Source of the DNA: Trichoplax sp. H2
Lineage: Eukaryota
Assembly: GCA_003344405.1 (NCBI GenBank)
Contig: NOWV01000016.1
Coordinates: 124,001 to 188,000, forward strand
Length of the DNA: 64,000 nt
Reading direction: 5' to 3'
Below, one piece after another: positions 1 to 64,000 of this stretch (positions are counted from its first letter, which is position 1; each line of letters begins with the position of its first letter). The position numbers were made by a program, and so were the translations under genes. Below the pieces are notes generated by a model. It did not search any database. It worked only from the letters and a program-made list of their open reading frames with translations, and was not told where the DNA came from.

Positions 1-125
1 GGGACAGTCCTGCCAATTGCGTGTTTCCTTCAGTCAACCAGTTACTAGTGGTCACTGGTCACTGGTCAGGCACTGCTGAAGCCGGGCTTGGACGCATAGA
101 CGACGGGACAGTCCTGCCAATTGCG
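1..125. repeat. 21-bp direct repeat (GGGACAGTCCTGCCAATTGCG) at 1-21 and 105-125 upstream of ATP13A1, each copy containing CCAAT
   Basis: Exact duplicate read directly from the sequence; the repeat may extend beyond the window edge. Confidence 0.8.
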
Positions 126-232
126 AGTGCAAGGCATCCGTATCATCACTCCGATGCAGTACAAACAAGGACAGTATTCATCACTGACTATTGAATGAGC
201 CTATCAGTTGAATCCGTTGTCAGTCATTCAAC

Positions 233-3200
233 ATGGCTTCCAAGGCTAGTGAAATGCCAGTCAGTGATGATATCCAATATATTCGCTTATATATACCACG
301 ACAAGTCTATTTACATGGTTATGTGGCTCCTTTTTTAATATTCTACATGATCTGGCTTTATGTCTGGCTGGTAATGTATGGCGTTCAAGAGTATTTTGAA
401 GCTGGATTGATAGCTGTTGCCGGAATTGGCATTTTGCAAATTTTAACTTGCTTGTCTTGTTTTTGGTCAGTCCATGTTCGATGTGCCCTCACCTGTAAAT
501 CGGTAACCATTCTATTTTCCAACTAGATGGAATGGATAAGTTAGTTCAGTAATGCATTTCTTACGGTAGAATCTGCAGCCCTGCTAAAATAAATTCTTTC
601 AGTCATATTGTAATATCTACGCGTGCTATCGATCCAAGCAGTTGATTTACTGTATTCGTATTATATTGTACATTATAATTAATGATTCAAGTGAAAGTAA
701 TAAAAATCATATATTGTGTCTTAATAATTTACACTTACTCTACGTCAGCTACGTATACGTGTTTATAATATCAACAGTATGTGATGGTAATAACAGTTGT
801 TAAGCCTAGCTTAAAGTACAGTAGGACTAACATTTTGTATGTAGCGAGATGATGTGTAGAGTTTTTCAAGCTAATGATGATACATACAGTCTTGATCCAT
901 CCCAGACAGCCTCTGATTTACATATACATACTGTATATTGAAAGGTATTGGATGTCCATCAAGCAACTGTCGCTAAAGTGGTTCCAACTCCGAATAATGG
1001 TTATCCAGAAATTGTCAAAATACATCATGATAAGGTAGAAAGAGATCTTCAATTGCTGAATAAATAGGCATCTGATTATTTTAAGTCATCTTATTTTCTT
1101 AGTATAAAAAAATTGGATAGTAACATCAAAGTATTGGTAGGCTCCTATTTTAAATTGATCTTGCATCTTACACATTGGCATATGACGCAAGCATCCTTCA
1201 GTGCTCGACATTGCACATTTTACTATCAATAAATACCTTAGTGTAAACTTCAGTACGCGTACAGTACGAGTATGGCTGATAACAAGAATAATAAACATTA
1301 CTATCAAGTCATAACGATTTAAAAGGACATCGATTGCAATTGGAACTTAATAATTATATAATTTATATAATTTATTTAATGGGATTTCAAAGTCAATGAT
1401 TATCAGCTATACTTTGTTAAGCGTTGTAGATTTTAAAATCCGCACTAGCCAGCTTTTTCGGATTTAATTTAGCTCTGAGTTTGCTTGTGCAATTTCACAA
1501 CATCGGCGATTAAATAAACTATATTACTTATTTATAGGATGAAGATTCCAATCGTTCCATAATATGGTTCTCTTTTCAAAAGACCAAATATTTATACGAT
1601 GCTGAGGAAAAGAAACAGTTTCATAGTGTTCCCTTTCCTGTAGATCGTAAAATGCACTTCTATAAGAATTGGAAAGGCTTCAATGAAGTCCATGAAATTG
1701 AACATACTAATCGGATATTTGGAGACAACAAGTTAGTATTTACGCACTAAATTATTCATTTTTTGTAACTTAGAGTAAATGTTTCAACAGTTTTATCATA
1801 TTTTGTTTACTATGCTGATGCGATATAAACTATAGTTTATACTTTTCCTTGTTACTATGTTATTCTCATATAAACTAGCCTAGAATTGATCCAACAATTG
1901 CAAAATGGAATGATTTGTTTTAAATAATTACAATCTGACCGATATATAATCAACGAAATATTTTAATATATAGGCTAGAGTTGATAGTACCAGAATTTTC
2001 GGAATTATTTAAAGAACGAGCAACTGCGCCGTTTTTTGTCTTTCAAGTATTTTGCGTTGCTCTCTGGTGCCTAGATGAATATTGGTATTACAGTATATTT
2101 ACCTTGGCTATGCTTGTTATGTTTGAGGCTACCCTTGTGCAGCAGGTAACGACATCATCCAACTATTCGTCCATTGTTATCATCAATTTATGATGTATAT
2201 CCTACAGTATATATACAAGTATTAATATAATGTGCTATTTTTTATCTAGCAATTACGGAATCTTCGTGAAATTCGTAATATGGGATCAAAGCCTTACATG
2301 ATTAATGTATTTCGTCAACGCAAGTGGCGATTAATATCAAGCAGTGAATTAGTGCCTGGAGATATATGTTCAATTGGTAGAGTTAAAATTATTACCTTTG
2401 ACGTTAACTCCAATAATAATTTGATATTAGTATACCGACTGTACTGTTAGGTAATTAATTTAAGGTACTATTATATCGTTTATTCATAGTGCGCTATAGC
2501 GATGATCGTACGATTCCTTGTGATATGCTACTACTGCGTGGACCTTGCATCGTTGATGAAGCTATGCTTACTGGTGAATCTGTGCCCCAAATGAAGGTAA
2601 ACTTTTTTCCTTCTCGGTATACAAATCAAGTACTTTTACATTACTTTTGTAATACCAGTATAAGTACAGTTTCGAATTAACTGTGTTTATCTACGAAAAC
2701 TGAAATTGTTAATTTCTTATTTTTTTAATGCACTATGTTGCACTAGAATTGAGTCCTATCAACGCTATCGTATCGTATTCGATCCTTAATTTCTACTTCT
2801 ACTGCTCACTATATTTGATCTTTATAGGAACCTGTAGAAGATATTGAAGATTCGATATATCTTGATCCTACTCAACATAGTAAATTACATATTTTATTTG
2901 GAGGGACGAAAGTAGTACAACATACGCCACCTCCTAAAAATAGCAATGGAATACGATCTAGCGACAACGGCTGCATCGCCTACGTATTGCGCACTGGATT
3001 TCATACATCCCAGGTACCAGATAATATTCGAGTAATATGTATTCTGCAGTAGAATGACAGTGATTTATATGCTTTATTATTAATCTACTTCTATTTGATG
3101 TAATCGTATAGGGGAAACTACTGCGTACTATCTTGTATGGTGTGAAACGAGTGACTGCCAATAACTTAGAAACGTTCTGCTTCATTCTTTTCTTATTAAT

Positions 3201-6200
3201 TTTTGCTATTGCTGCGGCTGCGTACGTTTGGATTAAAGGTAAAATTACATATAGCTATCTCAGTATACATCGATTGTAGGATATCCTATCCGACTTATCA
3301 AACATTATTGAGGGTGTAAAATTTTATAAATAGGAACAGAAGATCCTTCTCGTAACAGATATAAGCTTTTCCTGGAGTGTACGTTTATATTAACTTCTGT
3401 TGTACCGCCCGAATTACCAATAGAACTATCTCTTGCCGTTAACAGCTCTTTAATGTCACTTATTAAGCTTGGTAAGACAAGGATAACTACAATTCTAAAC
3501 TGATACTATTAAATCTGATTTGAATATAGAAACCGGTCTTTGCATGTTTTTTTATTTGTCTTAGATGCTAATACTGATTATCTGCTTCCACAGGTATTTA
3601 TTGCACTGAACCTTTCAGAATACCTTTTGCTGGAAAAATTGATGTCTGTTGTTTTGATAAAACTGGTACCTTAACAAGTGATAATTTGATTGTGACTGGC
3701 ATCGCAGGCTTAAAGGAAGGTTGCAAATTGACAGAAATTTCGGAAGCTCCAATGGAAACTTTACGAATCCTTGGCACATGTCATTCTTTGGCAAAGCTTG
3801 ACGAAACCTTTGTAGGTGATCCATTAGAGAAAGCAGCGTTGAAAGCTATTGACTGGTCATTTACTAAAGGTTAATTAAAACATATTTTAATGCCCAAAAT
3901 TTGATACCGAGTTAATAAACTATAAATTTCTTATTAGATAATTTCTTTTATTAATAAACTAAATTAGATGATGTCGCCATTCCGAGGAAAGGATTTCGCC
4001 AAACATTACGTATTGTTCATAGATTTCATTTCTCTAGTGTTTTAAAGAGGATGTCAGTAATTTGTTCAATGCAAACTCCACAATCCAGTATTAGTAATTA
4101 CATTGTAACAACTAAAGGAGCACCGGAAATCTTAAAAAGAATGGTACGATTTATTGCATTAAAAGTATTGATTATAAGTTCGCGGATTTATGACATTTAA
4201 TCCGAAATTGATTTATTTTTGTAATAAAGTTTAAAGAAGTCCCTAAAGATTACGATTCAGTACATGAAGAAATGGCCAGAAAAGGTGCTCGCATCTTAGC
4301 CTTAGGTTATAAAGAAATAGGCGAACTTACCAGCGTGCAATTGCGTGAGATGACTAGAGAACAAGCCGAAAACGAATTAATATTTGCAGGATTTGTAGTC
4401 ATATCTTGTCCATTAAAATATGATTCAAAAACCGTCATTAAAGATTTAAAGCACTCAAGTCACCATGTATGATAAAAAATTCTTTTGTTAACAGTACGCG
4501 TATAAGTTAGATTCTTTTGCATTCATTTGAATAAAACCTTTTGTATTCGTTCACTTTCAGCTAATTATGATCACTGGCGATAGTGCTTTGACCGCCTGCC
4601 ATGTCGCTAAAGAATTAGAAATTGTGACAAAACCTACTCTTATTTTGAAGAAAACAAACAACGGTAACTCCAGCTATCTATTAATCATGTAACATCCGGG
4701 ATTACTGCTATCCTCATTTATTAGATATTAATCAAATTTTGTGATGATAGATGATTGGTTGTGGCAATCAATCGATAGAACAATTAATCTGCCTCTAATG
4801 GAAGTAGAAAAGAGGAACGAATTTGTATCGAAATACTGTTTATGTGTTACTGGAGAGGTAAGTTAAATTTAGTTTTAATTTATGTTACGATTATATTTCT
4901 GTTGAATGCAATTGTCAAGATATAAAATTATTTATATATGTTTATTACAAATAAAATGCAGGGATTACCTGAAATTATTGCTACTAAAACTAGTAAGGGT
5001 AAGAGAACCCTATTTGAAACATTATTACCGTTTATACAAGTCTTCGCACGAATGGCTCCGAAACAAAAAGAAATTGTCATTACAACATTAAGAGAACGAG
5101 GCTTTATTACCTTAATGTGTGGAGATGGTACAAACGATGTAGGAGCGTTAAAACATGCTAATGTCGGTTAGTCATATAACGATTATTAAATCAATCTTTT
5201 TATATTATACTAGTATCTGAAAATTGTCGTATAAATTAATGCATTCTTTCGTGGTTCACTGTAGGTGTTGCATTATTAACTCATGCTCCTCAACCAAAAG
5301 CTGCAACTAAGTTCGAGCTGTCAGGGAAAGATTTACCGGTAAGAAGCAAATACTTAGTTACACGAAGTTAATTAACTTTGATTACAGTTTGGATTTGTAT
5401 TGAAATAGTTATAATATTGTTATTTGATAGATCGACAATGGCGATACTGATGAACTTAAGAAATCTCCACCATCCAATAAAAAATCTTTAATTGACAAAA
5501 GAACTAAAAGGCCCATTGAGCAATCAAAATCAAAAAATGACAAGCACAGTTCCGCTGAGGTAACTGGCTTATTAAGAAGCTTCTTATAATGTGTCATATG
5601 CTCAAATATTTAATTAATAGATTCAATATTATTTTAGAAATCGGTTGCAAAGCTGTTAAAAGACATTGACGAAGGAGATCAACCATCTGTTGTCAAACTT
5701 GGTGATGCATCTATTGCTTCCCCTTTCACATTCAAATTCTCATCTACTATCTGTAGTAAGAAATAATGTTTGCCTATATATATGATGGATGATTTATTAA
5801 ATGCTTAATTGTAAGAATTACTAAATAGATTTTCTCATTTTCACCCGTACAGCTACTCATATTATTCGCCAAGGTCGTTGTACCTTGGTGACAACGTTGC
5901 AAATGTTCAAGATTTTGGCTCTTAACGCGCTTGTTCTTGCTTACAGCCAAAGTGTTTTATATCTAGATGGAATTAAATTTAGTGACAGGTGCTTACCGGG
6001 ATCTGAAATATTTCCATTTCTAATAATGAATATAGATATCCTTATAGCTTATAAACTGTGTAAAATATTGAAATTAAGACCTATTACCCATCGGTTATTC
6101 TTGTAGTCAAGCGACTTTGCAGGGTGTTTTGCTTGCTGGGTGTTTCTTGTTTATCTCTCGATCGAAGGTATACGCGTATGTTGTGGCTTTAATTATATCA

Positions 6201-7086
6201 CCAATCTCTTATTAATTTCTTATATTATAATGGTCGGTTTAGCTATTAAAAACTTTTTATAACAGCGTATATCTATTGTTTTTTCGTTAGCCGTTGCATA
6301 CTCTGTCAAAGCAAAGACCTTTGCCAAATATTTTCAACACTTATACTATTTTAACGGTATTGTCTCAATTTTTTGTGCACTTTACTTGTTTGGTATACCT
6401 GGTTCAAGAAGCTAAAGCTTTAGTTCCACCAAGGTATGAATAAAAGCTTTCCTATTTCAACATCGTTGTGATGACACAATAATTCATATATATGATATAA
6501 ATATTATAGAGAAGAAAAATTTGTGAATTTGGACGCAAAATTTGAACCGAATTTGATCAACTCTGTAGTATATTTGATATCAATAACTTTACAAATTTCA
6601 ACGTTTGCGGTGAATCACCGGGTATGATAAATATCTGTCTAATTATAAAGTTATTTTCTAATATATTAATGTGTAGCAACAAGTGTTAAAAAATATTTGG
6701 TGTAAGACGTTCGATATACTGAAAGCTTAAAATTTATGGAAATAATGCTTCTTAGGGTCACCCTTTTATGGCTAGCCTTACAGAGAATAAGCCGCTACTC
6801 TACAGTATTCTTCTTTCATCAACTGTTATTGGGCTGATAGCGGTTGGATTAGCACCTGAATTAAGCTACCAATTTGAGATTGTAGAAATACCAGTTGAAG
6901 TAAGTGTGAATTATTTGGGTACTGTAATGACTTAATTTTCTCATAATATAATGCTTTTTATCCTGCATGTTATTTCAGTTACGAAACAAATTGGCAAGTG
7001 TCCTAGTAGCTGATTTTATTTTAGCTTATGTTCTGGATAGTTGCTGCCAGTGGTTATTAGGCGAAGCTAAGCTCAAATGCAACTAA
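233..7086 (+). CDS. ATP13A1: P5A-type ATPase (ER transmembrane helix dislocase, Spf1/ATP13A1), multi-exon
   Basis: Exons encode P5A hallmarks: [60 protein letters not shown] (phosphorylated Asp), [34 protein letters not shown] introns. Stop TAA at 7084-7086. Confidence 0.95.
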
Positions 7087-8999
7087 AGAAATTTCGTACT
7101 ACATCTAGTTCATTATAACTTTTGTACAATATGCATCTAACAGAAATACATATACTCTAATTGCTGCAAATGATTACTATTAAGTAGATATGTTGTCTCG
7201 GTAATATTAAAAGAACGCTTCATTTTACGAATAATTAAATGTTCTATCCGACAGACATTCTGTACCTTTGTAGGCATAACCAATAATTATAATCAAGATT
7301 TTGCGAATTCCCTGGTGCAACCTAGAAGTGCAAATGCAGATGACTGCTTGTTATGATAGTGAAAAGAATTCGAGACACTCAATTTTTCATAAAGTTCTTA
7401 CATTATTTATTCGAATGTTTGCGTAATACGATATTGTCGAATGATTCACAGATACAACGCAATTTTTTTAAATCAACTTTACCTATAAATATAGTAAAGG
7501 ATATGGTAGTAGGCATCAATTAATTATAGTTATTGGATATGAGCTGCTTTAATCAATACATTTAAATATAACTCATTACTATAGTCTTGTCTAAGTCACT
7601 GCGTGACGACAAAACGAAAAACATTGCTGTAATGAGCTTGTAAAGAATTAGATATTGCGATATAATCATGATGAGTACGGTGATGAATTGGTGTTTTTGA
7701 AAAAGTCTGTTAATATCTTACTCAATCTGAGAAAACTGACAAAAATAAAGCATTATAAATGTAAAGAGGTTCTTTATTTCATGTAACTATCACCTAACAA
7801 TAATTTGTATACTGTACATAAATAATCACATAGGCTTTATTATGCCCCCCCCCCGTACGATATGGATAACGTATTCGCAGCCATGATAACCACTCGTTGC
7901 AGACGATTTTAAATTATTTATCACTGCATTACTTATAAGAATTGATGCCCATAAAGTTTTAAAACTAGATTTAGCAGCTTTGATACCAGGGTACTATGTC
8001 AATGGATTCTCAACTCTATTACGTTAATGGCATATTTACACGAGACTTTCTAGATTATTTTACATATACCATTGCTGGGTACTCTTAATAAAACATGTGT
8101 ATCACTGGCGTCTGAACAATCACTAGACTAAGGCTTGCTAAGTCATATAATTGATATAAATGCGGAATATGTGGTGGGTAATTTGTTAGTGAAGATACTA
8201 TAGCTTGCATTTTATGATACTAAGCTCTCATAGAGAGCTAAATCATGATGCTCCTACAGCAGCAGGTCTTTTAACAATTCTAGTACTAAACGATTATATA
8301 TAATAGAGTATTACGGCAAGAAATGTTAAAGTTCATTAACTTAAAAGTTGAAAGCTCCCCCACTAAAAATGAAATAAATCACAGTTACCATAGTACGCAA
8401 GCATAAAATTGTACGGTGTCCACAAAGTGATAAAGGAGACTTTTAGATTGAAACAACTGATAATAAATTCTGTTGATACATGCTATGCATTGATATGGAT
8501 ATCTTACGGGGACATTGTCTAGTGATATGTGATATCTATTGTGCAAGTTATTACTTATATCTAATCTGATAAAGCGAGAGCACTGAAGTCTGAAATCGCG
8601 CAGTAATTTCCGCTAAGAATCAACTTTTAAAAGTTATAAGACAGTTCTCATTCCTAATATAACGATCAATTTTGAGTACTACCCAACTTGATACGCTGTT
8701 ATTAAGCTCTAAAATTAAACTTAAAACACTGCGATTATTGGTATCATTTTAGATTTATTTATATTACAAAGTTATGTATCTTCAACTAAGGGTAAATCCT
8801 AGAAAGTAGATTAGCTCCATTATCAAAAGCTAAAGCAATAGCCGTGCGAGATTGGCGAGTATAAAATAATAATATATATATATTAACTTCACATACTTTA
8901 AAAATTCATGTAGAGAAGTCACTGTGTCGTTGTTAACATCATTTTAACTATTAATTAACTACTTAATATTACTCGATTGAATAGTTACAGCGCTTCCGT

Positions 9000-9013
9000 G
9001 TCACCATGGTAAC
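9000..9013. promoter_or_regulatory. RFX X-box (GTCACCATGGTAAC) upstream of the NSMF-like gene
   Basis: Matches the X-box consensus GTNRCC-N(0-3)-RGYAAC. It lies upstream of a probable 5'UTR exon (donor GTAAGC at 9338). Confidence 0.65.
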
Positions 9014-9940
9014 GCATTCCCTTTCTCTTATTTACGTACTATCTACGTCTTACGTTACAGTATATATGAATTTAGTCAATACGATCTTGTTTCCTTTACA
9101 TTGACGGAGGCATTTCTATAATATTATTATTTTATTAATTATTTGTAGCAAATAGACTATTGTAATAGTTACTGGTAGATTGATCAACAAGTAATTTGAA
9201 GAATCATCGTTCGAAAGACTTTTGGACGATATTATACGATATTCATTTCTGAAAAAAAGCTATGATCGATAGGACCGAAAACGTCAGCGTTAGGCTTTAG
9301 AGCCGTAACCCTAAGATAACTTACAAGCAAGAATTAGGTAAGCTCTGATTCTTCTTATAATTTCTAGTGATGATTATTAGGTAATAAATAGATAGTTATA
9401 TGCGATACATGAATCAATTATCATATAACGTAAAATTTCGTACAAATGGCTGTCTATATGTAATACAAAATATCAAGAGATCTGTTCTTGAATACAATAT
9501 TGCTGAATAATAACCATTATATTGCTAGTCCTTCTATTCTAGAGTATACATTACCGTTTCAAAATTATAAAATCTAAATGTTACTTAACGTAAATCCCTT
9601 GAAATATTATTACTTATATGCTATGATACATATAATAATTTTGTTCATAATCCTTACTGAACAACTTTAACAAATGATTCACCCCATAATTATCAAAGTC
9701 CAAATAATGTTAGATAAATAGTAGAAGATTATTTGGTATGTCGTGAAATAAGATATTCTCCAATCTATAGCTATGTTACAGTCAATTAAATGGATGTATG
9801 TTCTTAAATAAGGGTGATATATATAGCACATCTTTCGCTTATGAATTAAAAGATATTAGCATGTCTATAATAATTCTGCCGATAAAATTTGTGTTCGGTA
9901 GATAATGGCTACGTAAGAATTACTAAATAAAATAAATACA

Positions 9941-12900
9941 ATGGGAACGATAGTATCAACGCAAAAAGATGGATTACGTTCGTTACCTAGTCATCGAACA
10001 TTTCTATCGAGGTAAATAATATAACATAATATGTGTATAGCATCATAATACAGCGCACATCTAATTCTCTAAAGTAGGAAGGGGTTTACTTTTCTGTCGA
10101 TTTATAATGTTAAACTTCTATTTAATTTCAGCAATGCAATTGACTTTCAAAAAGAAATAACTAAAACATCATTTCCTCATTATCAGTACAAAACAGGTAA
10201 AGAAGAGAGTAGGATATGTATTATTACTATTTTAAATAAGATTGTTAACAAACTCCACTTTTCTTTTTTATTTAAAAATTTTCATATTAGCTAACGAGGG
10301 CTACATTGCTCAAAAAACAAAATCGTTCGTAGCAAGATTACCACCTGTTGATCATCCAGTTCTTGATAAATTGAATCATTTTGATGCTGATTATGCAGCA
10401 ATTCCAAAAAAAAATAAAGTTCATGTTACCTTTATTGATAACAAAAATACAGATCAAAATTTTAATCCAACAGCATCAGAATATCCCGCTGCAGTTAATA
10501 AAATTGCCTATAATACAGCGATAGAATTAAATGCACAGCGGTGGTATGGTGGCCAAGTTTTACAACCTTATACACCTAATACAGCACAACTTGAGTTAGG
10601 AAAGCGAATAAATGATGATTATGTACATCATAATAGTGATGGACTGGAAGGTGATCATTTGCATAGGACTGGTATAGCAAATGATGAGCTTAATAGATCA
10701 TCAAAGGAAGATAAATTATTATACACGTATCTCAGGGGAGATGCAGTTCAACTTGAAAGGTTAGTCCAAAAAGTTCATCATATTTACTTTACACTCATGC
10801 CATCTATTACATTTTGTGATTTGTCTCGTTGTGTATTCTACAATGATACGTTAGTAACATTGAAATAATTTAATTTTGATCACTTATTGAATTTTTCTCG
10901 CTAATTTATTGCTGTTAGCAATTTATTAATTGTAATTATGACTAGATGTGGCTAATAAGAATAAGAGTAGTATCTTAATTAATCTAAAATTTTGAAATTA
11001 ATTTATTGTTGCTATTTATTTTGACAATTGAGATGAATTAAATAGTGTTTTATCACGTTATAGTCAACCAAGTAAAAGTCCTAATCTAATTCAGCTTTTA
11101 GAGTAACATTTCTACTCAAGCAGCAGTGGATGTTTAAATTTTAAATAATAATGCTTTAATTTAGCAAATAATATAATTGCATACTGTAATATGCTAATGA
11201 ATCTATGCCATTTTTAACAGATATCCTAAGGGCAATATCATTAAGAGCAGAATTAATGAATACGCAAATGCTGTTAAAAACTTTAATTCTAGGTATTTCA
11301 ATTTATTGTTTATAATGGATATAGATCTGTGAGAAAATTTTCAATAATAAACTAAATTAATTTCCTAATTATGCAAATCTATATCAATGGTAAATATAAA
11401 GTAAGCTAAAATCTCACCAGAATAACATAAACGGACAAGACTCTGACGAAAGCCCCAGAGATGGAATAAAAACCAAATTACTAACATTAGATGATTTAGA
11501 ACCTGCTTATACAAGAGTAAATATATTAATTTTTAAAGTTTATTGATGAATATAGATTAACCGATATTTTTATTTTAATGCTAAACAATAACATTTATCT
11601 AATGCACTTAATTTCAAATTTTTTATTATATCCAATAATATAGGATATTATTTTAACTCCAAGAGTGTTGCAAAATGGCAGCAATCGATCAGGATCACGA
11701 AGTAAAAATCGTCAAAGTAACAGTCAAGGGTCGGCAAGTCGTCGTAGTTCAGGTCGAATGGCAACAGCAGGAGAAGGCAGAAAAAACATTAGAGGATATT
11801 CTACTAGAGATTCTGCGTCCAGATTAGGTAAAAATGATTATAAGCAATCATCACCTAAAACTGGTAGGAGAAGTCGAGCAGGATCCCCGTCTAAAGTTAA
11901 TGGAGGCAGTCAGAAAGAATTAAGCCAATCGCCTGCCAGCAGACAAAATAATGATTCAGCAGCAAGTCATGAAAGTAGTCGAGAATCATCTCCATATCGT
12001 AGAATTCGTTCCACATCTCCGGTTGGGAAGAGTAATATTGATCATACTACATCTAATAATAAATCATTACTACCTCGATCTAAGTTTACTGAAAGTAACG
12101 AAGCTAGAAAATTAAGACATGAGACGTTAAAAATGTTGGCCGATGATAGTATTGCCTTAGGTAAATAGCATTAGCTGATCTGTAGATTAGTTTACGGTAT
12201 AAGTACGATTACGGATGATTTATCATTCTTTTAATGCATTTATTTGTGCCTATTAATGGTTGTTTGTAATTAATCTTAGGTGATAATTTAAGGAGCGATT
12301 TTGTACAATATCAAAATGAAATTGAACGCTTGCGTTATCATGCAGAAGTTCATGTAAGTTAAGGAAATGAAAGCTTAATTAAGACAGTTTTTCTTATAAT
12401 TGTATACTTAAAAGGACATATAATTAAAAGTTATGATGGCAGTATTACAATTATCGTAATATCATATCCTCTTTATTTGACAGCTGATGTATTTGATTTG
12501 ATTTAATAGCAGTATAAAATTCATTGATTTGTTGAAGAATTGACGCCAAAAATTTATCTATTTGTAGATTTGAATGTGTTGTTTTATATAAAATTTACAG
12601 TAATACTAATTTATTTATGGTAGGAGTTAAACAGTCAAAATTAAACTCATATTATTTCTGAACTCTTCGTTTAGTATGAATTATCATTAGGCGAGAATTT
12701 TAATCCGCCGCGTGTGGTGGTAAGTTCATGACCGATATAATTCTAGGATAAATACTCATATTTCAATAACTATTAACGACCGGACGATTGCAAATAGGTT
12801 TTCAATATTATTATTCTTTCTAACAATTTGTTACTATAGCTTCTATCTTCGAGCATTCAGTTTGGTGATGGCCTAAAACGAGCCGCTCTGAAACATACTA

Positions 12901-14349
12901 TAATCATCCATTATGTAATTAACCGAAAACTATAATTTAGAAATAGAATATACCTAAAAGATGCTTTGAATTATGATATTGACAAGTGTAATTAATATCG
13001 CAAAAACTGAACAGCTTTTTTAATTCTGCTATTTTAATACCAGGACTTTCAAAAAGCTACCTTCGATTCGCTAGTTGGTTAGTTGCAAGTTATAGTTAAG
13101 CGTCGAGTACCTCTTTTGCTAAATGTCTATACTGTAAAGCGGTTAACTTGATTAATAGAATGGAAAATACGTGCGACAAGGAATTAATGTGTTAAAATAT
13201 TATCTTTCAGAGGAAATTAATAAGAGGGTAAATCAATACAAGGATGGCTGTCGAATCAAGTCGTTAGCTTTATATTGCAAGGTATTGGATTTGATAGGTT
13301 TTAAACTACATAATAAGAAGAGAGTATGATAGGATAATAAGAAATCTTCTGTTAATAAGTATTTATGTCAATCAACACAGGGAGGACCTGGCTACATATA
13401 TTTCTTAAGAAATGAAGTTATTACGGATAAGAAACTAGTTTATAACAACCCAATCGCTCAGTAAGTTATAATATATACTGTATATACAGTATATAGCGTA
13501 CTATGGGTGGCATGTGCGCCTGCTGTTAAAATGGAATTGCTGAAGATAGTGGTACTGGATCTCTTTGATATTAAAATAATAATTACTGATTTTAACTGTA
13601 TTCTGGATTATACAAACATTAGATTCTTTCGCGATGTTAGCCGAATTATGAGTAAATTAGGACCCAATGTAACGTCTGTGCATGTTATGGGGTGTAATCT
13701 AACTGGAACAAGTAGTGGGCATGAGGTAATTTTAATTTTGTTTAGAATAACAGTTAGGCGATATATTCAAATATTGGTGTATGTACTAAGTGAGGCGCGT
13801 CTATCTGCTAGTTACTGTTGAAGACACAGTAATTTAAAATAAATTCATATCGAATTATGTCCATGATATTGAATAATATTAGTATGAATCAATGTATTCT
13901 AAGGTCGCAGTGATACGAATAACTAATTTGAAAAGTTTATAGATATTTAAGCCTAATTTATATAATTACAACTTGCAAAGGAAGGACAGAAGTATTCATT
14001 ATGCCTGTTTTGTTGCGTGTTATTGAAATTAACCGCAAGTTAATCATTCTATTTATTGATAATTTTCATAGCTATTGCAACTCATTCAGAAGGTTATGGA
14101 GCCAACTAAACTAACTATCTCAGCACCTGTTGAGCAATCACAAGCTGGTAAGTAGCAGATAAATGTTGAACTTTGATTCTGAAATAGAATTGATATAGTA
14201 TAAATTCTAATGATGATGCACTATGTCTAGGTTCCGAAATGATTAGTCAATATTTTGATATCAAAAAATATCGAGAATGGAAAGATAAAACGACAAGTTT
14301 CATTTATTCGAAAAGATTTAGCAAAAGAAAATTACATTTGAAGTTTTAA
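9941..14349 (+). CDS. NSMF: NSMF (Jacob/NELF)-like protein: N-terminal MGxxxS myristoylation motif, Ser/Arg-rich disordered middle, conserved C-terminal domain
   Basis: The spliced C-terminus reads PPRVVLLSSSI...IHYDFQKATFDSLVEEINKRVNQYKDGCRIKSLALYCKGGPGYIYFLRNEV...FFRDVSRIMSKLGPNVTSVHVMGCNLTG...APVEQSQAGSEMISQYFDIKKYREWK. This aligns colinearly with human NSMF as recalled (PPKVMLISSKV...LYDHEHATFEDILEEI...FCQGGPGHLYLLKNKV...RLMSKVNP...IHIMGC...SPLELSAQGKQMIETYFDFRLYRLWK). Exon phases are consistent from ATG 9941 to TAA 14347-14349. Confidence 0.85.
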
Positions 14350-14841
14350 AAATATAGGCGAAATTGTATTCAAATAAATCATGACATATAATTAGTACTG
14401 TACAAGTAATTTATTACGAATAGCTAAATGGAATTACTGTTGAAATGAGCTTGACTGTTATATGGATGTTTTATTCGTACGTTCACTAATTTTCAAAAGG
14501 AATTTGATCATTTATAACTGAAGATGATTTGATTCTTAAAAAGTACTTTTTATGGTACAAATGTTCTTTATTTATTTCTGTATGAAATTTTTTAATAGCA
14601 ACACAAATAAAACAAGAAAAGATATATTTATATTGCATGACAGTTCTAGATAGATATACGTATCAAGAAAATAATTCTCCCGAATGATTTCTAATTACGA
14701 AATTGAGTAATTGAGCATGCGTTTGATTTAGTTTACCTGTTACAGTAGGCAGTATAGCATACGGGTACAATATAATGTTTTGTTCAGAGAATATACATTA
14801 TTAATAATAATCTTACAGTGATAGAGAAAAGATACGATTTG

Positions 14842-16268
14842 TTACTCAGTTATTTTGATAGCAGTCGACAATTCTCGTAAGGAAACACGGCCTTGAGAGA
14901 TTAACATTCGAATAGTTTGCTGTCAATTAAAAATAGAGTTATTACCATTATGATAGCGCAAGTTACAATAATTAAGATATGCACAAACAGGCTTCAAGAT
15001 GCAGCTATATTTATATTAATTAATCAGTTATGAATAAAGACTGAGATTGTAGGTGTAATTATATATGTATGTTTATTACAACAGGTATTGTTTGGTATTA
15101 TAACTAACCTACGCGTAAAGTGCCCACATGCTTTCGTCATTATGACTTAGTAATACTGTAGCAATGTTATTTGTGCATGTTACGTTAATTTACTACTACA
15201 AGGCGTAGGTACACCTACAAGTATATAACAGATCTGATGTTAATAGTCTACTTGGAGATTCGAGTACAGTTGCTAAGATATGCTAATACTGTAGTATGAT
15301 CGAAATCTTCTATGATTTGTATTCTATTATAGCTAGCAGCGTTAGTACTTTACTAAGCATTAACTTACTCATATTACTATAATATTATCTAGTCACGTCA
15401 CGTTAAGCTAATTTGCTACTGCGACAAGCAATAAGATACATAAGCATACCTACATACTGTACTGTATGTTAGAATACGCATAAGAGATCTGAGGTTGTTA
15501 ATCGTCTATTTGATCAAGTCTAGTTGAAAAGTATAAAGATATGGTTGCAATTCGACTAGGTGGTATGTACTGTGCTGTAGATATGCCTAGGATCAAGAAG
15601 GAACCCATATAAGATTGAAGGTATTAATACAGTAGTATATTTTAGAGATCGAGTACTGTACAGCACAGTAGATAAAGTGCAAAGAAATGGCAAAAACTCG
15701 ATTAAGTGAGTAGTACATTTGATATCTCGCGACGAATTTAGTGTCTCCTGCAAAACTATGACCGTCATCTTATACATGTGATTTACTACATCCTAGTAAA
15801 TTCAATTCTTATCCTATCCTCAATCTACTTATTGTAGTAAGGACGTACACACTCTCTACGAATTAAGTATATAACCTGGTCTTGATGGTGCCGGTTCCTA
15901 TCGAACTCAGCTCGAACCCATTGCGTCATGTCACGTCGCTGGTTTTGGTCTTCAATTCGGCGTATAACTCTCAGCATGTCCCTATATAATGTCAGTACTT
16001 GGCTTCGCAGCATAAACTATGTTTACCCATTTTGTAATCGCCAAATACAGATAAATAGATACATTAACATGAGGCAGATAGCTGTTCATCGTTGAAAGAG
16101 TGTATAAAGATAGAGCATGTCGTCTGAGCACATATTGTGCAAATATGGCAGTACAGTATTTGCAAAGGCAATCGATAATATAACCCATCAAAAATGACGC
16201 AATTAATGATATTATTATTCAAATTTCACCTGTCTAAATGATGGGATAGCAGACGGAATCTTAGCCAT
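14842..16268 (-). CDS. LYRM2: LYR motif-containing protein 2 (mitochondrial), 3 exons
   Basis: MAKIPSAIPSFRQ|FMLRSQVLTLYRDMLRVIRRIEDQNQRRDMTQWVRAEFDRNRHHQDQ|QTIRMLISQGRVSLRELSTAIKITE*. Contains the LYR tripeptide and the W-x-R-x-EF and TIRM-x-I-x-QG segments typical of LYRM2. Confidence 0.9.
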
Positions 16269-16281
16269 AGCTCTACCAAAT

Positions 16282-17470
16282 AATATAGAGGATCAATAGC
16301 CTTATTTGTAGTCTTTATAAGCCGATGTAAAGGTTGAAGATTTGCAGTTTGGTAGCAGCTCCTGCCATAATTCCTGATGAGCTGGAATGTTTACTATACA
16401 CAGTGTACAGTGTACAGTGTGCAGTACAGTACTATACTGTACACTGTACGTATTGTACTGTACTGTACAGTAGAGATCCGGGGATCTGAGTAACAGTACT
16501 CAAGACTCTGTCAAATGAGAGCAAAGGAGGTGTCACTTTAATAGCCTAAAATTAGTGACTCTACCAGTAAATTCGCTACTTTTGCAGTGACATCTGTTTC
16601 AGAATAGCCGGTATCAGCACGGCCAGAGCAAAAAATATGTCTCTACGACGTCCCCAAAATATAAATTCTAAATTCTATTAGCAAGTGAGCCAAACAATAT
16701 AGAGGATCAATAGCCTTATTTGTAGTCTTTATAAGCCGATATAACGGTTGAAGATTTGCAGTTTGGTAGCAGCTCCTGCCATAATTCCTGATCAGCCAGA
16801 TTGTTTACTGTGCACAGTGTACAATGTACTGTACAGTATAGTGTGCAGTACTGTACACTGAGTGTACAGTACAGTACAGTAGAGATCCGGGGATCTGAGT
16901 TACAGTACTGAAGACTCTGTCAAATTAGAGCAAAGGAAGTGTCACTTCAATAGCCTAAAATTAGTGACTCTACTAGTACATTCGCTACTTTTGCAGTGAC
17001 ATCTGTTTCAGAATAGCCGGCATCAGCACGGCCAGAGCAAAAAATATGTCTCTACGATGTCCCCAAAATATAACTTCTATTAGCAAGTGAGCCAAACAAT
17101 ATAGAGGATCAATAGTCTTATTTGTAGTCTATATAAACCGATGTAACGGTTGAAGATTTGCAGTTTGGTAGTAGCTCCTGCCATGGATGATTCCTGATCA
17201 ACTTGATTATTTACTGTACTGTTCCCTTTGCTTGTCCACTGTACACTCGTCAGTAGGCAGGTTGAGAGATCTTGGGATCTGAGTAAAGTACTATCACTGT
17301 TTGTATAAATTGAGAGCAAAAAGATGTCAGCGTAACGTAGCAAAAATACTGGCTCCATTAAGTCAGCGATCCACTTTCGGGGTGACATCTTTTTAGAATA
17401 ACCGGTGTCAACACGGCCACAACAAAAAATGTGTCACTACGATGTCCTAAGAGTATAAGGTCTATTACCG
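16282..17470. repeat. Three tandem ~400-415 bp copies filling the LYRM2/C6orf136 head-to-head intergenic region
   Basis: The unit start AATATAGAGGATCAATAG recurs at ~16282, 16696 and 17098. Copies 1 and 2 are near-identical; copy 3 is more diverged. Confidence 0.9.
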
Positions 17471-17950
17471 AATGAGCCGCTTCTAGGGTGACATCTGTCT
17501 TGAACAGGCTGGATTCCATTCGTTTACACTGTGACAAGAATTGCAGATCGATTGGGATTTCTAGTCAAGACTATAGACTGCGGAGGCTTGACACAACGCT
17601 TGATAGCCAGGCGGCAACTTACTCCATGCAGCAACGCCTTCATCGTTTGCATCATCCTTTTGCTGTATTTTCATTGGTTGTAGCTTTTGACCTCGTCATT
17701 GAAGACATCAGTAAGAGATAGTGGTTCGATACATGTGTTAGCGTGATATATTATTGTATAGAAAAGGATAGGAAATAGCGGCTATATAAGAGCTTACGAT
17801 AATCTCTTCCAACATGGATTGACAGTGGCCATTGCATGCGCCAAAGGTACAGCAAATGCCTTCCAATTGAGAAGATTGAAATAATTTTGATCTCATCTAC
17901 TCGATTCATCTATTGCTAATTATCCTATCCAATATTCTTATTGAGTTTTG

Positions 17951-20282
17951 ATGGCATTACTATCGGTTGGAACGAGTAGTCGTAGCTGCCATTATCCTCT
18001 ACGACGTGTCGCCTACTCGGCATCATGCCAATTTCATCATCATTACTATGATGAGAATTCTTCAACATGGCAACCAAATCATCATTTCCGTGACTTCTAT
18101 TACCCTACGAATACTGGACTGTCTAGGTTGCAATCCAAGATAAATCATCAACGACAGATAACTACTTGGCAATCGCCTCTTGTTGCCAATCATAAGGTAA
18201 TCCATCCGTTCATGATTTTGTCTCATTTTTTTCGATAGCACTGTATAGCAACGTTAAACGGTAGTGGTGTATATTGCATTGATCGGATCCGATAGGATGA
18301 TGGCGTTATTAGTCGCTATCATTCTAATAGCAACTTTGCGCAAGTAATTAGAATGAATGAATGAAAATCGATCGAGTCATGATAGCCATGTTTATATGCA
18401 ATAATTTTGATGCTACAAGATAGAAAGACGATCAATAAGTTTCGTCTGGCCAGTCTAATAATCTCTCGTACTCGAATAGTAGCAGATTGTTTCCGTTTTG
18501 GTTTGCATAGGCAATGAGGCCAGTAAACCATTGTACTAGATACAGTAGGTCTTGATGAAGGTCAAATAGGCTTTTAATAATCGTCTGTCATTTTTGCCAT
18601 TGGATTGTCAGGAATCATTCATGTTAGCTTGCCCCCCACCTGGTAATGATATGAGCGCTTATCGTAAAAACTCGTCCTCGCTGATGGCATATCCAACATC
18701 CAACAAAGCATCATGGAACCATGGCATCGTCAATACGCGTCGATCAAAAAACTCCAGCAATTCGACTCTCTTAACCGACAATGATAAAATGAAATCTGGT
18801 GTCAAGCTACCTGTAATAAAAGACAAATTAGCTGGTCGTGTAATAAATGATTGCAATCATTTACATTGTGAGTTAGGATTAAATAATTGGATTTCAAAGG
18901 GATATCATCGAAATAAACTACCCCAATCGAAGAATCGAAGGATCCATCATATGTATATCATGGCTCTCCTATGCTACAAGTCAACAATATTGAACAGGTA
19001 ATGATGAATCATTCTGTTCCAGCTTGGACGCTTTCAATATCTGATAATCATCAGTGCTGTAAAGAACAATCAATAGTAAATAGTAAAAGTGAAAAGAAAC
19101 TTAAAGACGATACTAAGACTCTTCCATCAACAGCTCAGTTGGAAGTAATCAGAGAGAGACTTTCATTTGAGGTAATAGAACGTAGTAGCATTTAGCTAGT
19201 AATATGTAATTGGCTTTAAAATTATTTCCATTTTCTAATAATTCAATATCAAAATTAAACAACATGTGGATAAATGGTTTCCAATCTCTTCTTTTATGGT
19301 CTATCTAGCTTCCAGACTTTTTTACTGCAAAGCAGAGTTATAGTATTTACAGTGATAATATTGTCTTCGAAAACAAACTATTAAATATTAAAGTCAGGTT
19401 AGTACTGATGAATTATGGACGGTCTTGCTTTGCTAGAGAGAGCAGAATGATCCTTTGTTGCATTATTATTTGCAGTGTTTACTTTTTTTAATACTGATGT
19501 TGTAATAGCATTGTGGGTATCATAGAAACAGGTTATGTACATGTTCTGAATGGATGTTCTGTAGGGGTTTAACATCATACAAAATGATGGTCGCTACGAT
19601 GAAAGGAATGTGCAGAGCTTACTGCTGTAATTTAGTTTTTGATGTACTCAAAATTACCAAGCATCACGACGATGGAACTATTCGTATTAGATGGAGAGTA
19701 ACTGGACTTCCACGACATCAAGTTGCATTACTAATTTGGCCATTTATTCAATCGCCCAAATGCAGGTATATTTCAAATATTGTAGTATTGCCATGATGAG
19801 GTGTGCATACCTGTTGACTAGTTTAATTTACCGATATCCAGTAATATTCCAGCACAAAGTGTTATTGTAGTTATGTATATGTTAATGTTACTTTAGTTGT
19901 ATAACAGGTAAACAGTGCTACTATATGCACATCACTGCAAATGAATGCCATTGTGTTATAATTTATCTTTTGTCGTGGATATTAAATTTTTAGATATTTT
20001 GAATGCTTTTCGGTCTTACGGGTTGGAATTAATGGTGTAATTAATCACCATCGCCTAGACAAGGTAAATACTGTATAAACTTGTATGGTACAGTCTTTTT
20101 ACAGTACAAAATATTTTTACATATTTTCAAACGCGAAATTTTTTCGAGAACTCTTTGAGTTGTAGCTCAGTGTAATTAACTCTCATAGAGTAGACAATAA
20201 AATAATGTGTTTAACTTATGGTTAGGTTACGCCTTCTGATTATCCTGAGACTACTCAGCGAAATCTATGGCTACCGGTCTAG
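17951..20282 (+). CDS. C6orf136: C6orf136 homolog (DUF2358 / NTF2-like domain), probable mitochondrial presequence
   Basis: The spliced C-terminus QLEVIRERLSFELPDFF...YSIYSDNIVFENKLLNIKVRG...DVLKITKHHDDGTIRIRWRVTGLP...YFECFSVLRVGINGVINHHRLDKVTPS matches the C6orf136 family (ERLRQELP, YSLYS, ARWRLVGLP, HRLDKLMPS). One internal junction (~18998-19083) is tentative. Confidence 0.85.
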
Positions 20283-21379
20283 ATATCTGGATCAGATCCT
20301 ATTCGTGACAAAAAACGCAAATGATTTTACAATATTAATGTCAGTTAATGATAGGAGTCATATCTAAATTCTTATTTCTATTTAAAAGTAATTTATGAAA
20401 GGTACTATAAAGATATACTTTTATTCGTAACTGATGCGTACTTTTCCTTGAGCTGTATTGTCTTTACAATCTCTGTTAATATTTTTCACAAATCTTTTCT
20501 ATGTATCCAATATTTTAAACTACAACTTGATGCAAATATATCACTACATTGTTTGTGGTACGGATCTTGATAAGTAGCCTACTATTTATATAACCTATTT
20601 CAAATTGGTATTACAAGATTTGTAACCATCATGATAAAATTGTCTTCAAAGCAGAATATTCACTAATACACTGTTTGAAAATTCTTGATCTAACACCGTT
20701 AGCATCGAGTGTAAATAACTATATATGGTGTATATTATTCTCAAAAACTTTGATAAAGTAGGAAACACATTTAATGTCAAAGGGACGATCACTTGTTTTC
20801 TGCATCAAAGTTTATTTTGCTCGCCTTTGGCGAGTGATATAGTGATAATAAATGTTCAGTATCAAGTTAACGAGAACTATTTCATGCATGTACAGTGTAT
20901 AACACAGATGAATATTCTGTAGTTGCTGCTTTAAAACAGTTTAGGACTTTAGTTGACGAAGTTTGTTGATATCACTTGCTTAATAAATTCTGTCAGATGT
21001 GATAAATGATACAGATGCAAGAGATATCGATTATTTAAATCACTAACAATGATTAACCTTCATAAAACCATTGAATCGATGTAGCAAGTATACTATTGTA
21101 GTGGAATCTCTAGAATACGTATCAAGTGTCTATCTGGGAAGCGAGACTGAATGGCTACATGGCCTTTGGCTTGATCTATTACAGTGGAAAATTTCAGACA
21201 TGTTTAATTTATTTTTATTTAAAATATTAGGAAAAATACAAAACAAGAGTGTTACAAGCGCTTTAGACCAGTATATCTGATATCATTAGCAAATAACTTG
21301 ATAAAATGGGATATTGATGATTTCCAAGTAAAAAAGGAAACTGTATACTTAATTGCTTCTTAAGACAGTATCCTAGTAA

Positions 21380-23463
21380 CTACTTTGATTCATCAATTTT
21401 ATTCCGATGAATTTGAAAGGAAGGTGTAATCCAAGCTCCGCAAGAACACTGTGAACCTATTTGATGTTACAAACAGTTTTTATTACCACTGTTAGTCTTA
21501 TCGACTTCTGCATAGGAATAAGCACAACGATAAATTAGCCTACCTGCCCAGTTGAATGAACCAATACGATTACTACATTTAGGGCATGAGAGCTAGGTCG
21601 ATAATATTCAAAAATTATGTTATTATAGTAATAAATTATGGGTATTGTGACAATATTTCTGTGAAAGAGAGCTATGAAGATCCTGCACTGAGAGTTCTTA
21701 CTGATACACTATATAAATCATACTTTTCCTTCCACATTTCCAACAATAACTGATTCCATCCATGGCAATGGTTGTATGAAATAGGAACTACATACTGAGA
21801 CATCGTGTTGTTGATTATTATTATTTTTTGCATTGCGTTTTCTCCACTTGAATGCCCCTTGTCCGGTGCCAATTGAATGTGTTAGAATATTATTTTCTGA
21901 GTATAGTAATGACCTATTTTGATTAAGTAATAAACATGGATGCCGCTGTAGAATCGATACTTTTCTCTATCTGTGATAGATTTCATATCCTTATTCATTT
22001 ACCTCAATCGATTCTTACCTGCATTTTCTACATTTATATACAATTTTTCCATTTAGTAGGCCATGATGAGAGCTACGAATGAATGATTTAACTTTACTAA
22101 CATCGCCAAGTACTACGTTATGAATGAAAAATGTTTGCAGTATGAGTACCTTGAATATGATTAGTGTGACTATTGTTACTGCTATAACGGATCTAGAGTA
22201 ACTAATTATTTGGTTATGATTTGCTACATATACATAATAAATGAATCGTATGAGATAATACCATGCTAACCTGTATACATTCTTGCTGTGTTTTGCAATT
22301 GATAATTTCTATATTCAGCATCGGATGGTTTAATTTTGCAATTTAATTTTTCGTATAATTGTAACTGTTGAACAAATCCTACATTGGGACTATTGAATTA
22401 ATCCAAAGTATTTAGGTCAAGCATAAGGGTAAGATTCTCTTTATGTTATTGAAACTATACTTTGCAAATTCCATTTCAACTCGTGACTATCAATTGGTCA
22501 CCGTCAATGATCAGGCTATTAGTATTGAGACTTAAACAGAAAATTGCTAGACTAAGCTTGACATGTGTTAAGCAGCGAGTTCCTGAATTAACTTTAAGTT
22601 GCCTTTAATTAATTCTTACCACATGTTTGCATTAATCGATTTAAGAGCATTATAAGCTTCGGTATATGGCTTTTCTTCCATCTTCATAAGATACGCAATC
22701 AGGACAAAAGCACTTCTGGATAGCCCAGCTGTACTAAAATATAAGGATAAAAGCATTGGATTGCTGGTCTACGCATATTGAGATGTAATAAATATCTGTA
22801 AGTGTTACAGACGAGCTACTTTGCGTGTTTATAGACTGTAGAGATGACTGGGTACAATATTCATTGCCAACAGGATTGGATCATGTTTGCGGCAAATGCT
22901 AGTTGGAGCAGTATGCTCAAACGTTCATGATTTTTGTTGACATTGACATTGTTCTAGCGTGCACTCCTAGTTCTAATGGTAATGACGTTATAATACATGA
23001 AATTGACGATACTATGTCGTACAAAGTAACTATCTAGATGTTGATTGCGCTGTGCTGATGATTGCTTCTCGATTCATGAATTATAATCATGACGATACAG
23101 TACTGTAAATTAATGATTATTAACAAATCAGCTTTTTGCAAAAGTACTTTTGCGATAGCATGATTTGGCATCATCGAAATAAGGTAGAGCAATTCTATGT
23201 AGTATTTACCAATGGACGAGAACTTTGCCTTGATCCATGCCTACGTTTATAAACTGGATACAGTCTTCGATTTGATCGAGTAAGTCGGTAAATGGAGTAT
23301 CTAAAGCTTGGACAAATTTAACATGCAATGATAAATTATCGAGCTCTTTGACTGGTTGTGCATCGATTGTTAAGACATGAGAGATTCCGCGTGGATTTTC
23401 CTTAGCAAGTCCTATCGAATCATCGATATTGCCCCAAAGTAAGTTGCCATGCACTAGAAACAT
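21380..23463 (-). CDS. DUSP12: Dual specificity phosphatase 12 (YVH1 ortholog) with C-terminal zinc-binding domain
   Basis: Catalytic motif VLVHCTAGLSRS (split by an intron), PNVGFVQQLQLY, and Zn domain YKCRKCR...CSSYFIQPLPWM...GKLSCPKCSNRIGSFNWAGSQCSCGAWITPSFQIHRNKIDE. Stop at 21380-21382. Confidence 0.93.
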
Positions 23464-23585
23464 TTCGATTGCTAGTCATGGATGAATTATATCAGCAGAT
23501 CTCTACTTTAACTTTGGTCACTGTAGATTTTGGAGAGTGTGGAAAGAGATTCTAGTCGGTGATATTATTATAATACAGTATAGCT

Positions 23586-24548
23586 AGTAAGGATTGCAAT
23601 GGATAGATGGATAGAAGGTACTCGAATCTACACAGTACATGACATCAAGAAAGCGAACCTCTCATTAATCGGATGAGAGATGGCGATTGCAAAGATACAA
23701 CTTTGATTTCTATCCGTATAGGATCAGAAAATGCAATATCGTTCAGGAGCGATCTTGCTTGCAATACATCAATATCGCAGTAATTTCCGAGTCTTCTATC
23801 CTTCTAATCGCCACCTAAAACAAACACTACATAAGATATCAAGACGAAGACTAAGATTGAGTTGCTATGATTTCATTCCCAATTTATCGTGGAAGACGAG
23901 TGCATATGTTACGGTCAATCCCGGCATTATAACACATATAGACGAAAATTAGAATTATTCCTTAGGGCAGATATTGCCAATGTTTACCTACGAAGTAGCC
24001 TTGAAGCTAAACTGTACATTCTACTGTACGGTATATAATGAGTAAGATTTTGTGTACCATTTTTAGTTGCAATAGCAAGTAAGGATTGTAATGGATAGAA
24101 GGTACTCGAATCTGTACAGTACATGCTATCAAGAAAAGGAATCCCTAATTAATTCCATCGGAATTGGCGATTGCCAAGATACAACTTTGATTTCTATCCA
24201 TCTACAATCCGAAAAATGCAATATCGTTCAGGAGCGATTTTGCTTGCAAAGGCTTCAATATCGCAGTGATTTCATTGGCTTCTATCCTTCTAATCACCAC
24301 CTAAAATACTACATAATATATCAGGACGAAGACTAAGATCGGATTGCTATGATTTCATTTCCCAATTTATCGTAGAAGACGAGTAGAGATAGACGAAAAT
24401 CAGAATTGATTTCTTTAGGGCAGATATTGGCGGAGTTGATCAACAAAGTTGAATAGGCTTGGGGGTAAACTGTATAGGATTCTAGTCCTGTAGAGTACAG
24501 TAGATAGTGAGTAATGATTTTTGTGGAACATTTTCAATTGCAATAGAA
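23586..24548. repeat. Tandem duplication (~490-bp unit, 2 copies) in the DUSP12/VPS52 head-to-head intergenic region
   Basis: AGTAAGGATTG(C/T)AATGGATAG...AAGGTACTCGAATCT recurs at ~23586 and ~24078, with colinear similarity through CCCAATTTATCGT(G/A)GAAGACGAGT and TAGGGCAGATATTG. Confidence 0.9.
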
Positions 24549-24792
24549 ATTATACCACGATTGTAATGGAAAGAAAACACTGGAATGGCTATAGTGTAAT
24601 ACTATACGCGTTTACATGAATGATACAGTATACTATGATAGTAGATCAACTCCATCGGCGTGCTATGCCATACTACACTCTAGTCATCGCACTACACTTT
24701 TAGACAGTATACTAAAATTGGACTAGAGAAGAAAAGAATATCCTCGGATGGTAGCCGGACGGATCACCAAGGCTTTGAAAAACTGGAGCAAT

Positions 24793-27700
24793 ATGGCTGA
24801 TGTAGAAGGAGCTGTGGAAAAAGAAGATACGCCAAGGCAGACACTTGAAAATGGAGAGGAAGAGGTAAGCGATATCGTTAAAGTAGAACATAGAGTACGA
24901 TTCAATAAGCAGTTGCAAGTTGATGTTTAAAACATGATGATTGAAAACATCACTTTTATCGACTTGTATTGGCGTTGGATAGCCTCAGATCAATTTAGAA
25001 CTTGGCCAGTTGGATTTAACCTCGCAAGACGATTACTTTTTAGATGAAGTGGATGGTAAGTGTATAGGGTATATTTTATACGGTAGATGACAGGAAATGG
25101 ATCTTGACAGGAATGGATCTTGTTTTTGATGGAGATATCCATTAGAGAATTGGATCATCTTGATGACTGTACTGTTACTTTGATGATCGTGAAAACAATA
25201 CTTTTGCATCGAATCCACAACGTTATTGATATATTGATGTCAGTATATCTTCTGATTGATAGTGCATATTCAAGAAAATCTAGAAGATGAATTAGTCCAA
25301 GAAGCACTTAAAACGGTATAATCACTATCGGTAGAGGCTTGACTCAGCTTTGATATCATCAGTTGAATTCTTTCCTATGGACTATTTTATGTAGGGTGTC
25401 GATTTACGACAGTACTCACGACAGATACAGCGTGAGCTTTGCGTTGTGGAGAATTCATCTATACAAGATTGTATCCCCTCCTCGTACTTTGTACAACATT
25501 TAACGTACTATTGCTACATTCATTCAAGTAAACAATCAAACTTATTAGAAGTGATATAGCAATGCTCTTTAACTAAGACTTAATATACAAAGATATCAAA
25601 GAAAGCGAAAATATTGCCAGTTTACATTATCAGATTGCTTCTTGTGACTCTCTCCTAGAGGTAATGTTCATAATGATCAGTCTACTGCTAAATACTGTTA
25701 TAAATCTTAAACTATTGTTTCAATGCCTAGTGTAAGTCTTAGCTTAACAGTCATATTTAGCCTCTCGATGTTGTAATCAAGACTTTTTTCGCTCCGATAG
25801 GTATTTATTTTCTCCTACATTAGATTATCCTTAGAATTATAATTGTACATATTGTCTAAGTTAGCTATAGGACTCGAGAGAGTAGAGATACCATTGCTTT
25901 TTTCCATGATGCTCTTAAAATGATTCACCAATATTACGTTCTAAAGATAATACCAATGTTTTGATCAACATGAATTGAACTCGTAGTCAATCAGATGTAC
26001 TTGTGCATACAATTATTACTGTAGATTGTACGGATAAATCTATTTATGTCTCAAAATAAGGAATCAATTTGTATTTTTCGCAGCTTATGATACTAATAAC
26101 TCATTTTCTTTCTTCTATTCCAGCGAATGGAACAGATGCTAAGTAGCTTTCAGGTCATTATTTATACTTACACTGGAGACGTATTAATGATATGTTTAAT
26201 TTCTAAGACTTGGATTTATTGCTTGCTAACGATAACAGACTGACTTGCGTAGCATTAGTACAGAAATTCAGACCTTACAAGAGCAATCTATGTCTATGAA
26301 TATTAAATTAAAGAATCGACAGGTAACTCAATTTGTACAATCTATGCTGTACGAAGATGATAAAGTTATTTATTGATGTAGTTATCTATAATGAAATCCA
26401 ATTAATACTAACAATTCTTCAATGTCATCAGTCGGTTAGGAGTGAACTTAGCCAGTTCGTTGATGAAATGGTTGTTAGCGATTATCTTATAAAGTCAGTA
26501 TATAGAATCATTTATTTATTCTGTATTTGCTTTTATTGATCTACTGTATACTGCAAAATTAACTGCAACCTTGCTTTATCTATTAGACATATTTGTGAGA
26601 CTTCTGTAGTCGAACGTGCTTTTATCGAATGTTTACACGAACTAGCACATAAAATTAATTTCTTAAAGGAGCAAATGTTTCGTGATACATTGGCTTGCGA
26701 AGATGTTAAGGATGTCATCGAAAAACTGAGAGTGAAGGTTATATTTCAGCGACATTGTCGCCTATTATCACCTTTATGCAATCCATTAAATTATTCCCCT
26801 ACATTAATTTTTAGGCCGTAAGTAAATGTCGTGATTATTTGCTCGGCAAAATTTATCAGTTCCGTAAGCCTATGGCAAACTATCAAGTTCCACAGGATAC
26901 GCTATTACGTTATAGGTAAGACTTTTCCTTCAGAAGAGGTCATTGACGCTACTCATTTATTCAGTAATTAACACTCTGCTATTTACTTCCTTGTAGATAT
27001 TTTAATGAATTTCTTATGTCGAATCATCGTCAAGTTGCCACAGAAGTGCGGGATGTTTACCTGGAAACTATGAGCAAAATCTATTATTGCTATTTCCGTG
27101 GATATATTACAAAATTGTTAAAATTGCCTGTAAGTTATGAATAGTAATTGTAATACTAATAGTAATATTGAGCCAAAACGAAGCTTGCATCTTTTGAATG
27201 TGTATTTACAGATAGAAACTATCGCTGAAAAGGAAGATTTAATAGGAACAGAAGATTCTACTAGACGAGATATCTTTCTAATGTGCTTTATGCACTCTTT
27301 CTAATTTTTTACTTCATTGTAGCACAATTCAATCAATAAGTTAATAAGATAGTCCTTGACAATGAAGTAACCCTGTTTTCAGTTAAAACGGTCGTAAAAA
27401 ATCGATCAGCTATATTTTGTTTAGGACACCGAATATGCGTCTTAACAACTGAACTGAATGATCCAATCATTGTACCTCATACTGCTGGTAAAGGAGATAA
27501 AAAGGTTTGTCATTTTAACATTTCTCTAGGATCTAGATTATGTTTCCAAATTAAATTACTGACATTGCAAACTATCTATCTATTAATAGCATTCCTTAGA
27601 AAATATATTTAGAAGTGTTCAATTCGCTTTGGCGGATAACTGTTGCCGTGAATACCAATTTGTAGTTGATTTCTTTAATGCAAGTGGCTCACGCGCACAA

Positions 27701-29409
27701 GATTTATTTACCAGCATATTAGGAAAAACACTTCACTTATATTTGGTAACTTTATTGCAATTTAAATTACAGTATAGTTACGTAAAGATTTTTATATGGG
27801 CTGTAATTGAAGACTAACCAAATATCTTGATGTATAGAAATATACTGATATGTACTTAGAAGGATGTTATGATGGAATTGGTGTATTATTGTGCTTGCAT
27901 CTTGCATATCGCTACCAAGAAATGATGGAGAAGAAGAATATTCCATGCCTTGAAAAGTAAAGTTATCACTATTATTATTCCTTGGAAACAATTGACAGTA
28001 TCGCTTATCCATTATCAAATTTTTAAGATGTAATTCATGTTATATACTTACCATTTTGAAGGTACTGGAACTCTTTGCTTGCCAATATTTGGCCTAAATT
28101 TGCACATATTATGGAGCTTAATATACAAAGTATTAGGGATATTGACCCACAGAAAGTCAACAATATCGATATTAGGCCTCATTACGTAAGTATATATACA
28201 AATTTTGCAAGATTCCACACGACTAGATGTTGTAATTTATTCATTCAAGTGCTGCCGATATAAACAGATAGATTTTCTGTTAGGTTGCCCGCCGATATAC
28301 TGACTTTTGTCAAGCTATATTAACAATTAATGAATTTCATGCAGATGAAAAGGTATTATGCTAATACTTTTAATCATTATTATTCACGTTTGATTTACCC
28401 CTTGTTATTTTCATCTTCTTTATTTGAACGTAAATAAACTTCATCCTCAATTTTTTTTTCACATAGGCTATGAAATTGATGGGGCAATTACAAATGGAAG
28501 TAGAAAACTTCATTTTGAGAATGGCTGCAGAATTTCAGCATCGAAAGGAACAGTTAATATTTTTAATAAACAACTACGATCATATGATGACAGTAAATCT
28601 AGTAAGAATGGCCATTAAATTATTACTACCTATGTTATTGCAGTTTTTGATAGTCGTTGATATTGCCGTAGTTAAACACTAATTTCATTTTGTATTAGGA
28701 TCGGGTAAATGACGATGGATCACATCATGAAAGTTTCCAACAAACTCTAAATGCACGTATTCAAGAATTTGTTGAGGAGGTACTGCATTTCGGTAATGTC
28801 GTTGTTTATTAATTTAATTTTGATCACTAAAAGGTTTGTATATATATTTTTTATTTAGATTCTACAACCTAACTTTGGAGGTATGATTAATTTTGTTAAG
28901 GAAACTGAAAATGCTATTGAACATGGTAATAAAGTCCATGTTGATGAACGTAAGTAAGAGTATTTTATCATCGACTCTAGACAGTTTGTTCATTTATATG
29001 AGCCGTACCAACACTCAATATTGTGTATACACAGGTCGTATAAAAACTTTAATCCAATCATTCAATGCCGAATGGAAGAAAGCCATAGATAATATAGATC
29101 ACGATGTTATGCAATCATTTACTAACTTTAAGAATGGAACATCAATCTTACAGGTAATATTTTGCATCCAATCAATTTACTTGAGACTATGATTGGTATA
29201 CTCATAGTGATATTTGTATAAATATAACTTACATTGGTCTCTTATTGATTGTTATTTTATAGGCCGTTTTAACACAATTAATTCAATATTACCATCGTTT
29301 TCAAAAGATCCTTAATCAGTCTCCGTTTAAAAATTTAACCTGTCGCAATGAAATTATTAATATACATAATGTAATGGTTGAAATTAAGAAACATAAGACA
29401 TCTCTCTAA
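24793..29409 (+). CDS. VPS52: Vacuolar protein sorting 52 (GARP/EARP subunit), multi-exon, with two U12-type introns
   Basis: Exons give GVDLRQYSRQIQREL...DYIKESENIASLH...MEQMLSSFQTDLRSISTEIQTLQEQSMSMNIKLKNRQ...FRKPMANYQVPQ...DIRPHYVARRY...FLINNYD...SFTNFKNGTSILQAVLTQLIQYYHRFQK...INIHNVMVEIKKHK. An in-frame upstream ATG at 24748 is an alternative start. Confidence 0.95.
25471..25592 (+). other. Putative U12-type (minor spliceosome) GT-AG intron in VPS52
   Basis: 5' site GTATCCCC (U12 consensus RTATCCTT), branch-like TCTTTAAC at 25566-25573, no polypyrimidine tract before the AG. Removal restores the conserved D-Y-I-K-E-S-E-N. Confidence 0.65.
27270..27370 (+). other. U12-type intron in VPS52 with AT 5' end and non-canonical 3' end (AA at 27370, or AG at 27367)
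   Basis: 5' ATATCTTT at 27270 and branch point TCCTTGAC at 27353-27360. The reading frame is restored only with a 3' end at 27370 (AA) or 27367 (AG); AC at 27371 gives a stop. Confidence 0.8.
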
Positions 29410-30526
29410 AGAGATATTCTATTTAAGATATTATTGTAAAATGCAAGCCTTTATGATACAATACCGTGTAGCTAATAGCCAGTAACTCAACTCATACTTT
29501 TTGCACACACATACGCATATATATATATACAGTATATATAGGGTATTATTGTACGGCGACGATGTCAGTATCAAGTAATATATCTACGTATATTCTAGAA
29601 ATTGTACTGTATATCTCTGATGAACTTAAAAGTAATATGTTGCAATTTTTAAGATCCTTGAATGCGTTAGCCAAGTATTTGGATATTTTTAGTAGATTTA
29701 AAAATTTTTGAATTGATGTAAAAGCATTACTTGATTTATGGTACTCATGAGTACCGTACCCAAGCTTACGCATAACTAGATATACCGTACTCCTATAATA
29801 AATTAAAATATTTTGAAGTTAGCCTAACTTTCAAAGTCGCTTTTGCTATATTGTATTATCTTTTTAGTTATTGGAGTGTAAGTACTCCTGGTTTACAAGA
29901 CATCACGTTACAGCATCAGCAATCGATTGTCAATTATACTGTACGTATTGTTTTCACTCATTCATTCTATAATTATAAATTTCATTATTATGGCTTGGCA
30001 TGAGAGTATTTTCATCTTTGGGAAGATCCAACCAGCAAATAGTCCTATGCATAAAGCCTACTACATCTTATTCTTATTACTTATAATTATAGATGATCAC
30101 CTAGTAGAATCTTGCTACTAGGCTGTAAAACCTTTCCGTAGTTGTAGCTTACTGCCAGAGGTCCAATCTCTAATTTACTATCAGTAGTATTACTAGTATA
30201 GTTGCAGTGATCCCTGCTCAAGTATAGTAGTTAGAACTTCCATCATCCAGTTTCGCGAAAATTAGGCTATTCTGCAGGTGTACAGTACCTATTTTCACCT
30301 ACTAGTAGTATTAGCAGGTTTAATCAGTACAGTAAATGGCGAAGGACCTAAAGACTAATTCATTTCAATTACCTTGCAATAAAAAGAATCAACTAGGACT
30401 TTGCTACCATTCCACATTACGCATATAACCTTTCGATAGTCTACTGACTATAAATGGAAACAATTCCATTGCAGATGTGGCTTATTTTTAAATTTTTATA
30501 CCAAGCCAAATTAGGAAAAGTAGTAG

Positions 30527-30740
30527 CATGGACTTCTAGAACTATACCCCTACTTCTAGAAGTCCATGGTAGTAGGATCTAAAGAACAATTTACGCGACA
30601 TATTTGTAACAGTAAAGGTTAAAGCTTGCGGAATGCCATGGACTACTGTAGATAAAATACGTCAATCGGTCTAATAATTTCCTAGAAGTCCATGCTCAGA
30701 TGCCATAGATCCATGGAGGCAGGCATGGACTACTAGACAG
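30527..30740. repeat. Cluster of inverted-repeat arms CATGGACT(T/A)CT, including a perfect 15-bp inverted repeat; MITE/foldback-like remnant
   Basis: CATGGACTTCTAGAA (30527-30541) pairs with TTCTAGAAGTCCATG (30554-30568). Related arms occur at ~30637, ~30682-30694 and ~30724. Confidence 0.6.
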
Positions 30741-30993
30741 ACGCCGGTAAAATTTTGAGTACTGTATGGTAGAGGTAAAAGTACTGTACACTGTACGGTA
30801 ATGCAGTATCACGTCTTTGTGCAGTGATACTGACATGAGTATAGCATTCTCTTATACTTTATGTTATTATAGTGTGCAAAATGAGCTGTCATTCTTACAC
30901 CTCTGTCAGTGGTTACTGCAACACAGTACTGTACTATAATACTGTACTGTAGAAGAAGAATTGTACATAGCGTCACACCGGTTCTCTCTTGTG

Positions 30994-31026
30994 ATTGGTC
31001 CAGGTCGCAATTTCGTTAATTTCAAA
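30994..31026. promoter_or_regulatory. Reverse CCAAT box (ATTGG, 30994-30998) plus CHR-like TTCAAA (31021-31026) in the ASPM promoter
   Basis: CCAAT plus CHR is the typical architecture of G2/M (DREAM/MuvB) promoters. The motifs are short, so chance occurrence in AT-rich DNA is possible. Confidence 0.35.
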
Positions 31027-31298
31027 AAAAAATACTTGCAGATAAATATGCAACAGTACGATGAAGAGCATTTCAGTGAAATTGGCGATGTTTTCCATAA
31101 TATCCATTAATAGTAGGTTGTACATTTCTCCATCAAGACCACATTGATCAGTTATACTGTACAACAAGCACGTTATTTCATTTCTTTGAGTTGCAGAGAT
31201 TTGGACTATGCAAAATCTCCATCATCATCTCCAGTAGTAGAAATAATTGAAAGAGAATATTGAAGTGATCAGTCAACATACAAAATTCCACAGCAAAA

Positions 31299-34200
31299 AT
31301 GACTGACCATTGCATACGTCAAGAAGAAAACAAAGAAAATGTAGCATCATCTGAGCCGTTTCTAAAATTTGTCCCATTTAATGGTAGTCAATCGGCAGCA
31401 CAAACACAAACTGAAGATGATCATCCTGTTTTAGTATTGAAACATTTTGCTCAAGTACCCAAGCTCTATTTTGATAAAGTCAAAGTTGGCCGAAACAAAT
31501 CGATTTTATTAACGATTGTCAATCCATCGTCCAAAATACATCATATCAAAGTTGGAAAAGTATCTGAATTAAAAGGCTTTACAGTCAATACAACAACATT
31601 AGCTATCCAACCCGAGAGTCAACAACAACTCGAAATTACCTGGAATCCTAAAGTCGTTGGCTCAGTTCACGATACTTTGGTTTTAGTAAGCCAAAACACT
31701 CACCGATTACACGTAGTTCTTAATGGAACTGCTATTGAATCGCCTCATAAGGTATGATTAACTTACACATATTTGATAGCACGGTATTTTAGACGATATT
31801 TGAAGTTGAAACTGGAATAAAATACAATATGCCGTACATTACATACTGTATCGAAATACATAGTTCAAAAGAACATGTTGAATCTTATGATTACACGTAC
31901 AGTACACGTATATCTTGCTCGGCTATAGTATACCAATTACGGTCAGCTAATGCGCCTAGATTAAAAATAACGTCATTTCTAACCGATCCTTGTGGCTAAT
32001 AATTATAATTATTTTTATAATTATTGTAGAAAAGAACCGGGCGAAGACTTAATCAACAACGTCATCAAGTTAATAATAAACTACACAAGGTAATGGAAGA
32101 GACTATGCAATCGTCGTTCATCATAATCAATTCATCTAATATTGATGCTATCAATGTTGAAATGGACTGATAAACTGACAAAGTATTGTAGCAACTGGGT
32201 GTACTTATGGAAGTAATGTAAAATTTTTATGTTATCTTTTTTCACACGTTAGATTAACACATCGAAGCCAAATCAGAAAGCAGTACTAAATACAGTCATT
32301 GATGTCTTACAGGGAGACGCTAACAAGGTGACCATAACATCAAAAATTCAAACTTATAGTAATGTATAATAATTTAAAGGATCTAGCCAATTAATCTTAT
32401 ATGTGTTGATATCCATGTATTATTTAGAATAATAAATCGGAATCAAATCAAAAAGTTCCAACAACAACTACAACGGATGCTGTACAAAATGATACGAAAC
32501 ATCAAGTTCAAGACGAACAAACTAATGTATCAACTTCAAATCATCATCAACAATATGGCCAAGAAAAATTTGTCAATTCCCAGTTGGTTGATTTTCAATC
32601 AACTAATCATGATAACCAATTAAAAAAAAGTCATTTTGGTAATCATATTATTCGAGAAACTTACACTAAATCGGAATTGGAAGATTCTCTATTAGGAAAT
32701 GTTGATTCATGTCCAGATGATAAAGAAGACAATGATAATAACAACCGTAATAATAGCAATCTTAACACCCAAGAAAGTAATTCCAAGACAGAATTTAAAG
32801 TTCGTATCAATAAGACCATTCCTAATAAATGCGTCAAGGCCAAAGTAAACTCTGAAAGTACTGCTAAGAATAAGACTAAGCAACAACAGCTTCAGTCTTC
32901 ACAACGCAAGGGTAATAAAGATAAACTGTTAATAAAAATACTAGTAAACGATATATAGATTTAATATTGCGTTATACTTATCTCCTATCTCTTTTGCTTA
33001 TCTATGGGCATATCTGCCTAAAACTTTCCTTGTAGCCACTCTTCCAAAAACATTCAACATAAGGGGCATAGCTCAATCTCGCCTGCGACTCATTTCTAAT
33101 GGATCCGGTTAGTTGACTCTATTTTGATTGATAACAATGTAGCGTATCTATTCTACTTCTGATTGTAATGTTGGTATATTCAAATACTTCTTTAATACAG
33201 CAGTTAAGAAAACCAAAACAATCTCACCATTTGCAAGTCAAAATAATTGTTACGATGATCGCTGGATTGATAAGCAAGAAAGAGGTCAGACATTGACGTT
33301 TTCTGAGTATTAAATACGCATAACTCTTTATTCATATTGCAATTAAATACTTTATAAAAATCTTAATTATTGTTATTAATGACTTGCAGGATTTACGTGT
33401 TGGCTTAATTTTATTCTTGTTCCTTGCGAAGATGGCGTATCTATGAACAAATTTGTAACCAAAGGTAACTAATTCTAAAATACCTGGTATCTACTAATAT
33501 CCATTTATCATTCGATGAAATTATCTAACTACATCTCTCTTGTATTATAGTTGATGCTAGTACCCTAGCACTAACAACGGATACAACAACACGACAGTAT
33601 CATCCGACTAAAGATACCTTATCATACAAAAATTATGAAAATCGAAAGCATTTAATGATGCTAAGGAGAGCAGCATGTATATTATACCAATCGAAGCCAG
33701 TTAGAATGGTGGTAGAACGTATTACTGATGCTGTAAAAGAAAGAAAATTTACATTCAAACTGGATGCTAATATTCATAGTGATTTAGGTATTAATTAAAA
33801 TAATTTTTCATATTTTCAATTTATTAAATATAGCGGTAGATATAGTGTTTCAAAATTAATATAAGATTTTTAATTGACTATAATTCTCAATATGACTAGG
33901 CCTCAAACAAAACTTGTTAGATCTATTGCTATCATATAATCCACTTTGGCTACGCATTGGATTAGAGGTATATTATTATGTTGATAAGATGCTATGAAGG
34001 AATTAAAATAACGATTTTAATAATTTCTGATAAATATAATATATTCTGATCACTCTATAAGACTTCCAGAACAATTAACGTATCGAAATAACTAAAAATT
34101 CTTCTCACATTGATACTGTATCATATCAATAAAATATTACACTCTATATCTCAAGCGCTGATATAAAGTGAAGCGATTTAACATATTAATTTGGTATTAT

Positions 34201-37200
34201 GGATCTTTCCTATTAATACATAGACAATTTACGGTGAAGTATTAATGATTGAATCAAATCAAGATATCATTGGTTTGTCCACTTTTATTATCTCACGATT
34301 CTTAAGCAATCCTGATATTATTAAAAAGTACAGAGACTCTTCAAATCTGGAAAGCTTTTCTAATAAAAAAGGTAACTAGTGGATTAACATATTTTATTAT
34401 ACATTATTCGATAATTGCACTTAAAACAGTTTTAGGTCGATGAGGTTGTTGATGTAAGCAAAATCTTTTTCTAAATTAGATTTTAAAGAAGCGTTAGGAC
34501 AATATGTCATCAAGCAATTCCTGCTATTAATATTCTGTATTGATCAAGCTAAGTTAACTCGCCTTATTGATCATGATCCATGTTTATTTTGTATGGATGC
34601 AAAATTCAAGGTTGGTATTATCAAGCTCTAATTACAAGTACTATAATTAATAGAGAATTGTATTCGATACTATGGTAAAGCGCGAAATTTCTCTAATTGC
34701 ATAATTTCTATTCTATTTTTAGTCAAGTCGTGATTTACTTTTAAAGCTTTCACGAGAATATTTACGAGGCGAGGGAGATATTATTCGTCATTTAGGACAA
34801 TTTGGGTATAATGTTACTCATGTTCAAGTAAGTTATCATTAGTCGTTAATATAATAGTCTGTATTTGCATAATTTGCAATACTAAAGAATAATATAACGT
34901 TTACAACTACATTTCTTAATGATGAATTATGTATTTATCAGACACCTTTGGATGAATACAACTACGCGGTTACAAATCTAGCTGTAGATTTAAGAGATGG
35001 CGTTCGATTAGCGTAAGTAATAATAATCAATCAAGCAAAATTACAACCAATATTGTCTAATCTATACGTAAAACTCTTGGCTATACAGACGGTTAATAGA
35101 ATTGTTCTCTCGAGAATGGGGAATTACATCCAATTTAAAACTGCCTGTTAATAGCAGATTACAGGTTAGATTTATATTACTATGTATTAAAATTAAAATA
35201 CCTAAGCTGATCTTTTTCTCAGGTATAATTTGATCAATATCATTAAACTGTTAATAGAAACTGAAGAATGTTCAGGAATCGCTTGCTGTACTCAAAGAGA
35301 AAAAATTACTAAACAATATTGAAGGTAAATATTCGGAGTAGATTTTATGATTATAAGTTCACTACTTTATGATAGTTTTATAGTATTAGCGATTATTCTA
35401 AACTCACATTTTTTATTTGTAACATAGTCAAACTGTACGGTTCCGCAATTGTGGATGGACATCGAGAGAAGACCCTTGCTTTGCTTTGGAAAGTAATTCA
35501 GCATTATCAGGTAGTTGTAACTATAGCATTATCAAACAAAATAGCATACAATTTCGAAAATTTAAGTATAGGCAAAATTAAATTTAGCCTAATGATTCTA
35601 AAATAATCGATTAGGTCAATGTTATTCTCAATGAAGATCACTTACGGGAGGAGATTATTTACTTACGAAGGGAATACAGAAAGAAATTGAAGCTATTATC
35701 GCCAGATATTGATATTAGTTATACAATCCCATATAATGATATGTACGTCGATCATTTACAATTGAATTTACTATTATCATGGTGCCAATCGGTTTGCAAA
35801 CTATATGGAATTGAGGTAACAGTGTAGCAATTTCTTATTTTTTACGTCATATAACACCTATTATAATTACACCTTATATTTACATTAATAGAACAATATA
35901 ATTAACGCTATACATAAAGTTGTATATGTACGTACATAAATACGATTTCTATGGAACTCTTTGGTAGTTCCTGATGGTTGTATTAATAATTAATAAGATA
36001 TACGTTTAGACGAAGTAATTTGACTGTTTGAATACAACGATATTTGTCCTGCAGTGGACATAACTCTGTGTACTGTACAAAACTACACATTAACTATCCA
36101 ATTACTGTAATTGTTCTAAGGCTAATTAGTACATTGATTGTTAATACTAGATTACTTGTCTTGATAAATTGCTAAACCACTGATATAAATGATTCTGTCG
36201 CGTATATTGTAATAAGATAATATATTTACATATGCTTATAATACTATGCTAATTTTCTAATTAACAAACAGATCAATAATTTTACGGCCTCATTCGGGGA
36301 TGGCCGCGCTTTATGCTGCCTTGTCCATCATTATCATCCTGGTCTTTTACCATATTCAAAAATAAGACACGAAACTACATTAACGATTTTAAACTATGAA
36401 GAAGAACCGGATGATAATATGACAAATTTAGTTGATACCAAAGAAGGATGGTCGGCTGTCTTTAGCCCAAGTAAAAGTCAATTTCGATAGCATTTAATCA
36501 CTTCAGTAATTAATTTAATTTAACAAGATTTTTGTAAAAGTTTAGCTTCACTCAATTACAACTGTTTTTATTTTAGAGACAGGAAAAGCCTCCAAATATG
36601 ATAAACTTAAAGCAAATGAGAAATATAATTTTAACTTATATAATCATAAGGTTCGATATAGCATTAGATTTTAGAACGATCAAATTAATCTCGAATGCCC
36701 ATGGTATTGTACCAGAAATAAATATAATTTGTATTCAATATACGTATAGATACAAGAAATGAGAGGCGTTCCACTTCTTTTTAAAGCATCACAAATAATA
36801 AATGGCATCCCAGAAGAGAAAGTTATGATAGCACATCTATCTTACTTATGCTCAAAATTATTAGAAATAAGACAAGAGTCAAGAGCTGCAATCTGTATCC
36901 AAAAAGCATGGAGAAGTTATAGTGACATGAAAGAATTAATTATTCAGCAGGTATAGCTATTGACTATTCAATTCAAAGTTATGTAATTAGTGATTTAGGC
37001 AGCTTTCTATGTTCTTGTTTGATCTATCATGTTAATAACTATAACATTTTATTTAAAAATTGCAAATAACAGAATAGAGAAACGGCTGCCATTAAACTTC
37101 AAGGTGTAATAAGAGGTTATCTCACCCGCAAAGATTGTCGAAATCGAATTAATAAAGTTGTAATAATTCAGAGTTATTGGCGTGGATATGTTGCTCGTTG

Positions 37201-40200
37201 CTTAGTTGAAGATTTACGGCAAGAAAAACTGGAAGCTAAGCAAGAATACGCTGCAACTGTTATTGAGGTTTGTAATTTGGTTGTATTTGTACTGTAAATA
37301 AATGAATTTGTAATATTATTAGCGGAGCTATCTTTTAATAACTTCTATAAAAATTACGATGAAATTTTAGTCTGCATTCAGAGGATATATAGCCAGAAAA
37401 CATTACTGTAAGCTCAGAGAAGCTATCGTTAAAGCACAATCTATTTGGAGAGGTGGTAAAGTACGTTGTGAATTAACACGACAATATCAAGCAGCACAAA
37501 TTATCCAAAGGTACTACCGAAATTCTCTCATAACTAAAGCCGTTCATGAAGAATATTGTAGAATCAAAAATAAAATCATTTTATTACAAGCTGTATTTCG
37601 TGGCTGGCACGATAGGTGTTTTGTGGCTAAATTCAGAGCTGCAATTTGCATTCAATCCCATTGGAGAGGATATCATACACGTAGAAATTTTATGAGAACA
37701 AAACAGGAAATTGTTACTGTTCAATCTTGTGTCCGACGATGGTTTGCGCAACGAAGGCTTCAACAATATACTACTGCTGCTATAACTATACAATCGATGT
37801 ATCGACGATGGCATGTACAGCAAAATCTTCAACAACAGCGTAAAGCAGCAACTATAATACAAAAATCATTCAGATGTTATCACGTAAAACAGAAATATCG
37901 GCAGTTACAGCAATCGGCTCTAGTTATACAGCAGCAATATCGCGCTATGAGGGCAATGCAAATACAACAGTATACATACTTAATCATACGAGGTGCTTGT
38001 ATAACTCTTCAAGCTGCAATAAAAGGATATCTCGTTAGGAAACAGTACTTACTAGAGAAAGCAGCTGCTATACGAATACAATCGCATTATAGATGTTATA
38101 AGCAACGCCAAGATTATATAAAATTGTGTGATTCTACTATTATTTTACAACGCCGATGGAGAGCAACTTGTCTTCAACGAACTGCGATCGATAAGTATCG
38201 AGTAATCTGCCAATCTATTCTTACCATTCAGACCTACTATCGTGGATGGGTGACAAGAAAATGCTACAATACTAAATTACGATCAGCATTAATAATACAA
38301 TCTGCATATCGTCGAGCAGTATGTCAGCGATTATATCTCAATAAGAAATTTGCTGCAATAATGATACAATCTAATATTAGGCGTTGGATTAGCCATCGTG
38401 CCTATGTTCAAAAATATCATGCTATAATGGTATTACAAGCTTTCGTCAAAGGTTGGCTAAAAGGTCAAGACGTTCGTCGAGTCTGTGATTTTTATGCAAT
38501 CAGACAAAGTTGTATCTTCATTCAATCTAGAATACGTGGATATCTGGCAAGAAAGGAATTAATTAGAAAAAGAAATGCTGTCCGATGTATTGAAAATTGT
38601 TATTTGACCTACACTTGTCGATGTCGCTATTTGAATACTCAACACTCTGCTATCACTATACAACGGTGGTGGTTATCTGTTAAAAAGGGTAGAGCTTGTA
38701 GACAATTCTATCTAACGCTTACACAATCTTCAATCTTAATTCAATCCATGTGGCGAATGCATATTGCTAGAAGTCATTACATTCAAATGAGAGCGGCGGC
38801 TATCCTAATTCAAAGTCATTATCGTCGGTATAGACAGATTAAAAAGTATACTGATCTAAAAATTGCGGCATCCATCATTCAGCAAAGATACAGGGCTCAA
38901 ATTGAAATGAGAAAAGTTCGTGCAGCCTACTCAAGTAATATGCAAGCGTCCATTGTTTTGCAATCGGCATGGAGAAGTTATGTAGTTAGACGTCAATATC
39001 TACAAACGAAAAGAGCAGCAACTTTAATTCAAAGTTATCATCGACGATACTTAGCCTGTAAGAGCTATAATACTATGAAAATTGCAGCAGTTGTCATCCA
39101 GCAAAGATACAGAGCTCAAATTGAAATGAGAAAAGTTCATGCAGCCTACTCAACTATTATGCAAGCGTCCATTATTTTGCAATCGGCATGGAGAAGTTAT
39201 GTAGTTAGGCGCCAGTATCTACAAATGAAAAGAGCAGCAACTTTAATTCAAAGTTATCAACGACGATACTTAGCCTGTAAGAGTTATAATACTATGAAAA
39301 TTGCAGCAGTTGTCATCCAGCAAAGATATAGAGCACAAGTTAAGATGAGAAATGATGAAAAGGATTACTTGACTACAAAGGCCTCTGCTATTAAGATACA
39401 AGCAGCCTATCGAGGATATCAACAAAGAAAATCACTAGCAAAGAAACATAATGCAGCTATAAAGATACAAGCATTATGGAAAATGAATATTCAAAGAAAG
39501 ATGTATCTAAGACAATATCATGCTTGCACTATTTTACAATCTCATGTTCGTGCAACATTATTGACTATAAAAACTAGAAAGCGATATTTACAAATTTTAC
39601 AATCGACCATTTTATTGCAATCAATGGTAAGGCGTTGGCATCATGTTAAACGTTATAATTTATTAAGGAGAGCTGCATCTGTGATTCAAACTTACTGGCG
39701 ATTATATTGTATCCAAAAGTCTTACCAGAAGCAGCGAGAAGCTGTTATTAAAATTCAACGAAAGTGGCGTGCAACACTGCTACGCAATCACTTACATCGT
39801 CACTTCCGACAAATGATACAAGCAAGCTTAACTATTCAAAAGTGGACCAGAAGGTATTTAGCCATGAAACAGTACAACATCTTAAAGGCGGTTATCAAAA
39901 TTCAGACCACCTATAGAGGTCATATCTGTCGCCGGCAGTTTAATCGAGAAAGATCCGCTGCTCTCAAAATACAATCAATGATAAGAATGCATAAACAACG
40001 TTGTACTTATATGCAACGATTAAATGCTATTCATGTTATCCAAAAGTGTACTAAAGCTTATTTACTGGGTCAACAAATACGTCAAAATTTTAATTATAAA
40101 AAGATGAAAAATGCATGTACGATGATACAAACTGCTTTGAGAAGACACTTAGCTTATAAGCAATACCAACATTTACGAGCAACAACTATTAAAATGCAAG

Positions 40201-43087
40201 CGCAGTTTAGAGGAAAAACTGTGAAAAAGCGTTATGATCAATTACGTGAGGCAACGATCACTTTACAACGCCGATTAAGAGCTAATTGGATTGCTAGATA
40301 TGAATTATTGCAATATCACTTTATACGTGGTGCTATTATAACAATTCAAAGTAAATATCGTAGCTATGTCGTTCGTAAAAAGTACTGTCAATTAAAAGAT
40401 AGTATCATTAAAGTGCAAGCTAATGTCCGATGTTATCAAGAAAGGAATCGTTATTTACAACTTTTGAATGCTGCAATAATGATGCAAAGAAGATACAGAA
40501 GTAAAATTATTGCTCAAAAATTAAATCATGAGTATAGAAAACTTCGTCAAAGTGCTATTCTCATCCAAGCTGTTTATCGTGGACATTTATATAGGCGACA
40601 TCTAGCTCAGCATAATGCGGCAGCTATTACTATCCAATCTTTCTATAGAGGCTATCAAGTTAGACGTAATCATGGCGATTTAGTTAATACTGTGACAAAA
40701 TTGCAAGCAATGTTTAGAAGAAAAAAAGCTCAAATTTATTACAAGCAATTATTACGAGCATGTAGTATGATACAGCAAAGATATAGAGCTAAACTGGCTA
40801 TGAAGAATACTGTAAAAGACTATTTGTGTAAACGAGTAGCTATTATTAGATTACAAAGTGCTGTAAGAGGCATGTTCTCAAGAAGGGAAGCTCAAAAGAT
40901 TCGTTCTACAATTAAACTTCAAGCACATGTACGCGGAATGTTGCAACGCCAAAATTACATGAAATTAAAACAATCAGCCATATTTATTCAATCAAAAATA
41001 CGTAGTTTGTTAGTCCGTAAGGATTATCAACGGCAATTGAATGCTATAATATATATCCAACGTTGGTATAGAGCTAGATGTCTAGCTAATGCAACACGGT
41101 ATAGCTACTTGTATACATGCGGTGCTATTATCACAATCCAGGCTACTTATAGAGGTTACTCTGTAAGAAAATTAGCCAATAAACAGCGTGAAGCTGCTAT
41201 TCAGATACAAAGTTTTTACAGATGCTATTTTCAACGACGCCAATATACGCAATTGAGAAAGAATGCTATTCTTTTGCAAGCATGTGTACGACGGCAACAG
41301 CTTCAAGAAAGATACCAACAAATGCAAAAAGCTACAATTATCTTACAAAGTTATTACCGAGCTTATAAAGTTAGTCGTGATCAAAGAGAAAGTTATCTTT
41401 ATATTCGGACCGCAGTAATCCGATTGCAATCATGCTGGCGTGGATATAGAACTAGAAAGCAAATTGCTTTTGAAAATGCTGCTTTAACATTACAGAAGCG
41501 GTACAGAATGAAATTAATAGGTCAAAGTATAAGAAATAATTATTTACAACTACGTGAGGCAGTTATTTGTATTCAAGCCTTTTATCGTGGCCATCAATGT
41601 AGAAAGTGGACAACTAAGCTACGTGCTTGTCGTATAATTGTAGCTCACCAGAGAGGATATATGATCAGGTTATACTTTTATAAGTATTTTCGATTGCGCT
41701 TATCATTGTGTGACTTGTATGATATTCTAGTCGAATTCTATCCGATGTAAAATTTTAATTGCGTATCTTACAACGGTACTCGTATTTATACATAGCGACG
41801 ATAAAAAATAAACGTATATAGCTTAATTGCCATATTATTTTTTATGCAGGAAACGTATCGCTCAGCAAAATCAAGCTGCAAGATTAATACAAACCCGGTG
41901 GCGTCTGCATAATCGCTATACGCAAGCAAATAGACGTATCGAAAGAGCTGCAACTTTGATTCAAGCAACATGGAGAGGCTATATTGTACGCTTGAACCAA
42001 TTGAAGCATAACAAAGCTCTAGAAGAGGCAAGACAACGCATAAAGCAAGCAAATGAAGCTGTAACTGAAGACAAAAAGTTATCCAATCGAACAAAATCAG
42101 CATTAAGATGGCTATTGAAGCCAAACATATATATGTCAAAACTACATGAAGCTCTAAGGAATTTAGGTAAATTCTTTTACCTCAAGTACAGTTTATTTAT
42201 CATACGCAGTGATAAAAGAAATAGAAAATCGTGTATTGAAGTTTTTATTTCTTTAACATTATAGATAATCCAACAAAATTTTCTCAGGTTTGCAGTGAAA
42301 ATTTAGCAAATAGTGATGCTCCGGAGATTATTTTCAAATTAATTAAATCACTGAATCATAGCGTGCCTAGCTATGATTTAAATAATGCAGCGTTGGATGT
42401 CTTAATCAACGTGGCTAACGTAAGCATAGAATACGGATTTCATAAATACTGTACTGTATACACGTATACACTTTGAATAAGAATTATGTTGCCTAACTGA
42501 TCTACACCATTGTACAATGCATTTTTAGTTTTGATTATGCTCGAATAACAAGATTTTAAGTGACCAGTGTTTTTTTCTCCTTGATTAGTTCCCAACGTGT
42601 ACACAGGCGGTTTATGAAGCGGAAAATTCAATTTCAACTATTATTCATGTCATTCATGGTTACATTAATAAAAATAATGCCATTTGCTATAAAGCTAGCC
42701 ATCTACTTAAAATTCTATTGGAATCTGGTGATAGTAAGATGAAAGTAGATGTAAGTTACTTTTTTGACGTGGGAAATAAGCCAGTTAAATACGTATATGA
42801 ATTGTCTTATCTAGGGCAAGGAAGCCAAAATTTTGAACTTATAATCTAATAACGACTTTTTTCTTTATTATTAGATGTTGACGAAAGATGTGACTAGCAG
42901 TAAGAAATTAATCAAGATATTTGAAAAAGTAACCATCAATGGAAATGGAAAACACCTTCATATTTACAATATTGGCCGAAAAAATTCCAAAATAGCTTCA
43001 AGCAAACACCTAACTACATCATGTTTGCTACTTGTAAAAGAATTGCTAAAAGCTCAATCTACATTTTACAGCAAGTCCATCAAGTAG
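31299..43087 (+). CDS. ASPM: Abnormal spindle-like microcephaly-associated protein (ASH domain, two CH domains, large IQ array, C-terminal HEAT/armadillo-like region)
   Basis: N-terminal ASH domain (VLVLKHFAQVPKLYF...ITWNP), [98 protein letters not shown], a 4.3-kb IQ exon (37371-41668), and EDKKLSNRTKSAL. Stop at 43085-43087. Confidence 0.95.
38859..39350 (+). repeat. Recent in-frame tandem duplication of a 219-bp (73-aa, three-IQ) unit within ASPM
   Basis: The ATT codon of K-I-A-A occurs at 38862, 39081 and 39300 (period 219). Copies are nearly identical at the DNA level. Confidence 0.9.
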
Positions 43088-44489
43088 ATAGTTATAATTT
43101 TATTACCAATAATATGATACCCTCTAATGATGCATATCGTATTGGTTGTTATAAATTTGGATGCCTATATTTTATCTATGCATATCACTTTATTATCTTA
43201 ATGTACAGATACCTATAAGATTAATATGACCCTATGTGTCTATCTTATCCTGTCCTTTTTATCATTTATTAGTAGATTATACTAAAATTAATTGTAACGT
43301 TATGAGCCTGTATTCTATGTTAGATTAACTTGCCACTTTAATGGTTGTAAAAGTATCTAGTTTCCTTTCATTCCAAGGGTGTAGCTTAAGTAGGGGAAAA
43401 TTGGACTATTATGTTATTAACAGAAGTCGTATAAAAATTGATTGTTAGTTTTAAGATTGCTTGAATACTGAAAATTTGAATACGACATACTCGTACATTA
43501 AAACTTTCAAAATATTTATAAATCTTAATCTTATCTTGTTCAATCTATATTATCTCTTTATAGCCATGTTATGGGAGCTCTATCGTCTGATATCCATGGT
43601 CTCTGATAACGTAGAGTAATGTATGTTGCTCTAATAAATCTAATCCATTGTTGGGAGGGTTAGCTGAGTTTATTTTGAGCTCATTCAAAGTTAAATTTTT
43701 AGCTATGAGAATTATCAATCTGCAGACGATTGATCATTTTGTGATTATGCAATAGTTTGTTCTAATATAGTGGATAATAACCCCAACAAGTTCAATATTC
43801 ATTCGCTAAGATTGTTATCCCGTCATCAGATGTGCACAAATAACACATAGGCCTGTTAGTAGCTAGGAAGTTTTTTTCCCTTAGGTATGTTGACCAGAAA
43901 CTTCAGTTCCTTAAAGTCTAAAAAGACTTTAAATTTAGATTTTTGTAAGATTTTTACGGGGTAGGGAATCCTGTCTACTCCTCCTATCACATAGATAATA
44001 CAGATGTTCCAATATGATCTACGATATGCCTAAATAAACGATGGTGTTGCATAAAAGGTAGCATAATTTATCTTGAAGTTAATTTTTGGATTATTATTTA
44101 AATTATGCCTGTGTAAAGTTCACTATCGTCCTTATTGATCTCTTCTACCAATATCGAACAGTGTAACATGGAAAAGACAAGATTAATTTAAGAAGCGGCA
44201 ATTTATTCAGCACAGTATTGTTGGCTCGTAGTGGTCTTAATTTTATTGATTGTACGGTATTTTTGATGATTGATGGTTTTTATAGGATAGCTTGTAAGCC
44301 AATTTTGTAAATTTTAAAAGCTGAATTTGAACTTTTCTTAGAGATCTTTTTTACTTTCATGAGCAGGTCCTAGCATTATGAAATATTTACTTGTTATCTG
44401 CATTCTTTTTCACTTTGTATAATGTACTATACGCGTACTATACATAATATTTAAATCTCAAATACTTCTTTACAATACCTAACAGTAGT

Positions 44490-45260
44490 TATTTGTCTTG
44501 CTGCCTGCAGCATTTTTCGACTTTGCAAACGTTATTTTGATGTCATACTGAATGGATATCTCATTCATGGCAGCCACTTATGCTTACTACTTTCAGTATT
44601 TTTTCATTTACTGCAATATACCTTTATTAAAGGGTTATCTACCTAATAGATTATTTTTGCTTGCCACCTGCAGGATTTTTCGACTTTGTACACATTATTT
44701 TGATCTCATATTGTCCCTTACTGAATGGATCTCATTCATGGCAGCCACTTATGCTTGCTACCTTCAACTTTTTTTATATTACACCATTGAGATAGCATAA
44801 TTAACAGTAGTTTAAAAAGGATATCTACCTAATTACCGTTTTGCTTGGTGCCTGCATCATCTTTAGACTTTGCACATATCATTTAGATCTCATCTTGTCT
44901 CTTTCTGAAGATCTAATACCTGTAGCCTTTTTTTTTTTGACTTTGCAAACATCATTTTGATCTTATCTTTGCCTCTTTCCTGCATGAAAACCTAATACCT
45001 GCAGCATTTTTAAAATTTTGCATCCATTATTTTGATCTCATCTTTTCTCTTACTAAATGGATATCTATAATAATAGCTGCAGTATTTTTTGACTTTGCAT
45101 CCATTATTTTGATCTCATCTTGTCTCCTACTGAATGGACATGTAATAGCTGCAGCATTTTTGGACTTTGCATACTGTCCACATTGTGTACTGTAGTGAAT
45201 GGGTGCCTTATCACTGGCAGCCACTGCTGTGCTGTATAATTATGCTTGCTACCTGCATCT
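44490..45260. repeat. Degenerate tandem repeats (core CCTGCAGCATTTTT-GACTTTGCA-ATTATTTTGATCTCATCTT), ~70-180 bp units
   Basis: The core recurs about 7 times; ATGGCAGCCACTTATGCTT occurs in several units. Confidence 0.8.
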
Positions 45261-45544
45261 TTTTCCATCTTATCCAGTTTAATTAAGGGTACGATTGCTT
45301 GTCACATCATTCTCACTTTGTTCGTTACACCCTGGAACATAGCAAGCAGGTCTGTTTACATATGTTGATGAAGGCATACATAATTTCAACAATGATTATG
45401 CCGTGCTGATCAAATAGGCACAGTAAAAGAGGATAGAAAAGGAGTTGATTAGGTCATGGGCAATTGGGCATGGCCGTGGGAGTGGATAGCAACATCGTTG
45501 GTCCATTTTACCCCATGCTATCGCAAGAACATACGTAGCGGACG

Positions 45545-46120
45545 TGATCACCTGTGTTGAAGAGAAACTGGAGGGTATGACAGCTCATTTTGCACACATC
45601 ATATCCCATGGATTGAAGAGTCAGAAATGATGTCATCATAGCAGTCACCGTATAGTACGCGTATCCCTCCCCCCATGTCAATAAAACTTAACCTGCGAGT
45701 GTCTCGCCAGGTGTACAGTATAATCGTATACGTTATTAATTGATCACCTGTGTTGAAGTAGAGAAACTGGAGAGTATGACAGCTCATTTTGCACACATCA
45801 TATCCTATTGAGTGAACAGTCAGAAATAATGTCATTATAGCAGTCATCGTAGTGTACGCGTATCCCTCACCTCATGTCAACAAAACTTAACCTGCCAGTG
45901 TCTCGCCAGGTGTACAGTATAATCGTATACGTTATTAATTGATCACCTGTGTTGAAGAAGAGAAACTGGAGGATATGACAGCTCATTTTGCACACATCAT
46001 ATCCCATGGATTGAACAGTCAGAAATAATGTCATCGTAGCAGTCAGCGTGCTGTACGCGTATCCCTCACCCCATGTCAACAAAACTTAACCTGCGAGTGT
46101 CACGCCAGGTGTATAATCGT
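45545..46120. repeat. Three near-identical ~196-199 bp tandem copies, each carrying ATGACAGCTCATTTTGCACAC
   Basis: The unit start TGATCACCTGTGTTGAAG occurs at 45545, 45741 and 45940. Confidence 0.92.
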
Positions 46121-46128
46121 CTATAGGA

Positions 46129-46159
46129 CCAATCAGACAACTCGATTGAAATGACGTCA
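46129..46159. promoter_or_regulatory. CCAAT box (46129-46133) and full palindromic CRE TGACGTCA (46152-46159)
   Basis: Consensus NF-Y and CREB/ATF sites lie next to each other, immediately after the triplicated unit. Confidence 0.5.
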
Positions 46160-46169
46160 ATGGCCTGAG

Positions 46170-46410
46170 AAAAAGTGAAGCCGAAAAGCTCCACGCGCTA
46201 TTCTAGGTTCGGATAGGAGATCGGTATCCAGTCTAATACCTAGTAGGCTATTGGTTCTCGCTGGACTAGGCCAACGCCTAGCCAGTGCTTTAGTTCACAA
46301 TAGTAAACAAAGCCTTTACAAAGGTACCATTCGCCCCCCTTCCACGCGACAATAGAAGCCCATAGACGTTGTCAACCCCTGGTCAGATTCCTTATAGTCA
46401 TAAGGAATTT
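46170..46410. ncRNA. Candidate structured RNA element (multiple hairpins, GC-enriched, no ORF); identity unknown
   Basis: Stems seen by eye: 46175-81/46188-94; CTAGGT 46203-08/ACCTAG 46238-43 enclosing GGATA/TATCC; GCTATTG 46247-53/CAATAGT 46298-304 enclosing CGCTGG-A-CTAGGC-caac-GCCTAG-CCAGTG; ATTCCTTAT 46387-95/ATAAGGAAT 46400-08. Confidence 0.3.
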
Positions 46411-46539
46411 TCCCATAACGGCGACAAGACAAAAATCCATAGCAACAAAGTTCGATTCGACGGATTCAAAATTGGGGAGAATAAATATTCAAAGTTAAAT
46501 CTTACCCGTCTACAATCGTGTAAGTCGTTATCAATGAGC

Positions 46540-47490
46540 TAAAACGTTCGATTGCTAACGTCATTGATGAGCAGTTCAATCGATGATGATGTTTGATGAT
46601 GAAGATTGTGGTTAAGATGAATGAGTAGGAGAAGTCAGTCAAGATAGCTTGGACGATCAACACTTCCATCATGGGAGTATTTTCTCCACCAGTACTCTTA
46701 ACATTGGAAATCATTCTCGTAGTAATTTACTGTAGCTCAATTAAAACGTCATGATTGCTAACGTTTATATCAATGATGATAATTTCAATCGATGCGAGAT
46801 GGTGATGATGAAGACTGTTGTTTAGTTAAATGAATGTTATTTAAGAATAGTTAACAAGTCATGCTGGGCAGTGGCCATATTGACCATATTCAACCACTGT
46901 TGTATTTCTCCTACTCGAAGCAGAATATGAGAATAATATTTAAAATCAGCGTCGTATTCACTTACTTTATTGTTCGTTAAATCGATGAAAACATAATAAG
47001 TGCTAACATCAAAATCAAGGATGATAATTTAATGTACAGGAAATGTTCCATGATGAAGATTGAACTTTAGTTGGATTGATGTTGTTGAAGAAGAAAATGG
47101 TAAAGTCATGCTCACCACTAGCCATATTGACCATATACTGTCGTACTTTCTCTACTTTAATGTTCGAGATCATCATGGTATTAATTAATGGTTTTAACCT
47201 ACTGCGGTTAAATAGTATCAAGATATCATGGACTGCTAATATCTAGATAAACAGTGACGATTTAAATATTAACTAGAAAAAGTATTAATCATTAAAGATT
47301 ATAGTTCACTTGGATCAATGTTATTTAAGAACCGTATCGAAAACATGTTGGACCGTGGCCATGTCGATGACGGAGCATTCTCTCTACTCTGACATTTTAT
47401 ATCATCATCGTACTATCTTACTGTAGTTAAATGATATCAATATGTCATGGATTGCTAACATCTAGATCAGCGATGATCATTTCACTGAGT
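46540..47490. repeat. Highly degenerate ~200-245 bp tandem repeat (about 4-5 copies)
   Basis: The anchor TGCTAA(C/T) followed by GATGATAATTT-like sequence recurs at ~46551, 46754, 47000, 47231 and 47450. GCCAT(A/G)T(T/C)GA and TTCTCTACT recur with it. Confidence 0.65.
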
Positions 47491-49012
47491 CTAAAGCTAT
47501 TTTTCTCTATGGATGGCATTTTCTGTCTTAACTAAATACAAAGAAAATTCATTTTGAATGTCTCTTCAACCGTGATGCAATCAATCAGTACACTATAGTA
47601 AATACCTACACCATTTTTTGTCTTCATCAGTTATTTATGTTTTCAATATTTTACTGCACTTAGAAATTTTGATGATTTCGGCCAGTTGAATATCATTTTT
47701 TTTCTGTATCTATCGTGCCTGAGTGCAATCAAAACATAACTAATCAGTGATGGCAATTTTAGTGAGTTAAAAGCGATCAATTCGATCCTTTCTAGTCATT
47801 TTCCATTATACTCTTCGTTAATTTTATTGAGCTGAATAAAGTCTAAACATTCAATACATTAATATAGTAATTCATTTCCGATGTTTTTCACACTTGACGA
47901 TGACGACTTCGCTTAGTTTATTCAATTTTCTTCCGTCAGTCAATTTTGACCGTTCTGTACTAGAATGACATCGAAACAGTCAACGCTTAGTGCCTTTATC
48001 AAAGATGATGATTTCAGTCAGTTTCCAATAATATTCTTATACTGTACACCCGTATTGGCTGTACCCGAAACTAGATTGAAAATTTGGATCAATTACCAAT
48101 ACCTTGATATATCACGATGACGATGATTTCACTTACTTTAAAAATAGCCTTCCGATAGACAAATAATTATAATCAAAATTTCTTTCAATAGTATGATTAT
48201 TCTGACAGAATGTTGACGCTAGAAGCAATTCTAAATTATAGATGATCGCTCTAGCGTCAATTACAATTGCTGATATTTCTGTTAGTCAAGAATTTCATCT
48301 GTCTTTAAATTTTTCTATTTTTAAAACCGTATTGTTAATACTATTTGCGATATAATCGTCATATTTCATCAGATTGACGAATATTTATACAGTACTGTAG
48401 TGTACTACACATATCATCGGGACATACTGTAATACAAGAAGAATAAGAAAAATCAAAGTCGAGATTTTTCTCATTTATAGACTGCGTTGAAATCTTCATC
48501 ACGTACACCACTTGTGTAAATAAAATTGGATCTCAATTTATTTTCATCGATTAGACAAATACAGCGACCAGTAATTAATAAATTATAGATTATTTCTTAA
48601 GACTAGCTCATTAATTTTTATAAGTTTCATCAAGACAGGGCCATCGATTCGATGAACATCATTTCTGCTTGATGGTGACGGTTAACAACTTATCCTTTAG
48701 ATTGTTATGGAAATCGATGCATAGTTCTACTTCATTCATGTCAACTATTAACAATTTCATGATAATATTTTTAGAATCATTTCGCGCTCTTATTATGACC
48801 GTACCATCGTTGGATAGTTCTATTTCTTTATCAGTTGTTTTTACTTAATCATCTTGAGGCTAAGCATGAATTCATGTCATCAATTAGAGTTAGCCAACCT
48901 CTGTCGAAACTAGATATGCTATAATTAGTCTCATAAATTCATTTTGATGTCTATTAATACGGTATAAATTGATTCTGTTTCGGATAGTTGCTAAGACTGA
49001 AAGAAAAGAATT

Positions 49013-50735
49013 ATGAATCATAATCACACACATGATGGCAGTACAATGCCTACGGGTACGCATAGTATGCATATGCATCCTACTACAGCTAATAGCCACG
49101 CAGGCCATGGACCTTCGTCGACTCCAGGCCATCAAGTAAGAGGAATTAAATCTATTTTGATGATTTTTAATAGCATAGATTGGAATAAAATTGATATTTT
49201 TTAGCATACTAATATGCTATGGTTTGTTCATTGATCGGCTTATACATATGATTACTATTCCATTGCCAGGGATATTTCTATTTTAGTGACCAAGCAATAG
49301 TCCTGTTTGCTGGTTGGAAAATTACCACCGCTTCTGGTAAATTAAGTAGTCATTACTATGCAAAGCTGTTATTTCAACGTCCTAAATCGAGGGATTTAAG
49401 TGATCGTTCGAAAACGTGATGATAATAATAAATGTATACATCACGTATTCAATTTTTTCACACAATTTATTAATTAGACTTCATTACTATTATCTATTGT
49501 CAGTTGCATAATACATTTGTTCTCACTCTAGAAAGCATACAATAATTCAGCGTACAGTTGATTTTTGCCCTTTAGATAGCTAAAAAATTGAATGCATTAT
49601 CCGCTTGTCTAGATACAATTGCAATGAACATTTTTAGAGTATCTAATACACCTTTAATATGATGTGAAAAATGCTTAACATTGGCAAGATATTGAAATAC
49701 GATTGTAATAAATAGGACAGGCAGCCAGTACATCTATAATACGATAATGCAATTAAATGCCAACATTTGCAAAATTTTGAAATACGATTGTAATAAATAG
49801 CATCCAGTATACTTTTAAAACAATGATGTAAATAATTACTAACATTTTCAAAATAGTGAAATACTATTGCAATAAATAGAACAGAGCATCCAGTATACCT
49901 GTAGTACAATGATATAAAAAATACTAACATTTCCAAAATATTAAAACACGTTTACAATGTATAGAACAGTGCCCATTCCACCTATAATACAATGATGCAA
50001 AAATACTAACATTTGTAAAATACTAAAATTTAGGAATGGCTTTATCCTGTGTGGGTATTTTCTTTTTGGCTTGGCTTTATGAAGGTTTAAAAGTTTTTCG
50101 TGAAAGATGGTTTTACAATAGTATCCAATACGATCGTAGTCGTAAAATTAGTAAAATTACGGAAAGGTAAGCAATTTTTTGGGCTATTGGAGACTCCTAG
50201 AATCTGATGGAGTGAACGTATTGTTCTTAGAAATACTATAACAATTATGATACTAATAGAAATAGGTTAACTTTGATGTATTCTTTGCAGTCTTTATTGT
50301 AATGAATATTGAAAATTAGGTAATAACTTGCTTGTTGAAAAGTAAAATTTGGATTCATCATATTGTGCTTGATTATAAAAAATCAATCTCTTTATAGAGT
50401 AACATTAATCCCACTGTGTTTATTAACGGTTATCATCAGCTCATTTGCAACCTTGATTGATTTATTCTACGTTAATATTAAAGTTTGAGCGATGCAAACT
50501 AATACATGATGTCCTTTCTTCATTTCTTAGCTTTTCTGGAAGATGTTTCGGTGACCATATACTACAAACGATTCTACATGTCATTCAAATTGTGTTGAGC
50601 TACTTCTTAATGTTAATTTTCATGACCTATAACGGCTACTTATGCATAGCTGTTGCTGCTGGCTCTGGCTTTGGCTATTTGACTTTTGGATGGCTTCGTA
50701 GAACCTTCCAAGACACGACCGAACATTGTCATTAA
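49013..50735 (+). CDS. SLC31A1: High-affinity copper transporter CTR1 (4 coding exons)
   Basis: His/Met-rich N-terminus (MNH, ATCUN-like), YFYFS...[46 protein letters not shown] (MxxxM), GSGFG (GxxxG), and C-terminal EHCH. Confidence 0.93.
49650..50025. repeat. Degenerate ~80-90 bp minisatellite in a CTR1 intron
   Basis: Recurrent AACATT..AAAAT..TGAAATACGATTGTAATAAATAG..CA(T/G)CCAGTA..CT(A/G)TA..ACAATGAT units. Confidence 0.7.
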
Positions 50736-53449
50736 TCTACAACTCCACTAGATACTGCAGTGCCACTTTTAAAGCAACCTTCATTTAGGGATAATAAGAA
50801 CTTTTTAATGATTTAATTAGTTGTTTAGAATGTTTCTTACATGAACAATATAGACCATTGTAATTCAAATTCATAATGTTGCTTTCAGTTGTTAATAAGT
50901 TCTTCTTGTTAATTCAATCATTGCTTTCGATATGATTTTAGAGGCTGGTTTCTGTTATTATCCTTGTGAATATCTATAGCAGATATTTTTCTATTCCATA
51001 TTTATGCAATTGTTCTGGATCATTTTAGATATTTCCTCAAGTAAATAAATGACTTGGAAATTTTATTAACCAAAGTTTCCTGGAAAAAGCGTAAAAGTGA
51101 TTAATAGGAGTCGATACGAAAACCTGTACCTGATTATTTGGCTTTGTATAAGGTAGCAACGTGTAAAAAAAATAGGCATTACTTCTGAAGAAAATAGTGA
51201 AATTGCGAATATTAATTTATACTTTACGTTACACTTATGCTTTAAAGGTATACATATCTCTGGTAGTCAGTAGAATTAAAGTCTACTTTTGACGATCTTA
51301 TACCAGTACACGATTTCCTTTTATCAAAAAGTTCTGTTAAATATGGCTACTTGGGATGTATTTAAATATTACTCTATTTGATCTACAGTATACACAACGG
51401 CAACAAACTAATACGTATTCCAGTATAAATGTGTAACAAGCATTTAAATCAGTCATTCGGGTCGATCTCAATATTCTACAGCACACTAACTGCATCTACA
51501 AAAGAACGTTAGCATGCTAAAACTAACAGCGACTTTAAGACCATCACAAAAAATTTAGGTTTAGAGGGTAAAGATAAGTACAGAAATTCATTTTAAAAAT
51601 ATTGCTGTATGATTTACTATGAGATAATACTTCTACTCTAAAGTAGTAGAGAATAAACTAAATGATCTTCAGCGCCAATGACATCATCATAATAATTCAT
51701 TTGATCTGATGGCAGCGCCTACAAAGGTTCGCTCTTTCCTGCTTAAACATACATATGCGAGTATATATAGAAATCTATATGCTTAGATCATGTACATATA
51801 TCGGTTATATTCGTATATATGTGTAGATGATATAATTACGTATACATTGATTAAGTAGAATCTTTTGTTGCCAGGCTACAAACATCATCGATTGATTTTG
51901 TTTCTTATCTTAAATATACGCGAATATAAGCTTAATCTGTCCCTTTAGAAAAGGTTTTCATAAAAAGGGAGGAATTAAATGAATAACTAACCTTCTACTC
52001 CCGTAATCATCAATGGACTATAAAAAATGACGTAACCTGGAGATGGTATATGTGATCAGAATGCAAAATGGCGAAATAGCTGCCAAAATGTAAAGCAGAT
52101 TTGCGATTACTAACAAAGCCATCGCGGTGAAATTTCCAATTATAGTAGTATTAGGGTACTTTTAAAGCTTTACTGCACCAATTGGGAATCACATCATCGA
52201 TGATATCAGCAGTCATCATCAGCTAAATCGCAGATCTCACTAGAAATTTCTTCCATACTTACCATCGAACGCCGTATCACGATGGTCCGATATCTTATTC
52301 GATAGAATTATTCTAAAGTAGCTTAAGCTTAAGCTATAATGTGGTTCTTAAGTATAGAAGACCCCTATGCTATCACGTAATCAATTTAAAGTGAGACTGC
52401 TCAATGATTGATCTCATTAGCGGTGATTTCAATCGCTTAAGCTATCGTATAAATCTATCTTCCAGTATGGAATTCTTTCTAGACCATTTTGTAATCGTTT
52501 CACAGCTATACTCTAACGAGAGTTAGAAACTCCAATATGGATGATTCAATTCCTGATATATGAAATTGGATAATCAATTGTGAAACTAGGACTAATTCCA
52601 CAATAATAGAGATCCTTTCGGTTTTGATATATATGAATTAGATTAACGGGGGGAAAATAAGAAAGTGAGCACTTTAGTGTATTGACCGATTAGTATTGCA
52701 TTCTAGGCATTTACCGATTTAATTTTAAAATTATCTTAATAGGATCACAGCTAATACACAGTTACCCCCTAAAATATCGATGATGATCCTTTATAATTTA
52801 TAGCGAATATACTATAGAAAATTAAACTGCATCGTTGGCCCATTTAATGATACAATATAACAAGTATTTTAGCAAAACATAAGTAGAAAGTGATAGTTAA
52901 TAAATGACAATAATGATACAAAATCTTCTTTATATGACCTTGAGAGAAAGAATTACAACTTTTACGTAGTACATAGCTATCTATAGCAATCAGATAAAAA
53001 TATCGACAGCATTGTAAACATAATAAATTAGGTAACATTTTACTATTTGCAAGAGCTACTAAGAATGATAATAACAGGATATAGAATAGAAAATAGGAGT
53101 TGAATTCCTGATTTTAAATCATGAAAATAAAATATCAACATCTCTGCATTAATAATAAGCCTGACTCCGTATAATTGAAATACAAATTATCAAAGTGTTA
53201 AAAATAGCCTACAACCGGCAGGTATAAATGTTAATCAATATGAACAAATCAAAACTGAGAAATAGAGGTTATTCTGAGGTTTATATTGGCATAGATTTTT
53301 GATATTTCATGTCAATGATCAGCTACTGGATATTGAAAATCTTGACATCGCGTTACGAAAATATCAAAATAGTAATAGTAGGAGAAATATACGTAGGTCT
53401 TATAAGTTAAAATCTTAATTGTAGGGATACCGAAGGTTAATATTAGAAA

Positions 53450-53700
53450 CAACAGCGAATTATTTCTAGATCGATTTTAGCGCATATTTTTTAATCGAAT
53501 GCTTGATTTACTGTACAGTATATATGTACAGCCTTTGATATTGAAACTTAGCGAACTATTACTCGATTTCTTAGTACATATTTTGCTCATTGACTACTTG
53601 ATTCACTGTACATGTACAGCTTTAGATATAGAAACACCAGCCAGGTATTGTTAGATTGATTTTAGGGCATATTTTGCTAATCGAGTGCTTGATTTACGGT
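53450..53700. repeat. Degenerate ~90-100 bp repeat, about 3 copies, just downstream of the orphan gene
   Basis: GATTTTAG..CATATTTT..(T/C)TAATCGA.TGCTTGATT.AC recurs three times. Confidence 0.55.
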
Positions 53701-53792
53701 ATATATTTGCATGGATTGATTAAGTAACATATCAAATGAATGTAGAGTAAAAAAGAGATTGGATTAAGAATATTCCAGCATTAAATAAAAGT

Positions 53793-56489
53793 CTATTCTT
53801 TATTGCTGGAGTTATCTGTTAATAAATCGAATTGTTGAATTCTCAAACGGTTATAGATAGCTAGTGATGGTTGATGCTTTGGGCGAGTATAGTCGGCACT
53901 ATTTGTCATTCCATTTCTCAAATCTAAAGATAAATAAAATTTTATGGATTAACATTTGTAAGAAATTAAAGTCGGTATGAACGATATAACAGAAATAGAT
54001 ACAATTAGTTTATTTAATTAATATCAGAATACATACTTAAATTTCGGCCACGAGAAACAATACCAACACATTTAGTAATATCAGGCTGGCCCTCAGGCTG
54101 ACGAATTAGTTCCATTGGTAATAATCTGCGATCGCAATGTAAAAATAAATCAGATGTAATATAGAAAAATGATTATACAGTATCACAACATCATCAGATG
54201 GAATTATCCATATATGATACTAATAGAATAATATTTAACTATAAGGTATCGCATTAGTCATTCGGATATGATCGCCTCATTTATGATATCTTTCATTAGA
54301 GAATTACATGCTTGAGCATGTTGGATTAGTCATACACCATGAAGATATACGATATGTGCACTAAATGAAATGATTCTAATCGCAAAATTAACAACCTTTC
54401 TTTCTTCACTCGTAAGAAAATTACTATACTTGAGCATGTTGGATTAATCTTACACTATTAAGATATGACAAATGAAGTGAATGAAATGACTGTAATCACA
54501 AAATTAACAACTTTGCTTTCTTCAATCATAAAAAACTGCTATTCCTGAGCATATTGGATTAATCTTATAATGAAGATACGGCAAATGAAATGATTCTAAT
54601 CACATAATTAATAACCTTCCTTTCTTCAAAGCACCACTTGCTGACGAATTCTTACTCGTTGGACGTTGATTTAAATGCCTAAATTCCCACTGCTGCTTTT
54701 CGAGCCTTTCTGTAGGTAATTGAGTAACTGGTCGTCTAATATGATCATAACTGTCTTTTTGATTTAAGAAGTTTCCCTGATGTTGCATTTTTACTCGATT
54801 AGTGGGAAATTGAGTTACTGGTCGAGTTGTAGTATTATTGTCATATCTTGGGCTAGAAGCAGTATCATATTGGCTCTGGTTAAACTTTCCTATTGGCAAT
54901 TGCGGAGTTATAATTTTAACTGACTGACTAAACCACTGGTTATATTGAGATTTTTCTGGTCGATTTGAAGGTACTTGAGTTTCAGGTCGTTTTATGACAA
55001 CTTGTCCTTCATTATGATTTGTTGACGTCTCACTAAATTGATGGAGCTGTCGAGGAGAATATCCACTGTATACACCATGACGTGGGCTAAATTTACCCTT
55101 GATAGTAAACATTTCTTCTTCACGTTGTTGTAATCTTTGTTGTTTCTTGGCCAATAATTGTTGTTGCTGTACATCTAAGATGAAATCTTTAACACGTACT
55201 ACCTTTTTAGCCGTAGCTTGGCGTAGTTTTTCAGCTGGTGCTAGGTTATTCTATATTTAATGGATAAGGTATCCAAAATTTTAGTTTATTTATGACCATT
55301 AATGTTTATAGTACTAGGAAATAGTTTACTTTTATTCTAGGTTCCAGTTTCTTCTCCTGAGCTTGTTTGAATGGAGCTTCAACCAATGGGTTTGTCTTGA
55401 TTACTTCCTCATTAGTATTGATTTGATGTTGATTCGATAGGTAATATCCAGTTTTAGCTAGGAAATGCAATTCTTCTTGTTTCAGTGGCTCTAAAAGTGG
55501 AAATGCCGTAATAATTTCATAAAATTTATTACTGCTGTACTAAGCAGAGCATTTATTGAAGTATTAAACAATTTACTATATTAAGAAAAGGATCATTTTT
55601 AGTTATCTTTATAGAGTAGTAAGGGACTAAAGTGTTGTCGCCAATACTAAATTTTAAATAAATCATAGACATACTTTCATTAACAAGACCAGTTGGTATA
55701 TAGTTTTTCTTGTCAGTTATGATATTGCCATTAGGTTTTGTATACTAAATAACGTAAATAGATATAGAAGTTATATTTTGTAAGCATATTTGGCATTTAA
55801 TCTATTATAAAAAGGTAATACTGTGTAAAGTTACGAGTATTAGATGGGCAAAATAAGTCAATTCCAATTTTTAAATAAAGATAAAAGAAGATTATTTGTC
55901 AGACTTTTTGAAAAACTTTATATACTAAGATAAGTTTAATCCATTTCTAGAGTAATGAAAATTTTAAAATATTAAAAGAAAAGCTATACTGTATACCATC
56001 AATATTTATTTAATTATAATTTAGCTAATATAAATTATGCCCTACGTAAATATATCAATGCTAGCCGATAAAAATTAAGTTGTAATTCAGGAAATTTATA
56101 GTGATATCTAAAATGGGTAGCATTAACTGGATTCTCGATAGCTATAATCATTTGGGGACTTATATGAATATCTAAGAAATAGTTCAATTTTATGGTAAAG
56201 TTTGCGCAAATTCATTGCAGCTATGTTGTACTTTCATTTATACATAGTTCATAGATAGGGTCTACTAAAATATGAGAAATCACTGCCTTAAGGTTTTACT
56301 GTCTATTCGATTTTGTAACTTTTTATTTATGTCTACCTGTAAGAATCGAACTCTTTTGTGGCGATTCTTCTTTGGTCGTGGGAATACCGCCTGATTGCCA
56401 GCAGTATTGGCAAAACGTCCATCAAGTAGGCTTGGTTCATCTCCATCCATACCCAGACCAGAATCTGGTCGGGCTGGGATATCTGCCAT
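53793..56489 (-). CDS. Uncharacterised, mostly disordered protein (6 coding exons) with an RVxF motif and repeated RP(V/E)TQxP motifs; candidate ciliary protein
   Basis: Phase-consistent GT-AG splicing gives MADIPARPDSGLG...KNRHKRVRFLQ|YTKPNGNIITDKKNYIPTGLVNE|KPLKQEELHFLAKTGYY...|NNLAPAEKLRQ...RPETQVP...RPVTQFP...RPVTQLP...GALKKG|RLLPMELIRQPEG...|...QFDLLTDNSSNKE*. No recognisable family. Confidence 0.7.
54310..54630. repeat. Three ~118-bp tandem copies in an intron of the orphan gene that duplicate the exon end and 5' splice site
   Basis: TGAGCAT(G/A)TTGGATTA...AAATGAAATGA(T/C)T.TAATC.CA.AATTAA.AAC.TT..TTTCTTCA recurs at ~54312, ~54431 and ~54546. Confidence 0.75.
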
Positions 56490-57562
56490 ATTTTGGCTAC
56501 AGTATAATCTTTTCCAATCTAATGAAAACAAGTTTCAGGATAATAGTTAGCACCGAATTGAAAGAGCTAAATTCAATACACTACATCAATATCACATAGA
56601 AGATTGACTCTTTGCAATATTGGCAGCGATTACCTAAATGCTACTTTTAGCAATAACTGTTATATGCGTTAGACGTATGCGAAAGACAATAATAATCAAA
56701 ATAATATGATCGCTATCAAGTCCCGATAGTAAGTCGCTGTTGATGATAATTTTTCTAAAGTCCTACAATTTAATAATCGAGCCCAGTCTTAGTTACTATC
56801 GTGATGCAAACAACTTAATGATGAGTAAACGCAATGATAATGGTGTAGTTACATTAATTAAATAGTAAATTGGCTTAAGATAGAATCAATACGCGCAAAT
56901 CATGCACAAAAGTATAATTCTTTGAGCCTGTATTTGAACAAGGAGAATAATGTTACAGAAACTTTAAGTGTCCGCGGATATCGCGATCAACATTGGCTAC
57001 TATTGGCTTCTAAAGCAATAGTAATTACCTTTTAAACTACTGTTTCGCTATAGTATAAGTGCGATAAATTTTAGCTTAACTTCTAATAGTACGATATTAG
57101 TTTAGGCTTCATTTTATGTTCCTATAGGCCAACATAACGCAACAATACTAATCTTTGCGATAATTTTATATTTACATGCTACAAACTAGGTATATTAAAG
57201 AAATCATCCAGAATATACTGCTATCATATGCATTTCATAGTTCACTGACAGTAATTAAAGATCTAATTTCTTTCGCGTAGATTACATTTATCGTAGATTT
57301 CTTATCTTTATCAGATCTAATCAATGCTAGTAGATAATAATTTATGACAGATGTCTTTTACCTTTTAAGATCTATACCTTATTATCTAATAGTAAGCTAT
57401 CCTACCTTATTGTAAACGGAGAGAAATTGGATTTCAAGACATCGAAACCCATAGAGCGTAACTTTGTCTGCAATTCACATTTATCAGACATAAAAGAATT
57501 TATTTATGTCTATTAATCCCAGACAATCAAACAGTAAACGAAGGAAAGAATCGATTACTACT

Positions 57563-57576
57563 GTTTCCATAGCAAC
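57563..57576. promoter_or_regulatory. RFX X-box (GTTTCCATAGCAAC) upstream of the orphan minus-strand gene
   Basis: Near-perfect X-box about 1.1 kb upstream of the ATG. Candidate minus-strand 5'UTR splice donors lie around 57360 and 57405. Confidence 0.7.
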
Positions 57577-60452
57577 GGAGAGGAATCGACTATGCAACAC
57601 CATAATAGCATCTTGATATCACTGGTAATATTCCACGTTGTAATATAGTTATTATTTATGTAGAAATGGATTTAATTATTATGGCTTTAAAATGTTGACA
57701 TTAAAGTGTTTATTTCTTTCTGTTTATATACTAATTTTAACTTTAAAATATTGACTATAAAGTGTTTAGTCCTTTCCCTTCATATAATAATTTTAACAGA
57801 TTCTAATTAACGTCGTGGTGATAAATTAGAAATAGATAAATCAGAAATGAATTTGATAATTATGGCTTTAAAATGTTAACTATAAGGCGTTTATTCCTTT
57901 TTGTTCATGTACGTAATTTTAATAGATTATAATTATTGCTGCGATGACAAATTAGCATATGACTAACAACCAATCATGTACCGGTAATATTTATAACAAT
58001 CCGACTCATAGCTCCTAGCTGTTGGTAAAGGAAGTGGTATAATGTTTTCCATTAAATGATAAAGGGAAGGTATCGAAATTTACGTTACTTCACTGTTTTG
58101 TATATTAATTTCTGACTACGAGATTAAAGGTTCCTCTAATACATGCGACATTTCTAACGTCTTGAGATCATTCTAAGTGCGCTTTTAAGTTTTTAGGTCA
58201 TTGAGTAAGGATACCACTGTCATAACTACACCCAGATTCGATATTTCTCGCAAACAGGGTGTAATTTACACTACTTCAGTTGCGCTCACTCTTTATATTT
58301 CAAGGCAATAAATCTAAAATTATTAGGATCTAGATATTTTCAGAATCTAGTTTTGAAACCTATGCGATTTCAACTATAATTTGGGTATCCTTATTTCTAA
58401 TTAAAATTAAAGTGTACAGTAAATTCGATATTTTTTACTAGCTAAGATTTGCAAAAGTAAGAAAACTGTATCTGGAATATCAGTATTACTAAAATCTTTG
58501 AAAGATGCTGGTCAGATAGCTTGTAACAGTGGACATTCAAGTTTATTCCTGATTTATAGCTTACTAAGCGTCTAGTTAAGAATAATCAACGATTTCAGGC
58601 AAAGCTTATACATTACTAGTGACGGAATCTTGTTAAAATATGCAACTACTCGATCATAATTCATTAGTGGACGTTATCATTTTTAAATATTATGGTGGCG
58701 CTCTAACATTAGAGTACACTTAGGTATAGCTTTAACGACGTGCTAGTTAGATGTAGAAATATAGTAATGAGAGAAGGCATGATGACAGTATCAAGATATA
58801 CTCGTATCTATTGTTCGGCATAAGGATTGCTTTTAATTAATTAATTAATAAATCTGTTGGTGTGGTATAAATATAGCTATATCTTCGTAAAGACACTGTA
58901 TCAATGAGTTATTAGTAATAAAGATTTCAGCAAGTATAAGCTATATAGGGATCTATACTAAAAAGTAGTTTTTATGAAATTAAATAAAGGATTATCTCAA
59001 TAAATTTTATTAATAAAATGGAAAAGGTATTTAATTCCGATTTATAATATTTTTCGTTCGTGGCCGAACTATATTAAATATTCTTTATCACTTAGGGCTA
59101 TTACTAATATCTAGGTTAAATAGACTTGCTCAATTAAGCTGTAATTTATCAATATTAATGCAATGAAAATTATAAGCTATTTGCCTATAATTTAGAGGTT
59201 TAATTTGTTACAGGGTTAGAATGTTTCATGGGACCTAAACCATACGATATAACTATTACCTAATCAGGGTTTCAACTTTTTAGGAATATCAATAAATTTC
59301 TAATAGCCATTTATGTACGTATGATAAATATAACCCTGCAATAATGTTAGCTCTATTGTTGTCTATCCATTACTATATAGAGCTTCATCTCATGATCGGA
59401 ATCGGGTCTAACTCAGCCTTATTATTAATGCTAATGATTGATATATGTATATTCAGTATTTTCGAAGGTATACGAGCGTAGTAATATGTACTATCATACC
59501 TATAGAAAAAATTTAAAGCTACACATACTCTAATTGCTTTGCTCGGGTATATAACTCATCACTAACTGATTGTTCTAGTTAACTACTGTACCAAACGTAG
59601 AAATTTGTAATCTATTAAATAATTATTATCGACATGAAATGAACGAGAAATCCTCATAGTGTGTCTATTTACCAGTGTAGTATATCATTCTCCTAATGAT
59701 ATTCTACTTCTTTCGTGAATTGCTATCCTATACATGCTAAGTTTTTACTTTATTTATCATTCTAGTCATTAGTTTATCAAGACCAAATACAAATTATTTA
59801 ATTGCATTTATTAAATCATACCATTTCTTTTTCCTTGCATTTTGAGAAAAAAACCAATCTATATTCCAAATTATTAATTGATATTGACCATTATACAAGA
59901 CATGTATGCGTAGTATTTATAATTATGATTTATCAAATTATCAGTTAAGGAAAAATGGCTAGCTCTTTGGTTAATTTATCTTTTGTTGTTTGATAAAATT
60001 GTAGCAAAAGTAAAGTATCTTTGCTGTGGTAAAGAAAACAAAGTAGGAACGAACCATAATTTTTTATTCTACATGTAGGTCACACGGAAGACTTTGAATG
60101 TATTATTTCTTTAGATATTAAGGTATATATATATTTATGTATATATATTTGTATATAGTGGTGTCACTATTTTCTGTTCTTAAGATCGCTTAATAATAAG
60201 CTTTTAATTTTTGTTAATATAGACGATGATATGGAAAAAGATACGAACAGCGATCTTTATGCTAATTTTCTACTCATTTCAATCCAATTATTATGGTATT
60301 TTAAGTGATAGATTACAACTATTGCTATGGTACTATGGTGACAAAAATGATAAAATGCGAAGTAGTGATCGTTAAAATCTCTTACAGTAATTTGATCATA
60401 TTGAATTCATGGCTTGTTCTACTATGCTTTAAATTTATCTATGATTCGCCTT

Positions 60453-61340
60453 CTACTGATGTTTAGCACGTGCACGAATCATAACAGATTGGCCCAATTT
60501 TTGGCGTATTTCATCTCTTGTTTCGACATATTTTTCTGCAGTTTTTAATTTCAACATTTGTTTCAATTTAAATTCAGCATATTGTAATTCTTGTTCACTT
60601 GCTTTACTCCATGTTGAATCGCCATGACGATAAGATGATGATAATGGCCCAGTTGGATCAAGATAGATTTCTTTTTGTTGTAAGGTATCGTAGATGGTAT
60701 AAATATCTTCAACAACAAGACCAACTTGGGTTAATATTGAACTGACATCATCCAAAGTATAACAGCGATCGATGCATAATTGCTTTGCACGTGGTATTAA
60801 ATCCATATACCAATAACTATCAATTTGTTCTTTCGTTGTAAAATTAACAATTACCATGCCATTATTCTTTAAGACACGATTAATTTCACGAAAAAAGTCC
60901 TTTAATGTTGGTAATCCACCCGATAAATGATGTAACATTTGACAGTTGCAAATGAAATCAAATTGATGATCATCGAAAGGTATTGCTGGTACTTGTGCTT
61001 GGATTAATTCAGCTTGTACTTGATGTTGATCTAATTTGGTTCGGCATTGCGCTAGCATGGCTTGATTCATATCGATACCATAAGCTTTGTCCACTTGAGT
61101 AGCTAATCTGGCTAAATAATTACCACTACCGCATGCAATTTCTAATAAACTAATGGATAAATCCTTGCTGCCATGGCTCTTCTCATTTTTAACCTGACTT
61201 AAAGAATCACTAAGATACTGTAATCCTACGGGTAGACGAGACGAGTCATAATCGTCGATGATATTGTGGTTATAATTTAGGTAGCACACCATTTTATCTT
61301 CGATGCCGTTGTTATTATTGTGATTACTAGTGGTCTGCAT
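60453..61340 (-). CDS. Class I SAM-dependent methyltransferase (Methyltransf_11/25-like), intronless
   Basis: 295-aa ORF with motif I LLEIACGSGNY, post-I GIDMNQAML, motif II IPFDDHQFDFI, QMLHHL, and EINRVLKNNG. Confidence 0.88.
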   Translation of the reverse strand: MQTTSNHNNNNGIEDKMVCYLNYNHNIIDDYDSSRLPVGLQYLSDSLSQVKNEKSHGSKDLSISLLEIACGSGNYLARLATQVDKAYGIDMNQAMLAQCRTKLDQHQVQAELIQAQVPAIPFDDHQFDFICNCQMLHHLSGGLPTLKDFFREINRVLKNNGMVIVNFTTKEQIDSYWYMDLIPRAKQLCIDRCYTLDDVSSILTQVGLVVEDIYTIYDTLQQKEIYLDPTGPLSSSYRHGDSTWSKASEQELQYAEFKLKQMLKLKTAEKYVETRDEIRQKLGQSVMIRARAKHQ

Positions 61341-62039
61341 AGTTGTTTTAGTCGTCGATAATTTTCGAAATCCTCAGCAAGAAATTAATGGAATGAATAT
61401 GCTCAAAGTACAAGTGAAGTTGTATTTCAAACTCTGTTAGTACTAGAATGTGATACTAGTAACAATATTAAGAACTTGACGTTGATTATATAACCCTTTA
61501 TTAACGTAAAGAGAGATGAGTAAAGGAAGATAATATTAACTCTTTTAAAGAAATCGAATAATGGGCAATAAGTTTGTGTGTAAGATCCCTATTCATACAT
61601 CTTTTCTACAATTGTTTATAGCAGGTTTATATGGACTTTATTTGGGAATAAGAACTAAACTACGAATTTTTTTCGTTATTTTGGTTATTTGAGAAAAGAC
61701 TAATAAAGTTTCTATTCATTTAGGTACTTTACATTGCAGACAATTGCTTTCACAATCTAAATGATGATACATTGATCAATGATCTCTATAATTTATTGAT
61801 ATTAAAGTTATCAACTCTGTTACAACAGTAACAAGGCAAGCGTTAGCTTAAGTACCAAATAAACATTAGATTATGAGAAATCATTTAAATTTAAGATGTG
61901 ACTTATTAATTACAGGATCAATTCAAAGACTAAAGAAATTATCGAAATGAATTGTTATCAACAATCGAATTATTAGTTAAAGCTATTATAAATAATAAAT
62001 AAGATACTTATAATAATTCCATGAAACAGAAGAGTAAGT

Positions 62040-62500
62040 GAATACTCGCATGAGAGCGTTACATCGACCAGAACACAACGTGGGTCCCAAGATTTGCTCA
62101 TGGTACACATACTTGGGAATTATCGATAATTTAGTTTGCTATATTAATAACTATTATTATATTGATTGCTTTCAATTCCTATTTTGCCATTTCTATGCCA
62201 ACCTGATCGGTTTTTCTGAAATGATAAGCTGAGGACTTTACTTTGATTACAGTAATTCAACTGGATCATGAAGTATAGATCAATGATCTTTAAGTGAGTT
62301 AAGGAATTTAAGGAGAAAGAAATTGCCGCAATTGTTTCGACTGGCATTCATAACCGCCTTCATAATACTGTTGTTAGGGTATATGTTATTTCAGCTTGAT
62401 CGAATTGTGCGGATATCAATATTTTAAATAATCTTGTTTATGAATAATTCATATCGATAAATTGTTTATTGTCCAATCTCATAGGAATAGCGTTTTCACT
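62040..62500 (-). pseudogene. Possible degraded leucine-rich-repeat coding remnant
   Basis: LRR-like fragments in different frames, broken by stops: SLTHLKIIDL, SKVLSLS, KLSIIPKYV. Weak evidence. Confidence 0.2.
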
Positions 62501-64000
62501 TTTTCCCTAAACTTGAGAAGAGATTGATAGTTTGATCTTGGTAGTTGTCCCCAATGGTTGGATAATTTAAATGAAATACGATTGAATAGCCGTAGTAATA
62601 TAACAGATCAAAATTCAACAATACAGTCGCAGGAAGGCGTGAATGATGTTATAATCCTAAGCTAGCAGTATGCGTCATGATTAAAGGCGGTCAATATCAT
62701 CAGCTGATTACTATCATCGCATAACATTGTCTTATAAATGGATAGATTAACATATGTGAACTGCACAATAAGAGAGTAGTTGAACACTTTGTGCTGTTGG
62801 TATTTGAAATAGCGTCTTGATCATCAGGGCTAATGATTCATCAAATCTATCGTGTAGAACATTCCTGTTTTATGCTATAGTTCGAGGGTCTAAAGTGGGG
62901 TACTAAATAAAGGTAATAGGAATCATCGTTGATATTGCAATGATCTATTGTTTGGATTTGGTACTAATTTACATGATCCATGGTTCAATTCCAATATAAA
63001 TTATATTGTGAGATACAATTTTTACATGATAGTTTACACTCAGACTCGACATTCCTCTAGATAATAAATATTATATTATTTTAGACGGAGCTCCAGTTAT
63101 AGATTAGGGATTGATTCTCTTTGTTAATTTTATTCCAGCATTTATTTAGTTTAAAATTCAAAAAATCGGGCTTGGCAATATTAATTGATTATCGTGTTGT
63201 CCCTGCCTGTTATAAATAAGTACATCTTGAGAGTTTACATAAATTATGATTTGTGTAGTACAATTATATAATTCCTAATATCAGTAGTTTAAGTATGAGT
63301 TGAGTGTAGAACAATTAAAGTCCGATATTTGTAAACAAGAGCAACTGGATTAATTTTACAATTTGACTATGAAAACAAGTATAATATTGGCGGTTCTAAC
63401 CTTTATAATGACGATTATCTATTTATATCTAAAAAAAATTATTTAGCAAGGAGTTATTATTAATTAAAATTGAGAAGCATTGAAAGCATTGAATATCTAG
63501 CTCTCGGTAGTTTATTGATTAATCCTTAATTAATATGCAATAATATAAAATATCAAATTATTCTGTAAAACTGATAGCAGAAATTTGATATCTTGGCATC
63601 ATTTCCTGAATTTGTTATTATGTTTGTTGCCTTAGCGATAGGATCTTAGTTTACTGTATTGAGCAATGATATTAACGTTATGAATGCAGCACTGATGAGC
63701 TTGATGTTCATTCTACTGAACAAAAATTACTTATTTCTAGGCCTAACTTATGCAATCATCTGCAATGAATAACCAATACCATACATTACTGTAGCCTAAG
63801 CTACAGGCTTAATTTGATCTTTCCTTAACACTAATTCATGATGTTGAAGTTATCGCCTTTCAAGTTATCTGATAATAATCAAAACTGCCCAATAAGCTAA
63901 TAAAATAGCTTTGAAGATATAGTTGTTATGTATGATAGACTGGTAATGTCTAGGAATTAGGGCAGATAAATTGCATAGCTGCCTAACTGATAAGATAACC

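Follow-up and report, generated by a model that had tools for sequence, protein, structure and literature searches.

Jacob/NSMF (also NELF; NMDA receptor synaptonuclear signaling and neuronal migration factor) has been studied as a synapse-specific messenger of vertebrates and has been linked to Kallmann syndrome as well as to the shut-off of CREB induced by amyloid. Many 'synaptic' protein families are already known from placozoans, and Trichoplax has, to our knowledge, neither neurons nor NMDA-receptor synapses. Passages of a 2021 specialist review state that an invertebrate Jacob orthologue had not been found, that a functional myristoylation motif is confined to mammals and that Jacob lacks a known domain organisation; they also assign the conserved part of vertebrate NSMF to exons 10–16 (PMC8662305). 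A section of a jellyfish genome paper from 2024 counts NSMF among the gene families that occur in other species of its comparison (PMC11250803). Two further systems are relevant here. Tce1 (PA0256; PDB 9qpe chain G) is a T6SS cargo effector that is secreted, is loaded into Hcp rings and has a putative His/Cys dyad, and PA0256 of Pseudomonas aeruginosa is described as carrying DUF4347 in a portion of PMC8262886. ECT2L is, according to excerpts of the respective reports, Foxj1-induced and required for motile cilia in zebrafish (PMC4199137), and placed in the transition-zone doublet of bovine cilia (bioRxiv 10.64898/2026.06.11.731632).

Results and Discussion

Analysis of the window, that is, the whole 64-kb stretch of Trichoplax DNA, revealed a transcribed 16-exon gene on the + strand (9079–14637), with 15 GT-AG junctions that are all present in RNA contigs, each in 4/4 runs (3 studies). 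The spliced ORF of 1986 nt encodes 661 aa in 15 coding exons and contains one stop codon, which is terminal. Upstream of the ATG at 9941, the spliced mRNA contains in-frame stops and two tiny uORFs (12 and 3 codons). A hand-spliced model (14 exons, all GT-AG, 636 aa) agrees with the RNA contigs at 12 of its 13 junctions (4/4 runs), while the remaining one (12719/13044) is replaced in the RNA by two junctions that flank a 75-nt exon at 12840–12914. The RNA also adds a non-coding 5′ exon (at least 9079–9337), which is spliced to 9902. Because the RNA contigs include the extra 75-nt exon, the protein is taken to be 661 aa rather than 636 aa, although a minor isoform that skips this exon may occur alongside the included form. 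The features of the locus are as follows; "model" denotes the splice model.

9000–9013, + strand: X-box-like motif GTCACCATGGTAAC, a near-palindrome and candidate RFX site (consensus match; position relative to RNA contigs)
9061–9067, + strand: TATA-like string TATATAT, 12–28 nt before the 5′ contig ends at 9079/9095 (read from the sequence)
9079–9337, + strand: non-coding 5′ exon, donor AG/gtaagc (RNA joint 9334→9899, cut +3, GT..AG, 4/4 runs)
9902–10011, + strand: exon 2, with the CDS start at ATG 9941 (MGTIVS..., N-myristoylation consensus; model, RNA)
10132–10196, + strand: coding exon 2 (model, RNA)
10291–10759, + strand: coding exon 3, 156 aa without family matches beyond Trichoplax (model, RNA, protein search)
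11221–11292, + strand: coding exon 4 (model, RNA)
11402–11516, + strand: coding exon 5, weak acceptor (aaag/) supported by RNA (model, RNA)
11644–12160, + strand: coding exon 6, Ser/Arg-rich linker, probably disordered, with 6 of the 8 S/T-P sites and several basic clusters (model, RNA)
12280–12353, + strand: coding exon 7, helix running into the conserved domain (model, RNA, homologue model)
12675–12719, + strand: coding exon 8 (model, RNA)
12840–12914, + strand: coding exon 9, 75 nt/25 aa, conserved first two strands of the domain (RNA joints 12718→12839 and 12914→13044, 4/4 runs; frame kept)
13044–13077, + strand: coding exon 10 (model, RNA)
13211–13281, + strand: coding exon 11 (model, RNA)
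13381–13460, + strand: coding exon 12, GGPGY loop (model, RNA, alignment)
13623–13725, + strand: coding exon 13, VHVMGC strand (model, RNA, alignment)
14072–14147, + strand: coding exon 14 (model, RNA)
14231–14637, + strand: last exon; stop codon ends at 14349, 3′ UTR to at least 14637 (model; contigs reach 14623–14700)

The 5′ limit of the first exon is a lower bound given by contig ends at 9079, 9095, 9142 and 9175, and transcription may start further upstream; the TATA-like string is weak evidence for the start because the surrounding region is ~70% A+T. The use of the 9941 exon as the first coding exon, on which the earlier note had asked for RNA evidence together with the junctions, is borne out by the contigs of all four runs. 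That note had spread the conserved domain over about eight tiny exons, and the count is corrected here to nine, of 34–119 nt. Its statement that the ORF track misses the gene does not hold for the gene as a whole, because both large exons show up as plain ORFs (210 and 174 aa).

The public record already contains the gene, under the label 'uncharacterized'. The best protein match is TRIADDRAFT_53430 of T. adhaerens (636 aa), which is 99% identical to the hand-spliced model (630/636), comes from the same locus and has the same 14 exons; the host is therefore a placozoan, as the premise of a neuron-less basal animal had required. The six substitutions are K72N, A78D, K85P, N142S, V487I and N534D. 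The public-model bases at 10370 and 10406–10408 (K72N, K85P) are carried by 4/4 RNA runs and that at 10387 (A78D) by 3/4. TRIADDRAFT_53430 lacks the 75-nt exon found in all four RNA runs, and addition of the corresponding 25 aa improves the family E-values by 5–10 orders of magnitude and fuses split alignments. The RNA-supported exon thus corrects the public Trichoplax gene model.

A phmmer search with residues 416–636 of the public model against 1.84 billion proteins gave 83 matches with E ≤ 1e-3 (the public Trichoplax model itself included), 58 with E ≤ 1e-10 and 9 with E ≤ 1e-30. The proposed NSMF/Jacob homology, with a C-terminal region of ~200 aa colinear with vertebrate NSMF, is confirmed by the match to P0006, named by NCBI as turtle NSMF isoform X5, at 38% identity and E 4.6e-32; the similarity is thus significant. 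With the RNA-supported exon, and at the same Z, P0006 is found with E 3.4e-35 and P0002 with E 1.9e-42, in a single alignment over ~200 aa. The closest matches, P0002–P0005, carry no protein names, and all named relatives are NSMF. The ESM Atlas independently placed NSMF clusters first (0.91, 197 of 256 features).

At the N-terminus, MGTIVST at ATG 9941 fits the PROSITE N-myristoylation pattern, G-{EDRKHPFYW}-x(2)-[STAGCN]-{P}, and lipidation is predicted. The earlier reading of MGTIVS as an MGxxxS myristoylation start holds up in the family: the form MG{not EDRKHPFYW}xx[STAGCN]{not P} recurs in 12/83 matches, with two more at an internal Met, and in 73/119 further vertebrate rows. The family N-termini listed also have a basic run after MGxxxS, followed by an A-x-S-A-x-x-A-F-like stretch. 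Protein and Pfam searches gave no match outside Trichoplax for the first ~430 aa of the Trichoplax protein. The whole protein contains eight S/T-P sites. With regard to a nuclear localisation signal, the sequence shows only basic clusters, which start at positions 339, 383 and 650 in the numbering of the 661-aa protein. IQ-type families scored above the cut-off in 5 of the 17 homologues scanned with Pfam; in the Trichoplax protein, neither Pfam (E ≤ 1, public model) nor a regex search of the linker gave an IQ motif, which indicates that the caldendrin/IQ module of Jacob is absent or undetectable.

Taken together, we consider it likely that the gene is a placozoan member of the NSMF/Jacob family that is transcribed and encodes a 661-aa protein, with the working model of function given below. 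An expressed placozoan homologue in which the lipidation-type start and the C-terminal domain are both retained contradicts the statements of the review passages that Jacob has no invertebrate orthologue and that a functional myristoylation motif is mammalian only. The novelty is tempered by the synaptic families known from placozoans and by the mention of NSMF in the jellyfish paper.

The region 5′ of the gene raises the question of its regulation. The X-box proposed upstream of the gene is indeed present: GTCACCATGGTAAC lies just 5′ of the transcribed region, with ~66 nt between it and the outermost RNA contig end (9079). It is the sole match to GTNRCCNNRGYAAC in the 64 kb, where shuffles predict 0.07 matches and 7/100 shuffles contain at least one. 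It fits the least-degenerate consensus given in part of PMC2375033, RTNRCC N1-3 RGYAAC, on the + strand, and GYTRYY N1-3 RRHRAC from the same source on the − strand. The motif is not shared with a divergent exon at 8700–8900, as no RNA contig covers that interval. RFX input through this site is a tentative proposal that could well prove wrong. A stronger version, in which the gene belongs to an RFX ciliary regulon, the X-box drives expression in ciliated epithelium and the ancestral form of NSMF was a myristoylated signalling protein associated with the cilium, would draw on this near-palindromic consensus fit and on its position; ciliary-gene X-boxes of C. elegans lie 100–250 bp upstream of the coding sequence, as described in a section of PMC2873420. 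It would also draw on a related stretch that the NSMF-family profile finds in ECT2L (E 5.8e-10), although that link is to a distant paralogous domain and not to NSMF. According to a passage of PMC2375033, however, one motif that lacks cross-species conservation does not predict RFX dependence. In addition, the window contains three other sites of the RTNRCC consensus at non-ciliary or unassigned genes (one 5′ of a P5A-ATPase exon, one within an ASPM-like gene and one close to a copper-transporter gene), and the enrichment of 4 sites versus 0.48 uses a Markov-1 background that is blind to exon/intron composition. Membership of a ciliary regulon therefore appears rather unlikely.

The gene could also encode a DUF4347-domain paralogue of NSMF from another, unnamed subfamily, for example the one with a W-S-S-L-A acidic tail, in which case the N-terminal MG motif would be convergent. 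The vertebrate rows make up a single clade of the domain tree (support 100). The Trichoplax row has a long branch (1.95) and is not joined to any subset of rows by a branch with SH-aLRT of at least 95%; a strict one-to-one orthologue relationship with vertebrate NSMF hence goes beyond the tree. At least one non-vertebrate subfamily is well supported (11 rows, SH-aLRT 99), and the namelessness of P0002–P0005 leaves room for such a reading. The Trichoplax protein, however, keeps the NSMF architecture (MGxxxS start, long disordered middle, domain at the very C-terminus), and its domain ends in a YFD..Y..WK-type motif instead of the WSSLA tail. Every named relative is NSMF, and ECT2L, the sole other vertebrate family found, is much more distant. 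We regard a paralogue as improbable and retain membership of the NSMF/Jacob family.

AF2 gave confident models for the domain in two relatives: P0002, the closest homologue (mean pLDDT 83.9, 190 residues at ≥90), and P0006, the protein named NSMF (198 residues at ≥90). Both match chain G of 9qpe (Tce1) best, with Z 11.0 and 11.4, rmsd 3.1 Å, 147 of 178 residues and 18% identity; structure matches after Tce1 have Z ≤ 6.2. Pfam DUF4347 (PF14252) is listed at E ≤ 0.1 in 11/17 homologues and exceeds the gathering score of 24.6 bits in two (P0003, 27.1; P0004, 25.7); the public Trichoplax model, which is without the 25-aa exon, reaches 16.8 bits and falls under this cut-off. As modelled on P0002 and turtle NSMF rather than on Trichoplax, the C-terminal domain of the family is a confidently folded alpha/beta domain of DUF4347/Tce1 type. 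A folded module in these models contradicts the no-domain statement of the review, and it has both bacterial (DUF4347/Tce1) and ciliary (ECT2L) relatives.

The match to Tce1 raises the possibility that the domain is an active clan-CD-like cysteine protease that cleaves substrates, as proposed for Tce1/Tce2. Clan-CD proteases (TcdA/TcdB CPD, C11, CHAT, caspase and legumain) occupy the weaker tail of the structure search (Z 5.2–6.2), behind the Tce1 C-terminal domain as the top match. Portions of PMC13323088 describe a putative His186/Cys240 dyad in Tce1 and a C115S exchange that abolishes Tce2 toxicity in yeast, but also report no toxicity for Tce1 itself. Two columns of the family alignment, Y/H behind GGPG and Cys within 'MGC', lie 48 residues apart, a spacing like that of the Tce1/Tce2 dyads, although these columns were mapped to the dyad from spacing and aligned ranges and not by residue-level superposition. 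His and Cys occur together in 9/11 vertebrate rows, but in only 15/52 rows of the alignment overall and 6/41 rows outside the vertebrate clade; the His-position column reads Y23/H20/F5/C3/M1, and Cys occupies the Cys column in only 31/52 rows. Because Trichoplax has Tyr at the His position (with the Cys present) and neither column is conserved across the family, the domain is proposed to be a binding module and not an enzyme, and an active protease is very improbable.

In the working model for this NSMF/Jacob family member, the protein would be N-myristoylated and held at the membrane, its long Ser/Arg-rich middle would be disordered and regulated by phosphorylation, and the C-terminal domain would bind protein rather than act as an enzyme. 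By analogy with Jacob, it might then be released and move to the nucleus; membrane-to-nucleus signalling in Trichoplax is drawn from that analogy, for a protein without the IQ/caldendrin module. NSMF would be older than synapses only if placozoans are primitively neuron-less. In a more speculative scenario, to which we give little credence, the conserved NSMF/Jacob C-terminus has an ancient fold of DUF4347, Tce1-like (clan-CD protease-like) type that was already joined to a myristoylated N-terminus in the placozoan–vertebrate ancestor, before neurons, as an RFX-controlled signalling protein of membrane or cilium, and vertebrate NSMF with His and Cys is perhaps a latent protease or a protease-derived substrate trap. 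As a simple animal free of neurons, Trichoplax lends itself to the search for binding partners of the conserved domain.

Comparison with known systems

ECT2L (epithelial cell-transforming sequence 2 oncogene-like; PDB 11xu) is a distant relative: its residues 287–382 cover the first ~100 positions of the NSMF-family domain in the profile alignment, at the E-value given above, a partial match in which the GGPG loop is not kept, and it is a 904-aa putative guanine-nucleotide exchange factor of other architecture and a ciliary protein. Tce1 resembles the animal domain in fold, but its dyad residues are not conserved in the animal NSMF family, and the animal proteins, in contrast to this secreted effector, are probably cytosolic and lipid-anchored. 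Compared with NSMF/Jacob, no IQ motif was detected in the Trichoplax protein, and Tyr replaces His after the GGPG loop. The LMO4 region of Jacob is described as mammal-specific, with the ERK phosphosite S180 conserved among mammals, in a passage of PMC8662305. Shared with vertebrate NSMF are the MGxxxS myristoylation-type start, a long low-complexity Ser-rich middle, and a colinear domain of ~200 aa (38% identity, E 3e-35) that forms the very C-terminal end of the protein and has its coding sequence divided among many small exons.

Gene Structure

In this eukaryotic, A+T-rich window (ca. 30% G+C), the largest exon of the NSMF/Jacob-like gene matched a single protein, TRIADDRAFT_53430, a 636-residue "uncharacterized protein" from Trichoplax adhaerens, with 97% identity over the exon, which identifies the host as a placozoan. 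Splicing by coordinates gave 14 exons with GT-AG boundaries throughout, and the 636-residue product is identical to the public protein at 630 of 636 positions, the six differences being K72N, A78D, K85P, N142S, V487I, and N534D. Four of the 21 public runs for the stretch, drawn from three studies, were compared with positions 8700–14700; two (X4 and X7) are recorded as RNA and two (X5 and X6) are RNA by guess only. All four are assembled contigs, which are informative on junctions and not on transcript starts or expression levels, and stretches that lack contig cover, such as 8700–8900, do not indicate silence. At the variant positions (10370, 10387, and 10406–10409), the RNA carries public-type bases in all four runs at 10370 and 10406–10408 and in three of them at 10387, indicating that the window and the RNA come from different strains or haplotypes.

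Analysis of the contigs revealed 15 GT..AG joints, each present in all four runs. Twelve are also present in the 14-exon model; the one other junction of that model, from 12719 to 13044, was seen in none of the runs, and two joints flanking a 75-nt exon (12840–12914) stand in its place. The last joint connects a non-coding 5′ exon (donor after 9337) to 9902, and contigs of this exon begin at 9079, 9095, 9142, and 9175. The corrected coding sequence comprises 1986 nt (661 residues) with a single terminal stop, and because the 298-nt leader contains in-frame stops and only two tiny uORFs, the main ORF is opened by the ATG at 9941. The RNA joints (4/4 runs) and the ORF analysis agree with the earlier note in placing the ATG at 9941 in the first coding exon. 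Low-depth contigs at 9403–9928, 12324–12704, and 13696–14099 were considered as isoforms and set aside, as they contain introns and were taken to be unspliced RNA or DNA carry-over.

The exon at 12840–12914 is absent from TRIADDRAFT_53430 and is represented in the RNA contigs of all four runs. Its 25 residues supply two strands of the conserved domain, a block that is kept in all relatives. With the database size set as in the exhaustive search described below, its addition changed the local phmmer E-value from 1.5e-32 to 1.9e-42 for P0002, the closest homologue (unnamed), and from 1.2e-30 to 3.4e-35 for P0006, a turtle NSMF, and split alignments merged into one of about 200 residues. The RNA support, the restored block, and the better E-values show that the public model is incomplete, although a minor isoform that skips this exon may exist and would be compatible with the contigs.

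Family and Fold

A word-indexed search with the C-terminal region as query returned only the protein itself, which made an exhaustive HMMER search necessary. Residues 416–636 of the public protein were run with phmmer against 1.84 billion representatives, giving 83 matches at E≤1e-3, 58 at E≤1e-10, and 9 at E≤1e-30; the stretch they share, query positions 58–205, is C-terminal or nearly so in most of the listed matches. The target library carries no names, and these were taken instead from a profile search and the ESM Atlas. Among the 120 rows listed by the profile search, all but five are vertebrate NSMF or NELF by name. P0006, which matched at E 4.6e-32 with 38% identity in the exhaustive search, is named [quoted passage not shown]. 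NSMF clusters ranked top in the Atlas with the Trichoplax C-terminus (0.91; 197 of 256 features), and both Atlas searches gave chordate NSMF clusters, one bacterial cluster, and nothing else. The name of P0006, the profile-search names, and the Atlas ranking together show that the central claim of the earlier note, homology to NSMF/Jacob, was correct, and on sequence comparison the Trichoplax protein can be assigned firmly to the NSMF family.

For a rapid maximum-likelihood analysis of the domain, 55 rows were used; of 89 candidates, 54 had alignments covering 150 or more query residues and were kept. The vertebrate rows fall into a single clade (SH-aLRT 100). The branch of the Trichoplax row is long (1.95) and takes no settled place among the unnamed rows outside this clade, which include a separate subfamily whose tail is acidic (W-S-S-L-A). 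Strict orthology to vertebrate NSMF is probable.

Pfam gives only a weak DUF4347 match in the public Trichoplax model, in which the 75-nt exon is missing (16.8 bits versus a cut-off of 24.6); of 17 homologues scanned, 11 list the domain, two of them above the cut-off. AlphaFold2 models calculated with family alignments are confident and α/β for both P0002 (mean pLDDT 83.9, 190 residues ≥90) and P0006 (198 residues ≥90, domain at 235–406). A review quotes a "zinc-finger" reading of the NSMF C-terminus, whereas the models have an α/β domain there. Foldseek gave no match in the PDB at E≤0.001. With an exhaustive structure aligner, 9qpe chain G, the C-terminal domain of Tce1, a T6SS cargo effector from Pseudomonas aeruginosa, was far ahead for both models (Z 11.0 and 11.4, rmsd 3.1 Å, 147 residues aligned, 18% identity); the next rows reach at most 6.2, and among them are caspases, legumain, CHAT, C11 proteases, and the protease domains of TcdA/TcdB. 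A sequence profile of the family did not reach 9qpe among PDB sequences at E≤10.

Tce1 is PA0256, described as a DUF4347 protein in PMC8262886. A further paper (PMC13323088) proposes a His186/Cys240 dyad for Tce1 by analogy with TcdB and shows that Cys115 is needed for Tce2 toxicity in yeast. Across the 52 aligned family rows, the residue following the GGPG loop (column of P0002 residue 110) is Tyr in 23 rows, His in 20, Phe in five, Cys in three, and Met in one, and the "MGC" residue 48 positions further on (column of P0002 residue 158) is Cys in 31. We infer, from spacing and aligned ranges only, that these two columns correspond to the dyad positions of Tce1. Nine of the 11 vertebrate rows, and six of the 41 others, have both His and Cys; the vertebrate His/Cys spacing matches the putative catalytic dyad of Tce1, and most rows outside the vertebrate clade do not have the pair. 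Trichoplax has Tyr and Cys. We conclude that the domain, as modelled in its relatives, has a protease-like fold and most probably serves as a binding module in Trichoplax.

The family profile also matches ECT2L, a ciliary protein (PDB 11xu chain A1, residues 287–382; E 5.8e-10), over the first ca. 100 domain positions. ECT2L is a Foxj1-induced gene required for motile cilia in zebrafish, according to PMC4199137, and a preprint assigns it to the bovine ciliary transition-zone doublet (bioRxiv 10.64898/2026.06.11.731632). Our literature search found no paper that names ECT2L and NSMF together.

Candidate X-box and Neighborhood

An X-box upstream of the gene had been noted earlier, and GTCACCATGGTAAC does stand at 9000–9013, 66 nt 5′ of the outermost contig end, with a TATA-like string (9061–9067) in between. 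It is the sole match to GTNRCCNNRGYAAC in the 64-kb window (0.07 expected), and its position is typical of X-boxes as described in PMC2873420. The restrictive consensus RTNRCC N1-3 RGYAAC, taken from PMC2375033, has four sites in the window versus 0.48 in 200 Markov-1 simulations, only one of which reached four, an enrichment that is probably overstated because the Markov-1 background ignores exon/intron composition. Sites and other genes in the window are as follows.

Further X-box-like sites and other genes in the window
41: site fitting RTNRCC N1-3 RGYAAC
33455: site fitting RTNRCC N1-3 RGYAAC
51867: site fitting RTNRCC N1-3 RGYAAC
57563: GTTGCTATGGAAAC, fits a second X-box consensus
212 to ca. 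7000, +: P5A-type ATPase, upstream neighbor (2TM_P5A-ATPase hairpin, E 1e-29, then DKTGTLT- and GDGTND-type exons)
19509–19793, +: exon of a DUF2358 protein
26540–27814, +: exon of a Vps52 homologue
ca. 31269–42261, +: ASPM-like gene (ASH-domain exon 31269–31754, CH-domain exon 36242–36487)
37371–41747, +: single 4.4-kb exon of the ASPM-like gene, at least 13 IQ repeats
50457–50732, +: exon of a Ctr copper transporter
60456–61373, −: single-exon 306-residue ORF, class I SAM-methyltransferase domain (Methyltransf_11, E 2e-22)

The three other sites are found upstream of a P5A-ATPase exon, within an ASPM-like gene, and near a copper-transporter gene, respectively one at each place; the genes beside the additional sites are not obviously ciliary. 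The upstream neighbor shares its strand with the NSMF-like gene. The single-exon methyltransferase ORF is unusual beside its intron-rich neighbors.

A Drosophila study stresses that a lone X-box lacking cross-species conservation does not predict RFX dependence (PMC2375033), and our literature search returned nothing relevant that joins RFX, X-box, and Trichoplax. Functional RFX input through the candidate site is possible, if somewhat short of an even chance. A ciliary ancestral role, rated jointly with the other parts of the most novel interpretation, comes out below this and appears unlikely.

Comparison with Jacob

The locus was already public as an uncharacterized protein. In a 2024 jellyfish genome paper (PMC11250803), NSMF is among the gene families "lost" in one species, and its peer-review file gives such genes one or two copies in the other species compared; NSMF outside vertebrates has therefore already been seen by orthology pipelines. 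That paper apart, the literature search found none linking NSMF to Trichoplax or cnidaria, and none on TRIADDRAFT_53430. The present analysis corrects the gene model, assigns a fold to the conserved domain, links it to a domain in ECT2L, and contributes a candidate X-box; the protein itself joins a family that was already known.

The Trichoplax start, MGTIVST, matches the N-myristoylation pattern, as had been proposed. This pattern opens 12 of the 83 family matches, with two more at an internal Met in models that are probably over-extended, and 73 of 119 further vertebrate rows. A basic run followed by an Ala/Ser-rich stretch is common to the listed family N-termini, the Trichoplax version being less basic. 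For the first ca. 430 residues, protein search and Pfam gave no relatives outside Trichoplax. Residues ca. 265–436 are Ser/Arg-rich and hold the majority of the eight S/T-P sites of the whole protein, which also has several basic clusters. Jacob has an IQ motif, whereas at E≤1 Pfam detected none in the Trichoplax protein; IQ-type families exceed the cut-off in 5 of 17 homologues scanned. A 2021 review of Jacob states that an invertebrate orthologue was not found and that a functional myristoylation motif is restricted to mammals (PMC8662305); neither statement fits the present sequence data.

Follow-up and report, generated by a model that had tools for sequence, protein, structure and literature searches.

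An AT...AA intron with U12-type splice signals in the VPS52 gene of Trichoplax

Within a 64-kb window of Trichoplax DNA (the whole stretch analysed, to which all positions refer), the VPS52 gene is interrupted by a segment that begins with AT and ends with AA. A sequence-only reading of the window had proposed that this segment is a minor-spliceosome intron with non-canonical ends. The locus raises the question of whether RNA is in fact joined across these positions, whether the AA end could instead reflect a base lost from the DNA sequence, and which machinery is likely to remove the intron. Here we document how the RNA is joined, what the DNA reads at that junction, the splice motifs beside it and its orthology with a human AT-AC intron, and we conclude that in Trichoplax VPS52 the bases 27270-27370, with their AT-AA ends, very probably form a minor-spliceosome (U12-type) intron that belongs to the A-type (AT-AN) class. 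A direct check against the sequence found every coordinate of the earlier reading to be correct (Table 1).

The VPS52 locus and the reading frame across the intron

The gene at this locus is VPS52. Matches to the Pfam domains Vps52_CC and Vps52_C lie in plus-strand stop-to-stop ORFs between about 25000 and 29500, and the translation of the exon at 27590-27745 (52 residues) is 100% identical to two public proteins that their sources call VPS52, P0001 from Trichoplax adhaerens (628 aa) and P0002 from Trichoplax sp. H2 (680 aa). Together with the AT-rich DNA of the locus (GC about 0.29-0.40), these domains and identities indicate that we are dealing with placozoan VPS52. When the 16 RNA-supported VPS52 exons were joined by their coordinates, they formed a single open frame of 518 codons. 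Downstream of VPS52, a plus-strand open stretch of 162 codons at 31269-31757 carries an ASH (ASPM/SPD-2/Hydin) domain (E 3.6e-27) and probably belongs to the next gene as one of its exons.

Table 1. Positions in the window of the AT...AA intron, its signals and neighbouring VPS52 features.
Feature	Position	Strand	Basis
VPS52 exon, 59 nt (…IETIAEKEDLIGTEDSTRR and the first base of an Ala codon)	27211..27269	+	RNA contigs X6, X9
U12-type intron (very probable), 101 nt, AT...AA ends, phase 1	27270..27370	+	RNA junction in X6 and X9; sequence
5' splice site ATATCTTT	27270..27277	+	sequence
Branch site TCCTTGAC, putative branch A at 27359	27353..27360	+	sequence
Purine-rich spacer CAATGAAGTAA, ending in the used AA (27369-27370)	27360..27370	+	sequence, RNA junction
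AG inside the spacer	27366-27367	+	unused in the RNA contigs examined
Canonical-looking AC, 1 base past the used 3' end	27370..27371	+	sequence
CCC run at the start of the downstream exon	27371-27373	+	sequence
Downstream VPS52 exon (…(A)LFSVKTVVKNRSAIFCLGHRICVLTTELNDPIIVPHTAGKGDKK)	27371..27504	+	X6/X9 pieces 27371-27502
Next VPS52 intron, GT..AG	27505-27589	+	RNA contigs
Second candidate U12-type (GT-AG) intron, beginning GTATCCCCT	25471..25592	+	RNA contigs, human position match

The exon upstream of the intron ends …GATTCTACTAGACGAG at 27269, and the sequence-only reading had argued from the frame that few ways of leaving this exon are open. We arrived at the same picture. Reading through the intron reaches a stop after …RRDIFLMCFMHSF, 12 further codons on, and when the in-frame donors and acceptors were enumerated, GT-AG pairs were absent and the candidates were limited to weak GC-AG pairs starting at 27285. 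Ending the intron at the AC (27371) shifts the frame to …RRACFQLKRS and a stop, which is the ninth codon past the junction. The AA end (27370) gives the open frame …EDSTRRALFSVK, and on translation the AG end at 27367 adds the one residue that had been predicted for it. A U2-type intron was rejected, since there is no in-frame GT-AG pair and the junction found in RNA (see below) is AT...AA. Inside the downstream exon, a good U2-like acceptor, cctgttttcag, lies in frame at 27372-27382 on the plus strand, 12 nt past the used 3' end; its use would delete four residues.

We aligned the RNA-derived protein with 22 named non-placozoan VPS52 orthologues (24 rows, counting two placozoan models). At the codon split by the junction there is no gap relative to 20 of the 22, the remaining two, Hydractinia and Clytia, carrying a single additional residue just upstream. 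Over the surrounding segment, the length is equal in 11 of the 22 orthologues, one residue shorter after …FF in 8, and one residue longer in Oscarella. The result was no different in an earlier alignment that used 40 unnamed representatives. The match to vertebrate EDTAKKGFFS that the sequence-only reading had put forward is borne out by the orthologue alignment.

The junction in RNA and the DNA sequence beside it

Of 22 public sequencing runs that were found, 20 contain all or some of the stretch, and 3 are recorded as RNA. We compared four of the 22 (X1, X4, X6 and X9) with positions 25000-29600, all of them in the form of assembled contigs rather than raw reads. The share of words in common with the stretch was 0.91 for X1 (DNA-like), 0.42 for X4, 0.39 for X6 and 0.32 for X9; X9 is on record as RNA-Seq, and X6 is RNA by a program's guess only. 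Each of the splice joints listed (15 of 20) occurs in both X6 and X9 (15/15 in each), and none occurs in the contigs of X1 and X4, which indicates that X6 and X9 are spliced RNA and that X1 and X4 are unspliced. X4 consists of unspliced pieces with zero joints, and it serves here as a check on the DNA sequence alone.

The joint from 27269 to 27371 falls outside the 15 joints listed, and we reconstructed it from contig pieces, loose letters and the variant table. In record 16 of X9, 10 loose letters, ACTAGACGAG, equal 27260-27269 and are followed directly by 27371-27502, and record 15 holds 31 letters of exon 27211-27269. In X6, record 14 (1956 nt) aligns over its positions 456-590 with 26994-27128, continues with 59 letters, and aligns again over 650-781 with 27371-27502. 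We assign the 59 letters to 27211-27269 because the joint from 27128 to 27211 shows a side of 59, and a variant at 27259 sits 11 letters from the end of the piece. Position 27269 is therefore joined to 27371 in both X6 and X9, two runs from different studies with different organism labels. The letters that neighbour the junction differ (27269 is G and 27370 is A; 27270 is A and 27371 is C), so there is no microhomology, the position of the cut is fixed, and the intron is 27270-27370, 101 nt long with AT...AA ends. These are exactly the ends that the sequence-only reading had preferred.

That same evidence bears on the possibility that the joint arose artificially during library preparation or assembly, by template switching or as a chimeric contig, or that the major spliceosome removes a non-canonical intron here independently of U12. 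Either explanation would be helped by the evidence being contigs rather than reads, and by the one mismatch between the 5' site and the U12 consensus. Each would, however, have to account for the recurrence of one junction in two runs of different studies, for a cut that cannot be moved along the sequence, for a product that is in frame and fits the orthologues, and for a U12 branch motif placed 11 nt from the end, with no pyrimidine tract, in an intron whose positional orthologue in human is U12-type. We consider these explanations very unlikely and retain splicing at AT...AA as the reading of the joint.

The contigs were also inspected for cDNA with another donor or acceptor, which the earlier reading had named as evidence that would refute it. 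In the contigs of the four runs only the joint between 27269 and 27371 appears here, with none to AG at 27367, AC at 27371 or AG at 27382, although contigs may hide rare forms. Because assembled contigs drop rare variants, minor isoforms that use the AC or an AG, or that retain the intron, can neither be counted nor excluded from these data.

The end of the intron depends on the CCC run at the start of the downstream exon. If one C of a CCCC run had been lost from the stretch by an assembly or sequencing error, the intron would in reality be AT-AC, as its human orthologue is; RNA alone cannot separate the two cases, since the mRNA reads GAG/CCCTG (the slash marks the junction here and below) with four C's just as it does with three. 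Three sources argue against a lost C. Record 1 of X1 (25000-28358, 3359 bases) differs from the stretch by 12 substitutions and 0 gaps and keeps the CCC; because of its 12 substitutions, we take it to represent a different haplotype with the same run. Record 10 of X4 (27317-27545) has 0 differences from the stretch and likewise keeps the CCC. P0001, which belongs to a different assembly (its …IESLH… corresponds to …IECLH… in the stretch), reads …NEVTLFSVK in frame through the CCC, a frame that needs three C's. The search for a fourth C at 27371-27373 thus returned three in X1, in X4 and in the frame of P0001, these DNA sources being other than the strains that gave the RNA. The gap-free CCC in X1 and X4 rules out a hidden AT-AC intron in those sequences, and we regard a lost C in the stretch as extremely improbable; the AT-AA ends stand.

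Some further variation was seen among the runs. X1 has 12 substitutions in 3359 bases, and over 25000-29502 these variants recur among the runs in differing combinations, which points to several haplotypes or strains in the public data. The joint from 27128 to 27211, found in both RNA runs, has the ends TG..CA with no leeway. Position 27129 is T in the stretch, X1 and X4, where it precedes a normal GTAAGT…CAG intron, and G in the RNA. The simplest reading is a synonymous CCT/CCG polymorphism in the final base of the exon, although the split falls exactly between the RNA and the DNA sources.

Splice signals and the proposed mechanism

The consensus of the U12-type 5' splice site is RTATCCTT, and that of the branch site is TCCTTRAY, located about 10-15 nt from the 3' end of the intron. 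The 5' site of the VPS52 intron, ATATCTTT, agrees with the former at 7 of 8 letters; the exception is +6, where a T replaces the C. The branch site at 27353-27360 that the sequence-only reading had reported is present; it reads TCCTTGAC and fits the latter. From the candidate branch A the distance is 11 nt to the AA end, as stated before, 8 nt to the AG at 27367, also as stated, and 12 nt to the AC end. The spacer that follows the branch site has 3 pyrimidines in 11 letters and lacks a polypyrimidine tract; between positions -18 and -4 the intron has 7 pyrimidines in 15, compared with 6-14 of 15 in the other introns of the gene. Among the 16 RNA-supported VPS52 introns, the motif CCTTRAY occurs in this one only.

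We asked how often such motifs would be expected in the stretch. ATATCTTT occurs 9 times (10.2 expected, no enrichment) and RTATCCTT 7 times (6.94 expected). TCCTTRAC also occurs 7 times, where 2.66 were expected, and 1 of 100 shuffles reached that number. Taken alone, then, the motifs do not exceed chance; the presence of both at the exact ends of an RNA-supported junction does. A loose scan of the stretch that paired U12-like 5' sites with branch motifs returned pairs that were mostly kilobases apart. Besides 27270/27359, the short pairs ran from 60244 to 60118 or 59945 (minus strand), from 11799 to 11724 (minus strand) and from 3281 to 3674.

On the strength of these motifs and of the orthology described below, we propose that the minor spliceosome cuts this intron and that the A at 27359 is its branch point. 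By analogy with minor splicing in general, U11 and later U6atac would pair with the 5' site, and U12 would pair with the branch site, with a G-U pair at its G and with A 27359 bulging out. Distance from the branch point, 11 nt in this intron, would then chiefly decide the 3' cut, and variation in the identity of the last base would be tolerated. Under this scheme the AG 8 nt from the branch A would be too close and the AA at 11 nt would be used; a cut after the AA would join G/CC into an Ala codon, whereas use of the AC, 12 nt away, would shift the frame, and its product, if formed, might be degraded. An Rfam search at the gathering threshold, considered for U11, U12, U4atac and U6atac, gave 0 matches within the 64-kb window. 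Trichoplax is reported to have single-copy genes for U11, U12, U4atac and U6atac, with expression of U4atac verified (Hertel et al. 2009, PMC2655684).

The proximity of the AC leaves room for the AA to be one of several 3' sites, with the AC or the in-frame AG at 27367 or 27382 also in use and the contigs showing the stable, productive form only. The AC is the canonical partner of an AT 5' end and lies 12 nt from the branch A, its early-stop product could be degraded, and contigs lose rare variants; no such joint is present in the contigs of four runs, however, and additional sites would supplement splicing at AA rather than replace it. We view such alternative use as possible but on balance unlikely. 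A stronger version, in which the minor spliceosome uses both AA and the overlapping AC, whose spacing from the branch point is just as suitable, and use of the AC yields a decay-prone transcript that acts as an unproductive-splicing valve on VPS52, is speculative, and we think it improbable. If the AC were also used, the intron would offer a natural test of distance against base identity in setting the 3' site of A-type minor introns.

Gene models and comparison with known minor introns

Both public models of the protein lack the 59-nt exon upstream of the AT...AA intron. P0001 runs from …KLLKLP into IVLDNEVTLFSVK by way of an AG at 27347-48, and P0002 runs from …KLLKLP into VRHRICVL. We attribute the skipped exon and the invented junctions to annotation pipelines that disallow AT-AA ends. 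As both public models skip the intron, catalogues based on annotation would probably miss it, and the RNA-supported structure corrects the Trichoplax VPS52 gene model. Relative to the RNA-derived frame (25262-28601), P0001 also lacks …GVDLRQYSRQ…CDSLLE and …VARRYTDFCQAILTINEFHADEK. In P0002 an additional LIYKD follows …SSIQDY, at the position of a candidate second minor intron.

That second candidate lies at 25471-25592 on the plus strand, with the boundaries …CAAGATT/GTATCCCCT and ACAAAG/ATATC and a partial U12-like 5' site. Between positions -18 and -4 it has 6 pyrimidines in 15, the lowest value of the 16 VPS52 introns, and it contains the imperfect branch-like motifs CTCTTTAAC (20 nt from the end) and GACTTAAT (9 nt from the end). 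The second U12 intron catalogued for human VPS52 is GT_AG, with the boundary …CGGGATT/GTATCCTCC (PMC8280824). This human intron (exon end …ATTCGGGATT, …IRD/Y…) corresponds to Trichoplax …IQD/Y… at 25470/25471 in the same phase; a placement at KCRD/Y in exon 26813-26912 was rejected in favour of …IQD/Y. The intron at 25471-25592 could represent a second minor intron or, alternatively, one that is drifting to the major type.

De Wolf et al. 2021 (PMC8280824) catalogue two U12 introns for human VPS52 in their supplement. The other of these is AT_AC (chr6:33267322-33267681, minus strand), with the boundary GCAAAGAAAG/ATATCCTAG and the 3' end …CTTAC/GATTCT (PMC8280824). A comparison with the orthologous intron of other organisms, suggested in the sequence-only reading, was made for human, and it places this U12-type AT-AC intron at the same codon position and in the same phase 1 as the Trichoplax intron (A-K-K-G/… in human, T-R-R-A/… in Trichoplax). 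Both have an A-type 5' site (human ATATCCTAG, Trichoplax ATATCTTTC), and in both the branch motif ends …TGAC. They differ in the last base (human C, Trichoplax A), in length (360 nt and 101 nt, respectively), and in the T at +6 of the Trichoplax 5' site. The human VPS52 minor intron therefore has a placozoan counterpart at the same position and phase, which signifies deep positional conservation.

AT-AA ends are known from other minor introns. Sheth et al. 2006 (PMC1557818) count 3 human, 4 mouse and 1 Arabidopsis intron of this kind, with RASGRP4 and FLJ21106 in human and mouse and MSH3 in human as examples. The MSH3 intron is AT-AA in human and AT-AC in mouse, a case of switching between species (PMC1557818), and the C and A last bases of the human and Trichoplax VPS52 introns fit such published AT-AC/AT-AA switching. 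The description of AT-AA introns as very rare holds in absolute terms, but it needs to be qualified by their being the commonest non-canonical ending among animal and plant minor introns (Larue and Roy 2023, PMC10639083); among conserved minor introns of animals, about 3.8% end non-canonically (PMC10639083). The word Trichoplax has 0 occurrences in the main text of that paper. Literature searches on VPS52 with U12, or on Trichoplax with AT-AC or U12-type introns, gave no placozoan or VPS52 case of AT-AA as judged by titles and the beginnings of abstracts, and a database entry may exist.

The A-type introns of de Wolf et al. 2021 (PMC8280824) group AT-AC, AT-AA, AT-AG and AT-AT, and splicing of this AT-AN class depends on CENATAC (PMC8280824). 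The Trichoplax intron has the AT 5' end of the class, in which the last base is variable. With the catalogued AT-AA introns of RASGRP4, FLJ21106 and MSH3 it shares U12-type signals combined with AT...AA ends, and it differs from them in gene and in lineage. The VPS52 intron is a well-documented instance of this known rare subtype and calls for no new mechanism.
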